Translations under genes and position numbers: made by a program
In this document: in pieces, positions 1-64,000 of the stretch
How the letters are laid out: every line of letters begins with the position of its first letter
Position numbering within the stretch: position 1 is the stretch's first letter
Assembly: GCA_965223435.1 (NCBI GenBank)
Contig: CBDCWQ010000023.1
Coordinates: 790,694 to 854,693, forward strand
Source: Myxococcota bacterium
GTDB taxonomy: Bacteria; Myxococcota; Kuafuiibacteriia; Kuafuiibacteriales; Kuafuiibacteriaceae
Direction: 5' to 3'
DNA length: 64,000 bases
Notes under the pieces: model-generated
The model's database searches: none
The model's input: the letters and a program-made list of their open reading frames with translations, nothing else
What the model was told of the DNA's origin: nothing

Positions 1-2014
1 GCCGACCCAAGGCTTCTTCGAAACGATCGTCTCGCTGGGCTTCGTGGTAGGCCGCGAGGGCTCGTGCTGGCTCGAGGGTGTTCGGGGCTTTTCGTTGGGC
101 TGCGGTGGCCATCTTGAACGCAGAGCTCAGCAGCACCGCAGCTTCGCTTCTTTTGTCGGCGGCCAGGGCACGCAGGGCTTTGGGGTCGGGGTCGCTTGGT
201 CGCGGTTCGACTTGTCCCCTCCGCTTTTTTGCGCTCCAGGCTTTTAAGCGCCCGTCGATGCGTTTTGCGGATTGTTCCAAGCTGAGTGCCCATGCTTCCA
301 GCGCGTGTGCACGAATGACCCGCGCGTGGGCCCGATCGGCTTCTATCGCCGGATCTCCCGGCATCAACTGTTGAACTTGTTCCAGCAACAAGGATGCGTG
401 TTTCAGGCTGGGCAGGGTATCTGCATCGAGTGCGCGGCGAGACTCGAGTAGAAGCTTTTCGGCCCGGGCGTCGATGGGTCGCTTGGGGAGGATGGCGTAC
501 TTTTCGCCGAGGGCTCGCAACGCGTTGTCTCTCGGACCGTACATCGCAAATGCATAGGCTCCGGCGAGTCCGAGAACCGTGAGCGCACCAAGAGCCCAAC
601 CGATCTTGCCTCTGCGGTGCTGGCGTTTGAACTCGTCGACAACGCTGTCGGCGGCGCTCGGCCGTCTCTCGTGAGGGTATTCGAAGGAGAGGTCCCACGA
701 GGCGGATGCAGGCTGAATGGGTTGTTGCAGGGGACCCAAGTGTTCGATGGCGTCTTTCTGTCTTGGCTTGGCTTCGAGTGGGGGCACGATGGCCTTTTTG
801 ATGGTCGGGGCAAGCTGGGGTTGCTCCGGCAGCTGGGGCGGGATCTTGACGTCTGACCAAGCGTCGTCGTCATCTTCCTCTTGGCGGGTGGTTGCCCCTG
901 CGATTGAGTTCGGGCCGGTGGTCGAGGCTGCAGGGCTGCCTCTCCCCGTGCCCTTTACGCCAGGCGCGCCGCTCGGTGACAGGGACCCATCGGTGGACAG
1001 GACCTGCCCGGTGATGGGAACCGGTGCCAGCGGCTCCGCGGAGGTGAGCGGCGCCTGGACGGGATTCGATCGGGGTGACGACGCCAGATTCGGGTTGGGT
1101 TGGGCCTGTACCCCGTGCGGATTCGGTGGCGCCAGATTCGGATTCGGAGTGTGCGCCAGATTCGGGTTGGGTTGGGCCTGTACCCCGTGCGGATTCGGTG
1201 GCGCCAGATTCGGATTCGGAGTGTGCGCCAGATTCGGGTTGGGTTGGGCCTGTACCCCGTGCGGATTCGGTGGCGCCAGATTCGGGTGGGGCGCGGCTGC
1301 CAGGTTCGCGTTTGAGGGGGTCCGGGGCGCGTTCATTTGGCGCGGGGCGGGGGGCCCATTGGGGTTTGGCGGCGCCAGGTTGGGGTGGGGGTGAACCGGG
1401 GCGACGTTCGGTGAACGCACCGGAGAGGCCACCCGAGAAAGCGGGCCTTGGCTCGCGGGCGTAGCCCATGCCGCTCGCGCTGCGGAGGTGGTCAAGGGGG
1501 CGGCCAACGAGGCTGCAGCTTGGGCGGCCGCGGTCTGCGTCGGGGGCTCTGACGCAGGCGAGGGCGGCCCGGACTCAGGAACCAGGCTGGGATAGGGGGC
1601 CAAGCTTTGGCTGTCTTGGGCGCCAGGCTGGACCTGGGACGCGCGCTCTACGACGCTAAAAAACGGCTCGAGCTCACCGATATTGCCCAAACGTTTCCAG
1701 GTCTCGCCGTTCTTGCTGATCTCGTCATGCCGGGAAATACGCCCCTCCACGATCCATTTTTGGAGGGTGGTGAGCTCCCGGAACGCGATCATTTGACCAC
1801 CTGGTTTGCGGACGTACCACTCGCGGTCCTGGGGGCCAGCCCCGATGATCGTGGTGGCGCGCGCGGGCGGCGCCGGATTCGAACGAGGCTCGACCTGGAA
1901 CACATGGCCGCAAGCGGTGCACTTGACTGCGACCCCCGTCGGGCCAATACGGTTCTCCTCGAACTCGTACTCCGTGCCACATTTTTGGCAGCGAACATCC
2001 ATGAGGTTGGCCAT
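1..2014 (-). CDS. 5'-complete, 3'-partial (runs off window start) multidomain protein. N-terminal MJ0042-type zinc ribbon (CxxC…CxxC), then a GYF/DUF4339-like domain (REWYVRKPGGQMIAFRELTTLQKWIVEGRISRHDEISKNGETWKRLGNIGELEPFF). Next a Pro/Asn-rich region with 24-aa tandem repeats, one TM helix (GKIGWALGALTVLGLAGAYAFAMY), and a helical C-terminal region.
   Basis: Manual translation of the minus strand from ATG at 2014..2012 (immediately after the helicase stop, same frame) shows no stop down to position 1 (~671 codons). It begins MANLMDVRCQKCGTEYEFEENRIGPTGVAVKCTACGHVFQVEP. It is not in the supplied ORF track, presumably because no in-window stop exists. Confidence 0.6.
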   Translation of the reverse strand, partial: MANLMDVRCQKCGTEYEFEENRIGPTGVAVKCTACGHVFQVEPRSNPAPPARATTIIGAGPQDREWYVRKPGGQMIAFRELTTLQKWIVEGRISRHDEISKNGETWKRLGNIGELEPFFSVVERASQVQPGAQDSQSLAPYPSLVPESGPPSPASEPPTQTAAAQAAASLAAPLTTSAARAAWATPASQGPLSRVASPVRSPNVAPVHPHPNLAPPNPNGPPAPRQMNAPRTPSNANLAAAPHPNLAPPNPHGVQAQPNPNLAHTPNPNLAPPNPHGVQAQPNPNLAHTPNPNLAPPNPHGVQAQPNPNLASSPRSNPVQAPLTSAEPLAPVPITGQVLSTDGSLSPSGAPGVKGTGRGSPAASTTGPNSIAGATTRQEEDDDDAWSDVKIPPQLPEQPQLAPTIKKAIVPPLEAKPRQKDAIEHLGPLQQPIQPASASWDLSFEYPHERRPSAADSVVDEFKRQHRRGKIGWALGALTVLGLAGAYAFAMYGPRDNALRALGEKYAILPKRPIDARAEKLLLESRRALDADTLPSLKHASLLLEQVQQLMPGDPAIEADRAHARVIRAHALEAWALSLEQSAKRIDGRLKAWSAKKRRGQVEPRPSDPDPKALRALAADKRSEAAVLLSSAFKMATAAQRKAPNTLEPARALAAYHEAQRDDRFEEALGR
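1083..1298 (-). repeat. 72-bp tandem direct repeat, 3 copies, in-frame within the CDS above. It encodes 3 x 24 aa (PNPNLAHTPNPNLAPPNPHGVQAQ).
   Basis: The same string gccagattcgggttgggttgggcctgtaccccgtgcggattcggtgg recurs at 1083, 1155 and 1227 (period 72). Confidence 0.85.
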
Positions 2015-2020
2015 CCGAAG

Positions 2021-4465
2021 TTACCACGACTCGTCAACGGATCTCACGAACCGGGCAACCACCGTCTTGGACCCAAAATCGGGAAACTGGATGGTGAGGC
2101 GTGCGTTAGGGCCTACCCCGTCGACGCCCTGGACCAAACCCTCCCCAAAAGTGTTGTGTTGGATGCGAGCGCCGATTCTGTAGGGGTTTTCCGGCTCGAT
2201 CTCGTGGGTGTTACGGGAGGGGTTGGGCGGGGTGAGGGGGCGCCCATGTCGGGTGGGCTCGTCGTATTCGATTCGATCTTCGCCCCGAGAGACCGTGCGC
2301 CGGTGTGGGTTTTTGTGCCTGTGGCTCGGCGGGTTGTGGGGCGCCCCGAAACCCATCTTGGGGGCGGCCGGAAAGGGGCCCACGATCGCCTTCGGGAGGT
2401 CGCCAAGAAATCTTGACGGCTCCCGGTACTCTTCGCGGCCGTAGATTCGGCGATTTTTGGCGGCCGAGAGGTTCAGCTCGTGCATGGCCCGAGTGAATCC
2501 GACGTAACACAACCGCCTTTCTTCCTCCATCGACTCTTGGCCCCCTTCGACCGCTTGGCGGCTCGGAAAAGTCTGTTCTTCCATGCCGGCCATGAACACG
2601 GTCGGGAACTCCAGCCCTTTGGCGCTGTGCAAGGTCAACAGCGAAACCGAAGCGCCTTGACCCTCTTCGTCTACCGCGGATGCGAGCGCCGCTTCATCAA
2701 GAAAGGCCTGTAGGGGCGAACGCGCATCTTGGGCGGTGGCAAACGGCGCCGCTGATGTCGGATCGTCATCGGTCGTGTAGACGCTTTGCCGACTTTTGGG
2801 GTTCGCTTCGTGCTCGGCGATGGAGGAAATGAGTTCTGCGACGTTGGCCCCTCTGTCTTCCGCGGTGGCCGGCTCCGAAGTGACCAAATACTGCATGTAC
2901 TCCGTTTCTTGAATGATCGCATGCGCAACCTCTGTGGCGCTGCACTCTGTCGCATGGGCACGAAAGCGCTCCAAGGTGTGGCCCAGGGTTTGGAGTTTCC
3001 GGATTTGTGCCGTTTTGAGTCCGCCGTTTCTGAGAATATCTTCTGGGAGCGCGAGTGCGTGGGCCCCTAGGCATTGATGGGTTTGGCCAATGGCTCGGAG
3101 TTTTTCCAGGGTCCGTTCCCCGAGTCCTCGGCCCGGCGTGTTGGCGATGCGGTCAAAGTCAGCCTGGGACGAAGGGTTGGCGGTGATGCGCAGATAGGCC
3201 ACGATGTCTTTGACCTCTCGCCGCTCGTAAAATCCCATGCCGCCGATGAGCACATACTTGAGGCGGGCGCGTCGAAAAGCCTCTTCGAAGAGACGGGACT
3301 GGGCGTTTTGCCGATACAGAACCGCGAAGTCACTGGGGCTCTGGCCCGCCCGGATGCCTGCGTGAATTGCGTTTGCGATGAGATGGGCTTCTTCTTCGCT
3401 CCGATGACAGATATGAAGGCCGATGGGCTTTCCGGCAGCCTTTTGGGTTTTCAGTGCCTTTTTGTGACGCCCTTTATTTTTCGCAATCACCGCGTTGGCC
3501 GCCTGGAGGATGTGGCCCGTGCTTCGGTAATTTTCTTCGAGCTTGATCACCGAGGCTTCAGCATACTTCTCTTGAAAGCCGAGGATGTGGCGAACCTCTG
3601 CGCCGCGCCAGCGGTAGATGGCCTGATCGTCGTCCCCGACCACCCCGAGGTTGCGATCGGGTTCGACCAGCTGTTCGAGGAGTGCGTATTGGACTTGGTT
3701 GGTATCTTGGAACTCATCGACCAGGAAGTAGCGAAAGCGACGGGACCACGTTTCTTTGACTTCGGGGTATCTTTTGAGGAGCTCTACCGATTGAAGCAAC
3801 AGATCCCCAAAATCCATCGCGTTTGAGCGCTCGAGGAGCGATTGGTATTTGGGGTAGGCGGCTCGTGCGGCCCCTTTTGCCGGGCCCTCTTGGCCCGCGC
3901 TCGTTCGCAAAAAAGCGTCTACCGTGAGCCCTCGGTTTTTGGCGCGGTCTATTTCGTTGGCAATGGCCGAAAGAGAGCTTTGCTCTGGGTTTGCGTAGGT
4001 GCCGAGCTCTCGAAGAACTTTTTTGAGGAGCCGCTTGGAATCGTCGGCATCGTAGATGGTGAAACTTCGGTCGTAGCCCAAGTGATGCGCTTCTCTTCTC
4101 AAAAAGCGCGCCGCTAGGCTATGGAACGTCCCGATCCAAAGGTTTCCCAGGTCAGATCCGAGGAGGGCTTCGAGTCGTCGCCGCATTTCTTGGGCGGCCT
4201 TGTTGGTAAAGGTGACCGCAAAGATTTCCCAGGGCTGGGCGCGCTGGGTTTCAAGAATGTACGCAATGCGGTGCACCAGGACCCGTGTCTTTCCGCTGCC
4301 GGCTCCGGCCAGGATCAGAAGGGGCCCTTCGGTGGTTGTGGCGGCCCGGAACTGCTCGGGGTTCAATACGGTACGGAGAATCTTGCGACAGGCGGCGTCG
4401 CCGGGTGCCTCTTCCAACACCCGAGAGCCTACGGTTTCGCTTTCTTGGAGGCAACGCCGACTCAA
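2021..4465 (-). CDS. UvrD/PcrA/Rep-family ATP-dependent DNA helicase (814 aa).
   Basis: Walker A 'LLILAGAGSGKTRVLVHRIAYIL', 'TFTNKAAQEM', 'VDEFQDTNQVQY', 'YRST' and 'TLHSAKGLEFPTVF' motifs, typical of SF1 UvrD-like helicases. Confidence 0.9.
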   Translation of the reverse strand: MSRRCLQESETVGSRVLEEAPGDAACRKILRTVLNPEQFRAATTTEGPLLILAGAGSGKTRVLVHRIAYILETQRAQPWEIFAVTFTNKAAQEMRRRLEALLGSDLGNLWIGTFHSLAARFLRREAHHLGYDRSFTIYDADDSKRLLKKVLRELGTYANPEQSSLSAIANEIDRAKNRGLTVDAFLRTSAGQEGPAKGAARAAYPKYQSLLERSNAMDFGDLLLQSVELLKRYPEVKETWSRRFRYFLVDEFQDTNQVQYALLEQLVEPDRNLGVVGDDDQAIYRWRGAEVRHILGFQEKYAEASVIKLEENYRSTGHILQAANAVIAKNKGRHKKALKTQKAAGKPIGLHICHRSEEEAHLIANAIHAGIRAGQSPSDFAVLYRQNAQSRLFEEAFRRARLKYVLIGGMGFYERREVKDIVAYLRITANPSSQADFDRIANTPGRGLGERTLEKLRAIGQTHQCLGAHALALPEDILRNGGLKTAQIRKLQTLGHTLERFRAHATECSATEVAHAIIQETEYMQYLVTSEPATAEDRGANVAELISSIAEHEANPKSRQSVYTTDDDPTSAAPFATAQDARSPLQAFLDEAALASAVDEEGQGASVSLLTLHSAKGLEFPTVFMAGMEEQTFPSRQAVEGGQESMEEERRLCYVGFTRAMHELNLSAAKNRRIYGREEYREPSRFLGDLPKAIVGPFPAAPKMGFGAPHNPPSHRHKNPHRRTVSRGEDRIEYDEPTRHGRPLTPPNPSRNTHEIEPENPYRIGARIQHNTFGEGLVQGVDGVGPNARLTIQFPDFGSKTVVARFVRSVDESW

Positions 4466-6714
4466 AAGTTGATCGTTCCCTTGGTTTTGGATGGCGCACT
4501 CACGGGCACGAGCAGTTTCGGCAGCGATTCGCCGGCCAGCAGTCGGTAGATCATCAGAGTTTCAAAGACACGACGCACATACCGCCGTGTTTCGCGGTAG
4601 GGAATGCGTTCGACAAACTCGTCGAGGGGCCAGCCCCCAAAATCATTGAGCCACTGTCGGACGGCGGTCGGACCCGCGTTGTAGGCCGCGATGGCGGGTG
4701 CCCGCTGTCCCTCGTACTTGTCGAGTAGGCTGCCCAGGTACCACGTTCCCAGCCATACGTTCGCCTCCGGGCGTTTGTAGCGATAGGCATAACGTCGACC
4801 TCCAGTGGCCATGCGTCCGATGCTTTTTGCGGTTTTGGGCATCAGCTGCATCAGCCCGCGGGCCCCGGCCGGGCTCCGCACGTGCGGTCTGAAATGGCTT
4901 TCGGTCCGCATGATGGACCATACGAGGACGGGTTCTACCCCGTGGGATTTGCTCGCAGCCAGCACCGCTTTTTTGAACGCAAAGGGGTACGCGTGCCGAA
5001 ACGCCCGCCAGGCCGACGCGCGCCCCGAAACCAAATCTGCCCCCGAAGCGGCGACCGACAATGCCACGCGGAATGCTTGGTGATGTGCGCCCAGGTTGTG
5101 AAGGAGGTCCGCCACCCGGGTTCTTCCGGCGGGCGACTGCAACCGCCTGAAGAACCGGTCGGCTGCACGGAGGTCTTCGAGCGCTTCCTCTTTGAGGCCC
5201 ACGTCGTGAAGGGCGATGGCGCGATCCACGATGATCGGGCGTTTCGGGCCGAGCCCGGTGATGATTTGTTCGGTCTTGAGCGCTTTTTGGGGCGGGGGGG
5301 CCTTAAGGACCACTTTTTCTCCGAGGCTTTCGAGCCGAGCCGAAGCCCAAAAGCCGTAATAACTGAGCGGGCTCATTCTCAGGACTTCGCGGTATTCCCC
5401 TTTTGCGGCATCGATTTGGGCCTGCCTCTCTCGAAGTCGGCCGAGCCAGTAGCGGGCCTGAGGCCCGAGGGTGCTTTTGGGGTGGTCGACCAGAAGCTGG
5501 CCAAACGCGCGCCGAGCCATGCCCTCTTTTTTGGCGAGGTAGGCGGCCCATCCGGCGTACCACAGGGCGTCGGTTCTTTTCTTGCTTGTCGGGTACCGCT
5601 CTGCATAACCCAGCATCCGCCTCGATGCGGTCATGTATTGCCCCCGGTTGTAGGGAAGCCAGGCCGCGAAGTACTGGCCTTCTTCCGCGTGCTTCGACTC
5701 TGGAAACCGCCGTGCGGCCTCATGAAACCAGGCGGTGGCGCGGGTGTCGTCATCGCGGCTCATCGCCAGTTTGCCGAGGCGAAAAAGCACTTCATCGCCT
5801 CGCTTCTTGAGGGGGCGCTTGTGGAGTCGAAGAAGAATCTCTTCTTCTTTTTGTCGCCATCCACGCCGGCGGTACATTCTTGCATAAAGAAAGTCGATGG
5901 CCGTTTTGGCCTTGGGTGAGGTCTTCTTGAGTTTGTCCAGTCGTTTCGTGGCCCGGGTGTAGGCAGAAGAGCGGATCAGGTTCTTGATGCGTAAAAGCTC
6001 GAGTTTGGTGGTGGTGATCGGGACTTTGATGCCTTTTTTTTTCTTTTTTTGGACAAATCGCTCGAGTGCTTGGGATACGCGGGCGCCCGGGTGATTGAGT
6101 AGGGCTTTCCAAGCCACATGGGTCGCCTTTGTTTCGCGGCCGAGTCGGTCGAGGGTCGTTGCTTTTTGGAAGAGCAGATTGGGACGCCGAGCCACGTTTT
6201 TTTCTTTGAGAAGCGCTTCAGTGAGCTTCAGCTTGGCTTCCATGTCTCGGGTTCGGGTCAGAACGTTGATCAAGCTCCGGGCGGCCCGTCGGGCGATTTT
6301 TCGAGTCTGCGCGTGCTCGAGCGCATCTTTGTACGCGGTTTTCGCACGCTTGTGGTGGCCGAGTGCGAGCAGTGCGTCCCCGCGTAGCAGCGCGATGCGA
6401 TCTTCGAGCATCCGGGGTCGGGCGTTTTTGAGGGCTGCGAGTGCCTGGGTGGGGGCGCCCCGCCTCAGCGCCGTTTTGGCCTTGGCGTACGCCCGCTCGG
6501 CGCCGGTGAGGCGTGCTCGGTTGTGGGCACGTTTGGTGCGAACTTTCAGTCGGCCGCGCTCATCGAGCGGCAGTGAGGCGCCCGTGGTCAAAAGGAGTAG
6601 GGCAACGAGCAAGCTCCCGAGCGCCCACTTGGGGGGCTTCGGGTGTACCGGCCCGTGTCCCGGTTGCTGAGGGCCGTGCGCCTCCCGGTGATGATCCGAT
6701 GTCAGAGGGTTCAA
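4462..6714 (-). CDS. Soluble lytic murein transglycosylase (Slt family). N-terminal superhelical domain plus C-terminal SLT catalytic domain.
   Basis: C-terminal 'SIMRTESHFRPHVRSPAGARGLMQLMPKTA…AYNAGPTAV' is the ES…GLMQ…AYNAG goose-type lysozyme/SLT signature. N-terminal signal-like hydrophobic segment. 4-nt overlap with the helicase start. Confidence 0.85.
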   Translation of the reverse strand: MNPLTSDHHREAHGPQQPGHGPVHPKPPKWALGSLLVALLLLTTGASLPLDERGRLKVRTKRAHNRARLTGAERAYAKAKTALRRGAPTQALAALKNARPRMLEDRIALLRGDALLALGHHKRAKTAYKDALEHAQTRKIARRAARSLINVLTRTRDMEAKLKLTEALLKEKNVARRPNLLFQKATTLDRLGRETKATHVAWKALLNHPGARVSQALERFVQKKKKKGIKVPITTTKLELLRIKNLIRSSAYTRATKRLDKLKKTSPKAKTAIDFLYARMYRRRGWRQKEEEILLRLHKRPLKKRGDEVLFRLGKLAMSRDDDTRATAWFHEAARRFPESKHAEEGQYFAAWLPYNRGQYMTASRRMLGYAERYPTSKKRTDALWYAGWAAYLAKKEGMARRAFGQLLVDHPKSTLGPQARYWLGRLRERQAQIDAAKGEYREVLRMSPLSYYGFWASARLESLGEKVVLKAPPPQKALKTEQIITGLGPKRPIIVDRAIALHDVGLKEEALEDLRAADRFFRRLQSPAGRTRVADLLHNLGAHHQAFRVALSVAASGADLVSGRASAWRAFRHAYPFAFKKAVLAASKSHGVEPVLVWSIMRTESHFRPHVRSPAGARGLMQLMPKTAKSIGRMATGGRRYAYRYKRPEANVWLGTWYLGSLLDKYEGQRAPAIAAYNAGPTAVRQWLNDFGGWPLDEFVERIPYRETRRYVRRVFETLMIYRLLAGESLPKLLVPVSAPSKTKGTINF
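6034..6050. repeat. Homopolymeric T9-C-T7 tract (A-tract on the coding strand) inside the Slt CDS. It encodes a KKKKKK run.
   Basis: gcc ttttttttt c ttttttt gg at 6034-6050. Unusual in a ~63% GC genome. Confidence 0.8.
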
Positions 6715-7373
6715 AGGTTGATGATGCCCTGCCGGATACCTTCCGTGACAGCCTCGACGCGGTTGGAGACATCGAGTTTTTCGTAGATGTGTTCCAAGTG
6801 GGTGCGAATAGTGGCCTTGGAAAGGCCCAGGACTTTGGCCGCTTCGTGATTGGAGAGCCCTTTGGCGATGATCTGCAGGATCTCCAGCTCTCGTTCGGTC
6901 AGGGGCGATGCGTCTTTGGCCGCCTGCAGCGAAGACGGCCCCATGCCGGTCCGGGTCTCGATGAGCCGGAGGAGCGCACGGGCCAAGTTGGGCTGAATCA
7001 CCGCCCCGCCCGCGTGCACGTCCTTGATTGCTTCCACGATTTTTTCGACGGGGGTGCCCTTCAGAAGGTACCCCGCTGCGCCGGCGGCGATGGCGTCGAT
7101 GACCTTCTCTTCTTCGTCGAAGATGGTGAAGATCAGAATCTCTATCTTGGGATGGGCTTGGCGCACCCGCCGGGTCACCTCGATGCCGCTCATGTCGGGG
7201 AGGCCGAGGTCCAGCAACATCACGTCTGGCTGGAGTACCTCGAGCTGCGCCAGCGCGCTCTCTCCGGTCAGGGCTTCGCCCACGATATGTAGCTCTGGGA
7301 ACGTCTCCAGCAGCTTGATTTGCGCTTTGAGGATTTTAGGCTGATCCTCGACCACCAGTAGACGAATGCCCAT
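6711..7373 (-). CDS. NarL/FixJ (LuxR-type) two-component response regulator: REC domain plus C-terminal LuxR HTH.
   Basis: 'RLLVVEDQPKI…VMLLDLGLPDMSG' receiver motif and C-terminal 'LTERELEILQIIAKGLSNHEAAKVLGLSKATIRTHLEHIYEKL' LuxR HTH. Start chosen at MGIR (ATG 7373) with an AAAGG SD. The track ORF extends to 7442. 4-nt overlap with the Slt start. Confidence 0.85.
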   Translation of the reverse strand: MGIRLLVVEDQPKILKAQIKLLETFPELHIVGEALTGESALAQLEVLQPDVMLLDLGLPDMSGIEVTRRVRQAHPKIEILIFTIFDEEEKVIDAIAAGAAGYLLKGTPVEKIVEAIKDVHAGGAVIQPNLARALLRLIETRTGMGPSSLQAAKDASPLTERELEILQIIAKGLSNHEAAKVLGLSKATIRTHLEHIYEKLDVSNRVEAVTEGIRQGIINL

Positions 7374-7585
7374 GTAAACCTTTGCCGCTCCACTTACCGA
7401 AGCCGTTGAGCCAGGCACAACACCAAATTTCAGAGGGTGCATCTCACATTCAGCGCTTTGGGCGCAAGCGACGCTCTACGGATGTCGCGAATGCGTGGCA
7501 AAACACGCTGTTTTTGCTGGTACTTAGCGTGGATTTTGGGGCCTGACGCAATCCGCTTGCCTAGGGCCCCCGCCGTCCGCGAGGC

Positions 7586-8530
7586 TTGTCTTTGTCGATG
7601 CCAAAGAAGGCAACCATCGTGTCCCGCCGGCCTTTGACGGGCGAGACGAAAAACGAGGCCCTGGTTTTGGGTCGCAAACGGTCAGACCGCGTTCTTCGGA
7701 GGGCATTGGACGGGTTTGTGGCGAAGGCCGATAAAGAGGCCTGCGTCGAGCGGGATCCCTTGGCGCTTGTGCGTCGCTATCGCGACCCTCACGATCAGGA
7801 AGTCGCGGGCTTTTTCGTGGCGATGCTCGCCTACGGGCGGGCGCAAAGCATTCAGGACAAGGCGGGTGCGTTGCTCGACTTGCTCGGGACGCGTCCGGCG
7901 CGCACCCTCGGGCGCGGCCAGGCCGAGCGTTTGCTCTCGGGGTTTGTGTACCGCTTTCAACAGGGACGGGATCTGCCGCGCTTGGCGGAGGCGGTTCGGC
8001 GTCTGCGAAAAAAGAGGGGCAGTCTAGGGGCCGCCTTTTTGCGGGGCGCCAGGCCCGAAGAACCTCACTATGTCCCCGCGATGGGGCGTTTCGTGAAGGC
8101 GCTTGAAGGCGAACTGGAAGGCGCGCTCACCTACGGCCTTCGGTTCTTGCTGCCCCAGGTCGACCGTGGGGGTGCGGCCAAGCGTTTGGCCCTCTACCTG
8201 CGTTGGATGATTCGACCCGACGATGGCGTCGACCTGGGTACGTGGCGGCGGTTGGCTCCGGGGGTTGATGCGCAAAAGCTGGTGATTCCCCTCGACACCC
8301 ATGTGGAGCGCATCGGTCGCTACCTGGGTCTGACCGATCGGCGTTCCTCGGGCATGAAGACGGCCCTGGAGATCACCGCGGCCCTCCGGCGTTTGGCCCC
8401 CGAAGACCCGTTGGTCTACGATTTGGTGCTTTGCCACCTCGGTATCAGTGGGGCGTGTCCTCGGCAAAAAGACCCCGTCCTTTGTCGAGGTTGTCCCATC
8501 AAGCAGGTGTGCCGCCTGGGGTCTTCTTGA
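7586..8530 (+). CDS. TIGR02757/DUF2400-family conserved hypothetical protein (HhH-GPD-like fold family) with a C-terminal Cys cluster.
   Basis: Motifs 'DPLALVRRYRDPHDQEVAGFFVAMLAYGR', 'PLDTHVERIGRYLGL', C-terminal 'CHLGISGACPRQKDPVLCRGCPIKQVC'. Family assignment from memory, not verified. Confidence 0.5.
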   Translation: MSLSMPKKATIVSRRPLTGETKNEALVLGRKRSDRVLRRALDGFVAKADKEACVERDPLALVRRYRDPHDQEVAGFFVAMLAYGRAQSIQDKAGALLDLLGTRPARTLGRGQAERLLSGFVYRFQQGRDLPRLAEAVRRLRKKRGSLGAAFLRGARPEEPHYVPAMGRFVKALEGELEGALTYGLRFLLPQVDRGGAAKRLALYLRWMIRPDDGVDLGTWRRLAPGVDAQKLVIPLDTHVERIGRYLGLTDRRSSGMKTALEITAALRRLAPEDPLVYDLVLCHLGISGACPRQKDPVLCRGCPIKQVCRLGSS

Positions 8531-8803
8531 GCTTTTGTAACCTACTGAAACTCATGGTCGTTTTTTTGTTTTGGTCCGCGGGGGTGCGCCTTGGCTACCG
8601 GGTCAGGGTGGTCGAACCTCCGACTCGGGATGGTGGACGCCGGGGCCGAACCGGCGTAATCTCGACAGCAGCTGATCCATGGGTGCCGTCGTTTTTCGTT
8701 ACTCCGTTCTTGACTCTACGACACCCCTTGTTGGACGACGCACCTCCGTGTTTCCTTCTTTGACCTGCCGCCTTTCTGATTCGATCAGACGCGCACTGCT
8801 CTG
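8531..8803 (+). promoter_or_regulatory. 273-nt GC-rich structured leader upstream of thrS. Contains an AGGGTGGTCGAACC element loosely resembling the T-box core (AGGGTGGNACCGCG).
   Basis: Long non-coding spacer before a tRNA-synthetase gene with a GGGTGG motif and several hairpins. Purely sequence-pattern based. Confidence 0.25.
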
Positions 8804-10789
8804 ATGCAAGTTTCTTTACCCGACGGTTCCGTGCGTGAGGTCCCAGATGGGGCCAGTTTCCTTGATTTGGCTCAAGACATTGGGCCTGGCTTGGCGAAGG
8901 CCGTGGTTGCGGCCAAACTCGACGGGGAGCTGATGGATATCCAGGCGACCATTCCGCGCGAAGGGCGGGTGGAGCTTTTGAAGCTCGATGCGCCCGAGGC
9001 TCAGGATATCATTCGCCACACCTGCGAGCACGTCATGGCGACGGCGGTCTGCCGGCTCTATGAGGGCGCCCAGGTGACCATGGGGCCGAAGGACCACGGC
9101 AAAGACTTCTACTACGATTTCGACATCGGTCGGCCGTTTACCCCCGAGGATCTCGAGAAGATCGCGGCCGAGATGAAAAAGATCATTGCTGCGGACGAGC
9201 CTTTCATCCGGCGGGTGGTCCCCAAGCGCGATGCCCTGGAGATTTTTGCGGCGCTGGGGCAGCGCTTCAAGCCTGAGATTCTAGACTGGATCCCCGGTGA
9301 CTCGGTCACCCTGTATCGCGATGCCGATTTTGTGGACCTTTGCCGCGGTCCACATCTTCCCACTGCCGGGCGGATTGGGGCTTTTTCGCTGACGGGGGTT
9401 GCTGGTTCCTACTGGCGCGGTGATCGGACTCGGGATGCCTTACAGCGCATCCGCGGTGTGGCCTTTAAGAGCAAAAAAGACCTTCAGGCTTACGAAAAAA
9501 AACAGGCTCTGGCCAAGGAACGAGACCACCGCAAATTGGGCTCGGAGCTCTCTCTTTTTGGTTTCTCCCCGCTCGCACCCGCTTCGCCTTTTTTTCTGCC
9601 CAAAGGCGCGATTGTCTATAACCAAATGGTGGCCTACATCCGCGCGATTTATCGGCGCTACGGTTACCAAGAGGTTGTGACCCCGCAGATTTACAACACA
9701 GACCTGTACCGAACGTCCGGGCACTACGACAACTACCGCGACAACATGTATTTCGCGGAGTCTGGCAAGACCGAGGGCGGTGACTCCGGCGAAACCGAAG
9801 AGGCTTCCGGCGTAGAATGGTCGGTGAAACCCATGAACTGCCCCGGCCACTGCGTTCTTTATGGGATGAAGCACCACAGTTTTCGCGACCTCCCCTGGCG
9901 GGTGGCTGACTTCGGTCGGCTTCATCGTTCCGAAGGGGAGGCGGTTCATGGACTGATGCGGGTACGAACCTTCGCCCAAGATGACGCCCACATTTTTTGC
10001 ACCCGCGAACAAATGCTCGGGGAGACCAAAGCCTTTATTGACCTCGTGGGGGAGGTCTATCGAGATTTTGGCCTTTCGAAGTTCTCGGTTGTGTTGGCCA
10101 CGCGGCCAGAGAAACGAATCGGTGAGGATGCGCTTTGGGATGAAGCCGAGGCGGCCCTCAAGACTGCGCTTGTCGACAAAGACCGGCCGTTTGACCTGGC
10201 GCCGGGCGAAGGGGCATTTTACGGTCCGAAAATTGAGTTTCATGTCCAAGACGCGCTTGACCGTGATTGGCAGCTCGGGACCATCCAGGTCGACTTTTCG
10301 ATGCCTGGGCCTGGCGCCTTTAACCTCGGTTACGTGGGGGCTGATGGTCAGCGCCATACCCCGGTGATGCTTCATCGAGCGATTTTGGGCAGCCTTGAGC
10401 GTTTTTTTGGTGTTTACCTGGAGCACACGGGCGGGGCTTTTCCGACCTGGTTGGCTCCGGTGCAAGCTGCGATTTTGCCGGTCACCGATCGGGCCATGGC
10501 CCACGCGGACCAGATTCAGGCGGTCCTGGCGCGTGCGGGAATCCGCGCCGATGTCGACCGCAGAAACGAAAAACTTGGACGCAAAGTCGCGGAATCACGA
10601 GTGATGAAGGTTCCTTATATGCTCATCGTGGGCGATCGCGAGGTCGAAAACGGGGGCGCATCGGTTCGGGTTCGCGGGGGGAAGGATCTGGGCCCCATGA
10701 CCACCGATGCCTTGAAAGCATTCTTGGCCCAAGAATCGAGGATGCCGGGGGCCGCGGAGCTTTCGGCTCCCGGGAGCACTGGGCTTTGA
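8804..10789 (+). CDS. thrS: Threonyl-tRNA synthetase.
   Basis: N-terminal TGS domain (MQVSLPDGSVREV…), second additional domain (HTCEHVMATAV), class II core (FRDLPWRVADFGRLHRSE…, GAFYGPKIEF), C-terminal anticodon-binding domain. Followed by infC-rpmI-rplT as in the canonical operon. Confidence 0.95.
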   Translation: MQVSLPDGSVREVPDGASFLDLAQDIGPGLAKAVVAAKLDGELMDIQATIPREGRVELLKLDAPEAQDIIRHTCEHVMATAVCRLYEGAQVTMGPKDHGKDFYYDFDIGRPFTPEDLEKIAAEMKKIIAADEPFIRRVVPKRDALEIFAALGQRFKPEILDWIPGDSVTLYRDADFVDLCRGPHLPTAGRIGAFSLTGVAGSYWRGDRTRDALQRIRGVAFKSKKDLQAYEKKQALAKERDHRKLGSELSLFGFSPLAPASPFFLPKGAIVYNQMVAYIRAIYRRYGYQEVVTPQIYNTDLYRTSGHYDNYRDNMYFAESGKTEGGDSGETEEASGVEWSVKPMNCPGHCVLYGMKHHSFRDLPWRVADFGRLHRSEGEAVHGLMRVRTFAQDDAHIFCTREQMLGETKAFIDLVGEVYRDFGLSKFSVVLATRPEKRIGEDALWDEAEAALKTALVDKDRPFDLAPGEGAFYGPKIEFHVQDALDRDWQLGTIQVDFSMPGPGAFNLGYVGADGQRHTPVMLHRAILGSLERFFGVYLEHTGGAFPTWLAPVQAAILPVTDRAMAHADQIQAVLARAGIRADVDRRNEKLGRKVAESRVMKVPYMLIVGDREVENGGASVRVRGGKDLGPMTTDALKAFLAQESRMPGAAELSAPGSTGL

Positions 10790-10863
10790 GGTAGCCACGA
10801 GACGCCCCGAGAGGTAGACGGCTTGAGGGTCGTTCCCAGTGGGCACTGACGGGAGGAGTAGCC

Positions 10864-11652
10864 ATTCCACGAGCAAAGCATAGTCGCCGCGACGACAAAA
10901 CGCGCGAGCCACGGGTCGATCGAAGAATCCGCGTGCCTGAAGTCCTGGTCATTGACTCTGACGGGACAAAACTGGGGGTGATCTCTACGCAAGACGCCCT
11001 CCGCCGAGCCCGGGACCAGGGCCTCAATTTGGTTGAGGTGGCCCCGAACAGCCGGCCTCCGGTGTGCCGTATTCTCGACTACGGGAAGTACAAGTACGAC
11101 GAAAAGCAGGCCCAAAAGCGCAAGAAGCGCAACCAGGTTGTGGTTGAAGTCAAGGAAGTGAAGTTTCGGCCCAAGATCGAAAAGCACGATTTTGAGTTTA
11201 AACTGCGCCACGTGGGACGGTTTCTCTCGGACGGGAACAAGGTGAAGTGCACCGTCATGTTTCGGGGTCGCGAGATGGCCCATACGAACCTTGGCGAGCT
11301 CATGCTGGAGCGGGTGCTTGGTGAGCTTGAAGGCAAAGTCAACGTTGAGCAGTCCGCCAAGCTTGAAGGGCGCAACATGACCATGCTGATCGCGCCAAAG
11401 GTGGGTGCTTGGCCGAAGAAAGAAAAAGAGCAGCCTGAGGCGGCTCGATCCAAAGATGGCAAGCGGGGCAGCCAGCGCCCGCAAAAGACCGAAGCAGCGG
11501 ACGGCGAAGTGCGCGCCGAGGGCGGCGAAGAGGCACCCGAAAGCCAAGCGCCGGCCGTTGCCGGCGGCGAAGTCGCGGGGACTGGGGCTGCCGCGCTCAG
11601 CGCCGACGCCGGCTCGGAAACCCCGAAAGAACCCGCCGCTGAGGCCTCCTGA
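10864..11652 (+). CDS. infC: Translation initiation factor IF-3 with an Ala/Glu/Lys-rich C-terminal extension. Proposed non-canonical ATT start at 10864; the first canonical in-frame start is GTG at 10933.
   Basis: 'RRIRVPEVLVIDSDGTKLGVISTQDALRRARDQGLNLVEVAPNSRPPVCRILDYGKYKYD…FRGREMAHTNLG…LEGRNMTMLIAPK' matches the IF-3 N and C domains. The frame is open upstream to a TAG at 10792. A strong SD GGGAGGAG (10851-10858) lies 5 nt before ATT 10864. Confidence 0.8.
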   Translation: MPRAKHSRRDDKTREPRVDRRIRVPEVLVIDSDGTKLGVISTQDALRRARDQGLNLVEVAPNSRPPVCRILDYGKYKYDEKQAQKRKKRNQVVVEVKEVKFRPKIEKHDFEFKLRHVGRFLSDGNKVKCTVMFRGREMAHTNLGELMLERVLGELEGKVNVEQSAKLEGRNMTMLIAPKVGAWPKKEKEQPEAARSKDGKRGSQRPQKTEAADGEVRAEGGEEAPESQAPAVAGGEVAGTGAAALSADAGSETPKEPAAEAS

Positions 11653-11986
11653 AGGACGGGGGCCCGCCCCGCCGTGAATTGGGCCCATGGCCATTGTGTC
11701 TCGGCTCACTGGAATGCATGCAAACGAACCCGTTTGGCGGGTGTGCGTCGAGGTCGAGAGGTGGGCCGAATTTTAGATTCGGCCTAGGCGCCCTGAGGTC
11801 GCCCCCTGTTGCTGGGGCTCGGCTATCCGTGAGGCACGGCGCAACGGATCCGTGCGTTCAAATAAGGGGTTTTCTGGTTTCGTGCGCAGGCGGGTCAAAA
11901 TCGATTGGCGGTCGAGCCCTGGAGGTGATAGCAGAGCGTTTCTGCTGCGGGTTGGACCGGAGCGACTTCGAGGGAGCCCGTCAGGA
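11653..11986 (+). promoter_or_regulatory. 334-nt structured spacer between infC and rpmI. Candidate L20 (rplT) autoregulatory leader/attenuator.
   Basis: Unusually long gap inside an otherwise tight operon. A GC hairpin (acgggggcccgccccg) sits right after the infC stop. In other bacteria L20 represses rpmI-rplT via a leader structure. Confidence 0.3.
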
Positions 11987-12184
11987 ATGCCAAAAATGAA
12001 GACAAACCGAGCCGCCGCCAAACGGTTCCGCGTGCTCGGATCTGGAAAGTTTAAGCGCGCCAAGCAGGGTCGTCGTCATATCCTTTCGAACAAAAATCGG
12101 AAGCGAAAACGAAGACTTGGTGAAATTGCGTACGTACACCCGTCCGACGAAAAAAGCGTGCGGCGGATGGTTCCCCACCTTTAG
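11987..12184 (+). CDS. rpmI: 50S ribosomal protein L35.
   Basis: MPKMKTNRAAAKRFRVLGSGKFKRAKQGRRHIL… Start ATG 11987 preceded by AGGGAG. The track ORF 11852..12184 includes upstream read-through. Confidence 0.9.
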   Translation: MPKMKTNRAAAKRFRVLGSGKFKRAKQGRRHILSNKNRKRKRRLGEIAYVHPSDEKSVRRMVPHL

Positions 12185-12255
12185 GTCTTCCCCGGTCAAA
12201 GCGCCGGTAGGCGCCGGGGAACCATGGGTTTGAGTAAGAGAGGGAGTTTTTCTCC

Positions 12256-12603
12256 ATGGCGAGAGCAAGACGAGGCGTCAAGGGTCGGCGCCGTCATAAG
12301 AAGTGGTTGAAGCTTGCGAAGGGCGCGTTTGGCCGACGTTCCAAGATCATCAAGTCGGCGAAGGCCACAGTGGAAAAAGGGCTTCGTTACGCCTACGTGG
12401 ATCGCAAGCTTCGAAAGCGAAACTATCGACGACTCTGGATCGTGCGGATCAACGCGGCCGCCCGCCAGCACGGGATGTCGTACAGTCGGTTCATGGCGGG
12501 GCTCAAGCGGAACCAGGTTGAGCTTGACCGTAAGGTCTTGGCCGATGTCGCCATCCACGATCCCCAAGCCTTTGCAGACTTGGTCGCTTGTGCTTCAGCC
12601 TAG
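12256..12603 (+). CDS. rplT: 50S ribosomal protein L20.
   Basis: [80 protein letters not shown]…. Confidence 0.95.
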
Positions 12604-12863
12604 CGGGCAACGCGACGTCCGCCGCCCGTGAACCGCGGCAGCCCCAGCCCCATGGGTGCCTCGATGCCCTTCGGACCGGCCCCTCTCTGAACCGCCGCCA
12701 AACCCGATACGTCTGTTCAAAGATGCGCGCGATGTCTTTGTCGTCATTTTGACCGAGCCGGCCTGGGGGCCGGTTGGCGGGTCTCTGACCGCCGTGGTAG
12801 CTCCTTTGCCAGCGATGGTGCGGTCCTGGCGAAGGGCGGCCCATCGACGAGGGAGGAACGTTG

Positions 12864-13763
12864 ATGCGACGGGGAACGACGCGAAGCGCGGGTGTATGCT
12901 CGCACCGGAACCATGCAAACTGGCTTTCCCTTGGTGCGTTTTGCGCACTGGTGGCGTGCACCGAAAGGCCAACGGGCGATGCCCACACCCAAGTTGCGGG
13001 CACCGGTATGCTCCGCATCGGGCTGGCCTCGGCGCCGGACGAAGCCTTTGATGTGGTCCAGGTTCGCTTTGTCGTCACCTCGAGCGCGACCGGTCAATCT
13101 CAGGAAGCCACGGTTTTTCTCGAGGAAGAGGGGCTTCCAGAGGCGCTGGATGCGGCGCGCGCTGGGGTCCGGTTCGCCGATTGGTTTGTGGTCCTGAACG
13201 CCGGAGACTATCTCGTACAAGCGATGCCGCTCACCCAAACGGGCGCGCCGTCGGTGAGTTGTTCGACGGCGATGGGAAGTGCTTCGGTGCTTTCGGGGGC
13301 CACGACCGAAATCGTGTTGGAGTCCGCATGCGGAGGTGTCCGTTCTGGAGCTCTGGACGTGGTTTTCGTGCTGCAGCCCACGCCGTTTATCGAGGAGCTT
13401 TTTGTCGAGGACAGTAAATTTATCTGTGAGGACGAAGCGCTTTTGGCCACCCTTGCGTTGGGCGCCTCCGTGGACGGTTCGGACTGCACGTGGACCGTGA
13501 GTGGCACGCCAGACAACGTAGGCGAGGAAAGCTACTGTTTGGTCTCGAACGGAGGACAGGCAAGCTTTTCGGCGAACGCGCCAGGGCGCTATGAACTCAC
13601 GGTGAGCGTGGCGACCAGCAGCATTTCGACGGCGCTCCGTTTTCCGGTGTACGTGTCTTCGTGCGGTCTTGGGTCTTCCTGTCCGGGGGACCCCGCGTTG
13701 TCGGACATCCCATCGCCCCCAGGACTTTCGTCGGGACAATGCGTGTGTTCGGGCGACGAGTGA
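12864..13763 (+). CDS. Secreted lipoprotein of unknown function (Cys-rich, probably Ig-like beta fold).
   Basis: Signal peptide with lipobox LVAC (…LSLGAFCALVACTERP). SD GGGAGG at 12851. ATG 12864 (the track ORF starts TTG 12861). Confidence 0.55.
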   Translation: MRRGTTRSAGVCSHRNHANWLSLGAFCALVACTERPTGDAHTQVAGTGMLRIGLASAPDEAFDVVQVRFVVTSSATGQSQEATVFLEEEGLPEALDAARAGVRFADWFVVLNAGDYLVQAMPLTQTGAPSVSCSTAMGSASVLSGATTEIVLESACGGVRSGALDVVFVLQPTPFIEELFVEDSKFICEDEALLATLALGASVDGSDCTWTVSGTPDNVGEESYCLVSNGGQASFSANAPGRYELTVSVATSSISTALRFPVYVSSCGLGSSCPGDPALSDIPSPPGLSSGQCVCSGDE

Positions 13764-13787
13764 CGGTTTCAAAAAGGGAGCACAGTG

Positions 13788-15029
13788 ATGGAACGAACAA
13801 AAGCATCCAAACAGTCTTTCATCCGTCGTGGGGCCACCTTGATCGACCTCGCGGGCGGCATGGGCCGAGGTCGAAACGTCTCGGTCGCGGTCTTCGCTCT
13901 GATCTTGAGTCTGGGTCCTAAGGGGGTAGAGGCGGCGGGAGATGCGCCTCCGATCCCTGAAGCGTACCGGGTGACCATCCAGAATCTGACTGGAGGTCAG
14001 CCCTTTAGCCCGCCCTTGGTTGCGGTCCACAACCATCGGATCGACTTTTTTAGCGTGGGCGCGGTGGCATCCCGCGGACTTCAGGCCATCGCCGAAAACG
14101 GCAACAACGCGTTGATGAGCGGTCGATTCATGATGCAGCCCGACCGTATGGTCTCTCGGGTCGCGGAGGCTGCGGCGCCGTTGGTTCCTGGATCCAATCC
14201 CGGCGGGACCATGTTTGAGAATCACGTGACCCTCGACCTGGCCACCCTCAAGGGAACGCGTTTTTTGTCGATGGCCACGATGCTGATCTGCACCAATGAC
14301 GGTTTTACCGGGCTCGACAGTGTGCGGCTTCCACGCAAGGGATCGCGGACCATGGTCACTCGGGCGTACGACGCGGGAAGTGAACAAAACACCGAGGACT
14401 TCATCGACATGGTGCCGCCGTGTCAGGGACTCATCGGTGTGAGCTCCCAAGATCCCGGCACCGGCGAAAGCAACCCGGCGCTGTCAGAAAACGGAAGCAT
14501 TGGACCCCATCCTGGAATTGGGGGTGGCGCCGATCTTCTTCCGGACGTCCACGGGTGGCAGAACCCGGTGGCTCGGGTCACCATCACGCGGGTGTCGCCC
14601 ACGGGCCAACGCTTTGGGGCGCCCCTGAGCGGTCGAAGTGAAGTGGTGGAAGCCGACGACGGCCAGGTAGGGATGGTGGACAGCGCGGCCACCGGTCTGG
14701 CGATTTTTCGTTTACAAAACGGCGAAACCGAGCTTGCCTATCGGCTCACGGTCAGCCGACTCGAAGGCGTCACCCAGGCGCATATCCACATCGGAATGCC
14801 TCACGAGAACGCACCGGTCGTTGTATTCTTGTTCGGCCCGGTGGCACCGAGCACCGGGCAAGGCTCGATCGCGGAGGGCGTGCTCACCGCCGATGACCTC
14901 GTGGGGACCGTTGCGGGTGACTTTGCGGCTTTGGTCTTGGCGATGAGGGAGGGCCGGGCCTACGTCAATGTCCATACCGAAGCCCACCCGCGCGGCGAAA
15001 TTCGTGGTCAGGTGGGGGTGGTCTGGTAG
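13788..15029 (+). CDS. Secreted spondin_N-domain + CHRD-domain protein.
   Basis: N-terminal 'YRVTIQNLTGGQPFSPPLVAVHNHRIDFF…TMLICTNDGFTGLD' resembles the spondin N-terminal domain. C-terminal 'GVTQAHIHIGMPHENAPVVVFLFGP…AYVNVHTEAHPRGEIRGQV' resembles the CHRD domain. SD AAAAGGGAG. Alternative start at ATG 13860 would give a cleaner signal peptide (MGRGRNVSVAVFALILSLG). Confidence 0.7.
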   Translation: MERTKASKQSFIRRGATLIDLAGGMGRGRNVSVAVFALILSLGPKGVEAAGDAPPIPEAYRVTIQNLTGGQPFSPPLVAVHNHRIDFFSVGAVASRGLQAIAENGNNALMSGRFMMQPDRMVSRVAEAAAPLVPGSNPGGTMFENHVTLDLATLKGTRFLSMATMLICTNDGFTGLDSVRLPRKGSRTMVTRAYDAGSEQNTEDFIDMVPPCQGLIGVSSQDPGTGESNPALSENGSIGPHPGIGGGADLLPDVHGWQNPVARVTITRVSPTGQRFGAPLSGRSEVVEADDGQVGMVDSAATGLAIFRLQNGETELAYRLTVSRLEGVTQAHIHIGMPHENAPVVVFLFGPVAPSTGQGSIAEGVLTADDLVGTVAGDFAALVLAMREGRAYVNVHTEAHPRGEIRGQVGVVW

Positions 15030-15087
15030 GGCGTGCAACCCATTCACCGCCGTCGAGTTCGGGTACGCGTACGGGCAAGGGCACGGG

Positions 15088-15113
15088 GGCAGGGTGTTTT
15101 TTAACACCTTGCC
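15088..15113. terminator. Inverted repeat (ggcagggtgtt-tttt-aacaccttgcc) between the convergent spondin/CHRD and glnII genes. Possible bidirectional terminator.
   Basis: 11-bp stem with one mismatch and a T-rich loop, located between two convergent stops. Confidence 0.3.
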
Positions 15114-15119
15114 AGAGGT

Positions 15120-16154
15120 CTACCAGAGATCGCAGGTTGAGCGGACGATCGCTTCGCACACGCCATAAGGATCGGCGTTGGCAGCAGGACGTCGGTCTTC
15201 CATGTATCCCTTCTTCTCTTCGGCGACCTGACGCGGAATGCGAATCGAGGCCGTACGGTCGGCCACGCCCCAGCGGAAATCCTTGTACGAGCAGGTCTCG
15301 TGAAGGCCCGTCAAGCGGGACTCGTTGCCTTGTCCATAGCGCTCGAGGTGACGGGCATGATGCTCGCCAAAACGGTTGCATGTTTGCTCAATGATTTTCA
15401 TGCCCCCCTCATCTCGCATCGCCTTGGTTGAGAAGTTGGTGTGCATCCCCGCACCATTCCAGTCGCCAGGGACCGGCTTGGGATCTAGGGTTGCTGACAC
15501 GTTGTGGTTCTCGCCGATGCGATAGAGCAACCAGCGTGCGAACCACAAGTGATCCGACGCCGTCAGGGGGTCGACCCCGGGACCGCCACACTGGAACTCC
15601 CATTGGCCAGGCATCACTTCAGCATTGATGCCGGTCAGATGAATGCCCGCCTTCAGGCATGCCGCCAGGTGCTCTTCCACGATGTCTCGGCCGTAGACTT
15701 CGTCGGCGCCGACGCCGCAGTAGTAGGGGCCCTGGGCGGCGGGGAAACGACGCTCGGCGGGGAAGCCGAGTGGCCGTGAACCCTCGAAAAAGGTATATTC
15801 TTGCTCAAAGGCGAGCCAGAAATCGGCTTTGGCCGCGCCTTTGTCCATGGCATCGCGCAAAAGGGCGCGGCGGTTCGAAGCGTGCGGCGTTCCGTCGGGT
15901 TCCAAGACCTCACACATGACGAGAAAGCTGCTTCCACCCCGCACCGGGTCCGGCACGACGCAGACCGGCTGAAGGATACGATCCGAATCTCCACCGGGGG
16001 CTTGGTTGGTGCTCGAGCCGTCGAACGCCCAAACGGGAAAGGCCTCTGGCTTGGCCTCCACGTCTTGAGGAATGATTTTGGTTTTGGAGCGCAAGAGCGC
16101 TGTCGGTTCGGTACCGTCGGTCCAGATGTACTCAGCTATTGTCGTCACATTCAC
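15120..16154 (-). CDS. glnII: Glutamine synthetase type II (eukaryote-like GSII, ~344 aa).
   Basis: 'EYIWTDGTEP', 'FDGSSTNQAPG', 'GPYYCGVGAD', 'NAEVMPGQWEFQ', 'GAGMHTNFS' are GSII signatures. Size fits GSII, not GSI/GSIII. Confidence 0.85.
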   Translation of the reverse strand: MNVTTIAEYIWTDGTEPTALLRSKTKIIPQDVEAKPEAFPVWAFDGSSTNQAPGGDSDRILQPVCVVPDPVRGGSSFLVMCEVLEPDGTPHASNRRALLRDAMDKGAAKADFWLAFEQEYTFFEGSRPLGFPAERRFPAAQGPYYCGVGADEVYGRDIVEEHLAACLKAGIHLTGINAEVMPGQWEFQCGGPGVDPLTASDHLWFARWLLYRIGENHNVSATLDPKPVPGDWNGAGMHTNFSTKAMRDEGGMKIIEQTCNRFGEHHARHLERYGQGNESRLTGLHETCSYKDFRWGVADRTASIRIPRQVAEEKKGYMEDRRPAANADPYGVCEAIVRSTCDLW

Positions 16155-16208
16155 CTCTGCTCCGGAAGAACTGGGTCTATCCGGACATGTTTTTTATTTC
16201 TGGTCCCA

Positions 16209-16224
16209 GCAAGCTCGATGCCAA
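16209..16224 (-). promoter_or_regulatory. Sigma54 (RpoN) -24/-12 promoter-like element TGGCATCGAGCTTGCT upstream of glnII.
   Basis: Minus-strand read TGGCAT-N5-TTGCT with GG and GC spaced exactly as in consensus TGGCAC-N5-TTGCW, ~55 nt upstream of the glnII ATG. N-regulated GS genes are classically sigma54/NtrC dependent. Confidence 0.5.
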
Positions 16225-16351
16225 CGTCAAGACCACTGTGTTTTGTGGCTTTTACCGCGTTTTGGGTCCCTTTGGGGCTACATTTTCGTAGGATGTAGGC
16301 TCAGATCCTACCAGAATGTAGGGGATCCAAGGAGAGATTGGCTCGGGTGCA

Positions 16352-19300
16352 TCAATCCCCATCGGGGGCCGATGTCGGGTTGGGTTCATCGAGGAGCCAG
16401 TAGTTCCATTCTTCCACGGATTGGTTGGGGGTGAAATACATCCGGCCGTTCGGGTATGTTGCATCTTCTTTCCAAAACCGGAGGATCTGGACCGTGTCTG
16501 GACCGTTCAGGGTGGCGATGTAGAGGGCTCGTTCGTCGTCGTCTTGGAGGGTGCGGTGCATGAATGCGTTGATGGGGTTGAAAGTGTTGATCGCGGCGGC
16601 TTGGGGTTCAAAGCCGAGGGCGGCTCGGTGCTGTGGATTGAGCGCCGTCTCTTGGGGATTGAGGGGTGTTTGTCCAGCTTGAGGCATCCGAAGATGTTCT
16701 TTCCATTGGTCTTCCAAAAAGCGAAGATACGATTCGAGGGTGACCGTCGGTTTGGGGCCTGGGGCCAGTTCGAAGGGGCTTAGGTCCTTCAGCACATCTT
16801 TGAGGAGCACGCGGTCCACCTGCCAGTCCGAACTCATGAATATCTGGATGGCCTCGGCCTCGAACTCGAACGTGTTCCCGTCGGCTTTGGCGATGGCAGG
16901 CACAAACGCAAGAAAAAGAGCGGTCCCGAAGAGCGCGGCGCCGGTCTGACCCGACATGACGCGGAAAGCCTCCTCTGGGTCCTTTTTCTTGATGGCCAAT
17001 AGATCAATGCTTCGGTACGGAAGGAAAACGTCGTCGATGACTTTGGCGACGCCAAACGCATCGTCAAACTGTGTTTGCATGGCGTCGATCACGCGCGCAG
17101 CGCTCGTCTTTTCGATGGGGACCCGGCACACGCGGCACGCGGGGACGAAGTAGGTTTGACCAAGCGTCATGGAGAGCAAGGCGTTTTCGAGGCGCACGAA
17201 GGGCTGTGAGGGTTGATAGAGTCGTTTGGTTTCGAACAATGCGCCCGCCGAAGGGTCTGGGATCACGTCGATGATGGCAAAAGGCCCGGGAAATTTCGCT
17301 TCGTGGATTTCGGGGTCCAAGGTGTTTGGGTTCTCCTCCGGCGGGCCCCAGCGTGGGCGAATGTTGGGCCCGAACAGACCTTCAGCGAATGCGGAAAAAC
17401 CGATGAGTACCGGGCCTCCTTTGCCGGTTTCTGGGTTGACCGTGTGGAGGGGAACCCAGAGTCCTGCCTTTTCCTTGGCCGGGGACAGCTCCTCTTTGTG
17501 CAGAGCGTACAGTTTTTCGATGATGGCTGCGGTGCTGCGCTCAGGATACGGCGTAAGGGCTTGATCGACAACCGGGTGAATGTTCATGAGGTCGTGTCGC
17601 GCCTCGTAAAAATTCGTTTGTACCGCCTGCACCATATCCTTGTTGGTTCCTAAGAAGACGGACGCGAGTCCAGCAAAGTTCCGGAGGATAAAAGTTTGGG
17701 CACGATTTTTTGGACTGGTAAGCCGTTTATGCTCTTTGAGGCTGGTCGGAATCGCTGTCGAATAGACATACATGCCCGAGACGCGCAAAAGCGCGGCCAG
17801 GGTCATGAGCTGCGTGCTTTTTCCGTAGCCGTCTCCAAGTTGGGGTTCTTTGGGGGGAACGACACCGATCGGTTGTAACGGAAGCTCTGGCGAGGGATGA
17901 GCCGAGGCGTCCGGAAGCTTGGATGCCTCTTGCTTAAGCGTATCGGTGGACTCGGTTGGGTTTGAAGGGGGGGGCGAATCCTCCACGCCTGGGGCGTTTG
18001 CCATGTAGGTCACGGGGGGCGTGCGGAAGTGGGCGTAGCGTTCCGCTTCTTTTTGAGAGAACTCCCCGCGAATGGTGAGTTCAATCCAAAAGAGGATCTG
18101 TGCTTTCATGGCGTCCGGAAGAAAAGAAAGACTCTCTTCGGCTTTCTTCATACGAAGATGGTTCTTGACAAACGCAGCCAGGATGTCGCTTTGCGGGTGC
18201 GCACTTTTGAGCGCGTGGACTTCAAAGAGGGCGCCGTCCTCGAAGGTCAAGATCCCCAAGGACCCAAAGGGTGTTTGGTCTACGCCCATCCAATCGATGG
18301 TGACGTGGTAGATTCGGTCATCGTTCATGAGGATCGATGGCCCCAACAGTGGATCGCGTCCGAGATCGGTCGAGGTGTACACCGGAACCGTCGTGCGCAA
18401 CACGTCTTCGTCCTTGAGGTAGGTTCCAAACGGCGCGAGCAAGTCTTCCCCGCGCACCAAGCCAACCGGCTCCCATGCGTGCGGGCTGGGGGGCGCGCTC
18501 CCCACAAATACACCCAAAAGGCCGGGGTCGACCTCGAGCCCGAGGCTTGCGGCGTAGCTGAGTACGCTCGGGGCCACGGCCGTGACTGCAGCGAGTTCGG
18601 GCGGGAGAGCCAAAAGGTCGTCGAAGTGCCGGGCGAGTTCTTTCAGCACGAGCGTCCGCGACTTGGTCGCGATCACCCCTGGGGGCCCAAGGCCCGCCAA
18701 CTCGGTGGTGCCCAGCTTTTCGCTGTGTTTGGAAGAACTGCGGTCCTCGTCGTTGCTCGGCATGTTGTCCTCAGGGGTGAAGACGAACGACGACTTGGTG
18801 GTGTCTTTCTCGTCGGGAGGCAGGCGGGCTGCGTTTGCGAGGCGGTCGAAATCCGACTCGGTGATTCTTCCGGTTCGCATCATGAGGTGGACGCGAAGCG
18901 GCGTGAGACCGGCCGTTTCGGCCAAGTCGGGTAAATTGCCGCTGTGGTAGCGGTTGATGAAGCGACGCAGTTGCCGAACATTTTCTTGGAAGAAGGCGTA
19001 ATCCGCCTCGTCCGAAATAATGAACGCGCCCCCTGGTATCCATGTCGGCTGGGCATAGAGGAGTTGGTCCAGCGCGACTTGGGGAGAGATTGCCCCCGTA
19101 TGGAACCGGGGCGTCTTTTCGTGTTTTTCGATGGCTCTGAGCTCGATGGCCGTTCGATGCCAATAGTTGGGAGACGCAGAATTTTTGAGTGCAATCAGGT
19201 CAATTTCTGGTGTGAAGTAGTAGGGCGGTGTGACCGTGGTGACGGTTTTTTCAGCCGCCTGGGTCCATAGTCGGCGAAGTTTGTTCGACAGGGTGCCCCC

Positions 19301-22300
19301 CGCTTGGTCGGCCATGCTGTCTTCGTGTGCAAGCATGGCATAGATGGTGGATTCGCGTTTATCCGTCTCGTCCACATCGAGATTGCCGAACCGGGCAACG
19401 GAAAAATCACGTGGTCTGGGCATGGTGACCACCCGGGCGAGTTGTATCAGCTCGAAACCGAGATCGGTATTGGGGTGCTCGAGCGTGAGACTCGTGACCG
19501 GTTTGGGGCCCAGTCGTTTTTGAAGGGCAGCCTGAAAACCTTCGCTGGCCTCTTCACACGAGACGCCGACGAGAGGGCGAAGGTCTGGCGAGGTTCCGAG
19601 GAGTCGGGTTCCTTCGCAAAGGGTACGGAGTTCGTGGACGGTTTCGAGGAGGCGGTCTTCTTGGGGGGTGCTTAGGACGGTCTGGGGCCAGTCTCGAACC
19701 GAAACCTTTTGAACGTACAGGTCGTACGCCGAACCGATGTTCATCAAGCGGTGCAACAAAGTGTCGAACACATGGTCGTTTTGGTCAGACATCAAGAGCC
19801 CGGCCAGAGTCTCCGTGTAGCGGTAGCGGAGCCGATCGCGAACTTCATTGAGATCGGGGATGTTTACCCCGGAGGAGTCAGGAAGCCTGACATCAAGGTC
19901 GGCGAAGGCTGGGAGGTCGAACGGTTCGGTGCTGGGCGGTAAGGTGAAAAACATGTGGCCGGCGCCGTGTCCAAAAAGGCCGACGGGCTCTTCGAGGATG
20001 GCAAGGCCCGCGAGTTCGGTGATGCTTGGCGAGGCGCCGGGCACCAAGGATCCAAATTCGTGCCACGCGAGCTCCTCAAGCCGGGCATCGAGGCGGGCAG
20101 CGGCCCTTTGGGCGAGGACCGGCAGCAGTGGGCTTTGGAGCAAGTTGCTGTCCGCGGACCAAGCGGGGGCGGCATCGGGTGCCTCGTTTTCAGCGACCCA
20201 GGTTATGGCCTCTTTCCAACGAAACAATACGGTTTCGCTCATGGACTGCGAGTGGAATAGAGCCAGGGCGTAGAGCGCCGCGGTGCCTCGGTGGACCACG
20301 TCTGATTCCACTTTCGTCGTGGTGCCGTCTGGAAGCAGCTGGAGGAAAGGAATCAGCCGCCCACGCTCGGCATCCCAAAAGTCGTTCACGATGGCCACAT
20401 ACAGTTCATCGGCCCACCGCATGAGGAAGTGCGCCGTTTCTCGATCCCCATGGAACAAGATAGAGCCGAGGTGTTTAACCGATACCCAGGCAAATATGTG
20501 GTCCGTCAAAGAAAGAATTGGGGTGCGCGGGAAGCCGGTTTTCTCATGGAGGATCGGTGGGGTCTCAAGCTCTAGGGATCTTTTCTCGAGGCCTAAGGCG
20601 CTCCGGGCTGCTGTTGGGTCTCCACCTTCGGTCAGAAGGCGCCCGTCGCTTTCGCTTACGCCGTAGAGGTCCCGAATCGAAAGGGCGAGGCGCGCCAGTT
20701 TCGCATTGATGGCGTCGGTCCATTTGAAATATTGTTCGTATGATGACAGGGCGTACAGGGCGAGAAACTGCATACCGGTTTGGTAGTAGGGCTCGATGGC
20801 GGTGCCGGTTTCGCTGTCGAAGAAATACGGAAACTGGAGATATTCTTCCCCATCGTAGGTCCGGGTTTCGAGGGCGGACATAAGGGCCTTGGACCACTCG
20901 CGGAACCAGGTTGAGTCTGATCCGACCCGATTCAGGTGAATCCGCTGTCGCCGCTGGCGGGCGGCAAAGATCGCCAGGGCTTGGTCCTCAAGAAGGGTGA
21001 CGGGGCGCTCGCTTTTGGCAAGACGCCGCGAAACCACCGGGCCCACCGCGGCCGTGTCTCCGCGCAGGCTGTCCTCGACCCCGCCGAGCCCTTGGGAAAT
21101 GTCGATGATTTCGTACCGATGATGTCCGCCGAAGCGGTGGTGAAACGACCAAACGCCCGCGCCCGCGGTCCACGGGAGGTGCTCCCAACCGCGATAGTCC
21201 CCGAAGCGGTAGACCGAACTTGCGCGGATATGGGGGGCGGTGGGAGACATGAGACGGGCAACCGGAACGGCCTGGATATCTGCCTTGGTAGAGGGCAGGT
21301 TGTGGATGGGCTCGGGTTCTACGCCCGGGGGTGGGACGTCGGTCCATTGACCGTCCTCTCGTTGATACAGGGGGCGGTTGCCGGGGGCCGTGGGGGCCCA
21401 CCCCTCTTCGTCGATGGTGGGGTTTGGAAAGCCTTCTTGTCCCGCCGGGTACGCGAACTCGAATTCCCCAGAGTCGCCGACGTGGTAGAGCGATACAAAC
21501 CATTCGACGTCGTCGATGATCAGGGTGAGCATCAGCGTGCGCGCGCTTCCAGGAGGATCACGGACGCGGCCCTTCAAGACAATCTCGACCTCGTCAAACA
21601 GCCCCCAAGGATTCAGGTGCGACAACAGGCCTTCCGGGGGACGTTTGCGCGCAAAGGCTTCGACCCAGACGGCGGTGGTGTTCACGGGAACGTCGGCGAT
21701 CTCGGTCATGGGAGGGGCGTCACCCCCGGGCACCTGTCGGATGGACGAGGTGGCCAGGCGTTCGTGGCCGGCTTCCGTGATCCATAGGCGCACGCGATAT
21801 TGCGCCGGGTCACCCTCACCGATGTAGGCGCCCCAGGCCGGGTCTCGCCGCCCGTCTTCGAGGCGGGGACCGGCGTAGGCCGTGAACAGGCGGTCTTCAA
21901 AGTTGTGAAGGGCGCGGCCCTTAAGCGCTTCCCAAGCGTCGTCGATGACGGTCTGGGCGCGACGCACATCGACGCCGCGGGCATAGTTGGCGAGAGGCCG
22001 GTCGAGGTCGCGGACGCCACCTTGAATTTCGTCGTAGACGTCGATGAACCAAATGGCGGCCGTGCTGGAGTCGAGTACCGTCATCAGGTCTTGCATCCGG
22101 CGGCTCGAATAAGGGAAGCCGTGGTCTCGAACGAAACGGTTCATGTCGGTGTACAGCACGTCGAGCTCTTGGGCGAAAGCGGAAGATTGTTCGCGCTCGG
22201 GGTGGGCGTCGACGAATCGTTTGAGGCCCAAGATGAGGCCGGCGGTGGCCTCCAAGTGGTACAGGGTTTCGTGGTCGTTGCTGGGGGTGATGTAGGGGTC

Positions 22301-25300
22301 AGAGAACGAATTGGGAAAGTAGTGGGTGCCTCGGTACGTTTGCCCTTGGTAGGGCAGTTCTTTGACAAAGGCGGCGATGGTGTAGTCGAGACACTGCTCG
22401 AGTTTGGTGATGTGGTCCTCTTCGAGGCTCGGATAGTCTACGGACAACGAGAGCCAGCTGCAGTTGTCGATGGCCGAGACCGGGCTCGGGTGAAAGCTTT
22501 GACCCTCAAAGTGGCCCCCGGTGATGAACCGTTCGTTTGCTGGATCCCAGAGTTTGTCGAAGATCGCGTCTCGTAATCGGTTTCGCCAGCGTTTCAGGGC
22601 GTCCTCGAAGGGGTGGTATTCCGGTTTGGCCCGACTTCGGATGGTCTCCCAGTGTTTCAGGGCGTGGTTGAGAACGCTCAGCTGATCCAGATTGTGCTCG
22701 GTCACCACGTGGGTTGCAGGGGTGGGCACCTTGAGTGCGTCGAAATCCGCAGCGGTGAGGGTTCGGGGCTCAAGGATTGACTGCGGGTCGCCGGGGGCGA
22801 ACCGAGACACCACCGGGGGATCCTCGGGATTGTAGCGGCGGTATCCGATGGCATCGAGGACCTCGTAGTAAGCCCAGCCGATGCCTGGTTCTTCGAGGCC
22901 CAGGATGTGGGGCTCGTCTTGGTTCACCAACCCCAAGGTGGTTCGGCCTGCGGTCATAAGGCCCGCGTTTTGGTGCGGCTCCAGTCCTCGGAGTGCTTCG
23001 AAGTAGCAAGCGACGAGTGATTCTTGGCCGTCTTTGTTGAGGTCCAAAAAGGCGCGGTGGGTGATGAAGGTTCCGAGGCCGTGAACCGCCCAGGCATTGG
23101 CGCCGGTGACCAAGCGGGCATCGGCCCAGTCATCGGACCGCGTGTTCCATGAAAAAGGCCAGCCGAAGATCACGGCTTCGCCGTCGCCGTTTTGGCCTCG
23201 CTCGGCGTGTTGGCACAAGAAGTGGGCGAGGGGTGCGGCTCGGGGATCGCGGGTTCGGGTGTATTGCGCGAGGGCAATGCCCTGGGTGTAGGTCCATACC
23301 CGGTCAAATTCGGCCAAATAGCGGGTGTCGTCGTTGTCCTCGTCACCCAGGTATTCGAGCTGGGCGCCGAGTTCAGGGTTGAATAGGGCGTCGCGGAGGG
23401 TTTGGGCGCGGGCATGGTTTCCCGCGGCGCTCGGTGCTTCGAGCATAGGCGCTTCAGAAGAAGTCGCCAGTTCGGCATGCGGTGTGGGCGAGCTGGCGGG
23501 ACCGTCCACTTCCGCCGCCGCCAAGTGAACCCAGGGGTGCGCTTGCCTGAGCGCTTCCAGCGCAGCAGGTGTGGGCGCGCCGTGAGGAGAGGCCTCGGCC
23601 CAGATGGCTTGGTGCGGAGGCGTCTTCGCGTCGGTGGGTGCGCACCGATTGCTCAGCATGTGAAACGCGTCCACACATTCGATGGCCCCCGGCGTCGACT
23701 GGCCGCTCGCGGTGCGGGAAGGCGCGGTCAAGACGAAGCGCGCGGTCTCGGGCTCGGGCGTGATTCGGGCTCGGGTGGTCACGATGCGTGGGGCGTCATG
23801 TTCTCCCTTGGGGGCTTCGACCCAAGTCGCCAGGAGCAGACCTTGGTGGCTGACCACTCTGGGGGCGTTTTCGAGCCGATCTGCACCCTGGCCGTGGCTT
23901 CGGTGGTGGATGGGTTGTGCCTGTTGACCGCTCAGCAGGTGGGGCCGTGGCGTGGAAGGTTCGCCTTTTTGGGGCATGACCAGAGCCTGGATCGACCCCG
24001 GCTGGCCTGCGTTGCCCGCCTGGTAAAACACCGCCGCGCGGGTGTCGTCGGCGGCGAAGGCAGCGTCGGGAAGATAACCTTGAGCCCACTTTTCCGGGGA
24101 CGACCAGCTTTGACCGCGGTCCAAAGAGCGGGCCACCATCAATGGGTTGCCGGTGGCGGCGTTCGGATTGTGTGACGGGCCCTTTTCGTAGATGACCGTC
24201 AGCTGGCCGCCCTTGTTTCCAGAGACCTTGGGGTACGCGGGGCCCCATTCGGCGAGGGGTAAGGACGTCGATGGGTCATCACACGACACCGAGGCGGTCT
24301 CTTGGCGGTCGAACGTGTCGACCCGGTTGATCCGCCAGCGCAAAAAAGTGTCGTCCTTCCATACCCCTTGGCGCCATCCTTCTTCGACTTCGCGTTCTTC
24401 GTCGACCACGTGGACAAAGTTCCCCACCAGTTTGGGAACCCGGACGGTCTTTGTTGTGACTCGGGACCACGCATTTGGGCTCAAAGGCCGCTGCGCAACC
24501 TTGATGTGGTCTCGTTCGTCCCAGCTCCCCTCGACCAGATAGAAGGTTCGGCTTGGGTCCGCTTCACGCCACTGGTTGTCCATTCCGTTGCAGTCCAAAG
24601 CGTGGCGCCGGAGGGCCTGCCGGAATCCCTCGGGGCGCGCCACCGCGCCGAGCAGGGGGCATGCGAGCGCCTTTTCGGGCGTACGGGGCCCCGCCAACTG
24701 CCGATAGGGGCCAAAGCGTCCTGCCCAGTTTGGGTTTTTGACCGGTCGGTTGTCGAAGCTGCGGGTCTGACGGACGGCAATGGTGATCTGCTGGTCATCG
24801 AGGTGTAAAGACGGATGCTCCACGTAGTTTCTCTCGGTCCGTTCGAGGTAAAGACCAAAAGGCGCCCCCCCGTTTTGGGGGTTGGGCTCAAGGGCGAGGC
24901 TGTAGGATTCGGGAACGGGTTCAAGACAGTCGCAGGCATGGTCGTCGGTGCAGTTCGATGCGGGGTACAGCCGCCGGTAACGAACGACCTCGTCGTTGAT
25001 GGATCTTTTGGTTTCGTCAAACACGCTTCTTGGGGGACCTTCGAGGTTCTTGACGTAGAGCGCGCGGTGCGCTTCCCCCCAAACCAAGTGGAGGTCTCCG
25101 TGGATATCGATGCCGACGTCGATGCCGCGTTTCCATCCGGTGCTCTCGTGGACGACCATGGGCGTTTCGTCAAAGCCATAGCCCGCTTCTTGGCTTTGAA
25201 TGGCGTACACCCGGCTCTTGGCAGGTCCTTCGTCGGGGCCGCGTTCTTGGATCGCCAACCACACGATGGCGACCGCCTCCCGATGGGCGGCGATGGCCAC

Positions 25301-26878
25301 GTCTTGGATGAACCAGCCGGGGTTGGCTTGGGCCACGGTCAGCGGTGCGCTGAAGGACCCTCCTTTGGCCAATCGGTCGCTTCGGGCGTAGTGGATTTGG
25401 TCGGTACCGGAATCGGATTCGCCACGCGCCACATACGTGAGATGGGTGTGGACCGCATCGGGTCCTCGTCCAATGGCCATCTCGGGGAGCGTGGGCCGAT
25501 GGGGGCTTGCGGTGACGATACTCGGGGTTTCGAAGGTACCGGTCTTGGTGACTTGCTTCCTGGGTTGGGGACGAAGGGTGATGCGCGCGGAAGGAACGGA
25601 TTCGAAAGAGACGTCTCCGGTTCCTGGGAGCACCGCGGTGATGAACCAGACGGTGGTCTCGGTCGATGGCAGGGGACCCTCGTACCTTGGGTCGCTGAGC
25701 GCAATGGGCTTCGGGTCCGGATGCCGATACAATCGATAGCTCGGCCGCACGCCTTTCGGGATGGGTCTTCCGTTGCTGAGGAGTCGAGGCGCTTGCCACT
25801 GGAAGGTGGCGCGGCCTCCGTGGGACCACGCCAGAATTGACCTCGGGGGCCTCGGGGCATGGTCACTGACAAACGGCTCTTCATGGACGGTGATCTCAAT
25901 GGACTTTGTATGGGTGAGGCCCGCTCGGTCGAGGGCCACCAGTCTCAAGGGATGGGACCCCGCGGTCAGCGTCAGCGCGTGTTCGAAACGCCCTTCCTCC
26001 CAGGCGATGCTCTGATGTTGTCCAGTCCTGAGGTTTGTGAGTTCGAGCCCTTCGAGGTGGCGGTCCCAAACCCGGCCGCTGAGGATGTAATGAGGGGTGT
26101 AAATGTCTTCGTGGGATGGCCCGTCGAGAAGAAGCGCCGGACCCTCTTGGTCGACTGAACTGTGGAGCCCGTGGCCCGGCGCAGGACGCGCCGGGGGGGC
26201 GACGTCCAAACCGGTGCCATGAGGAGGCTTCTGATTCAAGGGATCGGTGTCCGGGGATGGGCTTTCTTCCGGCGAGGGTTGCCGAACCCAGTAGACTTGC
26301 CCTTGGGCTAGGGTAGAACCGCTCGTCCACTCTTTTGGCGCACCGGTTTGTGCATCCCACGTCAGGACCGTCGCGGGTGCCAGGGCGTCCACGTGCAGGG
26401 GTTTCTTTGCCCAAATCAATGCAGGATGCGTGGAGGACAATGGGGCGAGGGAGGGGGGCTCCCTCGGGATGTCGGACTCGGAAGCGCTCGGGGCCACGTA
26501 GATCCAGTAGGGTGCATGGGGGTGAAGGCGCCGAGTCGGCCGAGGGCCGGACTCCCTTTTCTCTGGGGGCCGCGACGCGGACCGGGCGTCGTACGCGACC
26601 CAGCGGTGCGAGGGCAGATCGTTTAAAAGATTTTTGGCTTCGCCGCCCCCAAGGAGATGCCATCCAGCGGAGAGTTCCAAGATCCCCGTGCCGCCGACGG
26701 GTGGGGCTTCATGCCGTTCGGGGGCGCGGCCGCAACCCAAAAAGAGCGCCAGCAGGAGGTGTATGTTCCGGTGGCGCCCCTCGGCATGCCTTCGGCGCCC
26801 TTGAAACGGGCGCTTCGGCACCCGTCGCTTTTCCCATCGCTTCATGGAGGTCCCCCCTCGATGCTTTTCTTGCACCAA
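16352..26878 (-). CDS. Giant secreted (lipo)protein paralog A, 3508 aa. Layout: signal peptide with lipobox-like LFLGC, bacterial Ig-like repeats, FN3-like region, BNR/Asp-box region with Cys cluster, large conserved helical core, unique ~1000-aa C-terminal region.
   Basis: Single uninterrupted ORF. Probable start MKRWEK… at 26845 rather than 26878. Asp-box 'SLDRGQSW'. Shares motif blocks with paralogs B and C ('DNCSWLSLSVDY', 'GTHYFPNSF', 'YHLEATAGLILGL', 'GFPYSS', 'RLVTGANAWAVHGLG', 'VVTEHNLD…LSVLNHA'). Confidence 0.8.
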   Translation of the reverse strand: MVQEKHRGGTSMKRWEKRRVPKRPFQGRRRHAEGRHRNIHLLLALFLGCGRAPERHEAPPVGGTGILELSAGWHLLGGGEAKNLLNDLPSHRWVAYDARSASRPPEKRESGPRPTRRLHPHAPYWIYVAPSASESDIPREPPSLAPLSSTHPALIWAKKPLHVDALAPATVLTWDAQTGAPKEWTSGSTLAQGQVYWVRQPSPEESPSPDTDPLNQKPPHGTGLDVAPPARPAPGHGLHSSVDQEGPALLLDGPSHEDIYTPHYILSGRVWDRHLEGLELTNLRTGQHQSIAWEEGRFEHALTLTAGSHPLRLVALDRAGLTHTKSIEITVHEEPFVSDHAPRPPRSILAWSHGGRATFQWQAPRLLSNGRPIPKGVRPSYRLYRHPDPKPIALSDPRYEGPLPSTETTVWFITAVLPGTGDVSFESVPSARITLRPQPRKQVTKTGTFETPSIVTASPHRPTLPEMAIGRGPDAVHTHLTYVARGESDSGTDQIHYARSDRLAKGGSFSAPLTVAQANPGWFIQDVAIAAHREAVAIVWLAIQERGPDEGPAKSRVYAIQSQEAGYGFDETPMVVHESTGWKRGIDVGIDIHGDLHLVWGEAHRALYVKNLEGPPRSVFDETKRSINDEVVRYRRLYPASNCTDDHACDCLEPVPESYSLALEPNPQNGGAPFGLYLERTERNYVEHPSLHLDDQQITIAVRQTRSFDNRPVKNPNWAGRFGPYRQLAGPRTPEKALACPLLGAVARPEGFRQALRRHALDCNGMDNQWREADPSRTFYLVEGSWDERDHIKVAQRPLSPNAWSRVTTKTVRVPKLVGNFVHVVDEEREVEEGWRQGVWKDDTFLRWRINRVDTFDRQETASVSCDDPSTSLPLAEWGPAYPKVSGNKGGQLTVIYEKGPSHNPNAATGNPLMVARSLDRGQSWSSPEKWAQGYLPDAAFAADDTRAAVFYQAGNAGQPGSIQALVMPQKGEPSTPRPHLLSGQQAQPIHHRSHGQGADRLENAPRVVSHQGLLLATWVEAPKGEHDAPRIVTTRARITPEPETARFVLTAPSRTASGQSTPGAIECVDAFHMLSNRCAPTDAKTPPHQAIWAEASPHGAPTPAALEALRQAHPWVHLAAAEVDGPASSPTPHAELATSSEAPMLEAPSAAGNHARAQTLRDALFNPELGAQLEYLGDEDNDDTRYLAEFDRVWTYTQGIALAQYTRTRDPRAAPLAHFLCQHAERGQNGDGEAVIFGWPFSWNTRSDDWADARLVTGANAWAVHGLGTFITHRAFLDLNKDGQESLVACYFEALRGLEPHQNAGLMTAGRTTLGLVNQDEPHILGLEEPGIGWAYYEVLDAIGYRRYNPEDPPVVSRFAPGDPQSILEPRTLTAADFDALKVPTPATHVVTEHNLDQLSVLNHALKHWETIRSRAKPEYHPFEDALKRWRNRLRDAIFDKLWDPANERFITGGHFEGQSFHPSPVSAIDNCSWLSLSVDYPSLEEDHITKLEQCLDYTIAAFVKELPYQGQTYRGTHYFPNSFSDPYITPSNDHETLYHLEATAGLILGLKRFVDAHPEREQSSAFAQELDVLYTDMNRFVRDHGFPYSSRRMQDLMTVLDSSTAAIWFIDVYDEIQGGVRDLDRPLANYARGVDVRRAQTVIDDAWEALKGRALHNFEDRLFTAYAGPRLEDGRRDPAWGAYIGEGDPAQYRVRLWITEAGHERLATSSIRQVPGGDAPPMTEIADVPVNTTAVWVEAFARKRPPEGLLSHLNPWGLFDEVEIVLKGRVRDPPGSARTLMLTLIIDDVEWFVSLYHVGDSGEFEFAYPAGQEGFPNPTIDEEGWAPTAPGNRPLYQREDGQWTDVPPPGVEPEPIHNLPSTKADIQAVPVARLMSPTAPHIRASSVYRFGDYRGWEHLPWTAGAGVWSFHHRFGGHHRYEIIDISQGLGGVEDSLRGDTAAVGPVVSRRLAKSERPVTLLEDQALAIFAARQRRQRIHLNRVGSDSTWFREWSKALMSALETRTYDGEEYLQFPYFFDSETGTAIEPYYQTGMQFLALYALSSYEQYFKWTDAINAKLARLALSIRDLYGVSESDGRLLTEGGDPTAARSALGLEKRSLELETPPILHEKTGFPRTPILSLTDHIFAWVSVKHLGSILFHGDRETAHFLMRWADELYVAIVNDFWDAERGRLIPFLQLLPDGTTTKVESDVVHRGTAALYALALFHSQSMSETVLFRWKEAITWVAENEAPDAAPAWSADSNLLQSPLLPVLAQRAAARLDARLEELAWHEFGSLVPGASPSITELAGLAILEEPVGLFGHGAGHMFFTLPPSTEPFDLPAFADLDVRLPDSSGVNIPDLNEVRDRLRYRYTETLAGLLMSDQNDHVFDTLLHRLMNIGSAYDLYVQKVSVRDWPQTVLSTPQEDRLLETVHELRTLCEGTRLLGTSPDLRPLVGVSCEEASEGFQAALQKRLGPKPVTSLTLEHPNTDLGFELIQLARVVTMPRPRDFSVARFGNLDVDETDKRESTIYAMLAHEDSMADQAGGTLSNKLRRLWTQAAEKTVTTVTPPYYFTPEIDLIALKNSASPNYWHRTAIELRAIEKHEKTPRFHTGAISPQVALDQLLYAQPTWIPGGAFIISDEADYAFFQENVRQLRRFINRYHSGNLPDLAETAGLTPLRVHLMMRTGRITESDFDRLANAARLPPDEKDTTKSSFVFTPEDNMPSNDEDRSSSKHSEKLGTTELAGLGPPGVIATKSRTLVLKELARHFDDLLALPPELAAVTAVAPSVLSYAASLGLEVDPGLLGVFVGSAPPSPHAWEPVGLVRGEDLLAPFGTYLKDEDVLRTTVPVYTSTDLGRDPLLGPSILMNDDRIYHVTIDWMGVDQTPFGSLGILTFEDGALFEVHALKSAHPQSDILAAFVKNHLRMKKAEESLSFLPDAMKAQILFWIELTIRGEFSQKEAERYAHFRTPPVTYMANAPGVEDSPPPSNPTESTDTLKQEASKLPDASAHPSPELPLQPIGVVPPKEPQLGDGYGKSTQLMTLAALLRVSGMYVYSTAIPTSLKEHKRLTSPKNRAQTFILRNFAGLASVFLGTNKDMVQAVQTNFYEARHDLMNIHPVVDQALTPYPERSTAAIIEKLYALHKEELSPAKEKAGLWVPLHTVNPETGKGGPVLIGFSAFAEGLFGPNIRPRWGPPEENPNTLDPEIHEAKFPGPFAIIDVIPDPSAGALFETKRLYQPSQPFVRLENALLSMTLGQTYFVPACRVCRVPIEKTSAARVIDAMQTQFDDAFGVAKVIDDVFLPYRSIDLLAIKKKDPEEAFRVMSGQTGAALFGTALFLAFVPAIAKADGNTFEFEAEAIQIFMSSDWQVDRVLLKDVLKDLSPFELAPGPKPTVTLESYLRFLEDQWKEHLRMPQAGQTPLNPQETALNPQHRAALGFEPQAAAINTFNPINAFMHRTLQDDDERALYIATLNGPDTVQILRFWKEDATYPNGRMYFTPNQSVEEWNYWLLDEPNPTSAPDGD

Positions 26879-27024
26879 GTCCGCACCCGAAAGCTACCGG
26901 TGGGGCGGTGTCAAGAGGCATGGCGAGAGATCAGAACGGTGAGGTGGGTTTCCCCTTCTGAGAAGCGCGCGCGGGCAAATTCTCAATCGTCGCGCTTTTC
27001 AGATCGAGGAGCAGAAAAATGGGG

Positions 27025-27870
27025 TCATGAGGCTCCCGCTGCGGTCCGGTCGATTTGTTTCTTGATGGTTTCTTCGATAAAGACCCTGTTTGAGAGGGTC
27101 ACCGTGCCTGTGTCTTGCTCGAGGACGACTGCGGTTGGGGTGATGGAACGGAGGGTTCCTGTTTCGCCTTTGACCTCGATGGTGTCACCGATTCGGAATA
27201 CCTTTCTCGCATAAAATCCGGCGAGCATGTTGCGGGTGATGTCGCGGGTCCCCAGCCCAAAAGAAAGGCCAAAGGCAAGCGCTGCCCCGGCGAGAATTCC
27301 GGCGGACAGCAAACGGATGATATCGGTGTCAAGTTTGAGCTGGCCAACGGCCATCACACCGATGACAAAGATGATTCCGCCCGATACGATGTTGCCCAGC
27401 GAAGAGGCAAAATCAATCCCCGCGTTTTTGGCGTTTTGGGTGATGATACGACCGGAAAATTGCGCTGCCGTACCGCCGAAAACCAAGATCACGATGGCGG
27501 CACCCAGGTTAGGGAGATAGCCCAGGAATGACCCGATGGCCTCTGAAATGACCGTGAGCCCCAAAGCGTCGCATGCGGTTCGGGTAAACAAGACCAGCAA
27601 CAAGAAATAAACAACTCGAGGGACCAGTTCGCTCAGCTGGGACCGAACGCCCATGCGATCGATCATTTGTCGGATGCCTACTTTGGCTGAAAGGCTATCG
27701 ATTTTGATGCGGGCCAGAACCACCTGGAAAACCCGCGCGATGATTTTTGCCACGAACAGCGCGCCAATAAACAGGAGGATTCCCGTTGCGATTTTGGGGA
27801 TCCACGCGGCAGCGGTCTCGAAAAACTCAGTGAATGACGAAGTGAGGCTGTTGATAACCTTGTCGAGCAT
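27025..27870 (-). CDS. MscS-family mechanosensitive channel-like membrane protein.
   Basis: Multiple TM helices. C-terminal 'IGDTIEVKGETGTLRSITPTAVVLEQDTGTVTLSNRVF' MscS beta-domain signature. Start MLDKVIN at ATG 27870 (the track ORF extends to 27924). Confidence 0.7.
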   Translation of the reverse strand: MLDKVINSLTSSFTEFFETAAAWIPKIATGILLFIGALFVAKIIARVFQVVLARIKIDSLSAKVGIRQMIDRMGVRSQLSELVPRVVYFLLLVLFTRTACDALGLTVISEAIGSFLGYLPNLGAAIVILVFGGTAAQFSGRIITQNAKNAGIDFASSLGNIVSGGIIFVIGVMAVGQLKLDTDIIRLLSAGILAGAALAFGLSFGLGTRDITRNMLAGFYARKVFRIGDTIEVKGETGTLRSITPTAVVLEQDTGTVTLSNRVFIEETIKKQIDRTAAGAS

Positions 27871-27872
27871 GT

Positions 27873-28100
27873 TTATCCTTTGGGGTCTGTGCGTTGAAAA
27901 CCGAGTGCTTCGAAGAGGGTACAAACGTACTCTACCAAGACCTTGGTCCAGCCGTGGTAGGGCACCTCGGCGATTTGCGAAGCGAGTTGTCGTCTGAAGA
28001 TCGTCCGACGAACGCGCTCTACAAAACGTGCCTCGGGGAGATCCTCGAGGGCTTTGAGATCGAGGGGGCGGTCCGTCCCGTTGTCCAAGTCGTCCGTCAT
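27873..28100 (-). CDS. Small 75-aa protein encoded directly downstream of the ECF sigma factor. Candidate anti-sigma/regulatory partner.
   Basis: Start overlaps the sigma-gene stop (TGATG). No recognisable motif; assignment is by genomic context only. Confidence 0.3.
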   Translation of the reverse strand: MTDDLDNGTDRPLDLKALEDLPEARFVERVRRTIFRRQLASQIAEVPYHGWTKVLVEYVCTLFEALGFQRTDPKG

Positions 28101-28723
28101 CAGGTCAACTCATTCGCGCCGGCTCTGGGCTCGAGTTCTTGGTAGCGGCGACGAAAGGCCTCTCGACCGCGTTTGATGCGCATCTTGGTCGCCGATAACG
28201 TGATGCCGAGCTTTTGGGAGATCTCTTCGTAGCTGAGGCCATCCAGATCGCGGAGCACCACGGGTATGCGGAGCGTGTCACCCAGGCTATCGAGCACGTA
28301 CGTGATTCTTGCTTGTTCTTGGGTTCGACCGACCATTTGTTCAGCCACAGGCGGTGTCTGCATTTCAGGCCTCGCCTCGATACTGGGGTCCACCATGTCC
28401 ACGTGGGTTCTTTTTCGGTTCTTCGCCACATAGTTGAGGCAGTGGTTGATCTTGATTCTCTGCAGCCAGGTTTTGAATGTGGCTCGGTGTTCGAATTTTT
28501 CGATGCCAAAGAACGCCTTCACAAAAACTTCTTGGGCGAGGTCCTCGGCATCTTGAGGGGCTCCAGTCATGTGTCTACAGTTGGCTTGGATATGGCCTTG
28601 GTGGCGGGCCACCAAGGTTTCGAACGCCCAAAGGTCATCCCGAGGCCCCGAAACGGTGCGCTCGACGAGCTCTTCGTCGGCCATCGCACCCAGGCTCTTC
28701 TTGGTGGGCCTTCCTTTGTCCAT
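28100..28723 (-). CDS. ECF-type RNA polymerase sigma-70 family factor.
   Basis: Region 2 'DLAQEVFVKAFFGIEKFEHRATFKTWLQRIKINHCLNYVAKNRKR' and region 4 'LSYEEISQKLGITLSATKMRIKRGREAFR'. Confidence 0.85.
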   Translation of the reverse strand: MDKGRPTKKSLGAMADEELVERTVSGPRDDLWAFETLVARHQGHIQANCRHMTGAPQDAEDLAQEVFVKAFFGIEKFEHRATFKTWLQRIKINHCLNYVAKNRKRTHVDMVDPSIEARPEMQTPPVAEQMVGRTQEQARITYVLDSLGDTLRIPVVLRDLDGLSYEEISQKLGITLSATKMRIKRGREAFRRRYQELEPRAGANELT

Positions 28724-29100
28724 GCCTTCCTATCGTTGGCGAACCCTTCGACCAGAGCTCTGCCCCAAAAGTCACATCCGCACGCGTGGCCGCTGGCCGA
28801 CAAGAAAATCCAGTCGTTCTGACCCGTTCCGGGGCCTTTTCTGCCCCCGCCGGCACACGGTCCTCGTCTTATCCTCACCTGGGGTTCGATAGGGAGCCCT
28901 TCGTTGCTGGCGTGCGGCCTGGAAAATCAGCTTCGCCCTCCTGCCGGGGGCCCGGCGGACAGGGTGAGAACTATGGGAATTTACCCTGTTTGTCTCGCGG
29001 CTGCGATGGGCAGGCCGCCCGTCGGGTTGTGTTGTCGGTGGCAAGCCGCCAAGCTCAGCCGGTGTCGACCGAGGGTGTGAGCCCCAGCGTGCCGCGGAAA

Positions 29101-31239
29101 ATGCCTGGCATGGAGTATCTGGACAGGGTTCCCCAGTCTGCGATCCTTCTTTTTGGCATTCAGCTTGAGCGAAACGCTGCGTACCAGTCTTTCAAACAGC
29201 GGTTTCCCGGAGCCCAGCACTTGAGCTTGGACGGAGGCCTCAAAAAAAACCTCAAGGGAAAAAAGAGGGGACAACGGACCTGGCAAGCCATCGAAGACCT
29301 CAAAAAAGCCCAACCCCAGGTCATCTTGGTGGTGCAAAACTACCGCTATCTCAAACTTTTGGCATTGACCGCCTCGGGCGCGATCGTTCTCGTCTATCGG
29401 GCCGGACGCATCACCCCCTTTGGGCTGCTTGGGGCTGCCATACCCATGGAGCGCACCTTGCGGGCGCGCGCCCAAAACGGAGCCCGTCGCCTTTTGAGCA
29501 CGGTGCTCAAACCCAAGGTTCCTGAGCCCATCGGCGCGGGAAACGATTACAGTTTCATCAAGCGTCGGGTCAAGACCGACTCCCCTGCATCTTGGCACCT
29601 GAAGCTTTCGGTGGTGATTCCCGTCTACAACCGCAAAGCGGTTCTCGACAAAACGCTGGCGGGTCTTTGTCTTCAGACCTACCCCAAGGACCTGTTTGAG
29701 GTCATCGTCAGCGATGATGGGAGCTCAGACAACCCCAACTCTGTCATCGACCGGTATCGTGACCGGCTCAACATACGTTACGTTTGCCAAGAAGATCTCG
29801 GTTTCCGAGCCGCCAAAGCGCGCAACCGGGCCATTTTGGCGGCCGACGGTGAGGTGATCGTATGCCTTGATTGCGATATGCTGCCACCGCCTGGGTACCT
29901 CGCTGCCATGGCAAGGTGGTTTCACGTATACGACGGCCCCCTTGCGGTGATAGGCTACCGGAAGTTTGTCAACACCGATGATGTGAACGCCGATGAGATT
30001 CTCGCCGACTTCGGGGTGGTGCATCGCCTCCCACCGGTGCCCGCACCGCTTGCCATTCGCGTCAGAGATCGCCCCTATGAGGACTGGAGGGTTGCGTCCA
30101 CCGAGAAGTCAGAAGGCTTGAAGACCCACCGCGTCCCGTATAGCGTATGCGCTTCGGGCAATGTGGCTTTTGGGCGTCAGTTGGCGCTTGATGCCGGGCT
30201 TTTTGACGAGGCTTTTTGCCAGTGGGGTGGAGAGGATATGGCTTTTGCCTATCAGCTTTATCGCCGTGGTGCGTACTTCGTCTACGAACCCCGCGCCGAT
30301 GCGTACCACCAAGACCATCCGGACTACGCCCGCCGCGCCGAATCGCAAAAAGCGTCGCGCAGGATGCTGGGTAGACGGGTGCCGTTTTGGCGAAAATTTG
30401 TCGAGGACCGCGAAGGCCCCTTCGAGGGCCCAAAGGTTTCGGTCTACATACCGGCCTACAACTGTGATGCCTGGCTGGTACGCACCATCGAAAGCGCCCT
30501 TTGCCAGACGCTCGAAGACCTCGAAGTCTGCGTATGCAACGATGGCTCGACCGACCGAACGCAAGAGGTGCTTGAGACGCACTATGGCAGTCATCCGCGG
30601 GTTCGCTTTGTGACTCAAGAAAACCAGGGCATCGCCGCTGCGTCTCGAGCCGCGGTTGATTTGTGCCGAGGGGAGTACATTCTTCAACTGGACTCTGACG
30701 ACGAACTTTTACCCTACGCGGCCGAGACGCTGGCCGCGGTCCTTGACAGCGATGTCTCTATCGCATTGGCGTACGGCGGTTTCGAAATTCACGATCCCGG
30801 GGGCCTCCTGTATGAAAAAAAAGAGTCGGTGCCTCAAGCTTTTGACAGCTTTGATCTCCTTCTTGGCTGCGTGACCTCCGCGCCGCGGATGTTTCGGGCC
30901 CGAGACTACTACCGCACCGAGGGCTTCGACCGTTCTTTGCTCAATGCCGTGGACTACGATATCTACCTGAAATTGGCAGAACAGGGCCGCGTACAGGCGG
31001 TTCCTGAGGTTCTTTACCGCTACTACGTGCACGGTCAAAACACCTCATTTCGTGAGCGCGCCACCCAGTTCAAGAACCATCGCAAGGTGGTCGAAAACGC
31101 GCTCAAACGGCGGGGACTGGACTGGGAGATTACCGTGCCGGATCCGTCTCGGCCGCGGGGGCTGCGTTTACACCCACCCGGGGGCCTGTTCCGCAGCGCG
31201 CTCACCCATCTGGCGTTTATGGTCGCGGAGTCGAAGTAG
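29101..31239 (+). CDS. Tandem two-domain family-2 glycosyltransferase (GT2-GT2, ~712 aa).
   Basis: Two GT-A cores: 'LSVVIPVYNRKAVLDKTLAGLCLQTYPKDLFEVIVSDDGSSD…VIVCLDCDMLPPPGY' and 'VSVYIPAYNCDAWLVRTIESALCQTLEDLEVCVCNDGSTDRT…ILQLDSDDELLPYA'. The track ORF 28477..31239 extends through non-coding upstream sequence. First plausible ATG is 29101 (MPGMEYL). Confidence 0.8.
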   Translation: MPGMEYLDRVPQSAILLFGIQLERNAAYQSFKQRFPGAQHLSLDGGLKKNLKGKKRGQRTWQAIEDLKKAQPQVILVVQNYRYLKLLALTASGAIVLVYRAGRITPFGLLGAAIPMERTLRARAQNGARRLLSTVLKPKVPEPIGAGNDYSFIKRRVKTDSPASWHLKLSVVIPVYNRKAVLDKTLAGLCLQTYPKDLFEVIVSDDGSSDNPNSVIDRYRDRLNIRYVCQEDLGFRAAKARNRAILAADGEVIVCLDCDMLPPPGYLAAMARWFHVYDGPLAVIGYRKFVNTDDVNADEILADFGVVHRLPPVPAPLAIRVRDRPYEDWRVASTEKSEGLKTHRVPYSVCASGNVAFGRQLALDAGLFDEAFCQWGGEDMAFAYQLYRRGAYFVYEPRADAYHQDHPDYARRAESQKASRRMLGRRVPFWRKFVEDREGPFEGPKVSVYIPAYNCDAWLVRTIESALCQTLEDLEVCVCNDGSTDRTQEVLETHYGSHPRVRFVTQENQGIAAASRAAVDLCRGEYILQLDSDDELLPYAAETLAAVLDSDVSIALAYGGFEIHDPGGLLYEKKESVPQAFDSFDLLLGCVTSAPRMFRARDYYRTEGFDRSLLNAVDYDIYLKLAEQGRVQAVPEVLYRYYVHGQNTSFRERATQFKNHRKVVENALKRRGLDWEITVPDPSRPRGLRLHPPGGLFRSALTHLAFMVAESK

Positions 31240-31245
31240 ACGCCC

Positions 31246-31262
31246 CTGATCCATGGGATCAG
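31246..31262. terminator. Short inverted repeat (ctgatcc-atg-ggatcag) in the 19-bp gap between the convergent GT2 and giant-paralog-B stops.
   Basis: 7-bp stem. The only intergenic sequence between two convergent stop codons. Confidence 0.25.
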
Positions 31263-34200
31263 TCGGGGCCGCCCACCAACCATTTGGTTTCAAGGAGGCC
31301 TTTGGGACCAATGGTTTCTTTGTACGATTTGAGCGTTGTCCCTGTGGGGTCGACGACCTTGATGTAGCGCTTCCCGTACCCTGGGTTGTTCGCGGCGTGG
31401 AAGAACTCGAAGCGGTAGTTGCCGTCGGGCAGTTTCTCGGTTCGGAAATGTTGGCCCTTGTCCTTGGCGTGGCGGTAAAACTGGTTGGCGCTTGTTCTCA
31501 GGCCACCGGTGAATCCTTTTCGCGCTTCCTGTCGTGAAAGGAAATGGATCGTTGGATTTGTGGAGACCTCAGAAGAAATGGGTCTTTTCAAAGGCACGGT
31601 GAAAATGTTTCCGGTTCGGCCCAGGCTGATTTTTGTGGCCGATGCGAACTTTGGGGCGGTGGTGCTGGCAACCTTGACAAAACCCAAACCCGCGAGGGCG
31701 GCGGTTCCAAGCACGGCACCTACTTTGGCGACGGGAATGGGGGCCAGACCCAAAAGGTCGAGCAAGGTGATGGGGATGGCTTCGCCATTGCCCTCGTAGG
31801 GGTAGTGCACGCTAAACGCGACGGCTTGGTCGCCTTGGTCGTCTTCGTACTCGAGGAGAATTTGAATCACCGGACAATCGGGATTGGTGTAACACTGGGA
31901 AAGATCGATGTTGTCGAGTGTTTCCTTGGTCTCCTCGTCGGCGTAGAGTCGTTCTTCTTCGTGCAATCGCTCGAGGTAGTCTGCAAGGCTGTAGATGCCG
32001 TGATCCTCAAGCTCTTCCCAAAAATCGGGGTCAATGAAAAGACCGCGTGGAAGTCGACCGTCACTGGCGAGACCCTCGAGGCTGTTGCCTGATTCGGGTG
32101 CTACGTTGACCGTGGGGCGGTTTTCGTTATGAATCGCAACGAAGATCAGGTCATCAACAAAAGACTGCCCGTCGTACACTTTGCCCGGCACCAGATCCGT
32201 TGAAAAGTCATTGTATTGGGCACGGAGTGTGCCCTGGTAGTGCTCCCTATCATCGGGATGGTGTGCGCCTTCTTGGAACCTGAGGTTGATGACCGTCTGG
32301 GCACGGGCATCCTCCGTGCCGTACCCCCAAACCGCGTTGATCTTTTGGGTGAACCGGGTCCGGTACGACTGACCGCCGCTGCCCACGGCGACATGCACCA
32401 GACGCTTGAGCTTCTGAATCGCTTCTTCCCTGGCATCAAGCTCCTGCTGGTAAGGCTCGGCACCCCGGAAGGGCCAAAAGGCGTCCACAATGGCTTCGTA
32501 GGCTTCGAGCCTGGTGCCTGACAGGTAGAGCCGGTCCAGCGCGTATCGTGTATCGCCTGTTTTTTCGAGGAAGCTTCGAATCTCTTTGAGCACCACCATT
32601 TCGTAAAAAACGCTTTGGGCCTCAGCGCGCACCCAGGCGTTGAAGTGGGCTTCACGCCACGCTTTTTCTGACAAGGCCGCGCGTGACCATCCGGCGAGGG
32701 TACAGGTGCCGGAGCCATCCGCGCAGGCGTACACCTGGTCTTCGGTCTGTTGATGAAACAGGGGGTGATTGTGGGCGATGCGATGGGTCAGTTCGTGCGC
32801 AATGTGGCCAATCAACCGTTCGGGGTTGAGGGCATGGCGTTCCGATATGAGCACGATTTGTTTGCCTACGGTTCCAGGAACAAAACCGGTTGGGCCGTCG
32901 GTCCACTTCATTTTCAAGCCCCGATCGGGGAGCTGCCTCTGAAGCCAGTTGAACATTGCGGACCGGCCGATGACCTCTTTCACCAGGGGGACATTGAGTG
33001 GGCTGTGGGCGTCTACGATGCGTTTGATGTCTTCCCGTGTTTGCTCGTCGAGGTCCTCGCTTGAGGGTGCGTGGCCGAAGGTGTCGTCATCGGCGTGTGC
33101 TTGGGTTGCTCCGAGCGGCTGTTTTCGGGGCTCGTTTGGACGTTCCTCGGCGTCGGGGAAATGCAACACCCGAGTCTCGATGAGGCCTCCATCGGTTTGA
33201 TTGATAAACTCCAGGGTGATGACCTTCTGGGGAGGGGAGAACGCCGACTCAGGGAACCCGGGAATGCCGCCGCATACCCGCAGCATCGAAGAGGCGCGCG
33301 GGACCAGGGTACGCTCGGGTACGCCGAGCGTTTCAGCCGGTTGGCCGTCCAAGAGGATATTGAGCCAAGAGGAGTCACTTCGCGCGGACCAGACGATGTT
33401 ATGGTCCCCAGTGTTTTCCAGGGGAACGTCCGCACACGGGCTGTGTTTCGAGATGGCTGGGATGGGGGCGGGGAGGCCAAGGCCTGAAGCACTTTGGACC
33501 AAATAGTCGGCGACCCGATGCATTTGACCGTCCACGTTGCGGGTGGCGGCGGCCGTGGCCTCCAACAACGGTGCGCACCGTTCGTCCTCGCCAAGGGCCC
33601 GGCAGCCTAGGAGGAAGTACACGAGTTCGTTGAAGCGGCCTAGGGTTTGGAATTCGCCCACTTCCTGTACGCCCATGGCGCCGCGCCCGCTCTGGTCGTG
33701 GACGGCGGCCAGGGTGCCGGGGTGAAGTCGGGTGTGAACCCAAGTCCCGTGTGGGCTGGTCACCCGGTGCTCGGTGGGACCCTCGGTTGACCCCCCGAGT
33801 CCGCTTCGGGTCAGGACCGTAAGCAGGTCGGCTTTGAAGCCGAGGTAAGGGCTCAAAATGCTCTGGGGCGCATGGGCTTGAATGTCCGCGGCATCCAGGC
33901 GAACGTCACCGATTTCTTGGTATGTGGTGTACGCTGTGTGGGCGACGATGCGTACCGACGAGTCCATATCCAAGAGGGCTTGGTTTGCGGCGCCCACGAT
34001 GCGATCGATGTCTTCGTTGAGTGCATCGACGCCCCCCGATTCTCGGACGGCAGAAGCCGTATAGAGAATGGCCATGTCGATGACGAGGGCATTTTCCTCG
34101 ATGGTGGGGTCCGAGTCGGGGATGCCGGGTCCGGGCGAGGCCTTGCCCCCGACCAAGGGGCGTCGGTACGCGCGGGGGAACACGGACGGGATCTGGGGAA

Positions 34201-37200
34201 GTTGCACATACCCAGAAAGGAAACTTCGGGTTTGGGGGGTGCTCAGCACCACGGCATACATGGGGTCGAATCTGTCTTGGGTGGGTGCGCGCTGAAAATA
34301 GGCTTCGAGCAGCCCGAGATCCTCGTAGGGTGACGCCTTAGCGCAGGCATCGATGCGATGCTGCTCAGCCTCCTCGACGGAAAGCGCGAGGAAGTCTTCG
34401 GGACTGAGCGTCTGGGCGTCGAATCGAAAAACTTCGTAACACACTTCTTTGCCAGGCAGCTCGGTGTTTCCGACCTCTTCGCTTGCGGGCAACACAAAGT
34501 GAACTCGGGGGTTTTTGGGTGTCGCCAGTTCGGTCCCTACCGACGGATTTACGGGGTCAAGAATCGCGGTCGCAAGACCGACTTGGTGAAGGGCCAGTTC
34601 GTTTTTGGGGGTTCCGGTTGCCGAAATATGCACCCGGGGGTCGTTCGGCTCTACAAAGGTAAATCCAGCCTTGTACGCATCAGCTTTTTCTTGGCTCAAT
34701 CCGACGGCGTTCATCATGGACATCAAGTGGGTCTCCAACAGGAGTCCGCTTCGCATGGCACGGTGCACAATAGACGGATCAAGGCCCGCTTGCCGGGCCA
34801 GCTTCGGAAGTTGGCCGCCGGCCTCGGCATTGATGAATCGGCGCAAATGCCCGGCGTTGGTGGCTTCGGCGGAACCGATGACCCCCACCCCAGGCTCTAA
34901 CATCTTCCACGCTTCGGGTAGGGGTTCTCGGGTCGGTATGCCCCCGAGTGCATATCGGGTTTGATGCTCGGGACCTTGGAGCACAAGGTATTCCAGGGCT
35001 TTGCGTCCGGACGCTTCCAGGGAGGCTTTGTTTCCAAGGCCGATGAAGTTGATGCCTTCGACTTCGAACCAGGGCGTTCTACCCAGGTGTCTTTGCTCGA
35101 GGAGCGCGTCTTGGAGGGTTGTTTGCCAGTGCGTTTGGAGCTGTTCTTTTCGCTGGGCGACAGACAGATCCGCGCTGAGTTCGACCGGGTCCGCTTCTCG
35201 AATGAAATCGAAGCTTACCGGGCCCTTGGGCGCCTGGACAATCTGGGTGTTTCCGTGAAGCGAATCGCCGTAGCTGTGGGGCGACGGGACATCGTCTCGG
35301 GTGAGTTGGTAGATGCGCTGGGTCAACTCAAAGGCGTCGTGAGGGTGCTCGATGAGGGCGGCCAGTCGAGAGGGGTCCTCGCTGGTTCCAGTACGGGCTA
35401 CGAGCAGAGCTTTGAAGTGGGCGCTGGCGGCTTCGCAAGAGAGTCCCAACGAACGGTTCAGATCCAAGCCGGTGAGGGCGCCTTGGTTTCGGCTTTCGCA
35501 GAGGTTTTGGAGCGCCCAAACCGTATAAGCCACCCGGTGGCTGTAGGTCTCTTCCCGGTAAAAACTGCGCCACCTCTCAACCGGAACACCTTCGTGCAGG
35601 GCTTCGGCCAGGGCGACCAGCTGGACCATACGGTTCATCCCGGTGTCGAAGCTTTGGGGCCGGTAGGGTGACAAAAAGAGGCTGAGCAGGGTATCCAATC
35701 CCTGCTGCTCGATGCGGCGCTGGACCCTTTCTTCCCAATGGAGGGCGCTTGGGCTTCGTACGAAGGCCACCGGGCTGGCGGTGACCCCAAACAGGTCTTT
35801 GGGATGTTCGGCCAACAGCATGGCCGCCATCGAACCCGGACCCGCCGATGCCGAAAGCAGGGTTTCAAGGCGGCTCCACGCCAGTTGCTCGAGCCGCGGG
35901 TCGATGCGTGCGCCGCCGCGCTCGGCGAGGACGACCAGGGCGAAGGAATTCGAAAAGTCAAAGCCCTTGCCGTCTGCCCACGTGTCCTTCAGCGCATGGG
36001 TCAGTCCGGCCAGGCGGTCCAGCGACAGGTGCGCGCGCCGTACAAGACCTCTTTCGAGCGCGAACAAGGTGTAGAGCGCATGCATGCCGATGCTGTCTTC
36101 GGTGGCATCGACCTTCTGTTCGTCGGATGGGTCTTGGATAAACCGCAAGGGTCGATCGTCTTGCCAAAAAGCATTCTCAAGTTTGTCCTCGACCGAGCGT
36201 TTGAGATCTTTTGCGAGGGCTCGGCCCTTTGGGTCTGGCAGAACCTCGGCTGCCCGGGCAAAGGCAAAATACGCATAGACATGGTCACGGAGCGAGGCGG
36301 ACGCAAAAACGGGAAGGGATACGTCTTCCGGATGGGGTTCTTCGGCGTTTCCTTCGAGGGCCTTTGCCCACGCCTCGGGAAAGCCGTTTCCGCTTTGGAA
36401 AAAACCTTCCAGGGGGTGCCCGGCTTCCTGGTGGAAATAGGCTGTCCGCATCGATTGCTGAAGTTTGAGGATGTGCTCGGCCAGCGTCTGGGCACGCGCC
36501 GGGTGCACCGGTTCGAGGGCCCGGTGGAGGGTCGCCAAGGCGTACAGCGCCATCATTTGGCTTCCGGTTTGATAGTAGGGCGCCACCGCGACCCCGGTTT
36601 CCGCGTCGACGGCGTAGGGAATCAGAGCCAGTGGGTTTTCGGGATGAAACACAGTCTGGGTGACCCGCTTTAAGGCCCAGCCCCAGGCCCAAGCCTGCTC
36701 GAGATCCCCTCGGTGGACGGCGGCCAGAACCGCCAGCGCTTGGTCTTCGGTTCGGGTGATGGGACGGGCCCCTTCTTGGTCCGATTTCGTATACCCCGAC
36801 ACCAACAGGGCCAGGTCCTTTGCGTGGGCGGCGGCGATGGTGTTTTGGGCGTGGTCTTTCAGTTCGAAGGTTTCGCTGTCGGCTCCGTGGATGAACCATT
36901 CACCCTTTTTTCCCGAGTAGCGTGGCGTAGGCTGGTAGACCGCGTGGGCTGAGGTGGCATTCTGAATGCTGGTTGGGCCCCCGGTGGTGGCGAGTATCTC
37001 GCCCGAGCCTCGTCGAAGACGTGCGATTTTGGTCGAGAGGGTGAACCGGTGGGCGTCCCCAAGAAAGACCACCGCGTCTTCTTGTTTGAGCGCGGTTTCA
37101 AAGTGACCGCTTTCGTCGAGGGGGACGTCTTTCACAAAAAGCTCTCGCCCCTCCTGCCGAATGGAAAGTAAGACGCCAAGCTCGGGCCCGATTTCGATGC

Positions 37201-40200
37201 CGGTCACGTCACCGCGAAACACGTAATAGAAATCGTAAAAATAACTTGATGGCAGAAGACTACCGAGTCCCTCTAGCGGTCTTTTTTCGACCCAGGCCTC
37301 CACGGAGATGTTGGCGGCGTTGACGGGGGCACTGTTGCTGAAGTCGACTGGCTCGTCCTCGTAGCCCGGGTGCCCGAGCATGGGGCTTTTTTGTTTGGGG
37401 GTCTGGGCTGGGGCCGCGTAGATCTGGTTTTCGCCCGACGCCGGATCTGCCGAACCCCAGGTCAGGTTCTGGTCCGAGCCGTGAATTTGAAACGCGGTGT
37501 TTGTGGGGCCTTTGTCCCATTCCATCGCGGTCAACTTGGACCAGGCATCCACCACCCAATCTGTGGTCCGATTCAGGTCCGTGCCTTGGGCGTAGTTGAC
37601 CAAGGGTCTATCGAGATCGTTTTCGGTTCGTTCGATGTAGTCGTAGACATCGATGTACCAGATCAAGGCGGTGCTTGAGGTCAAGAGGGTGGAGAGGTCC
37701 TGGATTCTCTGGCTCGAATACGGAAAGCCTTCGCTTTGGACGTACGATTGGACACCGGCCCAAAGGTGGAGCGCTTCCTGCCTGAAGGCTTCACTTCTCG
37801 GGTGCTCTGGGTGTTCATGAACAAAGACGAGGAGCCCCAAAATGAGGCCGGTGGTGGCTTCGAGGTGGTAGGAGGCCTCCTGCAGGTCCGTTTGGTCGAT
37901 GTAGGGGTCTTTGAAGCTGTTCGGGAAGTAGTGGGTACCGCGGTAGCAGGTGCCATTTGTCTTCAGATCGTCGGCGAAGTGGTCGATGGTATAGTCCAAG
38001 CATATGGCCATTTTCTCGACGTACTCGTCGGGAAAGTCTGAGGCTCTGTAATCCACCGACAACGACAACCAGCTGCAGTTGTCGATGGCCGACTCCTCGT
38101 TGGCCTCGAGGGACTCGCCGCGGAGCAGTCCGCCCGTGATGACCCTCGATGGGCTGTCAATGACCCGTGCCTCCCGGCATCCGTTGGCCTCTTTTTCGAC
38201 GTGCAGCGGTTTGTCGCTCCAAAGCGCCTTGAAGGTACCGTTTCTGAGGTCGGTGCGCCAAGTCTGAAGCTCGTCGAGTTGGTCTTCGAGTCCTAGCTTG
38301 GACGCGTTTTTGATCGCGTGGTTGAGTACGCTCAAAACATCGAGGTTGTGTTCGGTGACTACGTTTTGTGCGAGGGCGGGCTCCTTGAGGGCCTCCCACT
38401 CTTCGAGCGAAAGCGTTCGGATGCCGCCATCGAGAAGGCTGCCATCCGCTTGACGGAGGCTCACACGAATGTTGGGCTTTTGGTCCTCGTTGTAGGCTTG
38501 ATACCCGACGGCGTCCAAGACGTCGTAGTAGGCCCATTCTTCGTTCGGCCGGACGGGCGGGGTCATGTCTAGGCGAAGTTCGTGCGGGCTTCTTGCACTT
38601 TGGAGGCCCTTTGTGGTTTCGCCCGCGGTCATCAGCGTGACCCGCGTTCCGTCAGGCGCCACAACGTCGTCGTGCCGGTGGCGTTTGAGGCCTTCGAGTG
38701 CCTGCAAGTAGCAGGTCCTGAGCTTCGTTTGTTCGGAAGCGGAGGCTTCCTCAAAGGCGGCAGAGCTCACAAATACGCCAATGCCTTGAACGGCCCACGC
38801 GTTGGCGCCGGTGACGAGGCGTGCGTCTTTCCACGAGTCGTTGTTGGTGTTTTCTGAAAAATGCCAACCGCGGATGATGGTGCGACCCTGCCACTCGCCG
38901 GTCTCAGCATGGGTGCACAGCCAACGGGCCATCCCCCGCGCGATTTTCTTGGCTTCGGGCCCGGGCGTTCGGGCTTGCTGGGCGAGGGCGATGCCCATGG
39001 TGTAGGCCCATACGCGGTCGAAGCCCGCAAGGTATTTGCCGTCTTGGTGTTCGGGGTCGTTGATGATGTGCGCGACTTGCTGGGCCTCCACGCCGAGGCT
39101 CTCCCAAAAAGCGGGATCCCTGAGGCGCAACGCGCCCGGATCGCTCAGGTCGGGCTGGTATTCGACTTGGTAGTAGACTCTCGAGTCTTCATCCATAGAC
39201 GTGCCTTCGCTGTCAGACGCGCTTGGCGCTTCCGAATAGCGAATGAGGCCATCCCGTAGACGGGTGGCCCACAGATGGTTGCCCGTCAGGTACGTGGGGA
39301 GCACGGAGGTTGAGGCGTGATGCTCGAGGCCGTCTTGCCCTTTGAGGTTGACTTGGTCCACATCGTGGCCGCTTTGGGTGGCTCCAGAGCCGGTGTTGCC
39401 GAAGAGGCCCACATAGGCGGTGGCTTGGCCTCCCTGAATTTCGATGTCGACGCCGCCGTCGTCTTCGGTTGATGCGTTCGGGGTGCCATCGTGCAAAAAG
39501 GCCTGAAGTCCGGATGGGCTTGGGCTGGCTCCGTTCGACCCGAGCCGGACCGATGTGTCGACGTCGAGTTGCTGGTGATACTTGTTTTCTACGGTAACAT
39601 GCACTCGCGCGGCGTGGCCCGCACGAACCTGTGTGGGCAGCTCGGTGTCGATGCGGCTGGCCGTTCCCTCGCGTGAGGAGCGGGTGATGATCACGCGCTC
39701 CTGGCCATCCTGGCCCTGGGCCGGCCTTACCCAGGTCGCCAAGAAGAGGTTTTCGTGGGTGGTGAGCGACGGCACCCCGGCCAGGGTGTCTGCGGCTTGG
39801 GCGTGACTCTTAAAGTGGATGGGCTTGGCCGGAAAGGGGCTGAGGACTTCGGCATCGGTCCAAGAGCGCCCAGCGCTTTGGCTGCGACGGATCTGGATGA
39901 CCCCCTCGTCGTCTGTTTTGGGTACATAGTAGAGCACGCCGACTTCACCCTCTTTGGTGACCCCAAGGTCGGGCAGGTAACCGAAGGCGATGTGATGGGG
40001 GGCGGACCATGTGCCTCCGGCTATGGAGTGCTGCACCATGATGGGGTTGTGCCCGGCGACGTTCGGGTTCGAAGAACTTCCGGTTTCATAGACGACAAAT
40101 TGGGTCCCATCGGGTCCGGTGTAGATCCGAGGATAAGAATGGGTTTGATCTTGCTCCGCTTCTTTTTCGAGGGTCGCCACGACCGAGATTCGCCAGCTTT

Positions 40201-43200
40201 CAAACCGACCATCCACCCAGGTGCCTTGGCGCCAGCCCGTTTCGACGGTTTGCTCTTCTTCGTGCCATGTCAGGAGCCCGCGTTCGATGGGCCAGTTCGA
40301 GACCTCGACGGTGGCGGTCGCCGGCTCAGACCAAGCCCCTTCGACCACGGGCCGCTGTGCCACTTTGATCTGGTCCTCTTCGTGCCAGGTGCCGTCATGA
40401 AGATAAAAATACCAGTTCTTTTCGTGTCGAACATTGGGGTCGTACGAAAAGAACGTTTGGTTCCCTTCGCCGTGATAGTAGGTGTAGGCGTTTTCGTTGC
40501 CCGATTCTAGGTCCCGTCTTCTTGCCCTTTCTTCCTCTGAAAGCCGCGTTCGGGCCTGCGGACGACCCCCTTTGGCTCGATATTCGTACACCTGCAGGAA
40601 GCCCATTTGTGCGCGCCCTGCGCCTTCTTCCGGGCACCAATGGGTTCGGGTGCTTCCGTCCCGGCTGGTGACTTTTTTGTCTAGGGGCGGTGCGAGGGGG
40701 CCATACTCTCCGGTCCATTCGGGGTTTCGGAGCGGTTTGTCATCCCACATTCGATTTTGGCGGGCGACGATCGATATACGCTCGTTGTCGATGTGGAGCG
40801 AGGGTTGGTAGACCCAGGCCTCTTCGACACGCTCGAGATAAGGGCCAAACGGTTCGTTCGTTTTGCGATTGTTCTCAAGTCCGTACGAGTAGCGTTCGTT
40901 CGGCATGTCGTTGCATCCGCATGGGGGGGAGGTGTCCTCACATTTTTGTCGATAGACCCGATAGTAGTCGACCACGATGTCGTTTTTTGTCCGGTAGCGG
41001 CGATCGAACACGCTTTCGGGCGTGCCCTCGAGGTTCTTCAGGTAGTAAGCCTTGTTGCTTTCTCCCCAGACCAGATGGAGGTTGTGGAAGCGGTCGTACC
41101 CAAGGTCGAGTCCTCGTTTCCACGCCGGGGTATCATGAACGAGTCGGGCTTCTTTGAAGTGCGCACCCGCCCTATCGCTTTCGACCACCCACAGTTGACT
41201 GCCGGTCGTTTGGGTGTCCTCGCGGCCGTCTTTTTCGATCCAGCCGATGGCCAGTTTATGCGCCTTTGCGTCCAGTGTGAGATCGGTGATGGCTCGTCCG
41301 GGTTTCGAACCTTGGAGGACGGCCGGTTCGGAAAAGGAATGGGGCTTGCCTGCTTTTTGGCTGCGGACGTACAGCAGTTGGTCGCCCTGTCCTTGGCGAC
41401 CCGGCACGACGTACACGAGGTGGGCAACCAGTTTTCCACCGACTTCGGAAACCGCGGTTTGAGGCAGGACGACGGCTCTTTGACCTCTCGTTGCTGGACT
41501 TGGGGCCTCGAACTGACCGGGCGCGGTGACTGGGCGCTGGAATCCAACTTCGACCTTGAGGATGTTTGAGGCCGACGACTCGATGGCCTGACCGCCTTGG
41601 TCGAACAGGACCGCGGTGACGTAATACCTGTAGACTCGGTCCAGGGTTTCGACCTCGTCCGCAAACGACGGTGTGTCCAAATCTGCCGAGCCGTCATTCG
41701 AAATCTGGACGTCGTCACGGTATACCCGAAATCGGGTGGTGAGACCGCGCGGTATCGATGAACCATCAACCAGTCGTTTGGGCGGTTGCCATTGAAGCTT
41801 GACGCGCTTTCCCACCGAATGTCCGATGAGGTCGGTTGGGGGCATGGTCGGCTTTTCCAGTTGGTATAGATCCTTGTAGGTGATCTCCAAGGTGGTCGTG
41901 ACCTGGTTGTGCGCGAGGTCGGTGGCCGTGAGTTCGAGGACGTTGAGGCCGTCTTGGAGCTGAACCAGGGTCTTGAACCCGCCAAGCTCGTCGGTGGTGA
42001 GCGCCTTGGTGGAGCTTGCGGTGGGCTCAAGGATGGTCAACCGCCTTAGATGGGGCTCCATGACTCGCCCGCTGAGGGTGTACGCACGGTCGAAGACCGT
42101 TTCCTTGAGCGGACCGTCGAGGCTGATTTTGGGGACCTCTTGGTCGAAAACGATGCTTCGTGAAACCTGGTTCTCGAGACCCACCAGATCGCGCGCCACC
42201 ACCACGAAGTCATTTTTGTTTTCGTTCAGCCTCACAATGGAACTGAAGGCGCCGTTCTTTTGGGTCACCACCAGCTGGTTGATGCGGACGAACATCAAGT
42301 TTTCGTCCGAGACACTTCCGGTGACCGTTGCAAAAGGGACGTTGGTGTAGGTGACCGGATGAACGAGGTTTTTGACCTCGAGAAACGGAGGCTCAGCGTC
42401 CGAGCTCAAAGAAATGGGCGCGTCCATTTTGTTGAAGAAACCAACTTTTGAGAACAGCGCTTGGGGCGGTGATGCCTCGTCAGAGGCCAGGCTTTCGACC
42501 CGAACCGATTGGACCTTTTCCACCACCTGAAGATCGTCGAAATAGACGTAGACCCGCTTCCAAGAGGGGGATGCGCCTCCTTCAATGAGGGTACTGAGGC
42601 GGATGCGCTCCATCTGTTCGCCTTCACCAAGAACGACCAATTCGGCGTCCATGTTTTCTGACTGGGCTGCGATGTCTACGAAAAACCCGATCGCATTCTC
42701 GGGTCCGTGAGGGCTCTTTTCGGGAGCGGAAGCCAGGTCTGGCGCAAAGCGCATCTTCACGCCGTCCACGAGCAACCCCAAGGAACGTTCGGTGACAAAG
42801 CCTGCTTGGTCGGTTGCGACAAACCTCAGGACGTGAAGGCCGGGGGACAAAGATGCCCGTTCGAGTCGCTGTTCGAATTGGTCTTGGTACAAGGGGATCG
42901 TTTGACCGTCGACTTTGAGGTCGACCAGGTTTTGCTCAACGACTCGACCGTAGAAGAACACCTCCTCTTGCTGAAGGGCGAGCTGGGATGGGTCTGGGAG
43001 CGTGAACTCGATGATGGGTGGCGTGTCGTCGAAGACAACTTCCCTCAACACTTGGCTTTGGTGGCCAAAGAAATCGATGGCTGAGAAGTCGATGAGGTTG
43101 GTTCCGGGAGCCAACCAGAACGCATGTTCGAAGCTTTGATTTCGCCGTCCTACCAAAAGGTCGTCGATAAAAAATGCGAGCAGATGATCATCGTAGACTT

Positions 43201-43543
43201 CGCCGGATACGATCAGTGGGTTTGACCGGCTAAAAGACCTCTTGAGTTTTGGGGTTGCGACATAGAGCACGGGGGGCCTTTGGTCGGGCGATGTGTAGGG
43301 TTCGGCGACCGATGAGGTCTCGGCGTCGTGGAAGGATTCGCCCGGAGTCGATGTCTGGGTGACGGTGATCAGAGGCTGCTCGGCCGGTCCAGCCGTGTTT
43401 TCGACGGGTTCAGGCTGGGTCAGTGCGGAATGCCCGTCCGACCATGGGGTCAGAATGGGACCTTGCCCGCAGGCGGATAAGCCTATCGCTACGCTGAAGG
43501 CCCAAAAAAGCCTCGAGTCCGTTTCCTTTGTTTTCCGATACAT
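31259..43543 (-). CDS. Giant secreted lipoprotein paralog B, ~4094 aa from the proposed start. Same N-terminal/central architecture as A and C. C-terminal part carries an HExxH zincin-like motif and a basic ~110-aa tail.
   Basis: Start MYRKTKETDSRLFWAFSVAIGLSACGQ (ATG 43543, SD AGGAGA 8 nt upstream, perfect lipobox LSAC). The track start 43585 is probably read-through. 'LIGHIAHELTHRIAHNHP' encoded at 32761-32820. Asp-box-like 'SAGRSWTD'. Cys cluster 'CEDTSPPCGCNDMP' (~40895-40945). Confidence 0.8.
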   Translation of the reverse strand: MYRKTKETDSRLFWAFSVAIGLSACGQGPILTPWSDGHSALTQPEPVENTAGPAEQPLITVTQTSTPGESFHDAETSSVAEPYTSPDQRPPVLYVATPKLKRSFSRSNPLIVSGEVYDDHLLAFFIDDLLVGRRNQSFEHAFWLAPGTNLIDFSAIDFFGHQSQVLREVVFDDTPPIIEFTLPDPSQLALQQEEVFFYGRVVEQNLVDLKVDGQTIPLYQDQFEQRLERASLSPGLHVLRFVATDQAGFVTERSLGLLVDGVKMRFAPDLASAPEKSPHGPENAIGFFVDIAAQSENMDAELVVLGEGEQMERIRLSTLIEGGASPSWKRVYVYFDDLQVVEKVQSVRVESLASDEASPPQALFSKVGFFNKMDAPISLSSDAEPPFLEVKNLVHPVTYTNVPFATVTGSVSDENLMFVRINQLVVTQKNGAFSSIVRLNENKNDFVVVARDLVGLENQVSRSIVFDQEVPKISLDGPLKETVFDRAYTLSGRVMEPHLRRLTILEPTASSTKALTTDELGGFKTLVQLQDGLNVLELTATDLAHNQVTTTLEITYKDLYQLEKPTMPPTDLIGHSVGKRVKLQWQPPKRLVDGSSIPRGLTTRFRVYRDDVQISNDGSADLDTPSFADEVETLDRVYRYYVTAVLFDQGGQAIESSASNILKVEVGFQRPVTAPGQFEAPSPATRGQRAVVLPQTAVSEVGGKLVAHLVYVVPGRQGQGDQLLYVRSQKAGKPHSFSEPAVLQGSKPGRAITDLTLDAKAHKLAIGWIEKDGREDTQTTGSQLWVVESDRAGAHFKEARLVHDTPAWKRGLDLGYDRFHNLHLVWGESNKAYYLKNLEGTPESVFDRRYRTKNDIVVDYYRVYRQKCEDTSPPCGCNDMPNERYSYGLENNRKTNEPFGPYLERVEEAWVYQPSLHIDNERISIVARQNRMWDDKPLRNPEWTGEYGPLAPPLDKKVTSRDGSTRTHWCPEEGAGRAQMGFLQVYEYRAKGGRPQARTRLSEEERARRRDLESGNENAYTYYHGEGNQTFFSYDPNVRHEKNWYFYLHDGTWHEEDQIKVAQRPVVEGAWSEPATATVEVSNWPIERGLLTWHEEEQTVETGWRQGTWVDGRFESWRISVVATLEKEAEQDQTHSYPRIYTGPDGTQFVVYETGSSSNPNVAGHNPIMVQHSIAGGTWSAPHHIAFGYLPDLGVTKEGEVGVLYYVPKTDDEGVIQIRRSQSAGRSWTDAEVLSPFPAKPIHFKSHAQAADTLAGVPSLTTHENLFLATWVRPAQGQDGQERVIITRSSREGTASRIDTELPTQVRAGHAARVHVTVENKYHQQLDVDTSVRLGSNGASPSPSGLQAFLHDGTPNASTEDDGGVDIEIQGGQATAYVGLFGNTGSGATQSGHDVDQVNLKGQDGLEHHASTSVLPTYLTGNHLWATRLRDGLIRYSEAPSASDSEGTSMDEDSRVYYQVEYQPDLSDPGALRLRDPAFWESLGVEAQQVAHIINDPEHQDGKYLAGFDRVWAYTMGIALAQQARTPGPEAKKIARGMARWLCTHAETGEWQGRTIIRGWHFSENTNNDSWKDARLVTGANAWAVQGIGVFVSSAAFEEASASEQTKLRTCYLQALEGLKRHRHDDVVAPDGTRVTLMTAGETTKGLQSARSPHELRLDMTPPVRPNEEWAYYDVLDAVGYQAYNEDQKPNIRVSLRQADGSLLDGGIRTLSLEEWEALKEPALAQNVVTEHNLDVLSVLNHAIKNASKLGLEDQLDELQTWRTDLRNGTFKALWSDKPLHVEKEANGCREARVIDSPSRVITGGLLRGESLEANEESAIDNCSWLSLSVDYRASDFPDEYVEKMAICLDYTIDHFADDLKTNGTCYRGTHYFPNSFKDPYIDQTDLQEASYHLEATTGLILGLLVFVHEHPEHPRSEAFRQEALHLWAGVQSYVQSEGFPYSSQRIQDLSTLLTSSTALIWYIDVYDYIERTENDLDRPLVNYAQGTDLNRTTDWVVDAWSKLTAMEWDKGPTNTAFQIHGSDQNLTWGSADPASGENQIYAAPAQTPKQKSPMLGHPGYEDEPVDFSNSAPVNAANISVEAWVEKRPLEGLGSLLPSSYFYDFYYVFRGDVTGIEIGPELGVLLSIRQEGRELFVKDVPLDESGHFETALKQEDAVVFLGDAHRFTLSTKIARLRRGSGEILATTGGPTSIQNATSAHAVYQPTPRYSGKKGEWFIHGADSETFELKDHAQNTIAAAHAKDLALLVSGYTKSDQEGARPITRTEDQALAVLAAVHRGDLEQAWAWGWALKRVTQTVFHPENPLALIPYAVDAETGVAVAPYYQTGSQMMALYALATLHRALEPVHPARAQTLAEHILKLQQSMRTAYFHQEAGHPLEGFFQSGNGFPEAWAKALEGNAEEPHPEDVSLPVFASASLRDHVYAYFAFARAAEVLPDPKGRALAKDLKRSVEDKLENAFWQDDRPLRFIQDPSDEQKVDATEDSIGMHALYTLFALERGLVRRAHLSLDRLAGLTHALKDTWADGKGFDFSNSFALVVLAERGGARIDPRLEQLAWSRLETLLSASAGPGSMAAMLLAEHPKDLFGVTASPVAFVRSPSALHWEERVQRRIEQQGLDTLLSLFLSPYRPQSFDTGMNRMVQLVALAEALHEGVPVERWRSFYREETYSHRVAYTVWALQNLCESRNQGALTGLDLNRSLGLSCEAASAHFKALLVARTGTSEDPSRLAALIEHPHDAFELTQRIYQLTRDDVPSPHSYGDSLHGNTQIVQAPKGPVSFDFIREADPVELSADLSVAQRKEQLQTHWQTTLQDALLEQRHLGRTPWFEVEGINFIGLGNKASLEASGRKALEYLVLQGPEHQTRYALGGIPTREPLPEAWKMLEPGVGVIGSAEATNAGHLRRFINAEAGGQLPKLARQAGLDPSIVHRAMRSGLLLETHLMSMMNAVGLSQEKADAYKAGFTFVEPNDPRVHISATGTPKNELALHQVGLATAILDPVNPSVGTELATPKNPRVHFVLPASEEVGNTELPGKEVCYEVFRFDAQTLSPEDFLALSVEEAEQHRIDACAKASPYEDLGLLEAYFQRAPTQDRFDPMYAVVLSTPQTRSFLSGYVQLPQIPSVFPRAYRRPLVGGKASPGPGIPDSDPTIEENALVIDMAILYTASAVRESGGVDALNEDIDRIVGAANQALLDMDSSVRIVAHTAYTTYQEIGDVRLDAADIQAHAPQSILSPYLGFKADLLTVLTRSGLGGSTEGPTEHRVTSPHGTWVHTRLHPGTLAAVHDQSGRGAMGVQEVGEFQTLGRFNELVYFLLGCRALGEDERCAPLLEATAAATRNVDGQMHRVADYLVQSASGLGLPAPIPAISKHSPCADVPLENTGDHNIVWSARSDSSWLNILLDGQPAETLGVPERTLVPRASSMLRVCGGIPGFPESAFSPPQKVITLEFINQTDGGLIETRVLHFPDAEERPNEPRKQPLGATQAHADDDTFGHAPSSEDLDEQTREDIKRIVDAHSPLNVPLVKEVIGRSAMFNWLQRQLPDRGLKMKWTDGPTGFVPGTVGKQIVLISERHALNPERLIGHIAHELTHRIAHNHPLFHQQTEDQVYACADGSGTCTLAGWSRAALSEKAWREAHFNAWVRAEAQSVFYEMVVLKEIRSFLEKTGDTRYALDRLYLSGTRLEAYEAIVDAFWPFRGAEPYQQELDAREEAIQKLKRLVHVAVGSGGQSYRTRFTQKINAVWGYGTEDARAQTVINLRFQEGAHHPDDREHYQGTLRAQYNDFSTDLVPGKVYDGQSFVDDLIFVAIHNENRPTVNVAPESGNSLEGLASDGRLPRGLFIDPDFWEELEDHGIYSLADYLERLHEEERLYADEETKETLDNIDLSQCYTNPDCPVIQILLEYEDDQGDQAVAFSVHYPYEGNGEAIPITLLDLLGLAPIPVAKVGAVLGTAALAGLGFVKVASTTAPKFASATKISLGRTGNIFTVPLKRPISSEVSTNPTIHFLSRQEARKGFTGGLRTSANQFYRHAKDKGQHFRTEKLPDGNYRFEFFHAANNPGYGKRYIKVVDPTGTTLKSYKETIGPKGLLETKWLVGGPD
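32761..32820 (-). other. HExxH(xxxH) putative zinc-metallopeptidase motif within paralog B.
   Basis: RLIGHIAHELTHRIAHNHP translated from this interval. Confidence 0.5.
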
Positions 43544-43585
43544 GGGGGGTCTTTCTCCTAAAAGACATATGTGGGTCCTGGTCAT

Positions 43586-43857
43586 GTGTTGTAGGATGGA
43601 TGACTACAGGTGTGTGACCAACCTACACGAACCCACATAGATAGCAATAAAAATTGACATATCTGTGCGACGCGCCTTCCGGATTTTTGACAATACGCGC
43701 CGCCGGTCTGGAAGCTCCAGCTAACTGTGCGAAATCTATATTGCGGACGATCTGCGGCTCGCGCCAAGAGGCGGTGGACCACCCATCAGGCCCAGCGGAC
43801 TTTGACTGAAGCTACGCATCAATGGCTGACGCGTGGGGGATAGAAGTGATCGGGCCT
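43586..43857. promoter_or_regulatory. AT-richer 272-bp intergenic region between the giant genes C (stop) and B (start). Promoter region for paralog B.
   Basis: GC drop (ataaaaattgacatatctg…). SD AGGAGA at its proximal end. Two TTGACA hexamers on the plus strand. Confidence 0.35.
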
Positions 43858-46800
43858 TCAGCGATGGACTACCTTCAAGGCCCAGACAATGTTCTCAAGG
43901 GTCTGGATCAGCGCATCGATTTCGGGAACCAGTTTCTCGAATCTTGGGGAACGTATGTGCTCGGCCTCGAGCAATTCGAGCAGGGGTTCGGTAAATGGCG
44001 CCCAATGGGCCTCGAGTTTATCTTTGAGGTCTTTTTGGAGGGGGACAGAGATGCGGATCTTTTCGTTTGGCGTGGTGCGGAGAAAGGCAAAGTACTTTTC
44101 TACGGCGAGGTGTCCGTCTGTCGTCACGGCGGTGAGCGGTTGTTCGATGTCTTTTTTGAGGGACGTGGTCATGGTGGCGCTCCGGAGTCTTCGAAGGTCT
44201 TCGATGAGGGTTGTGAGCGCTGAGATCTGTTTTTCCAACGTGAGATTCGAAGGGTCAAGGTGCGAGGTGGGCTTGAAGGCCAGGTTTCGGGACTCAGCCT
44301 GGCGCAGTCTGGCGAGGCCTTTATCGAAGGCCGCCAGCGGGTCGGCGGCCGCATAGCTCTCCCCGACGAAATGGTCTAAGGTGGGTGTGTAGTAGACGAC
44401 GCTTCGGTTTGGCATCACCACGCGGACATAGGGCTGGTCTGGAAGCCTTTGGAAGATTTCTTGCACGGCGTTCTCATCGACCGTTGGGTCTCCCGTGCCG
44501 CTCATGCTCACCACCACTTGGCTCTCCTTGGGGAAGACGGCGACCTTGGGGTGTTGCCAGCCGGAGCCATTCATTACGGGGAATGCGGCGTAGAGGCTTT
44601 GTGGAACAAAACCCTTCAGGAAGATCTGGGCGATCGGTTTGCCATGCACAACGCCAGTCACCTCGAGTTCGACGTCGGTGAGGGGTGCGCGGTTGATGTA
44701 CACCTTTCTTTCGCTGAAGCCGGCTGCGCCTGGCCCAGAGCCCGGGGTGTCGCCACGGTAAAGATGCTCCAGTGATATCGCGTTTTCGAGGGGGTCGCTT
44801 GACACCGCGACCTCGAGTTCGTGGAACTTGCCGTCCCGGGTTCGCGCTTGAGGCTTCACCGATTCGCCGGACACGAGGCGAATGACGCTCTGGTCGGTGT
44901 GGTTAAAAAGCTCGTCGAGCTCTTGTTTATCTTTGCTGGTGAGTTGCCCGTCCGACGATGCGGTATAGCCGGTAATGATACGGTCTTCTCGGGGAATGAG
45001 GCCCCAAAAAGAGTTTTTCGGTGAAAATACGATAAAAAACTTCTGCTTGCGATCGTATACCTGGACCACGTTGTACCGGATGTTCACCCGCGGTTGATGC
45101 AGATCTCTGACTTTGGCCATTCTCTTGTCGGTGAGCGCGTCCGGACTGACGCGGACCATGCCGCTGAATCTGTAGTTTGAGGCGAGGGTGTTGAGTTTTG
45201 TCGACGGAATACCGTAGGTCTTGTGGGGCAGGTTTTCTACCTGGGCGATCAGTTTCTCCACCGTGGCGTCCTTGTTGCTTTCGAAGGTGAACGAGAAGCC
45301 GTCTTCGTCTTCGGCCACGGTCAGGGCGTTTCTCTTGATTGCTTGATCGATCTCTTCGCCGGTCAGCACTTCAAAGGGGTCTCGGGCCTCGCGTTTGAAG
45401 AGGACGACGTCAATGAATCGCTCCGGCTCCGCGAGCACGTCGCTTAGAGAACTCGGTGGGGGACCGTAAAGATAGGTGGTGGTGATGCTCCCCGCTTCGA
45501 AGGTCGTTCCCGTCCGCTGAGGCGGCTCGGGCGAAACTCTGTCGAGCAAGTAGATTAAGGGGCGTTCGGTGAAGGGGGACTTGGCGGCGGCCGCTCGTAT
45601 CAGACCGATGGCCAACATGGGCTGGACGATTCCGCTGCCAAGAAGCTCGTCTAGGCTCAGGCTTGTCTGCACCAGCGCTTGTTCGATTTCGATCGGGCGG
45701 GCCTGGGTTTTGTGGCTCAGGGCTTCTAAGTCGAGCACCAATCCCAATGCGGCAGCGTGAGGGCTGGCGAAAGTTGTTCCGCATCGCTCCGCATCCTCGG
45801 CACAGGCGACGGCAGACCGGCCGGCGGCCGCAAGTTTCACTGAGGGGCCGGTGTTGGCATAGTCCCTAAGGCTGGCCCGCTGGCTCGGGCCGAATGAGTT
45901 GAGGGCGGTCACAAAGATCACGTAGTCGCTGAGAGCCTTGGCATTGGGGTGCACGTCTTCGAGGGGCTTGCCGTCGTTTCCGGCGGCGACAAAAATCGTG
46001 ATGCCTGCGGCACGGGCCTCGCGAACGGCGGCGAGAAAGTCATCGTTCAGCCAGGCGCGGAACTTATTGGCGTTGGCAAAGGAGCTGTCGAGACTGATGT
46101 TTAGCACGGAGATCCGTTCGCCGCCCTGATGGTTGTTGAAGTCGGTGCGAAGTTTGGTTGCGAGCCGGACTGCTTCCGGAACGTCCACATTGAAGGGGGC
46201 CATGAACCCGAGAAAGCTTGCGTCATAAGGGTCATGGCCGGCCAACTTGGCAAGCCTCGTGTATTCAAACTCCAACGCGCGACGCACCAGGAATCCGTGG
46301 ATGGCATGCGGATCCTCGGTCATGAGGTCTTTGCTGTTCGGAACCGTAAAGCTGCGTTCGATGATCCCGATGGTGGCCTTGGCTTTGTTTGTTCCGAAGA
46401 GCCGAACCGTCTTGATGGGTGGGGGGGCGGTGCCGAACGGTGCGGGCTTGATCACGGCGGTTCCGCCCTCTTGCTGGGAGTCGACCAGAGGAATGGCCTC
46501 GCCCGTCTCCTGTCTGGTGAAGGGGGATGCTTTCTTTTCGCTCAAACTGCTGTACCCCGCGGCGTCGAGCCACCAGGAGGGTCTTTTGCCTTGATCGTTC
46601 CGGTCCACTTTGACCGCCCGTTCCGCCGTTTTTGCGTCAAAAAACCATCCGAGGAGAAAAGCCCGGCCCCAGCGCAAAAAGCCTTCTTGGAGTGCGGCGC
46701 TGGGCAGGTGCGCCGCGATTTCCAGCATGGCCTGCCACCACTGGTGATGCCGGAGGAAGTTGTCGATCACTTCGCCTCGGCTGTGGGTGGTGTCGAGGGC

Positions 46801-49800
46801 AAACACCTTGACCCGTCCGTCGTCGCCGAGGATTCTCGGCAGATCGGGAATACTGAGGTCGAGCGTCCCGCCTCCCGATTCGGGCACGATGCCGCGTAGC
46901 GGCAAAATCTCGGGCAGATGCCGAGCATCAAAACCATAGATCCGGCCGTCCTCAAACGGTCTTTGGGTGCCCGCTTGGGTGTCAAATTCTCGGTGGCTTC
47001 GAATGGTCTCCTCGTCTTCAAAAAATAGACCTACCCCCGTTTTGTCGTCGAAAAAGACCGCTTCTCTTACAATCTCACCCGCCTGGACGGAACCGACTTC
47101 GACCCAGGCGGAACTCGGCGCCTCTTCGAAAACCACCATCGTTTCCAGGCCGACGTCCGCCTGACCGGCCATGATGGCGCCTGCGGGAAGGGCGAAAGGG
47201 AGCACCGCGGCGGCCAGGCTCGCATCTTGGAGAATCAATCGCTGAAGCCCGGCGTATGTGCCCTTCATCGACTGCTTGATGGCCTTGACGCGCGCCACGT
47301 TGGCGGAGGACACATCTTCGAGGACGGTCACACCCTCGTCCCTGCCAGCGTTCGGGTTGGGGGTGAATGCTTCAAAAAGTTCTAGAAGTTCGGGGGATGG
47401 CCGCATCCACGCCGCCAGGTGTGCGATGTGGTTTTGGTACTCGCCGGCCAGCTTTTCGGCCGCCTCTACGGAGAGGGCCTGACCATAGATTTGGAGTTGG
47501 TCGATGAGGCCGTCAAAGACGTGGGAGACGGCCTTGGCTCCCCAATGTCCGCCGATTGCCAAAGGACCTGCCTCTTCGAGCCCGGGCCATGAGGGGTAAA
47601 AGGATAGGTTCATGGACGCGTTGGCGATGCCGTTTACGTAAAGAAGGCCCTCTTGGATGGGACCCTCCCAGGTGACGGCGACGTGATTCCATTCGCCGGG
47701 CCTCAAGGCGTCGACGGAGATCAGGGTGTGTGCGGTGGGCGTTCCTAGAGGGTTCGTGACCAAGAAGGCGGCTCGATGGTCGGTCATGACCCGAAGCTCG
47801 AACCCCTGGCCCGCTTCGTCTCGATTGCCGACCACGACCCCGTCTTCGGTCAAGGTCCGGGCGGGGTTGAGCCATACGCTGATGCTGAAAGATTCGTCCC
47901 CCCCGAAACGGAGCGCGTCCTTTGGCGAGGGCACTTGAATGGCCCCATAGGCGATGGGCGAGGTGCTGGGCCGGTAGGCGTGGCCTCGTCCGCCTACGCC
48001 TGCTTCGTATCGCCATGCGGGCATGGGACCCATGGGAAAGACGCCCGGTGCGTAGTGCCCGGTGGAGTCGCGGGTATTTTTTTCGAAGGCCCATTCGCCG
48101 ATGGGCGCAAGGGGTTTGGGTTCGGTGAGCGCTTCCTTGAGCGAGGACTCGTCGCGATTTTCGCCTAGTGAAATTTCGATGCTTCGCTCCACCTCGTAGC
48201 CGGTGGCTTTGTTCCTCAGCCGTATGGGGAGGGTGTAGGTCGAAGGCACGGGCAGCCCCAAAAGCCTCCAAGGCTCGGTGCTGACGCAGATGTTGGCGCC
48301 TTCGCGCGCACCGTGTTCGAGGTGTTGTGTCGGATAGCGAGAAACCCAAACCAGGACCCGTGCCTCGTCATCCGGATGGATGAACTGGTGGTCGACCTCG
48401 AGCGCGCCGTCTTTGAGTGCGATAAAACATTGGGTGGCCGCACCGTCCACGGGCGCTTTGATGCGAAGCACTTCAGGCACCACTTCCATGTTTTCGTAGA
48501 CCGCATCCTCGGTCATCGCCCACGCGGTGTTTGGGCGCCCAAGACCCGGTTCTCCGAGTCCACTCAGAGACCAAAGTTCGGCTTCGTTCCCGAGGGTGCC
48601 AAGGTCATCGCCCGTCGGCGCGGAGCCTCGGATCTCGACGGGTGTGGTGTCGAAGGTGGTTCCGTCGTTTTGCCGCAGCCTCAGTGAAATCCAAAGCGGC
48701 TCCCCGCGGCCGGCTGCTCGGACATACTCTGGCCAGGGCTGCCCGAGGATACTCTTGTCTTCGTGAAAGAAGGCGCCGGTGTGGAATGCACCTACGGCGT
48801 GGGTTTGTTCCCCGGCGGAGATGTCACGGAGCAAAAACCGAATGGCGTCGTGGACGCCACCGTGCGCTGTTGACTTCTTGAACACAAAGGCTTCGACGCT
48901 CGTGATCGGGGTATCATCGTCGAGAACGAATCGGGTGTGCACCACCGTTTCTTTGGGGGCAATTCCAATGCCAAAGACGTGCTGGCTTTGAAACTCGGCC
49001 GTGACGTGGACATCGGCCAAGTGGGGTGTCCACGCCTTAGGGGCGTGCACGCTGGGCTCTTGAGGCATTCCCGGGGAAGATGGCTGCATGAGCACACACG
49101 AAAACGGGAGCCCGGGCACCGGTGGGGTGATGACGTACGAGCCTTGGAGGGCCACGCCCGCCTTCCCGACCGGCGTGAAGTGAAAGTGTGTCGGTTTGTC
49201 GTTGATGGCAAACAGCTGTGCATGAAACACGCCCGCATCGCCCTGGCTTCGCCGCGCGTAGACGTCATGGTGCGCCCCTTGAAGGAGTCCCGCATCGTAG
49301 CTGCAGAGGAGGTTCTGCTTGTTTTCAGGAATCGGCGGGTCTTTTTCAGGAATGGTGACTTCGACGAGGCCTTTTTCGAGCGGCCCAAACTGAAAGTCGG
49401 TGGAAAAGGCGACGGCCAGCGCCGATTCTTCCGGCGAGCCCAAGAACCCGAAAAGGTCGCCTGGCGTCGATGTTTGAGGGTGAGACAGCACACTCAGGGC
49501 ACGGTCCGGGGCGGCATCCCAAACCGCCAAACTGCCGATGAACCACGGTGCCCACGGCGCACCAAAACCGGCGCCCAGAACTGACGCGCGATGCGCCCTG
49601 TCGTCGTCTACGGGACTCAACCGATTCCGCCACGCATCTTGGGTGCTCGGGCCCAAGGCATGAGCTTGCCCTCCGGCATGGCCGTCGACCAGCATGTCAA
49701 AGTCTGCGGTCGACAAGACTCCCTGGCGGAGCCTACTGTGGAGCCAGCCCGGGCGCATGGCGATGCGGTGACTGAAAGGGACGAGCCGCCCCTCGCCAAA

Positions 49801-52800
49801 AGTGTGAATGAACTGTCGAAGTTGAGTGCTCCGCACTTGCTTTTCGGCGCTGAGGGGCCAAAGGGGCGGATCCACCGGCACTCCAAGCGCGCTGAACTGA
49901 ACGTGATGGCGGGCGGGCGTTTTTAAGGCGAGGCGAAGCGCGACGTGGGTGGGGAGCCAGTAGGCCAAAGAAGCCGGTGAAAACGCCTCAATGGGATCTA
50001 TTCCGCTGAGTTCGAAGTGTATCGGCTGCTTGTCCTCGCGCGCCCGGGTCAGCGCGTTTTCGACCACGTGGACCAACCGGGCGCGGACGGTCTTTTGGAT
50101 CCCTTCGAGCGAAGCGTCGGGGGGAATCACAGAACTTGTATGGTCTTCAAAGAGGCGGTGGATGCCTTGCCAGCGGTTGGGTGCGGTCCGGAGCTTGAGA
50201 CCGCTTGGTTCTGGCAGAGCGCCGACCACGGGGTCCGTCAGGCGGACCAGATCATTCAACCTAAGAAGGTCCTCTTCGTGATCGTAAGGCAAGATCTCAA
50301 CGAGCTGGTCGGGTGAGGTGCCCGTGCGCGCTCTCAGGAGATGGGCGACGGCGTTTTCAACGACCGCACACGCTTGGGGCGTGCCCAAAAACGCATCCAA
50401 CGAAACCGACGCCTCGGCGAGGAGGTCAGCCTCCTGGGCACACAGGGCAAAAAGGTCGTGTACCGTTTCCCGAACGCGGTCCGAAAACCCGCTTGCACTC
50501 AGTTTTCTTGCCCACGCCTCTGGGGGCGTGGGCCCGCCGCCCGTGGAGCCGAACGCCAGCTGTTTGAGACCAAAATGGATTCTTACCAGCTGCCGGAAAA
50601 GTTCGTCAAAGCGGTGGGCCTCGAAGTCGGACGCCAAAAGGGCGCCCAGGGTCTCCACCATCTTCACCTTGAGACGGTCTTCGAGGGCAAGCCAGGACTC
50701 TGACCTCCGCACCGGTGGACGAGGGTTGGCGCTGACCAGGGCGGGCCCGGCCTGCACGCCCAAAAAGCCCGACGGTTGATGAACAAGGCGCGCGGCGATT
50801 TGGGCCGCGGGGTCGGGGGCTTCGAGGTTTCTGAGGGCGCTCAGCTCCACGAGCGCCAGGGCCTCCTGCCGCGAATCGATCCCCCGCACGCCGCGCCTTG
50901 CCAACGGGACGCCGATGAGATCTAGCCAGGCCAGGGGCTCGGCGCCGCCTTCCCCCGTGCTCTGGGAAAAGGATTGGGGCGCATGCGTGCGGGCGAATGC
51001 GAGCGCGTCGAGAAGGGCGAGGGCCTTGCCCGGCGCTTGGGCATCGAGAAAAAACAACGAGCAGAGGGCATAGGTGCTTGGCCCGTCAGCCTCAACGGAG
51101 GCGCCTTCCCGGAAAACTCTCTTGATGGGTCGGGTGCCCCCTTCGTTCCCGCAAAGCTCGGCGAGGCGTGCCCCGATTCGCTCAGCCCAATCCAAAAACA
51201 CGGGCTCTTGTGGCGAAGCCTCCTTCAGGGCGAAATAAGCGAGGACGTTATCGTCCACGTCGGCGTGGGCCGCGTCCGGGAGGGCGTGGAAGAGGCCCTG
51301 GTCGTGCCCCACCTCGTGTTCTCCTCGGCCCGGCGATAGGCCGCCGTCTGGCAACTGGTGTCCGAGGTCATGGCGGAAGGCCTGGCTTTCAAGAAACAAA
51401 AGTTCGGCTCGGAGCAAGGATTGGGCCTGGGATGCAAGGTCGGGCTCAACACCGTTCAGTTTCGAAAAGGCAGCGATGGCACCGAGCGCAACCATCTTTT
51501 GGCCGAGTGTGACTGCAGATCCGAGTCCCTCCGCCTCGCTGGGCTCGGCCTCCGAGGTGGGGGCTGGGGCCGACGACCGGGCCGCGAGAGGGGCCGTGAG
51601 GGCCAAGCTTTTGAACCACTTGGCCGCGGCGGATGGGTCGTGGTCTTTGCTCGCCGCCCAAAGGGCCAGCGCTTGGGTCTCGAAGGTTGGCGATGAGGAG
51701 CCTTCGCCGTTTGATGGTCCCTCCTTGAGGAACGCGTCGATCCGGGTGTGCGCAGCGTTCACGAAACGTGCGGTTTCTTTGACCCCGATGCCGAGCGCGT
51801 AGTGCGCAAGCGGCCCGTCGCTCCGGTCCTTTTTGGGTTGAAGATGATCGTGCACATCCATGAACCACACGATGGCGGTGCTGGAGTAGAGGCGGGTGGA
51901 TAGATCCTGGATGCGTTGACTCGAGTAGGGAAAGCCGTGGTCGCGCACAAACCGCTGGGACTCTGCCCAGAGGGTGTGCGCAAGCGTTTCGTATTCTGTT
52001 GCCCGCCGGTGCTCCGGGTGGGCGTCCTTGAACTGAAGCAGGCCCATGATGAGCCCCATGGTTGCTTCAAGGTGATAGGACGATGTCTGGAGCACGCTCG
52101 GGGCGATGTAGAGGTCGCGAAAGTCGTTTTGAAAGTAGTGGGCTCCGGTATAGGTCCCGTTCTGGTTCGGACATGCCCCTTCTTGGTCCCCAAGGCAAAA
52201 ACCGAGTTCTTTGACGTAACGAATGACGGTGTATTGGAGGCACCGGTCGAGCTTTTGAACGTATTCGGTGTCTGTCCCTTCGGAACGCTCTGGCGTCAGA
52301 TCGCGGTAGTCGACGGAGAGGGATAGCCAGCTGCAATTGTCGATGGCCGAGTGGTGGCTTTGCCCGGTCAGGGCGTACAGCGGTTCTAGGTCCCCTTGAC
52401 CAGAGGACAGCGCCGCCTGGTTGGCTTTTGGGGTCAGGTCTCCTTGGCTCCCCGTCACCATTCGTCCCAGGGGGCGTTCGGAGTCGAGGGCTTCACGCAT
52501 CGCACGCGCTTCGTTTGTATTGGGGTTCTGGGCGATGGTGGCTTCAAATTCTTGGATCCAGCCCGTTTCGTCCCAAAGTAAAGTGAAGATGCCCCTTCGA
52601 AGTTTGTCGCGCCAGCGCTCCAGGTGTTCTTGGTTTAGGTCTTGGGTTTGATTCAGGCCGAGGGCGCTTGCGTGGTCGAGGGCGTGGTTCAGTACACTCA
52701 GGACGTCGAGGTTGTGTTCAGTCACCACGTTGAGGGCATGGTCCTCCTGTTTCAGGGCCTGCCACTCGGTTTTGGTCAGCAACTTCCATTTCCATACGTC

Positions 52801-55800
52801 TTCGTTGCTGGTGCGGTGCGCGGCACACGCATCGTCGAGGTCACAGACTTTTACGCTGGGTTCAAAGTCGGGGTCGTAGTGGTCGTAGCCGATGACGTCG
52901 AGTACGCTGTAGTAGCCTAGGCGCCCCTGTCGGCTGACGCTGAGGCCCAACGTGTGAGGCTTCGAAGCGTGCCGCAGTCCCCGAGTCGTCCAGCCCGCGC
53001 TCATCAGATAGACCTCTTGGCCGCCTTCGGTATGAAGCTTTCGGCGATGGCGTAGGAGTCCTCGCAAAGACATTTCGTAGCAGCGCTTGAGCCAGTTTTG
53101 GTCCTGGTTCATGGCGTCGTAGGCCAAAGAGCTCAAGAAAACGCCCAAACCATGGACCGCCCACGCTGTCGCTCCAGTGACCAAGCGAGCGTCTCGCCAA
53201 TGGTCCCCCTGGGTGTTCCACGAAAAATGCCAGCCCTTCAGTTCGTTGTCGTGCTGGGCGTCGAGGACCGCTTGGGCGCACAGACTGCGCGCAAGCCCCT
53301 GTGCGCGCCGCTGGGCGTCGGGGTCCCCTTCTCGGGAGGCTTGGGCGAGGGCGATACCCATGGTGTACGCCCACACCCGCTTGTAGCCAGCGAGGTGCTG
53401 GGCATCTTGGGCATCAGGCGATGTTGAAACGTCGTCGGTGCCGGCTGCTTCCCATCGTTCTTGTTTGGCACGCTCGACTTCATTTGGGCGATACTCCACG
53501 AGATAGAGTCCGGTCGTCCCTTCAGGAACAAAGCGATCCTTGTAAAAATACTCGGTGGTCCTTTGGGGCGCTTGCTCATCGGCATTTTTTTCGTTTGCCT
53601 CTTCGGGCGCCAGCGATAGGTCGGTTCGAAGTAGGGCCTTTCGCTCGCTCCAGGCGCGTGCGTAGTTTGCACTGACACCGCTTGTTTCGGGTTCAGCCAA
53701 TCTGAGGTCTACATGGGCATTGTCAAAGGTGACGACGCTTGCCGCGGCCGCGCCCGGGGCAAGGGTGAATTCGATTTGCCCTTGAAAGGGGGCGATTTGG
53801 GGCGGCGGGCTCCCTGTGGCCTCGGAGGCGGGCGCCAAGACACTGGTTTCGGAGCTTTTTGGAACGTCTTTGTATACCGCCACGTGATCCCCATTCACGG
53901 CCCGGACTGTGGCCTGAACGGCGTGGTTGCTGACGCCAAGACTCGGCCTTATGGTTGTCGAGACCTGCCGCACTTCGTTGTCCCATGATGCCCGGGTTGC
54001 AAAGATGCGTTCGAATTGCTCGTTGGTCGCCCCATCTCCCGCGAACGTGACGACGGCCAGGGTGCCCAGGGTTTGGACCGCTGGGACGGCAAAGTAGCTG
54101 TCCTCGTAGGTCGTTCGGGCTTCGGCGTGTGAGCCTTGTGGGTTCAAGTGAGGCGGCTTGACCGGATAGTGGCGTGCACTTCGCGGATCTTGGCTCAGTT
54201 CGCCAAGGGTCCATGTCTCACCGCCGTCGGGGCTCTTGGCCAGCATAAGCTTTGCCGACGGTTTTGGGGTTGAGTCGGTGGGTGCGCGCGGCGCGCCATA
54301 GGCCACCAACAGGGCTCCGTCAGAGGCGACGGCGATGTCTGGCATGTAACCCCTCAGATCCTCGGCACCGGCGCGCAATCGATGCGGTGAGGACCATGTG
54401 AGGCCGCCATCGTCAGATTGCGCCATGTGGATGGCATTCCCGTTCGGTTGATTTGCGTTGGATGACGAACCTTTTTCGTACACGACAACGAGCTCGCCGC
54501 CCGGTGTCGATACGAGGTGGGGGTAGGAAGGGCGCTCCTGGTGATCTTTTTTGGTGACGGTATCGATGGTCGAGATGCGCCAGGGTTGTGTTTTGGATGC
54601 TTGCTCAGCGCGGACTTTGTCTTTTGGCCCCAGCGGACTTTGAAGGGGGCGCATGGCGATTTTGATGTGGTCGTCCTCGTGCCAGGTCCCTTCATAAAGA
54701 TATTGCCACTGGTGACCGATGTGTTCCCACAAAAGTCTATCGCCGGATTCGTAGTGTTTTTTCCATGTTTCTCGCCATCCGACAACGTGTCGCGTGGGTC
54801 TGGGTTGATAGGTGATGGACGCACCGAACACTGGATCTTTCGCCATGCGCAGCCACGCGGGGTTTTCGACGGGTTTGTCGTCCCAGGCGCGAAACTGGCG
54901 CGCCACGATGTAGACCGCGCGGTCGTCCACCCACAGTGAGGGCGCATAGGCGTAGCTGTTTTCTAACCAGTCGATGTGGGTCGCCTCGGCGTCTTCGTTT
55001 TCGCCCAAAACATACGATTCTTCGCACCAGCAATGCGCGCAACGACACTCGCCGTTCACCGGCTCATATTGCACTTTGTATTGGACGACTTCTCGAGCAG
55101 GCCGGCGCCTCGGAACATCAAACACGCTGAGTCGATGGTGGTCTTGCTTCTGGCCGAGCGTCTTGCTCTCTTCTTCCTCGAAATCTCTTGCGTAATAAAT
55201 CTTGTTGCCTTCATTCCACACCATATGGTGGTGCCCGAACCCATCGAAGGCCATCGAAAGGTCTCGTTTCCATTCTCGACTGACACGGTCCGACCAGACT
55301 TCAAAAAAGCGATCGTCGCTTTTGTCTTTTTCCCATACCTGAATATGATGCTCGCCTTTTTCGTTCTGCTCGATAAAGCCGACGAGGACGCGACTGGGGG
55401 TCGCGGCGACGGCGACATCGGTGATCGTCTGCCCGCGTTTGGGTTCGAGGACCCAGGCGCGATGGACAAAGCTGCCCGGAGCCCCACTGATTTCGCTTCT
55501 TCGGTACGCGATGGCGTCCTGGTTTTCTTGGCCGGGGCGACGGACGATGTAGGCGAGGTGCAGGTGCTTTTTTTGCCCGTGTTGGCTGAGTGCGGTTTTG
55601 GGCAACAAGGTACGGTGTTCGACCGGAGTGACCGGGAACGGGGGTTCGAATTCGCCGAGAGCCATGACCGCTTGGGGTTCCACCACCGATTGTACGACAG
55701 CGGTCGAGGGCATGGACCATGGAGCCGTTTGAGATGGGGTCTGAACCACGGCCTGGACCGAGTAGCGATATTCGCCATACGCAGGCACGGTTTCGCTGTG

Positions 55801-57444
55801 GTGGGCCTTGGTGGTTTCGGTGATGCGTGGATGGCCCCAAGAAGTGCGCTCGGTTGCGGCCGACTCTCGGGTCACCCGGTACCGAAGTTGCATCCCCGGC
55901 GGAATTCTTGCCCCGCTTTCGAAAAGTGCGGGGGGCGTCCACGCGAGGACGAGTGACTTTCGGGCGTGGGCGGCAGCCAGCTCCGTGGGGGGGCTTGGCG
56001 GGGAGGTGAACTGGGGTTCGGTTTCGTAGCGGACCGTGACCTCTTGATGGCTCTGGTTTCCCGCCTGGTCGGTTGCCTCCAAGCGGATCTGGTTTTCGCC
56101 TGGCTTCAATGGAATGAGACTCCGGAAGGTTCCATCTTCTTGCACGTGAACCGCTTCGGGCGGGGTGCCGGGCGTGTGATGTTGAAGGGCCCCAAGAAAG
56201 GGTTCCGCCACGCGGCCGTGAAGAATAAAGGGGCTTTCGGTAGCCAGGACGGTTTTGGGACTTCCGAGCACAAGGCGAGGAGCGGTTTGGTCGAGGATGA
56301 CCGTCACCACGTGTTGCGTGCGCTGACCGTTCTTGCCTTCGGCGACGACCCGTAAGGTATTTTCTCCGTCCGCAAGGCGAAGCAAAGACCGAAAGGGCCC
56401 TGGGCGTGTGGTCAAGGTGATACCATCGAGGTGCACCCAAGCCAGGTCGCGGCCTTCGGCGGTGCCCTCGATCCAGAACTGCGGTTCGCGGGTATGGGTG
56501 ACCGGGCTTGGGGGCGACAACAGGGTGAGCACCAGCGGTGGGTGGTCTTGAGGGGGCTGGGTTCGCAGGGGGTCGGGGGTTGGGCCACCGGATACCTTTT
56601 TCGGTGGGGGCTCGTAGAACACGTGTTTTTCTAGAATGCGTCGATTCTGGGCGTGGTCGACAGCTTCAAGAACGATGTGATTGGGCCCCGGTTCTAGACG
56701 GACCATCTGGATGAAGCTGCTGCTTGCTTCGTGGACCCGTACCCGATTGATGTAAAGGCCTAGAAGGTTGGGGTCTTCGACGGTGCCCTCAAGGCGTAAC
56801 CACCGTTGGTCGGTGCGTACATTTTTGGCGGAGGGTGAAAAAACGAAGAGGGCAGGGGCGTGTGCATCGCGGGGGTTTTGGGCAGCGTGGTGGGGTTGGG
56901 CCTCGGCCCAATAGGCGACTCCAGGCTCAAGAAGGTCTCCCGGTTTCATGCGAACGTAGTGGTTTGCTTCCGTATCCCAAGCCAAGAGCCGAGAAGCGTC
57001 GGAGTCCTCGTAGGGGCGTCTTTTCTGTGGGCTCACATGAATCCAGGGTGTGCTCGAAGGGGAGCGCGGCCCGGTATCGGTCACAAGTTGGCCTTCGATG
57101 CTCAGTTCGATGTCCCGGTGGGACCAAACCCAAGTGCCTGCGTAGGGATCAAGTGCTTCACGGGTTCCTTCGCCCGTTTCTGGGGGGCTTCGGAGATGAC
57201 CGTCGGGCTGTGTTGCCGAGGGCCAGGCCGATAGGCCGTGCGCCTCGAGTGCGTTCAGGGGAATGTGGGGGTCGACAAATGGGAAGTTACTCAGATTCCA
57301 GCCCTGTTTCAGTCGATAAACAATCTTTGTTGAAGACGGACCGGCCTTTGTGTCGGGTGGCAACAAGGCTGCGGTTGCGAGGACCGCCGCCCCCACCAAG
57401 TATCGAACGCGTGTCCTATCGGACACCATGCGCCGAGCTTTCAT
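43858..57444 (-). CDS. Giant secreted protein paralog C, 4528 aa. Signal peptide, Ig-like repeats, FN3-like, BNR/Asp-box (AQSDDGGLTWSSP, AKSPDGGETWTLG), conserved helical core, degenerate subtilisin (S8)-like domain, ~690-aa unique C-terminus.
   Basis: Single uninterrupted ORF. MKARRMVSDRTRVRYLVGAAVLATAALLPP signal peptide. Shared core motifs with A and B. S8-like 'ITIFVAAGNDG' (~45968-45990) and 'GTTFASPHAAALG' (~45745-45790). Confidence 0.8.
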   Translation of the reverse strand: MKARRMVSDRTRVRYLVGAAVLATAALLPPDTKAGPSSTKIVYRLKQGWNLSNFPFVDPHIPLNALEAHGLSAWPSATQPDGHLRSPPETGEGTREALDPYAGTWVWSHRDIELSIEGQLVTDTGPRSPSSTPWIHVSPQKRRPYEDSDASRLLAWDTEANHYVRMKPGDLLEPGVAYWAEAQPHHAAQNPRDAHAPALFVFSPSAKNVRTDQRWLRLEGTVEDPNLLGLYINRVRVHEASSSFIQMVRLEPGPNHIVLEAVDHAQNRRILEKHVFYEPPPKKVSGGPTPDPLRTQPPQDHPPLVLTLLSPPSPVTHTREPQFWIEGTAEGRDLAWVHLDGITLTTRPGPFRSLLRLADGENTLRVVAEGKNGQRTQHVVTVILDQTAPRLVLGSPKTVLATESPFILHGRVAEPFLGALQHHTPGTPPEAVHVQEDGTFRSLIPLKPGENQIRLEATDQAGNQSHQEVTVRYETEPQFTSPPSPPTELAAAHARKSLVLAWTPPALFESGARIPPGMQLRYRVTRESAATERTSWGHPRITETTKAHHSETVPAYGEYRYSVQAVVQTPSQTAPWSMPSTAVVQSVVEPQAVMALGEFEPPFPVTPVEHRTLLPKTALSQHGQKKHLHLAYIVRRPGQENQDAIAYRRSEISGAPGSFVHRAWVLEPKRGQTITDVAVAATPSRVLVGFIEQNEKGEHHIQVWEKDKSDDRFFEVWSDRVSREWKRDLSMAFDGFGHHHMVWNEGNKIYYARDFEEEESKTLGQKQDHHRLSVFDVPRRRPAREVVQYKVQYEPVNGECRCAHCWCEESYVLGENEDAEATHIDWLENSYAYAPSLWVDDRAVYIVARQFRAWDDKPVENPAWLRMAKDPVFGASITYQPRPTRHVVGWRETWKKHYESGDRLLWEHIGHQWQYLYEGTWHEDDHIKIAMRPLQSPLGPKDKVRAEQASKTQPWRISTIDTVTKKDHQERPSYPHLVSTPGGELVVVYEKGSSSNANQPNGNAIHMAQSDDGGLTWSSPHRLRAGAEDLRGYMPDIAVASDGALLVAYGAPRAPTDSTPKPSAKLMLAKSPDGGETWTLGELSQDPRSARHYPVKPPHLNPQGSHAEARTTYEDSYFAVPAVQTLGTLAVVTFAGDGATNEQFERIFATRASWDNEVRQVSTTIRPSLGVSNHAVQATVRAVNGDHVAVYKDVPKSSETSVLAPASEATGSPPPQIAPFQGQIEFTLAPGAAAASVVTFDNAHVDLRLAEPETSGVSANYARAWSERKALLRTDLSLAPEEANEKNADEQAPQRTTEYFYKDRFVPEGTTGLYLVEYRPNEVERAKQERWEAAGTDDVSTSPDAQDAQHLAGYKRVWAYTMGIALAQASREGDPDAQRRAQGLARSLCAQAVLDAQHDNELKGWHFSWNTQGDHWRDARLVTGATAWAVHGLGVFLSSLAYDAMNQDQNWLKRCYEMSLRGLLRHRRKLHTEGGQEVYLMSAGWTTRGLRHASKPHTLGLSVSRQGRLGYYSVLDVIGYDHYDPDFEPSVKVCDLDDACAAHRTSNEDVWKWKLLTKTEWQALKQEDHALNVVTEHNLDVLSVLNHALDHASALGLNQTQDLNQEHLERWRDKLRRGIFTLLWDETGWIQEFEATIAQNPNTNEARAMREALDSERPLGRMVTGSQGDLTPKANQAALSSGQGDLEPLYALTGQSHHSAIDNCSWLSLSVDYRDLTPERSEGTDTEYVQKLDRCLQYTVIRYVKELGFCLGDQEGACPNQNGTYTGAHYFQNDFRDLYIAPSVLQTSSYHLEATMGLIMGLLQFKDAHPEHRRATEYETLAHTLWAESQRFVRDHGFPYSSQRIQDLSTRLYSSTAIVWFMDVHDHLQPKKDRSDGPLAHYALGIGVKETARFVNAAHTRIDAFLKEGPSNGEGSSSPTFETQALALWAASKDHDPSAAAKWFKSLALTAPLAARSSAPAPTSEAEPSEAEGLGSAVTLGQKMVALGAIAAFSKLNGVEPDLASQAQSLLRAELLFLESQAFRHDLGHQLPDGGLSPGRGEHEVGHDQGLFHALPDAAHADVDDNVLAYFALKEASPQEPVFLDWAERIGARLAELCGNEGGTRPIKRVFREGASVEADGPSTYALCSLFFLDAQAPGKALALLDALAFARTHAPQSFSQSTGEGGAEPLAWLDLIGVPLARRGVRGIDSRQEALALVELSALRNLEAPDPAAQIAARLVHQPSGFLGVQAGPALVSANPRPPVRRSESWLALEDRLKVKMVETLGALLASDFEAHRFDELFRQLVRIHFGLKQLAFGSTGGGPTPPEAWARKLSASGFSDRVRETVHDLFALCAQEADLLAEASVSLDAFLGTPQACAVVENAVAHLLRARTGTSPDQLVEILPYDHEEDLLRLNDLVRLTDPVVGALPEPSGLKLRTAPNRWQGIHRLFEDHTSSVIPPDASLEGIQKTVRARLVHVVENALTRAREDKQPIHFELSGIDPIEAFSPASLAYWLPTHVALRLALKTPARHHVQFSALGVPVDPPLWPLSAEKQVRSTQLRQFIHTFGEGRLVPFSHRIAMRPGWLHSRLRQGVLSTADFDMLVDGHAGGQAHALGPSTQDAWRNRLSPVDDDRAHRASVLGAGFGAPWAPWFIGSLAVWDAAPDRALSVLSHPQTSTPGDLFGFLGSPEESALAVAFSTDFQFGPLEKGLVEVTIPEKDPPIPENKQNLLCSYDAGLLQGAHHDVYARRSQGDAGVFHAQLFAINDKPTHFHFTPVGKAGVALQGSYVITPPVPGLPFSCVLMQPSSPGMPQEPSVHAPKAWTPHLADVHVTAEFQSQHVFGIGIAPKETVVHTRFVLDDDTPITSVEAFVFKKSTAHGGVHDAIRFLLRDISAGEQTHAVGAFHTGAFFHEDKSILGQPWPEYVRAAGRGEPLWISLRLRQNDGTTFDTTPVEIRGSAPTGDDLGTLGNEAELWSLSGLGEPGLGRPNTAWAMTEDAVYENMEVVPEVLRIKAPVDGAATQCFIALKDGALEVDHQFIHPDDEARVLVWVSRYPTQHLEHGAREGANICVSTEPWRLLGLPVPSTYTLPIRLRNKATGYEVERSIEISLGENRDESSLKEALTEPKPLAPIGEWAFEKNTRDSTGHYAPGVFPMGPMPAWRYEAGVGGRGHAYRPSTSPIAYGAIQVPSPKDALRFGGDESFSISVWLNPARTLTEDGVVVGNRDEAGQGFELRVMTDHRAAFLVTNPLGTPTAHTLISVDALRPGEWNHVAVTWEGPIQEGLLYVNGIANASMNLSFYPSWPGLEEAGPLAIGGHWGAKAVSHVFDGLIDQLQIYGQALSVEAAEKLAGEYQNHIAHLAAWMRPSPELLELFEAFTPNPNAGRDEGVTVLEDVSSANVARVKAIKQSMKGTYAGLQRLILQDASLAAAVLPFALPAGAIMAGQADVGLETMVVFEEAPSSAWVEVGSVQAGEIVREAVFFDDKTGVGLFFEDEETIRSHREFDTQAGTQRPFEDGRIYGFDARHLPEILPLRGIVPESGGGTLDLSIPDLPRILGDDGRVKVFALDTTHSRGEVIDNFLRHHQWWQAMLEIAAHLPSAALQEGFLRWGRAFLLGWFFDAKTAERAVKVDRNDQGKRPSWWLDAAGYSSLSEKKASPFTRQETGEAIPLVDSQQEGGTAVIKPAPFGTAPPPIKTVRLFGTNKAKATIGIIERSFTVPNSKDLMTEDPHAIHGFLVRRALEFEYTRLAKLAGHDPYDASFLGFMAPFNVDVPEAVRLATKLRTDFNNHQGGERISVLNISLDSSFANANKFRAWLNDDFLAAVREARAAGITIFVAAGNDGKPLEDVHPNAKALSDYVIFVTALNSFGPSQRASLRDYANTGPSVKLAAAGRSAVACAEDAERCGTTFASPHAAALGLVLDLEALSHKTQARPIEIEQALVQTSLSLDELLGSGIVQPMLAIGLIRAAAAKSPFTERPLIYLLDRVSPEPPQRTGTTFEAGSITTTYLYGPPPSSLSDVLAEPERFIDVVLFKREARDPFEVLTGEEIDQAIKRNALTVAEDEDGFSFTFESNKDATVEKLIAQVENLPHKTYGIPSTKLNTLASNYRFSGMVRVSPDALTDKRMAKVRDLHQPRVNIRYNVVQVYDRKQKFFIVFSPKNSFWGLIPREDRIITGYTASSDGQLTSKDKQELDELFNHTDQSVIRLVSGESVKPQARTRDGKFHELEVAVSSDPLENAISLEHLYRGDTPGSGPGAAGFSERKVYINRAPLTDVELEVTGVVHGKPIAQIFLKGFVPQSLYAAFPVMNGSGWQHPKVAVFPKESQVVVSMSGTGDPTVDENAVQEIFQRLPDQPYVRVVMPNRSVVYYTPTLDHFVGESYAAADPLAAFDKGLARLRQAESRNLAFKPTSHLDPSNLTLEKQISALTTLIEDLRRLRSATMTTSLKKDIEQPLTAVTTDGHLAVEKYFAFLRTTPNEKIRISVPLQKDLKDKLEAHWAPFTEPLLELLEAEHIRSPRFEKLVPEIDALIQTLENIVWALKVVHR
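45700..46450 (-). other. Subtilase (S8)-like domain inside paralog C with non-canonical catalytic residues.
   Basis: Oxyanion-hole motif AAGNDG is present. The Ser motif reads GTTFASPH (Thr where GTSxAxPH has Ser). The putative Asp region reads IGIIERS (Glu instead of Asp). Confidence 0.5.
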
Positions 57445-57910
57445 GCGCGGCGAGTCTTTGCAGTTTTAGTTGCGAATGGCAACAAAAACGGCCATGGGGC
57501 TAAAGTGTCTAGACGGTAAAGAATTGGCAAAATCCCCTCCCCGATCCGGTGGACTCTCAAACATGGCCCAGACTTGGCACGCCCGAAGCCGAGCGCAAGT
57601 CACCCTTACACCGGATAACCCACCCGAACCCACCTTATCCTACAGAGGCTGTCAACCAAGCCTTTGGGCCATGAGAGGTTTCATGGATTTGCTCACAGCC
57701 CGCCCAACAGGCGTGGATTATCCCTAATACCTAGCTGGACCCCCCGGCTCTACCAGGGAGGCACCCCGAGTTTAGGCACGTCCAGGAGTCGTTCGGTCCT
57801 CTCGGAGCCGGAAATCTACCCGCGGCCACGTCTCTACGTGGTCGTGGTCTGGGGCTTACTCAGGGATACCCCAAATGGGCATGAAAAACCGATCGGGCCG
57901 GCGCGGGGAC

Positions 57911-59062
57911 TCAGTCGCCGGCTTCAAATGGGTCCGAGAACATGGGGTTTTGCACGAACGCATGGTCCGTAAGGCTGTGGAGGAACGCTTTCAGATCCGC
58001 ACGCTCATCCGCCGACAGCACGAAGCCGACCATGAAGGGGCTCTTTTTGGGGCTCTTGCTGCCGTCTCCAAGGTGTTCGCCCTCTGAAATGTTTCGACCT
58101 CCGTTGGCGTAGTGATCGATGGCTTCATCCAAAGTGGCGACGCTCCCATCGTGCATGTAGGGGGCCGTCAGCGCGATGTTTCTCAAGGTCGGGGCTCGAA
58201 AAAGCCCCATGTCTTGCGGATCTTGAGAGACTTCGAATAGGCCGCGGTTCGGCGGGGGATACGCGCCGTTCCCATCAAGATTGTAAAGGCCGGTGTTGTG
58301 AAAAAAAGCCTCACGAAAAACCGTCGTGGCCGAGGCCACCGAATTGGCGAAGTTGAACCCTCCGTGACAATGAAAGCATTCGAGCTTTTCGGAGAAAAAA
58401 AGATCCATCCCACGCTTGGCCGTATCCGAAAGTGCGGTCGCATCTCCGTGGACAAACCGATCGTATGCAGAGTTGCCCGAAATCAAGGTTCTCTCAAAGG
58501 CGGCGATGGCCTTGACCACATGGTCCAAAGAAATCGCATCATCTGCGTCCGAAAACGCCTCCGGGAATAATCTTTGGTATTCCGGATCGGCCCGCAGGCG
58601 GTCGATGAGGGTGTCTTCCAGCCCGGCCAGTCCGAGCTCAACCGGGTCCTCACCAAACATGGGGAGGAGTGCTTGGGCCTCCAGGGTTCGAATCAGCCGG
58701 TTGGCCCAGGTCTGGGCCGAGTTGTAAGCCACGTTGGTGAGGCTCATCGAGCTGCGTGGGGTGATTTCGCCGGTGGATCCGAGCGCCTGTGCCCGGCCGT
58801 CGGTAAACGCGTGTTCTTGAAGATGACAGGAGCCGCAGGCCTGGGTTTCGTTCCCGGAAAGCCGCTTGTCATAGAAGAGACGCCGTCCCAGGGCGACCTT
58901 GGCATCATTCATGGGGTTGTCGGCGGGGACCTCCGGCACCGGAAACCCCGTGGGCAGCTGCCACGGGTACTCTTCTGATTCGCCGCCGCCGCAGTGCAAG
59001 AGAAACGACGCGACGACCAGCGCGCCTAGGCCTTTTATGAGGGGCTGTTTCATCGCTGTCAC
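57911..59062 (-). CDS. Di-haem cytochrome c peroxidase family protein (MbnH/MauG-like).
   Basis: Two CxxCH haem sites (CGSCH, CFHCH). N-terminal signal peptide. Size and layout match the CCP/MauG family. Confidence 0.8.
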   Translation of the reverse strand: MTAMKQPLIKGLGALVVASFLLHCGGGESEEYPWQLPTGFPVPEVPADNPMNDAKVALGRRLFYDKRLSGNETQACGSCHLQEHAFTDGRAQALGSTGEITPRSSMSLTNVAYNSAQTWANRLIRTLEAQALLPMFGEDPVELGLAGLEDTLIDRLRADPEYQRLFPEAFSDADDAISLDHVVKAIAAFERTLISGNSAYDRFVHGDATALSDTAKRGMDLFFSEKLECFHCHGGFNFANSVASATTVFREAFFHNTGLYNLDGNGAYPPPNRGLFEVSQDPQDMGLFRAPTLRNIALTAPYMHDGSVATLDEAIDHYANGGRNISEGEHLGDGSKSPKKSPFMVGFVLSADERADLKAFLHSLTDHAFVQNPMFSDPFEAGD

Positions 59063-59098
59063 CTTCTTACTCCGTGTTTTAGAGCCATGCCAAGCTTC

Positions 59099-59941
59099 CT
59101 ATTCGAAGCGAAACAAACCTTGTTGACCGGCTGGCGCTCCGTCAAACGGCAAACCCAGCTTGCTGAACAGCGGTCCGCACTCGGGATCCGTCGTGCCTGA
59201 CATGCAGCCTGGTTGGGTTCCGGTGGTGTTGGTATTGAGGTCCGAACTTTCGACCAGCGCCCCGATATCGGCCAACAGCGTCTTGGTCAGGGGGTCGAAG
59301 CCGGTCAGTTCTATGGTCGGCCGGTTCGGGTTGTCGCAAGTGGTGACGTTGCCCATCATGTCGCCGTCACAAGCCGTGCTCCCGAGGTGCACGCGAAATG
59401 AGCTCTGCATCGTGGTTTGGGCGTCGATTCGTAAAAACTTGTAGCCACCGTTCCAGTTCCAAAACATGCTGGTCAGATTGAGCGGGGCTTCGGCCTGGGC
59501 TGCGTTTTGGTGGTTCATTGCGAACGGTACTCCGAGCTTGAAGCGGACCCCATTGTAGCTCCCCTCCGGAACACGCCCGATGACGGATGCATTGCGCTCG
59601 CTGGTTCCGTTCTGGCAGACGCTGGACCCGTCTTCAAAGTCCAGGAGCGCGAGGCGCCCTTTTTGCCATTGGCCATCTTCCGTCAATTCGACGTCCACGG
59701 ACGAACCGTCGTTTTTAAGAAGCTCTACGTCGTGCACATAGAGCCGAAAATCGGCCGGAATGAGATCGGAAGCGGTGCTTCCCATACCGCTATAAGTTTG
59801 CCCGCATGCGAAATCTTGATTGCCCACAACACCGCGAAAAGAAATACCGATATCCATCATGTTTTCGTCGTCTTCGCCGCAGCTCGCGAGCAAGAGGCCG
59901 GCGGCGATGATTGTCAGTACGTTGCGCATTCTTTTCTCCAA
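59099..59941 (-). CDS. MbnP-like lipoprotein (the 'metallo-mystery pair' partner of the di-haem peroxidase).
   Basis: Lipobox LLLASCG. Conserved Cys pairs and W-rich 'SMFWNWNGGYKFLRID' motif. Encoded immediately upstream of, and co-oriented with, the di-haem CCP, as in MbnP/MbnH pairs. Assigned from memory of the family. Confidence 0.5.
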   Translation of the reverse strand: MEKRMRNVLTIIAAGLLLASCGEDDENMMDIGISFRGVVGNQDFACGQTYSGMGSTASDLIPADFRLYVHDVELLKNDGSSVDVELTEDGQWQKGRLALLDFEDGSSVCQNGTSERNASVIGRVPEGSYNGVRFKLGVPFAMNHQNAAQAEAPLNLTSMFWNWNGGYKFLRIDAQTTMQSSFRVHLGSTACDGDMMGNVTTCDNPNRPTIELTGFDPLTKTLLADIGALVESSDLNTNTTGTQPGCMSGTTDPECGPLFSKLGLPFDGAPAGQQGLFRFE

Positions 59942-60428
59942 GACACCGGTTTTTTACCAAGACCGGTTTGTGTTTTTGTTTTGTGGGGTCCGGTCCGAAT
60001 CGGGTCGATTGTCGTGAACTGTCCTGGTTTGTCGAGTGGCAAATCGTCGCAGCTTGCGCCGAATACCCCGTGAGGATGCACGTATGCCAGGCCATTTCGC
60101 CACCGGTTGGATACGGTATTGCGGGATCTAGTCCTCAAACGGTAACTCACCGATTGGACCTGACTCGAGAGGGTGACAAGCCCGTGCCACCCGTCTTGGG
60201 CTGCTATTCTCGTTTTCCCCGCTGGATGTTCAGCGTCCTCGAAGGCCCCAGTGACTCCAGTTCGGCCTGCGATGCGCGCTCCTCGTGTGACCCATTTGCG
60301 CTCAAAACCGGCTTCTTCGCGACGGAATCAAACGGAGCGGCGCTCCAGCGGGGCCCGCGGTAAACAAGTTTGCCGTCATCGATGTTTGGCGCATGGCCGC
60401 CAGGCTTGGAACATCGTAGGACACCGAG

Positions 60429-61721
60429 GTGCACCCAAAGACCAAGCGGCGGATGGCCTCGAAGGTGCCCGTGTCAGGAGGGATGTCGCGGGTTTCGGAC
60501 CGGGCGATCCTCTGGGTGACGGGTGTTGCCCACGCTTCGAGCCACGCCTGGGAGCTGATTTTTCCGGCCGTAGCCGTCCCGATGGCGCAGGGTTTTGGTG
60601 TCCCCTTCGAGGACGCGCTGCGCCTGTCTTTCACGCTCTACTTCCTCTTTGGCTTGGGGGCCCCCCTGGCAGGTTGGCTTTCTGATCGTTTTGGAGGCTG
60701 GTGGGTGGTCTTGGGGGGCCTTGGGCTCGGTGGCGTGTCCGGCGTGTTTGTGGCCCTTGCAAGCGACTTCACGACCCTCCGAATCGCCTTTGCGTTCTTG
60801 GGCCTGGCGGCGTCAGCGTATCATCCGGCGGGACTTTCGTTGCTGTCGCTTCGTTTCTCACAGCGCATGGGACGAGCTTTTGCGGTCAACGGCATTGCGG
60901 GCGGGCTGGGAATTGCGCTTACCCCGCTTGTCGCGGGACTGGTGACCTCCGTCTGGGGCTGGAAAAGCGCATTTGTTGTCCTGTGTGTTCCGGGACTTTT
61001 GGTCGCTGTCTTTGCCCTAGTGATTGGAAGACAGACAACCGGTGACCTTGGTTTGTCAAAGAGCAAGGAATCCCCCAGCACCGAGGAGCCCTCATCGTCG
61101 TCGCCCGGTCGTTTGATTCTTCTGGGGTTCATTTTTGTCGCGGGTGGTTTGATTTACCGGCTGCATACCTTGGTTGTGCCGGCCCTGCTGCAGCTTCGGG
61201 TCCCCGGTCTGGCCTATCTCGAGGAACTTCTTCCTTCTTGGCGCTTGAGCCACGTCGAGAATCTCGCGGCCACGTTTTTGACAACCCTTGCGTACACCAT
61301 GGGGGTCGTTGGGCAATGGGTTGGCGGCCGCATCGCCGACCGAAAGCCATTGCTCGGGTCTTACCTCGGGTTTCATCTGGTGGCGTTCCCCTTTTTGGTG
61401 GCGCTCGGGTTCGTGTCTGGCATGCCCCTTGTTTTTTGTCTCTTCGGGTACGTTTTTTGTGCCATTGGCCTGCAACCCATCGAGAACAGCTTGGTCGCTC
61501 GTTTTACGCCGTCTCGGTGGCGGGGTCGGGCGTTTGCGGGGAAGTTCGTGTTGGTGTTCGGGGTAGGCTCGTTCGGGACGTGGATTGTCGGTTGGGTGAT
61601 GCCTTGGGGTGGCCTCGCAGCCTCAGTCTACGTTGCCGCTGGCTTGGAGGTGTTCTTGCTGCTCATGGTGTTCGGATTGTGGCTGCTCGTGCGGCCGAAG
61701 GGTGCATCAAGCGATGCGTGA
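60429..61721 (+). CDS. MFS transporter (12-TM).
   Basis: Hydrophobic helices throughout. 'GWLSDRFGGWWVV' MFS motif-A-like loop. Confidence 0.8.
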   Translation: MHPKTKRRMASKVPVSGGMSRVSDRAILWVTGVAHASSHAWELIFPAVAVPMAQGFGVPFEDALRLSFTLYFLFGLGAPLAGWLSDRFGGWWVVLGGLGLGGVSGVFVALASDFTTLRIAFAFLGLAASAYHPAGLSLLSLRFSQRMGRAFAVNGIAGGLGIALTPLVAGLVTSVWGWKSAFVVLCVPGLLVAVFALVIGRQTTGDLGLSKSKESPSTEEPSSSSPGRLILLGFIFVAGGLIYRLHTLVVPALLQLRVPGLAYLEELLPSWRLSHVENLAATFLTTLAYTMGVVGQWVGGRIADRKPLLGSYLGFHLVAFPFLVALGFVSGMPLVFCLFGYVFCAIGLQPIENSLVARFTPSRWRGRAFAGKFVLVFGVGSFGTWIVGWVMPWGGLAASVYVAAGLEVFLLLMVFGLWLLVRPKGASSDA

Positions 61722-61761
61722 CACTGGTTTCTCTGTTGCGCCCAACATCCATGATGATCTT

Positions 61762-61800
61762 AACCTGGACCTGGACCTGGACCTGGACCTGGACCTGGAG
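61762..61800. repeat. Hexanucleotide microsatellite (ACCTGG/CTGGAC)x6 in the 3' intergenic region between convergent genes.
   Basis: cctggacctggacctggacctggacctggacctggag: five perfect CTGGAC units (61765-61794) plus one imperfect. Confidence 0.9.
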
Positions 61801-61823
61801 GTCGATGCAACTGATGCGTGGCA

Positions 61824-63953
61824 TTACTCGCCGGGTTCCTTGTTTTGGCTGCGCACGGATCTGGCTTCGAGCCACTCGGTAAAAGTTTGTGCGTTGAGGG
61901 GGCGGCTAAAGTAATATCCCTGAACGATTTCGCAGCCCTCTTCGGTGAGGTAGTCTAGTTCGCCGATGGATTCGACGCCCTCCGCCACCACTTGTAGACG
62001 AAGACGCTTGGACAGGGAAATAATGGAGGACACGATAGCTTTGGTGTCGGGGTTGGTCATGACGTCTCCAATGAAGGAACGATCGATTTTCAGCGTGTCG
62101 ATTGGAAACTTCCGGAGGTAGGTTAAAGACGAGTAGCCCGTCCCAAAGTCGTCGAGCGCAACCTTCACACCGAGGGCTTTGATCTGATGGATGATGGCTT
62201 CACCGTTGTCGAGATCCTCCATCAGGACGTTTTCGGTGATCTCCACTTCGAGGTATTCAGGGCTGAGTCCGGTTTCATCGAGGACCTCGGAGATGGTGTT
62301 GAGCAAGGTTTCGTTACGAAACTGTTTGCCCGACACATTGACCGCCATGCGGAGCGGCGTGAGGCCCATGTCCAGCCATCGTTTGGCTTGTTGGCATGCG
62401 GTTCGTATGACCCAGGCTCCGATGGGGACGATGAGTCCGGTTTCTTCGGCCAAAGAGATGAAGTCGAGGGGGGCGACTGGTCCGCGTTGCGGGTGCCTCC
62501 ATCGGATGAGGGCCTCGACCCCCATCGGTTTTCCGGTGCTCACGTCTATTTGGGGTTGGTAGTGGAGTTCGAACTCGTCTCTTTCCAGCGCCAGCCGGAG
62601 CCCGTTTTCCAAAGATAGACGTTCCAGCGCCTGCGCGGTCAATGAACGTTCGTAGAAGCGGTAGGTGTTTCTGCCTTGAGATTTTGCGTAGTACATGGCT
62701 GTGTCCGCGTTCCTTAAGAGCACATTCACGTCCATGCCATCCTTTGGAAAGATGGCGATGCCTACACTCACGGTTGTGTTGATATCGTGTCCTTCTAGCT
62801 CGAACGGTTCGGCGATGGCACATGTGATTCGGTTTGCAACAACGGCAGCGTCTTCTGCTCGTCTCAGATCTGATAACAAGATGACAAACTCGTCGCCGCC
62901 CAGGCGAGCCACCGATGAATCCTGGTCTGCCGCATGTTGGTCTGAGCGGGTGACGCAATCTGATTTTCGCACACATGCACGAAGCCGGTCCGCGACCTGC
63001 ATCAGCAGTTGATCACCAACGTGGTGGCCCATGGTGTCATTGATTTGCTTAAATGAGTCCAGGTCAAGGCAAAGTAAGGCCCCACAGCGTTCGTAGCGGT
63101 TCGCTTGGGCTAAAGCGGTCGAAATATGTTCATGAAGAAAGGCACGGTTTGGGAGGTTGGTTAAACTGTCAAAGAACGCCAGGTGTCGGAGCTGCTCTTC
63201 CGCCTTACGTTTGTCGGTAATGTCTTGCGCAGTACCCATAAGACGTTCGTCGTCGCCGCTATCGTCCGACCACCAGTAAGCATCCTGCCGTATGATGCGT
63301 TCGGTGCGGTCTTTGAGTACAACACGATGTTCTGAAACAAATCCTGTCCGGGAACTGATGGCGTGACTGAATAACTCGTGGACTCTGGCTCGGTCTTCCT
63401 CGTGGATTTTCGACAGCAGATCTGAATAACGTTGAATCTGTCCCGGGTTCAGGTCGAATACGCGATGCATTTCCGCCGAAACCTCCAAGCGTCCATCGGA
63501 TGAAACACACTCCCACCCCCCGAGCCGGGCTACTCTTTCAGTGGCTCTGAGCCTACGTTCGCTATCGTGCAACGTTTGCATATATTGCTGAGATCGCAAA
63601 ATGTAGCGGATACGGTGGACCAGAATCACGGGCTGGAAGGGCTTGATGACGAAATCGGTGGCGCCGACGTCGTAGGCCCGGTCTATGGAGGGACCGTCGC
63701 CAAGCCCTGTCATGACCACAACCGCGCTGTACTTCCTGTTTGGGAGCTTTTTGAGCTCTGCGCAGGTAGCAAAACCGTCGAGGTCGGGCATCACAAGGTC
63801 GAGAAGGGTGAGGTCGAAGCTCGTCTGCTTCGATAGTTCAATACCTTCGCGGCCGGAGTTTGCTTCTTGGATCTCGAATCCCTCGGGGACCAGAGTCTCC
63901 CGAAGGAGAAGACGACTTACGGGGTCGTCGTCAATGATGAGGATTCGAGCCAT
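61824..63953 (-). CDS. Response-regulator receiver + PAS + GGDEF + EAL signalling protein (c-di-GMP turnover).
   Basis: 'MARILIIDDDPVSRLLL…DLVMPDLDG' REC. 'RLGGDEFVILL' GGDEF. 'EALIRW', 'DDFGTGYSSL', 'KIDRSF' EAL motifs. Confidence 0.9.
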   Translation of the reverse strand: MARILIIDDDPVSRLLLRETLVPEGFEIQEANSGREGIELSKQTSFDLTLLDLVMPDLDGFATCAELKKLPNRKYSAVVVMTGLGDGPSIDRAYDVGATDFVIKPFQPVILVHRIRYILRSQQYMQTLHDSERRLRATERVARLGGWECVSSDGRLEVSAEMHRVFDLNPGQIQRYSDLLSKIHEEDRARVHELFSHAISSRTGFVSEHRVVLKDRTERIIRQDAYWWSDDSGDDERLMGTAQDITDKRKAEEQLRHLAFFDSLTNLPNRAFLHEHISTALAQANRYERCGALLCLDLDSFKQINDTMGHHVGDQLLMQVADRLRACVRKSDCVTRSDQHAADQDSSVARLGGDEFVILLSDLRRAEDAAVVANRITCAIAEPFELEGHDINTTVSVGIAIFPKDGMDVNVLLRNADTAMYYAKSQGRNTYRFYERSLTAQALERLSLENGLRLALERDEFELHYQPQIDVSTGKPMGVEALIRWRHPQRGPVAPLDFISLAEETGLIVPIGAWVIRTACQQAKRWLDMGLTPLRMAVNVSGKQFRNETLLNTISEVLDETGLSPEYLEVEITENVLMEDLDNGEAIIHQIKALGVKVALDDFGTGYSSLTYLRKFPIDTLKIDRSFIGDVMTNPDTKAIVSSIISLSKRLRLQVVAEGVESIGELDYLTEEGCEIVQGYYFSRPLNAQTFTEWLEARSVRSQNKEPGE

Positions 63954-64000
63954 AGCCGAACTCGCTTACCAGAGTAACATAGTCCCGAATGCGGTTTTTT

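Follow-up and report, generated by a model that had tools for sequence, protein, structure and literature searches.

Gene C lies at positions 43858–57444 on the reverse strand of the window, the 64,000-nucleotide stretch of DNA that was analysed as a whole, and translates as a single uninterrupted ORF of 4528 aa. All features described below are on the same strand. The product, protein C, is one of three giant secreted proteins (A, B and C). Its N-terminus carries a signal-peptide-like sequence, followed by Glucodextran_B Ig-like repeats, a BNR-like region, an orphan central domain with no match in PDB or Pfam, and a Laminin_G_3 domain (aa 3179–3327). The C-terminal part comprises a domain termed X, an S8-like domain and a 580-aa tail. 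The S8 domain is present in C and missing from the paralogs A and B. No tRNA or Rfam family was found within the window.

Domain X (~aa 3430–3640, 46516–47150) is located upstream of the S8 core and is conserved, with a mean column identity of 63% across four family members. It contains the motifs KIYGFD, HHxWW..LEIAAHLP and LLGWFFD. Searches of Pfam and PDB returned no match to domain X, while a partial alignment with paralog A can be made. A low-complexity, variable linker (~aa 3640–3680) connects it to the S8 core.

Relatives of the S8 domain are rare. An exhaustive homologue search of 1.84 billion representative proteins recovered only three, P0002, P0003 and P0008, which come from two other genomes, so that the family consists of four proteins in three genomes. 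Word-indexed searches with the domain and with the family alignment returned either nothing or a single canonical S8 protein, and no related locus was found in two GTDB genome scans and one metagenome scan. Protein C itself is a singleton protein cluster found on one contig. The module formed by domain X, the S8 domain and the tail is common to the C-type orthologues in the two other genomes; the S8 domain itself is therefore maintained.

A divergent subtilisin-fold domain

The region of ~aa 3680–3950 (45595–46405) is a genuine, very divergent subtilisin-fold (MEROPS S8) domain, as a previous sequence-only reading had proposed. PF00082 matches aa 3777–3936. The score of 26.1 bits for the full-length protein, or 31.0 bits for the isolated domain, lies above the gathering cut-off of 21.8 bits, which all family members exceed (4/4). 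The Pfam match in C is limited to profile positions 109–286, because the N-terminal half is too divergent. The full domain is aligned when the 4-sequence family profile is compared to a 21-sequence canonical S8 profile by hhalign (probability 99.8%, E 1e-28). This E-value and the PF00082 score rule out a chance similarity to S8. In a phmmer search against PDB, GTT of C falls on GTS of subtilisin BPN' (Ser221) and AAGND on AAGNE (Asn155).

The AF2 model of the domain obtained with an MSA has a pLDDT of 73 and a pTM of 0.80, with low confidence around the Asp-His segment. The corresponding single-sequence prediction was useless (pLDDT 43). The top Foldseek matches of the model in PDB are all subtilases (E ~1e-9 to 1e-10, TM 0.5–0.6), although this support for the fold is partly circular, since the MSA behind the model included subtilases.

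The best matches in both sequence and structure are subtilisin BPN' and bacterial S8A proteases, such as the intracellular subtilisin ISP and AprV2/BprV of Dichelobacter nodosus, which share the fold and the order of motifs with C. The A-A-G-N-x-G and G-T-x-[MF]-A-S-P-H motifs agree residue for residue, and the His is found at a helix N-terminus. Differences to these enzymes can also be observed. Protein C has Thr in place of Ser221, the N-terminal half is divergent, no I9 propeptide is found by Pfam, and the domain is embedded near residue 3690 in a protein of 4528 aa. An I9-type N-terminal propeptide is common, but not universal, in S8. Pfam finds no I9 match in aa 3331–3700 of C or in the domain X copies of the family, while hhalign yields a weak, collinear alignment of propeptide, PWG and β1 (E 0.07).

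Two other protease types were considered and rejected. Sedolisins (S53) have a Ser-Glu-Asp triad, with Glu in place of the catalytic His and Asp in place of the oxyanion Asn, while C keeps both His3713 and Asn3823. Ntn-type threonine peptidases, such as the proteasome (T1), adopt an alpha-beta-beta-alpha fold and use an N-terminal Thr nucleophile exposed by autocleavage, while Thr3891 of C is internal in a subtilisin fold.

Nucleophile, oxyanion and histidine positions

The position of Ser221 is occupied by Thr3891 (codon ACT, 45772–45774), which is a part of the GTTFASPH motif (aa 3889–3896, 45757–45780). This assignment is obtained with phmmer, hhalign and MAFFT. All canonical S8 proteins among the search hits (36/36) have G-T-S here, so that the Thr of C is an exception at a residue that does not otherwise vary. 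A single nucleotide separates ACT from each of the Ser codons TCT and AGT. The same three methods place the oxyanion-hole Asn155 at Asn3823 (45976–45978), within FVAAGNDG (aa 3818–3825, 45970–45993). The two residues are separated by 68 positions in C and by 66 in subtilisin BPN'. The sequence-only reading had identified the Thr as well as the two motifs and their spacing of ~70 aa, and these assignments hold.

The catalytic His is not the one in the HG dipeptide (His3716). The HAIHG motif holds two His residues, and it is the first of them, His3713 (46306–46308) in EDPHAIHG, that corresponds to His64 in the hhalign alignment and is located at a predicted helix N-terminus in the AF2 model. His3713 is invariant in the MAFFT alignment, both in the family (4/4) and in the canonical S8 sequences (10/10). 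The substrate-cleft segment of C is altered. According to hhalign and MAFFT, S-L-G-G is replaced by S-L-D-S and the Gly-rich 100–104 loop is absent.

Candidates for the catalytic aspartate

It was proposed that Glu replaces the catalytic Asp, within IGIIERS (aa 3692–3698, 46351–46371). Both hhalign and the MAFFT alignment set this residue, Glu3696 (46357–46359), at the end of the β1/Asp32 strand, at a low posterior of ~0.3–0.6 and in C only. The AF2 strand ends at the same residue, but its register was imposed by the alignment used for the model. Relatives have Phe, Ala or Gly in this column and no acidic residue, with scores of −13 to −16 bits against an S8 β1 PSSM. The distance from Glu3696 to His3713 is 17 residues, as compared to 32 between Asp and His in BPN'. 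IGIIERSFTVP can also be placed on strand e2 of BPN' (KVAGGASMVP), with a VP-to-His distance of 11 versus 12, and the IGIIERS strand may be strand e2. We consider it doubtful that C contains a Glu3696-His-Thr3891 triad in which the acid and the nucleophile are both substituted.

An alternative candidate outside the region covered by the earlier reading is Asp3551 (46792–46794) in GRVKVFALDTT, ~145 aa upstream of the core. The site takes rank 1 when the S8 β1/Asp PSSM is scanned over each of the whole proteins C, P0002, P0003 and P0008 (null expectation 0.012–0.7 matches per protein), and it outscores Glu3696 in every family member. The strand is also the best among 94 spliced windows (z ~3) and reaches an hhalign posterior of up to 0.9, within an alignment that has an overall E no better than 0.05–0.07. 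The residue is D, D, N and D in C, P0002, P0003 and P0008, and neither candidate column is conserved across all four members. By these measures GRVKVFALDTT appears to fit the Asp32 motif better than IGIIERS. A third segment, TVRLF, which would put Phe at Asp32, was discarded as β1 (PSSM −17 bits, rank 313).

If Asp3551 is the true Asp, P0002 would have the full D-H-N-S set and C would depart from it only at the nucleophile, where a single nucleotide substitution turns Ser into Thr. The domain of C may then contain an insertion of ~140 aa that separates the Asp strand from the His helix. Tripeptidyl peptidase II is an S8 enzyme with an insertion of ~200 aa between the catalytic Asp and His. The putative insertion in C shows no sequence similarity to it and would consist of two or three conserved helices and the disordered variable linker.

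Active-site variability and the function of the domain

The nucleophile position varies within the family. It is Thr in C, Ser in P0002 and P0003, and Ala in P0008. The oxyanion position is Asn in C, P0002 and P0003, and Asp in P0008. The motifs read AAGNDE and AGTSYASP in P0002, and SAGNSG and GSSYVAPH in P0003. P0008 (AAGDES, AHTALASF) has lost the Ser together with the Asn of the oxyanion hole and the Pro of the motif. P0002 and P0008 are nevertheless 54% identical over the C-terminal half of the domain. Judged from the sequences of this pair, the active site degrades without loss of the fold. With Ser, Ser and Ala in its relatives, Thr at the nucleophile is not a conserved feature, which speaks against a dedicated lineage with a Thr nucleophile. 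The family is too small (n=4) to quantify selection.

The residue pattern suggests that selection on catalysis has been relaxed, comparable to the situation in the pseudoprotease CspA of Clostridioides difficile. CspC and CspA likewise have a subtilase fold with a substituted triad, and in CspA the substitutions differ between homologues, some of which have a site that looks intact (PMC7200643). Variable pseudo-active sites are a hallmark of CspA, and restoration of its triad does not return the activity (PMC7200643). The domain is retained in these proteins although catalysis is lost; their inactivity has been shown, while for C we infer it by analogy with Ser-to-Thr mutants of trypsin-fold proteases. 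The substitutions differ, with His to Thr and Ser to Gly in CspC, His to Gln and Ser to Ala in CspA, and Ser to Thr with the His kept in C. The biology differs as well, since Csp proteins act in spore germination and C is a giant secreted protein. No specific sequence relationship of C to the Csp proteins was found. The relevant mutants are engineered S195T variants of trypsin and thrombin, which carry the same nucleophile change as C, but in a chymotrypsin fold and as laboratory constructs. Their activity is greatly compromised (PMC8695361, citing Baird 2006 and Pelc 2015), and no natural Thr is documented for the trypsin-fold family in that source. Our literature search did not find data on subtilisin S221T.

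We therefore favor, as the probable explanation, that the domain in C is a catalytically dead or severely crippled subtilase, which persists as a folded unit with a structural or a ligand/peptide-binding role. Selection on the module would no longer be for proteolysis. The catalytic positions would drift within the clade, while His3713 and the subtilisin fold are retained, and the giant protein would keep the domain as a scaffold or binding module. Of the two options offered by the sequence-only reading, a pseudo-protease fits the comparative data best, while a Thr-nucleophile variant is disfavored by the lack of Thr in the relatives.

The state of the site in C does not fully agree with a dead enzyme. 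Apart from the Ser to Thr change, GTTFASPH, AAGNDG and the His are unusually well preserved, and a site that died long ago should look like that of P0008. It is conceivable that the domain is a working, probably slow protease, with Thr3891 as nucleophile, His3713 and either Asp3551 or Glu3696 as the acid, possibly limited to single-turnover processing of C in cis. Thr can in principle serve as a nucleophile, and a single self-cleavage needs little catalytic power. The His, the Asn and the entire nucleophile-helix motif are intact, a family-conserved Asp candidate is present upstream, and with Asp3551 one conservative change separates C from a complete site. Ser is kept in P0002 and P0003, so the clade may be catalytic; if Asp3551 corresponds to Asp32, it may be ancestrally, and partly still, active. 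We nevertheless find this reading unlikely, as the close relative P0008 clearly lacks an active site, the cleft-forming segments are changed in C, and neither an I9 propeptide nor a Thr in any relative was detected. We know of no natural S8 enzyme with a Thr nucleophile, and, should Thr3891 be competent, we would know of no earlier natural case of Thr in the nucleophile position of a classical Ser-His-Asp protease fold. That C is a catalytically competent subtilase of this kind (Asp3551 or Glu3696/His3713/Thr3891, Asn3823), for example in slow self-processing, appears very improbable.

Thr3891 could also stem from an error in sequencing or assembly, or from a strain-level mutation of very recent date. 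The true, or ancestral, protein would in that case be a normal Ser subtilase. The single substitution that separates ACT from Ser codons and the perfectly canonical flanking motif are compatible with this, and the singleton cluster offers no second copy to confirm the base. The source, however, is a 2.0-Mb contig, the 13.6-kb ORF is uninterrupted, and substitution errors are rare in assembled consensus sequences. Such an origin would also leave P0008 and the divergent N-terminal half unexplained. We regard this origin as improbable.

If the domain is dead or crippled, it would constitute a further example of a protease fold recycled as a non-catalytic module, here in almost uncharacterised giant secreted proteins of a handful of genomes. 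For annotation, the Pfam match alone should not make C a protease. Only if Thr3891 is catalytic would the domain be relevant to the old problem of why Ser-His-Asp proteases rely on Ser rather than Thr. The T/S/S/A pattern, together with a relative that possibly has a complete triad, constitutes a small natural experiment in active-site decay with the fold kept.

A subtilase domain in protein C

Protein C carries a subtilase (S8) domain. The translation of gene C (4528 aa, uninterrupted ORF, 43858-57444, minus strand) contains the motifs IGIIERS (aa 3692-3698), FVAAGNDG (aa 3818-3825) and GTTFASPH (aa 3889-3896), where the sequence-only reading had placed them. Asn3823 and Thr3891 are 68 residues apart, close to the proposed ~70, compared with 66 for Asn155-Ser221 in subtilisin BPN'. 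The codons of Thr3891 (ACT) and Glu3696 (GAA) are each one nucleotide away from a canonical residue: Ser (TCT, AGT) and Asp, respectively.

PF00082 matches aa 3777-3936 of C over profile positions 110-286 of 288. Its score is 26.1 bits against full-length C and 31.0 bits against the isolated domain, both above the gathering score of 21.8, and the similarity is not spurious. The best phmmer matches among PDB sequences are intracellular subtilisin, subtilisin BPN' and AprV2, with A-A-G-N-D-G aligned to A-A-G-N-E-G and G-T-T-F-A-S-P-H to G-T-S-M-A-S-P-H. A profile of C and its three relatives aligns by hhalign with a canonical S8 profile over the whole domain (probability 99.8%, E 1e-28). The canonical profile contains 21 domains, including BPN', whose sequence was checked for D32, H64, N155 and S221. 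In this alignment H3713, N3823 and T3891 correspond to His64, Asn155 and Ser221. An independent MAFFT alignment gives the same mapping, with the His invariant in all 14 rows. Phmmer, hhalign and MAFFT agree on a subtilase-like domain with Thr at the Ser position, as had been suggested. Among the 36 canonical S8 proteins that were also recovered, every one reads G-T-S.

In the MSA-based AF2 model (pLDDT 73, pTM 0.80), H3713 and T3891 are each located at a helix N-terminus and N3823 directly follows a strand, as in subtilisin. The best PDB matches of the model are subtilases without exception, evidence that is partly circular because the MSA included subtilases. The stretch linking the putative Asp strand to the His is modelled with low confidence. 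No trace of the S8 domain was found in the paralogs A and B.

Active-site variation and probable function of the S8 module

A 461-aa query, searched exhaustively with phmmer against 1.84 billion cluster representatives, gave full-query matches only to C itself and to P0002 (3493 aa), P0003 (1070 aa) and P0008 (2736 aa), which come from other genomes. The remaining matches are ordinary subtilases, aligned in the C-terminal half only. All four proteins are singletons, found on three large NCBI/ENA contigs in total, one of which encodes both P0002 and P0003. P0002 and P0008 are C-type orthologues over most of their length, while P0003 is a shortened version. The C-terminal module has no relative in GTDB species representatives or JGI metagenomes, and an exact-match contig index contains neither C nor the ThrRS of the window, nor the relatives P0002, P0041 and P0042. 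Sampling of this lineage appears to be very sparse, unless it was left out of those indexes.

The relatives do not keep the Thr. The nucleophile motif is GTTFASPH in C, GTSYASPI in P0002, GSSYVAPH in P0003 and HTALASFV in P0008 (AGTSYASP of P0002 is in register with AHTALASF of P0008). The position therefore reads T, S, S and A, and Thr is not conserved. The corresponding oxyanion motifs are AAGNDG, AAGNDE, SAGNSG and AAGDES, with N, N, N and D at the oxyanion position. P0002 and P0008 are 54% identical in the C-terminal half of the S8 domain and 54-65% around the domain. Despite this closeness, P0008 lacks the Ser, the Asn and the motif Pro; the active-site motifs are lost in only one of the closely related pair. 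This contrast is the signature of a kept fold whose active site would have been freed from selection.

The S8 domain of C is probably a dead or crippled protease used as a structural or peptide-binding module. The order domain X, linker, S8 core and tail is kept in C-type proteins of three genomes, and the domain is therefore maintained. Both the profile and the MAFFT alignments show changes in the cleft-forming S-L-G-G segment and in the Gly-rich 100-104 loop. According to PMC8695361, trypsin and thrombin are severely impaired when their nucleophile Ser is exchanged for Thr, as the methyl group gets in the way of the incoming substrate and limits the freedom of O-gamma. A natural Thr nucleophile is not documented in the trypsin-fold family (PMC8695361), and a literature search found no data on subtilisin S221T. 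The nearest precedent is the CspA/CspC pair of C. difficile, which are subtilase-fold pseudoproteases. The substitutions in CspA differ among species, the site appears intact in some homologues, and rebuilding the CspA triad does not bring back activity (PMC7200643). The maintained domain, variable catalytic positions, altered cleft, Ser-to-Thr data and CspA precedent together favour a dead or crippled protease. The S8 fold would be retained in C with catalysis lost or crippled, and the module would then serve structure or, we infer, peptide binding.

As the main alternative, the domain could be a protease that works slowly through its Thr, for instance in single-turnover self-processing. The remaining active-site motifs of C are clean and P0002 possibly has a complete triad, which would fit such an enzyme; it is nevertheless rather unlikely, as Thr is not conserved. 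Of the two options in the sequence-only reading, the pseudo-protease is thus the better one. C is known from one contig only, consistent with Thr3891 being a sequencing error or a very recent mutation, which we consider improbable.

Candidate positions of the catalytic Asp, and domain X

The proposed substitution of Glu for the catalytic Asp is doubtful. The profile alignments choose a register of IGIIE on VAVID that places E3696 on Asp32, with a posterior of only ~0.3-0.6 and in C only; this column is Phe, Ala or Gly in the relatives. The spacing from E3696 to the His is 17, compared with 32 in BPN'. IGIIERSFTVP can just as well be placed on strand e2 of BPN' (KVAGGASMVP), giving a near-canonical VP-to-His spacing (11 versus 12).

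All four proteins contain a strand motif ~145 aa further upstream, inside the strongly conserved domain X: GRVKVFALDTT in C (D3551), ARIEVYVLDTE in P0002, SRIKLYVLNTE in P0003 and GRIDVFVLDTE in P0008. A PSSM of the S8 beta1/Asp region, derived from the canonical alignment at BPN' positions 22-37 and scanned over the full length of each protein, ranks this site first in all four (3.1, 7.9, 2.7 and 11.1 bits, in the same order). The sites homologous to IGIIE come 3rd in C and only 74th-97th in its three relatives. Under a composition null using per-position tail probabilities, ~0.7, 0.07, 0.2 and 0.012 equally good matches are expected per protein. Only P0002 and P0008 thus give a significant signal, and the sites of the four proteins are not independent of one another. 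When 24-column upstream windows were spliced onto the core, the three that contain the motif came top of 94 (z ~2.3-3.1). Local hhalign on the upstream strand reaches a posterior of up to 0.9, but an overall E of only 0.05-0.07, and it also aligns domain X, weakly and collinearly, with the propeptide, 'PWG' and beta1 of canonical precursors. Judging by these alignments, the Asp32 equivalent may be D3551 or, about as likely, E3696; otherwise no acid would occupy the position.

If D3551 is Asp32, the Asp-His-Asn-nucleophile positions would read D-H-N-T in C, D-H-N-S in P0002 (complete), N-H-N-S in P0003 and D-H-D-A in P0008, and a ~140-aa insertion would separate Asp from His. Tripeptidyl peptidase II has an insertion between these residues, a likeness that C would share only with D3551 as Asp32.

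Domain X (C aa ~3430-3640; ~46516-47150, minus strand) has a mean column identity of 63%, far above that of the S8 core (25-31% to C). Its aromatic motifs KIYGFD, HHxWW..LEIAAHLP and LLGWFFD are striking, and a part of it aligns with aa 2723-2947 of paralog A. Pfam and PDB searches returned nothing for the domain, and no homologue is known.

Architecture of C and neighbouring genes

Paralogs A (3508 aa, 16352-26878) and B (4108 aa, 31259-43585), both on the minus strand, form a tandem of giant proteins with C, the last of the three; they share 29-32% identity across 1600-2650 aa. By sequence reading, C has a signal-peptide-like N-terminus. It contains three Glucodextran_B-type Ig domains, a BNR-like region and Laminin_G_3 (aa 3179-3327), and long stretches have no match in Pfam, NCBIfam or PDB. 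An orphan central domain (C aa ~1340-1870), common to A, B and C and lacking Pfam or PDB matches, has invariant stretches including NVVTEHNLDVLSVLNHA and GWxFSWNTxGDxWxDxRLVTGAxAW. It is well conserved; in a collection of 5.8 billion proteins only ~5 contigs carry relatives, and one genome often encodes several smaller paralogs.

The G+C content of the window is 60%. Between A and B lie an ECF-type sigma-70 factor (Sigma70_r2/r4; 28100-28723, minus strand) and, divergent from it, a 920-aa protein with two GT2 glycosyltransferase domains (28477-31239, plus strand). As the two listed ORFs share ~250 nt, translation of the GT2 gene probably begins further downstream. Positions 27025-27924 encode an MscS-like channel. 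An MbnH-like di-haem cytochrome c peroxidase and MbnP pair (57911-59062 and 59099-59941, minus strand) lies directly upstream of the gene C start. A protein combining CHRD and Spondin_N domains (13785-15029, plus strand), unusual for a bacterium, is overlapped on the opposite strand by a 568-aa ORF (12744-14450, minus strand) that has no Pfam match and is probably spurious. A glutamine-synthetase-like ORF (344 aa, 15120-16154, minus strand) matches only positions 5-156 of 344 of Gln-synt_C and may be truncated or degenerate.
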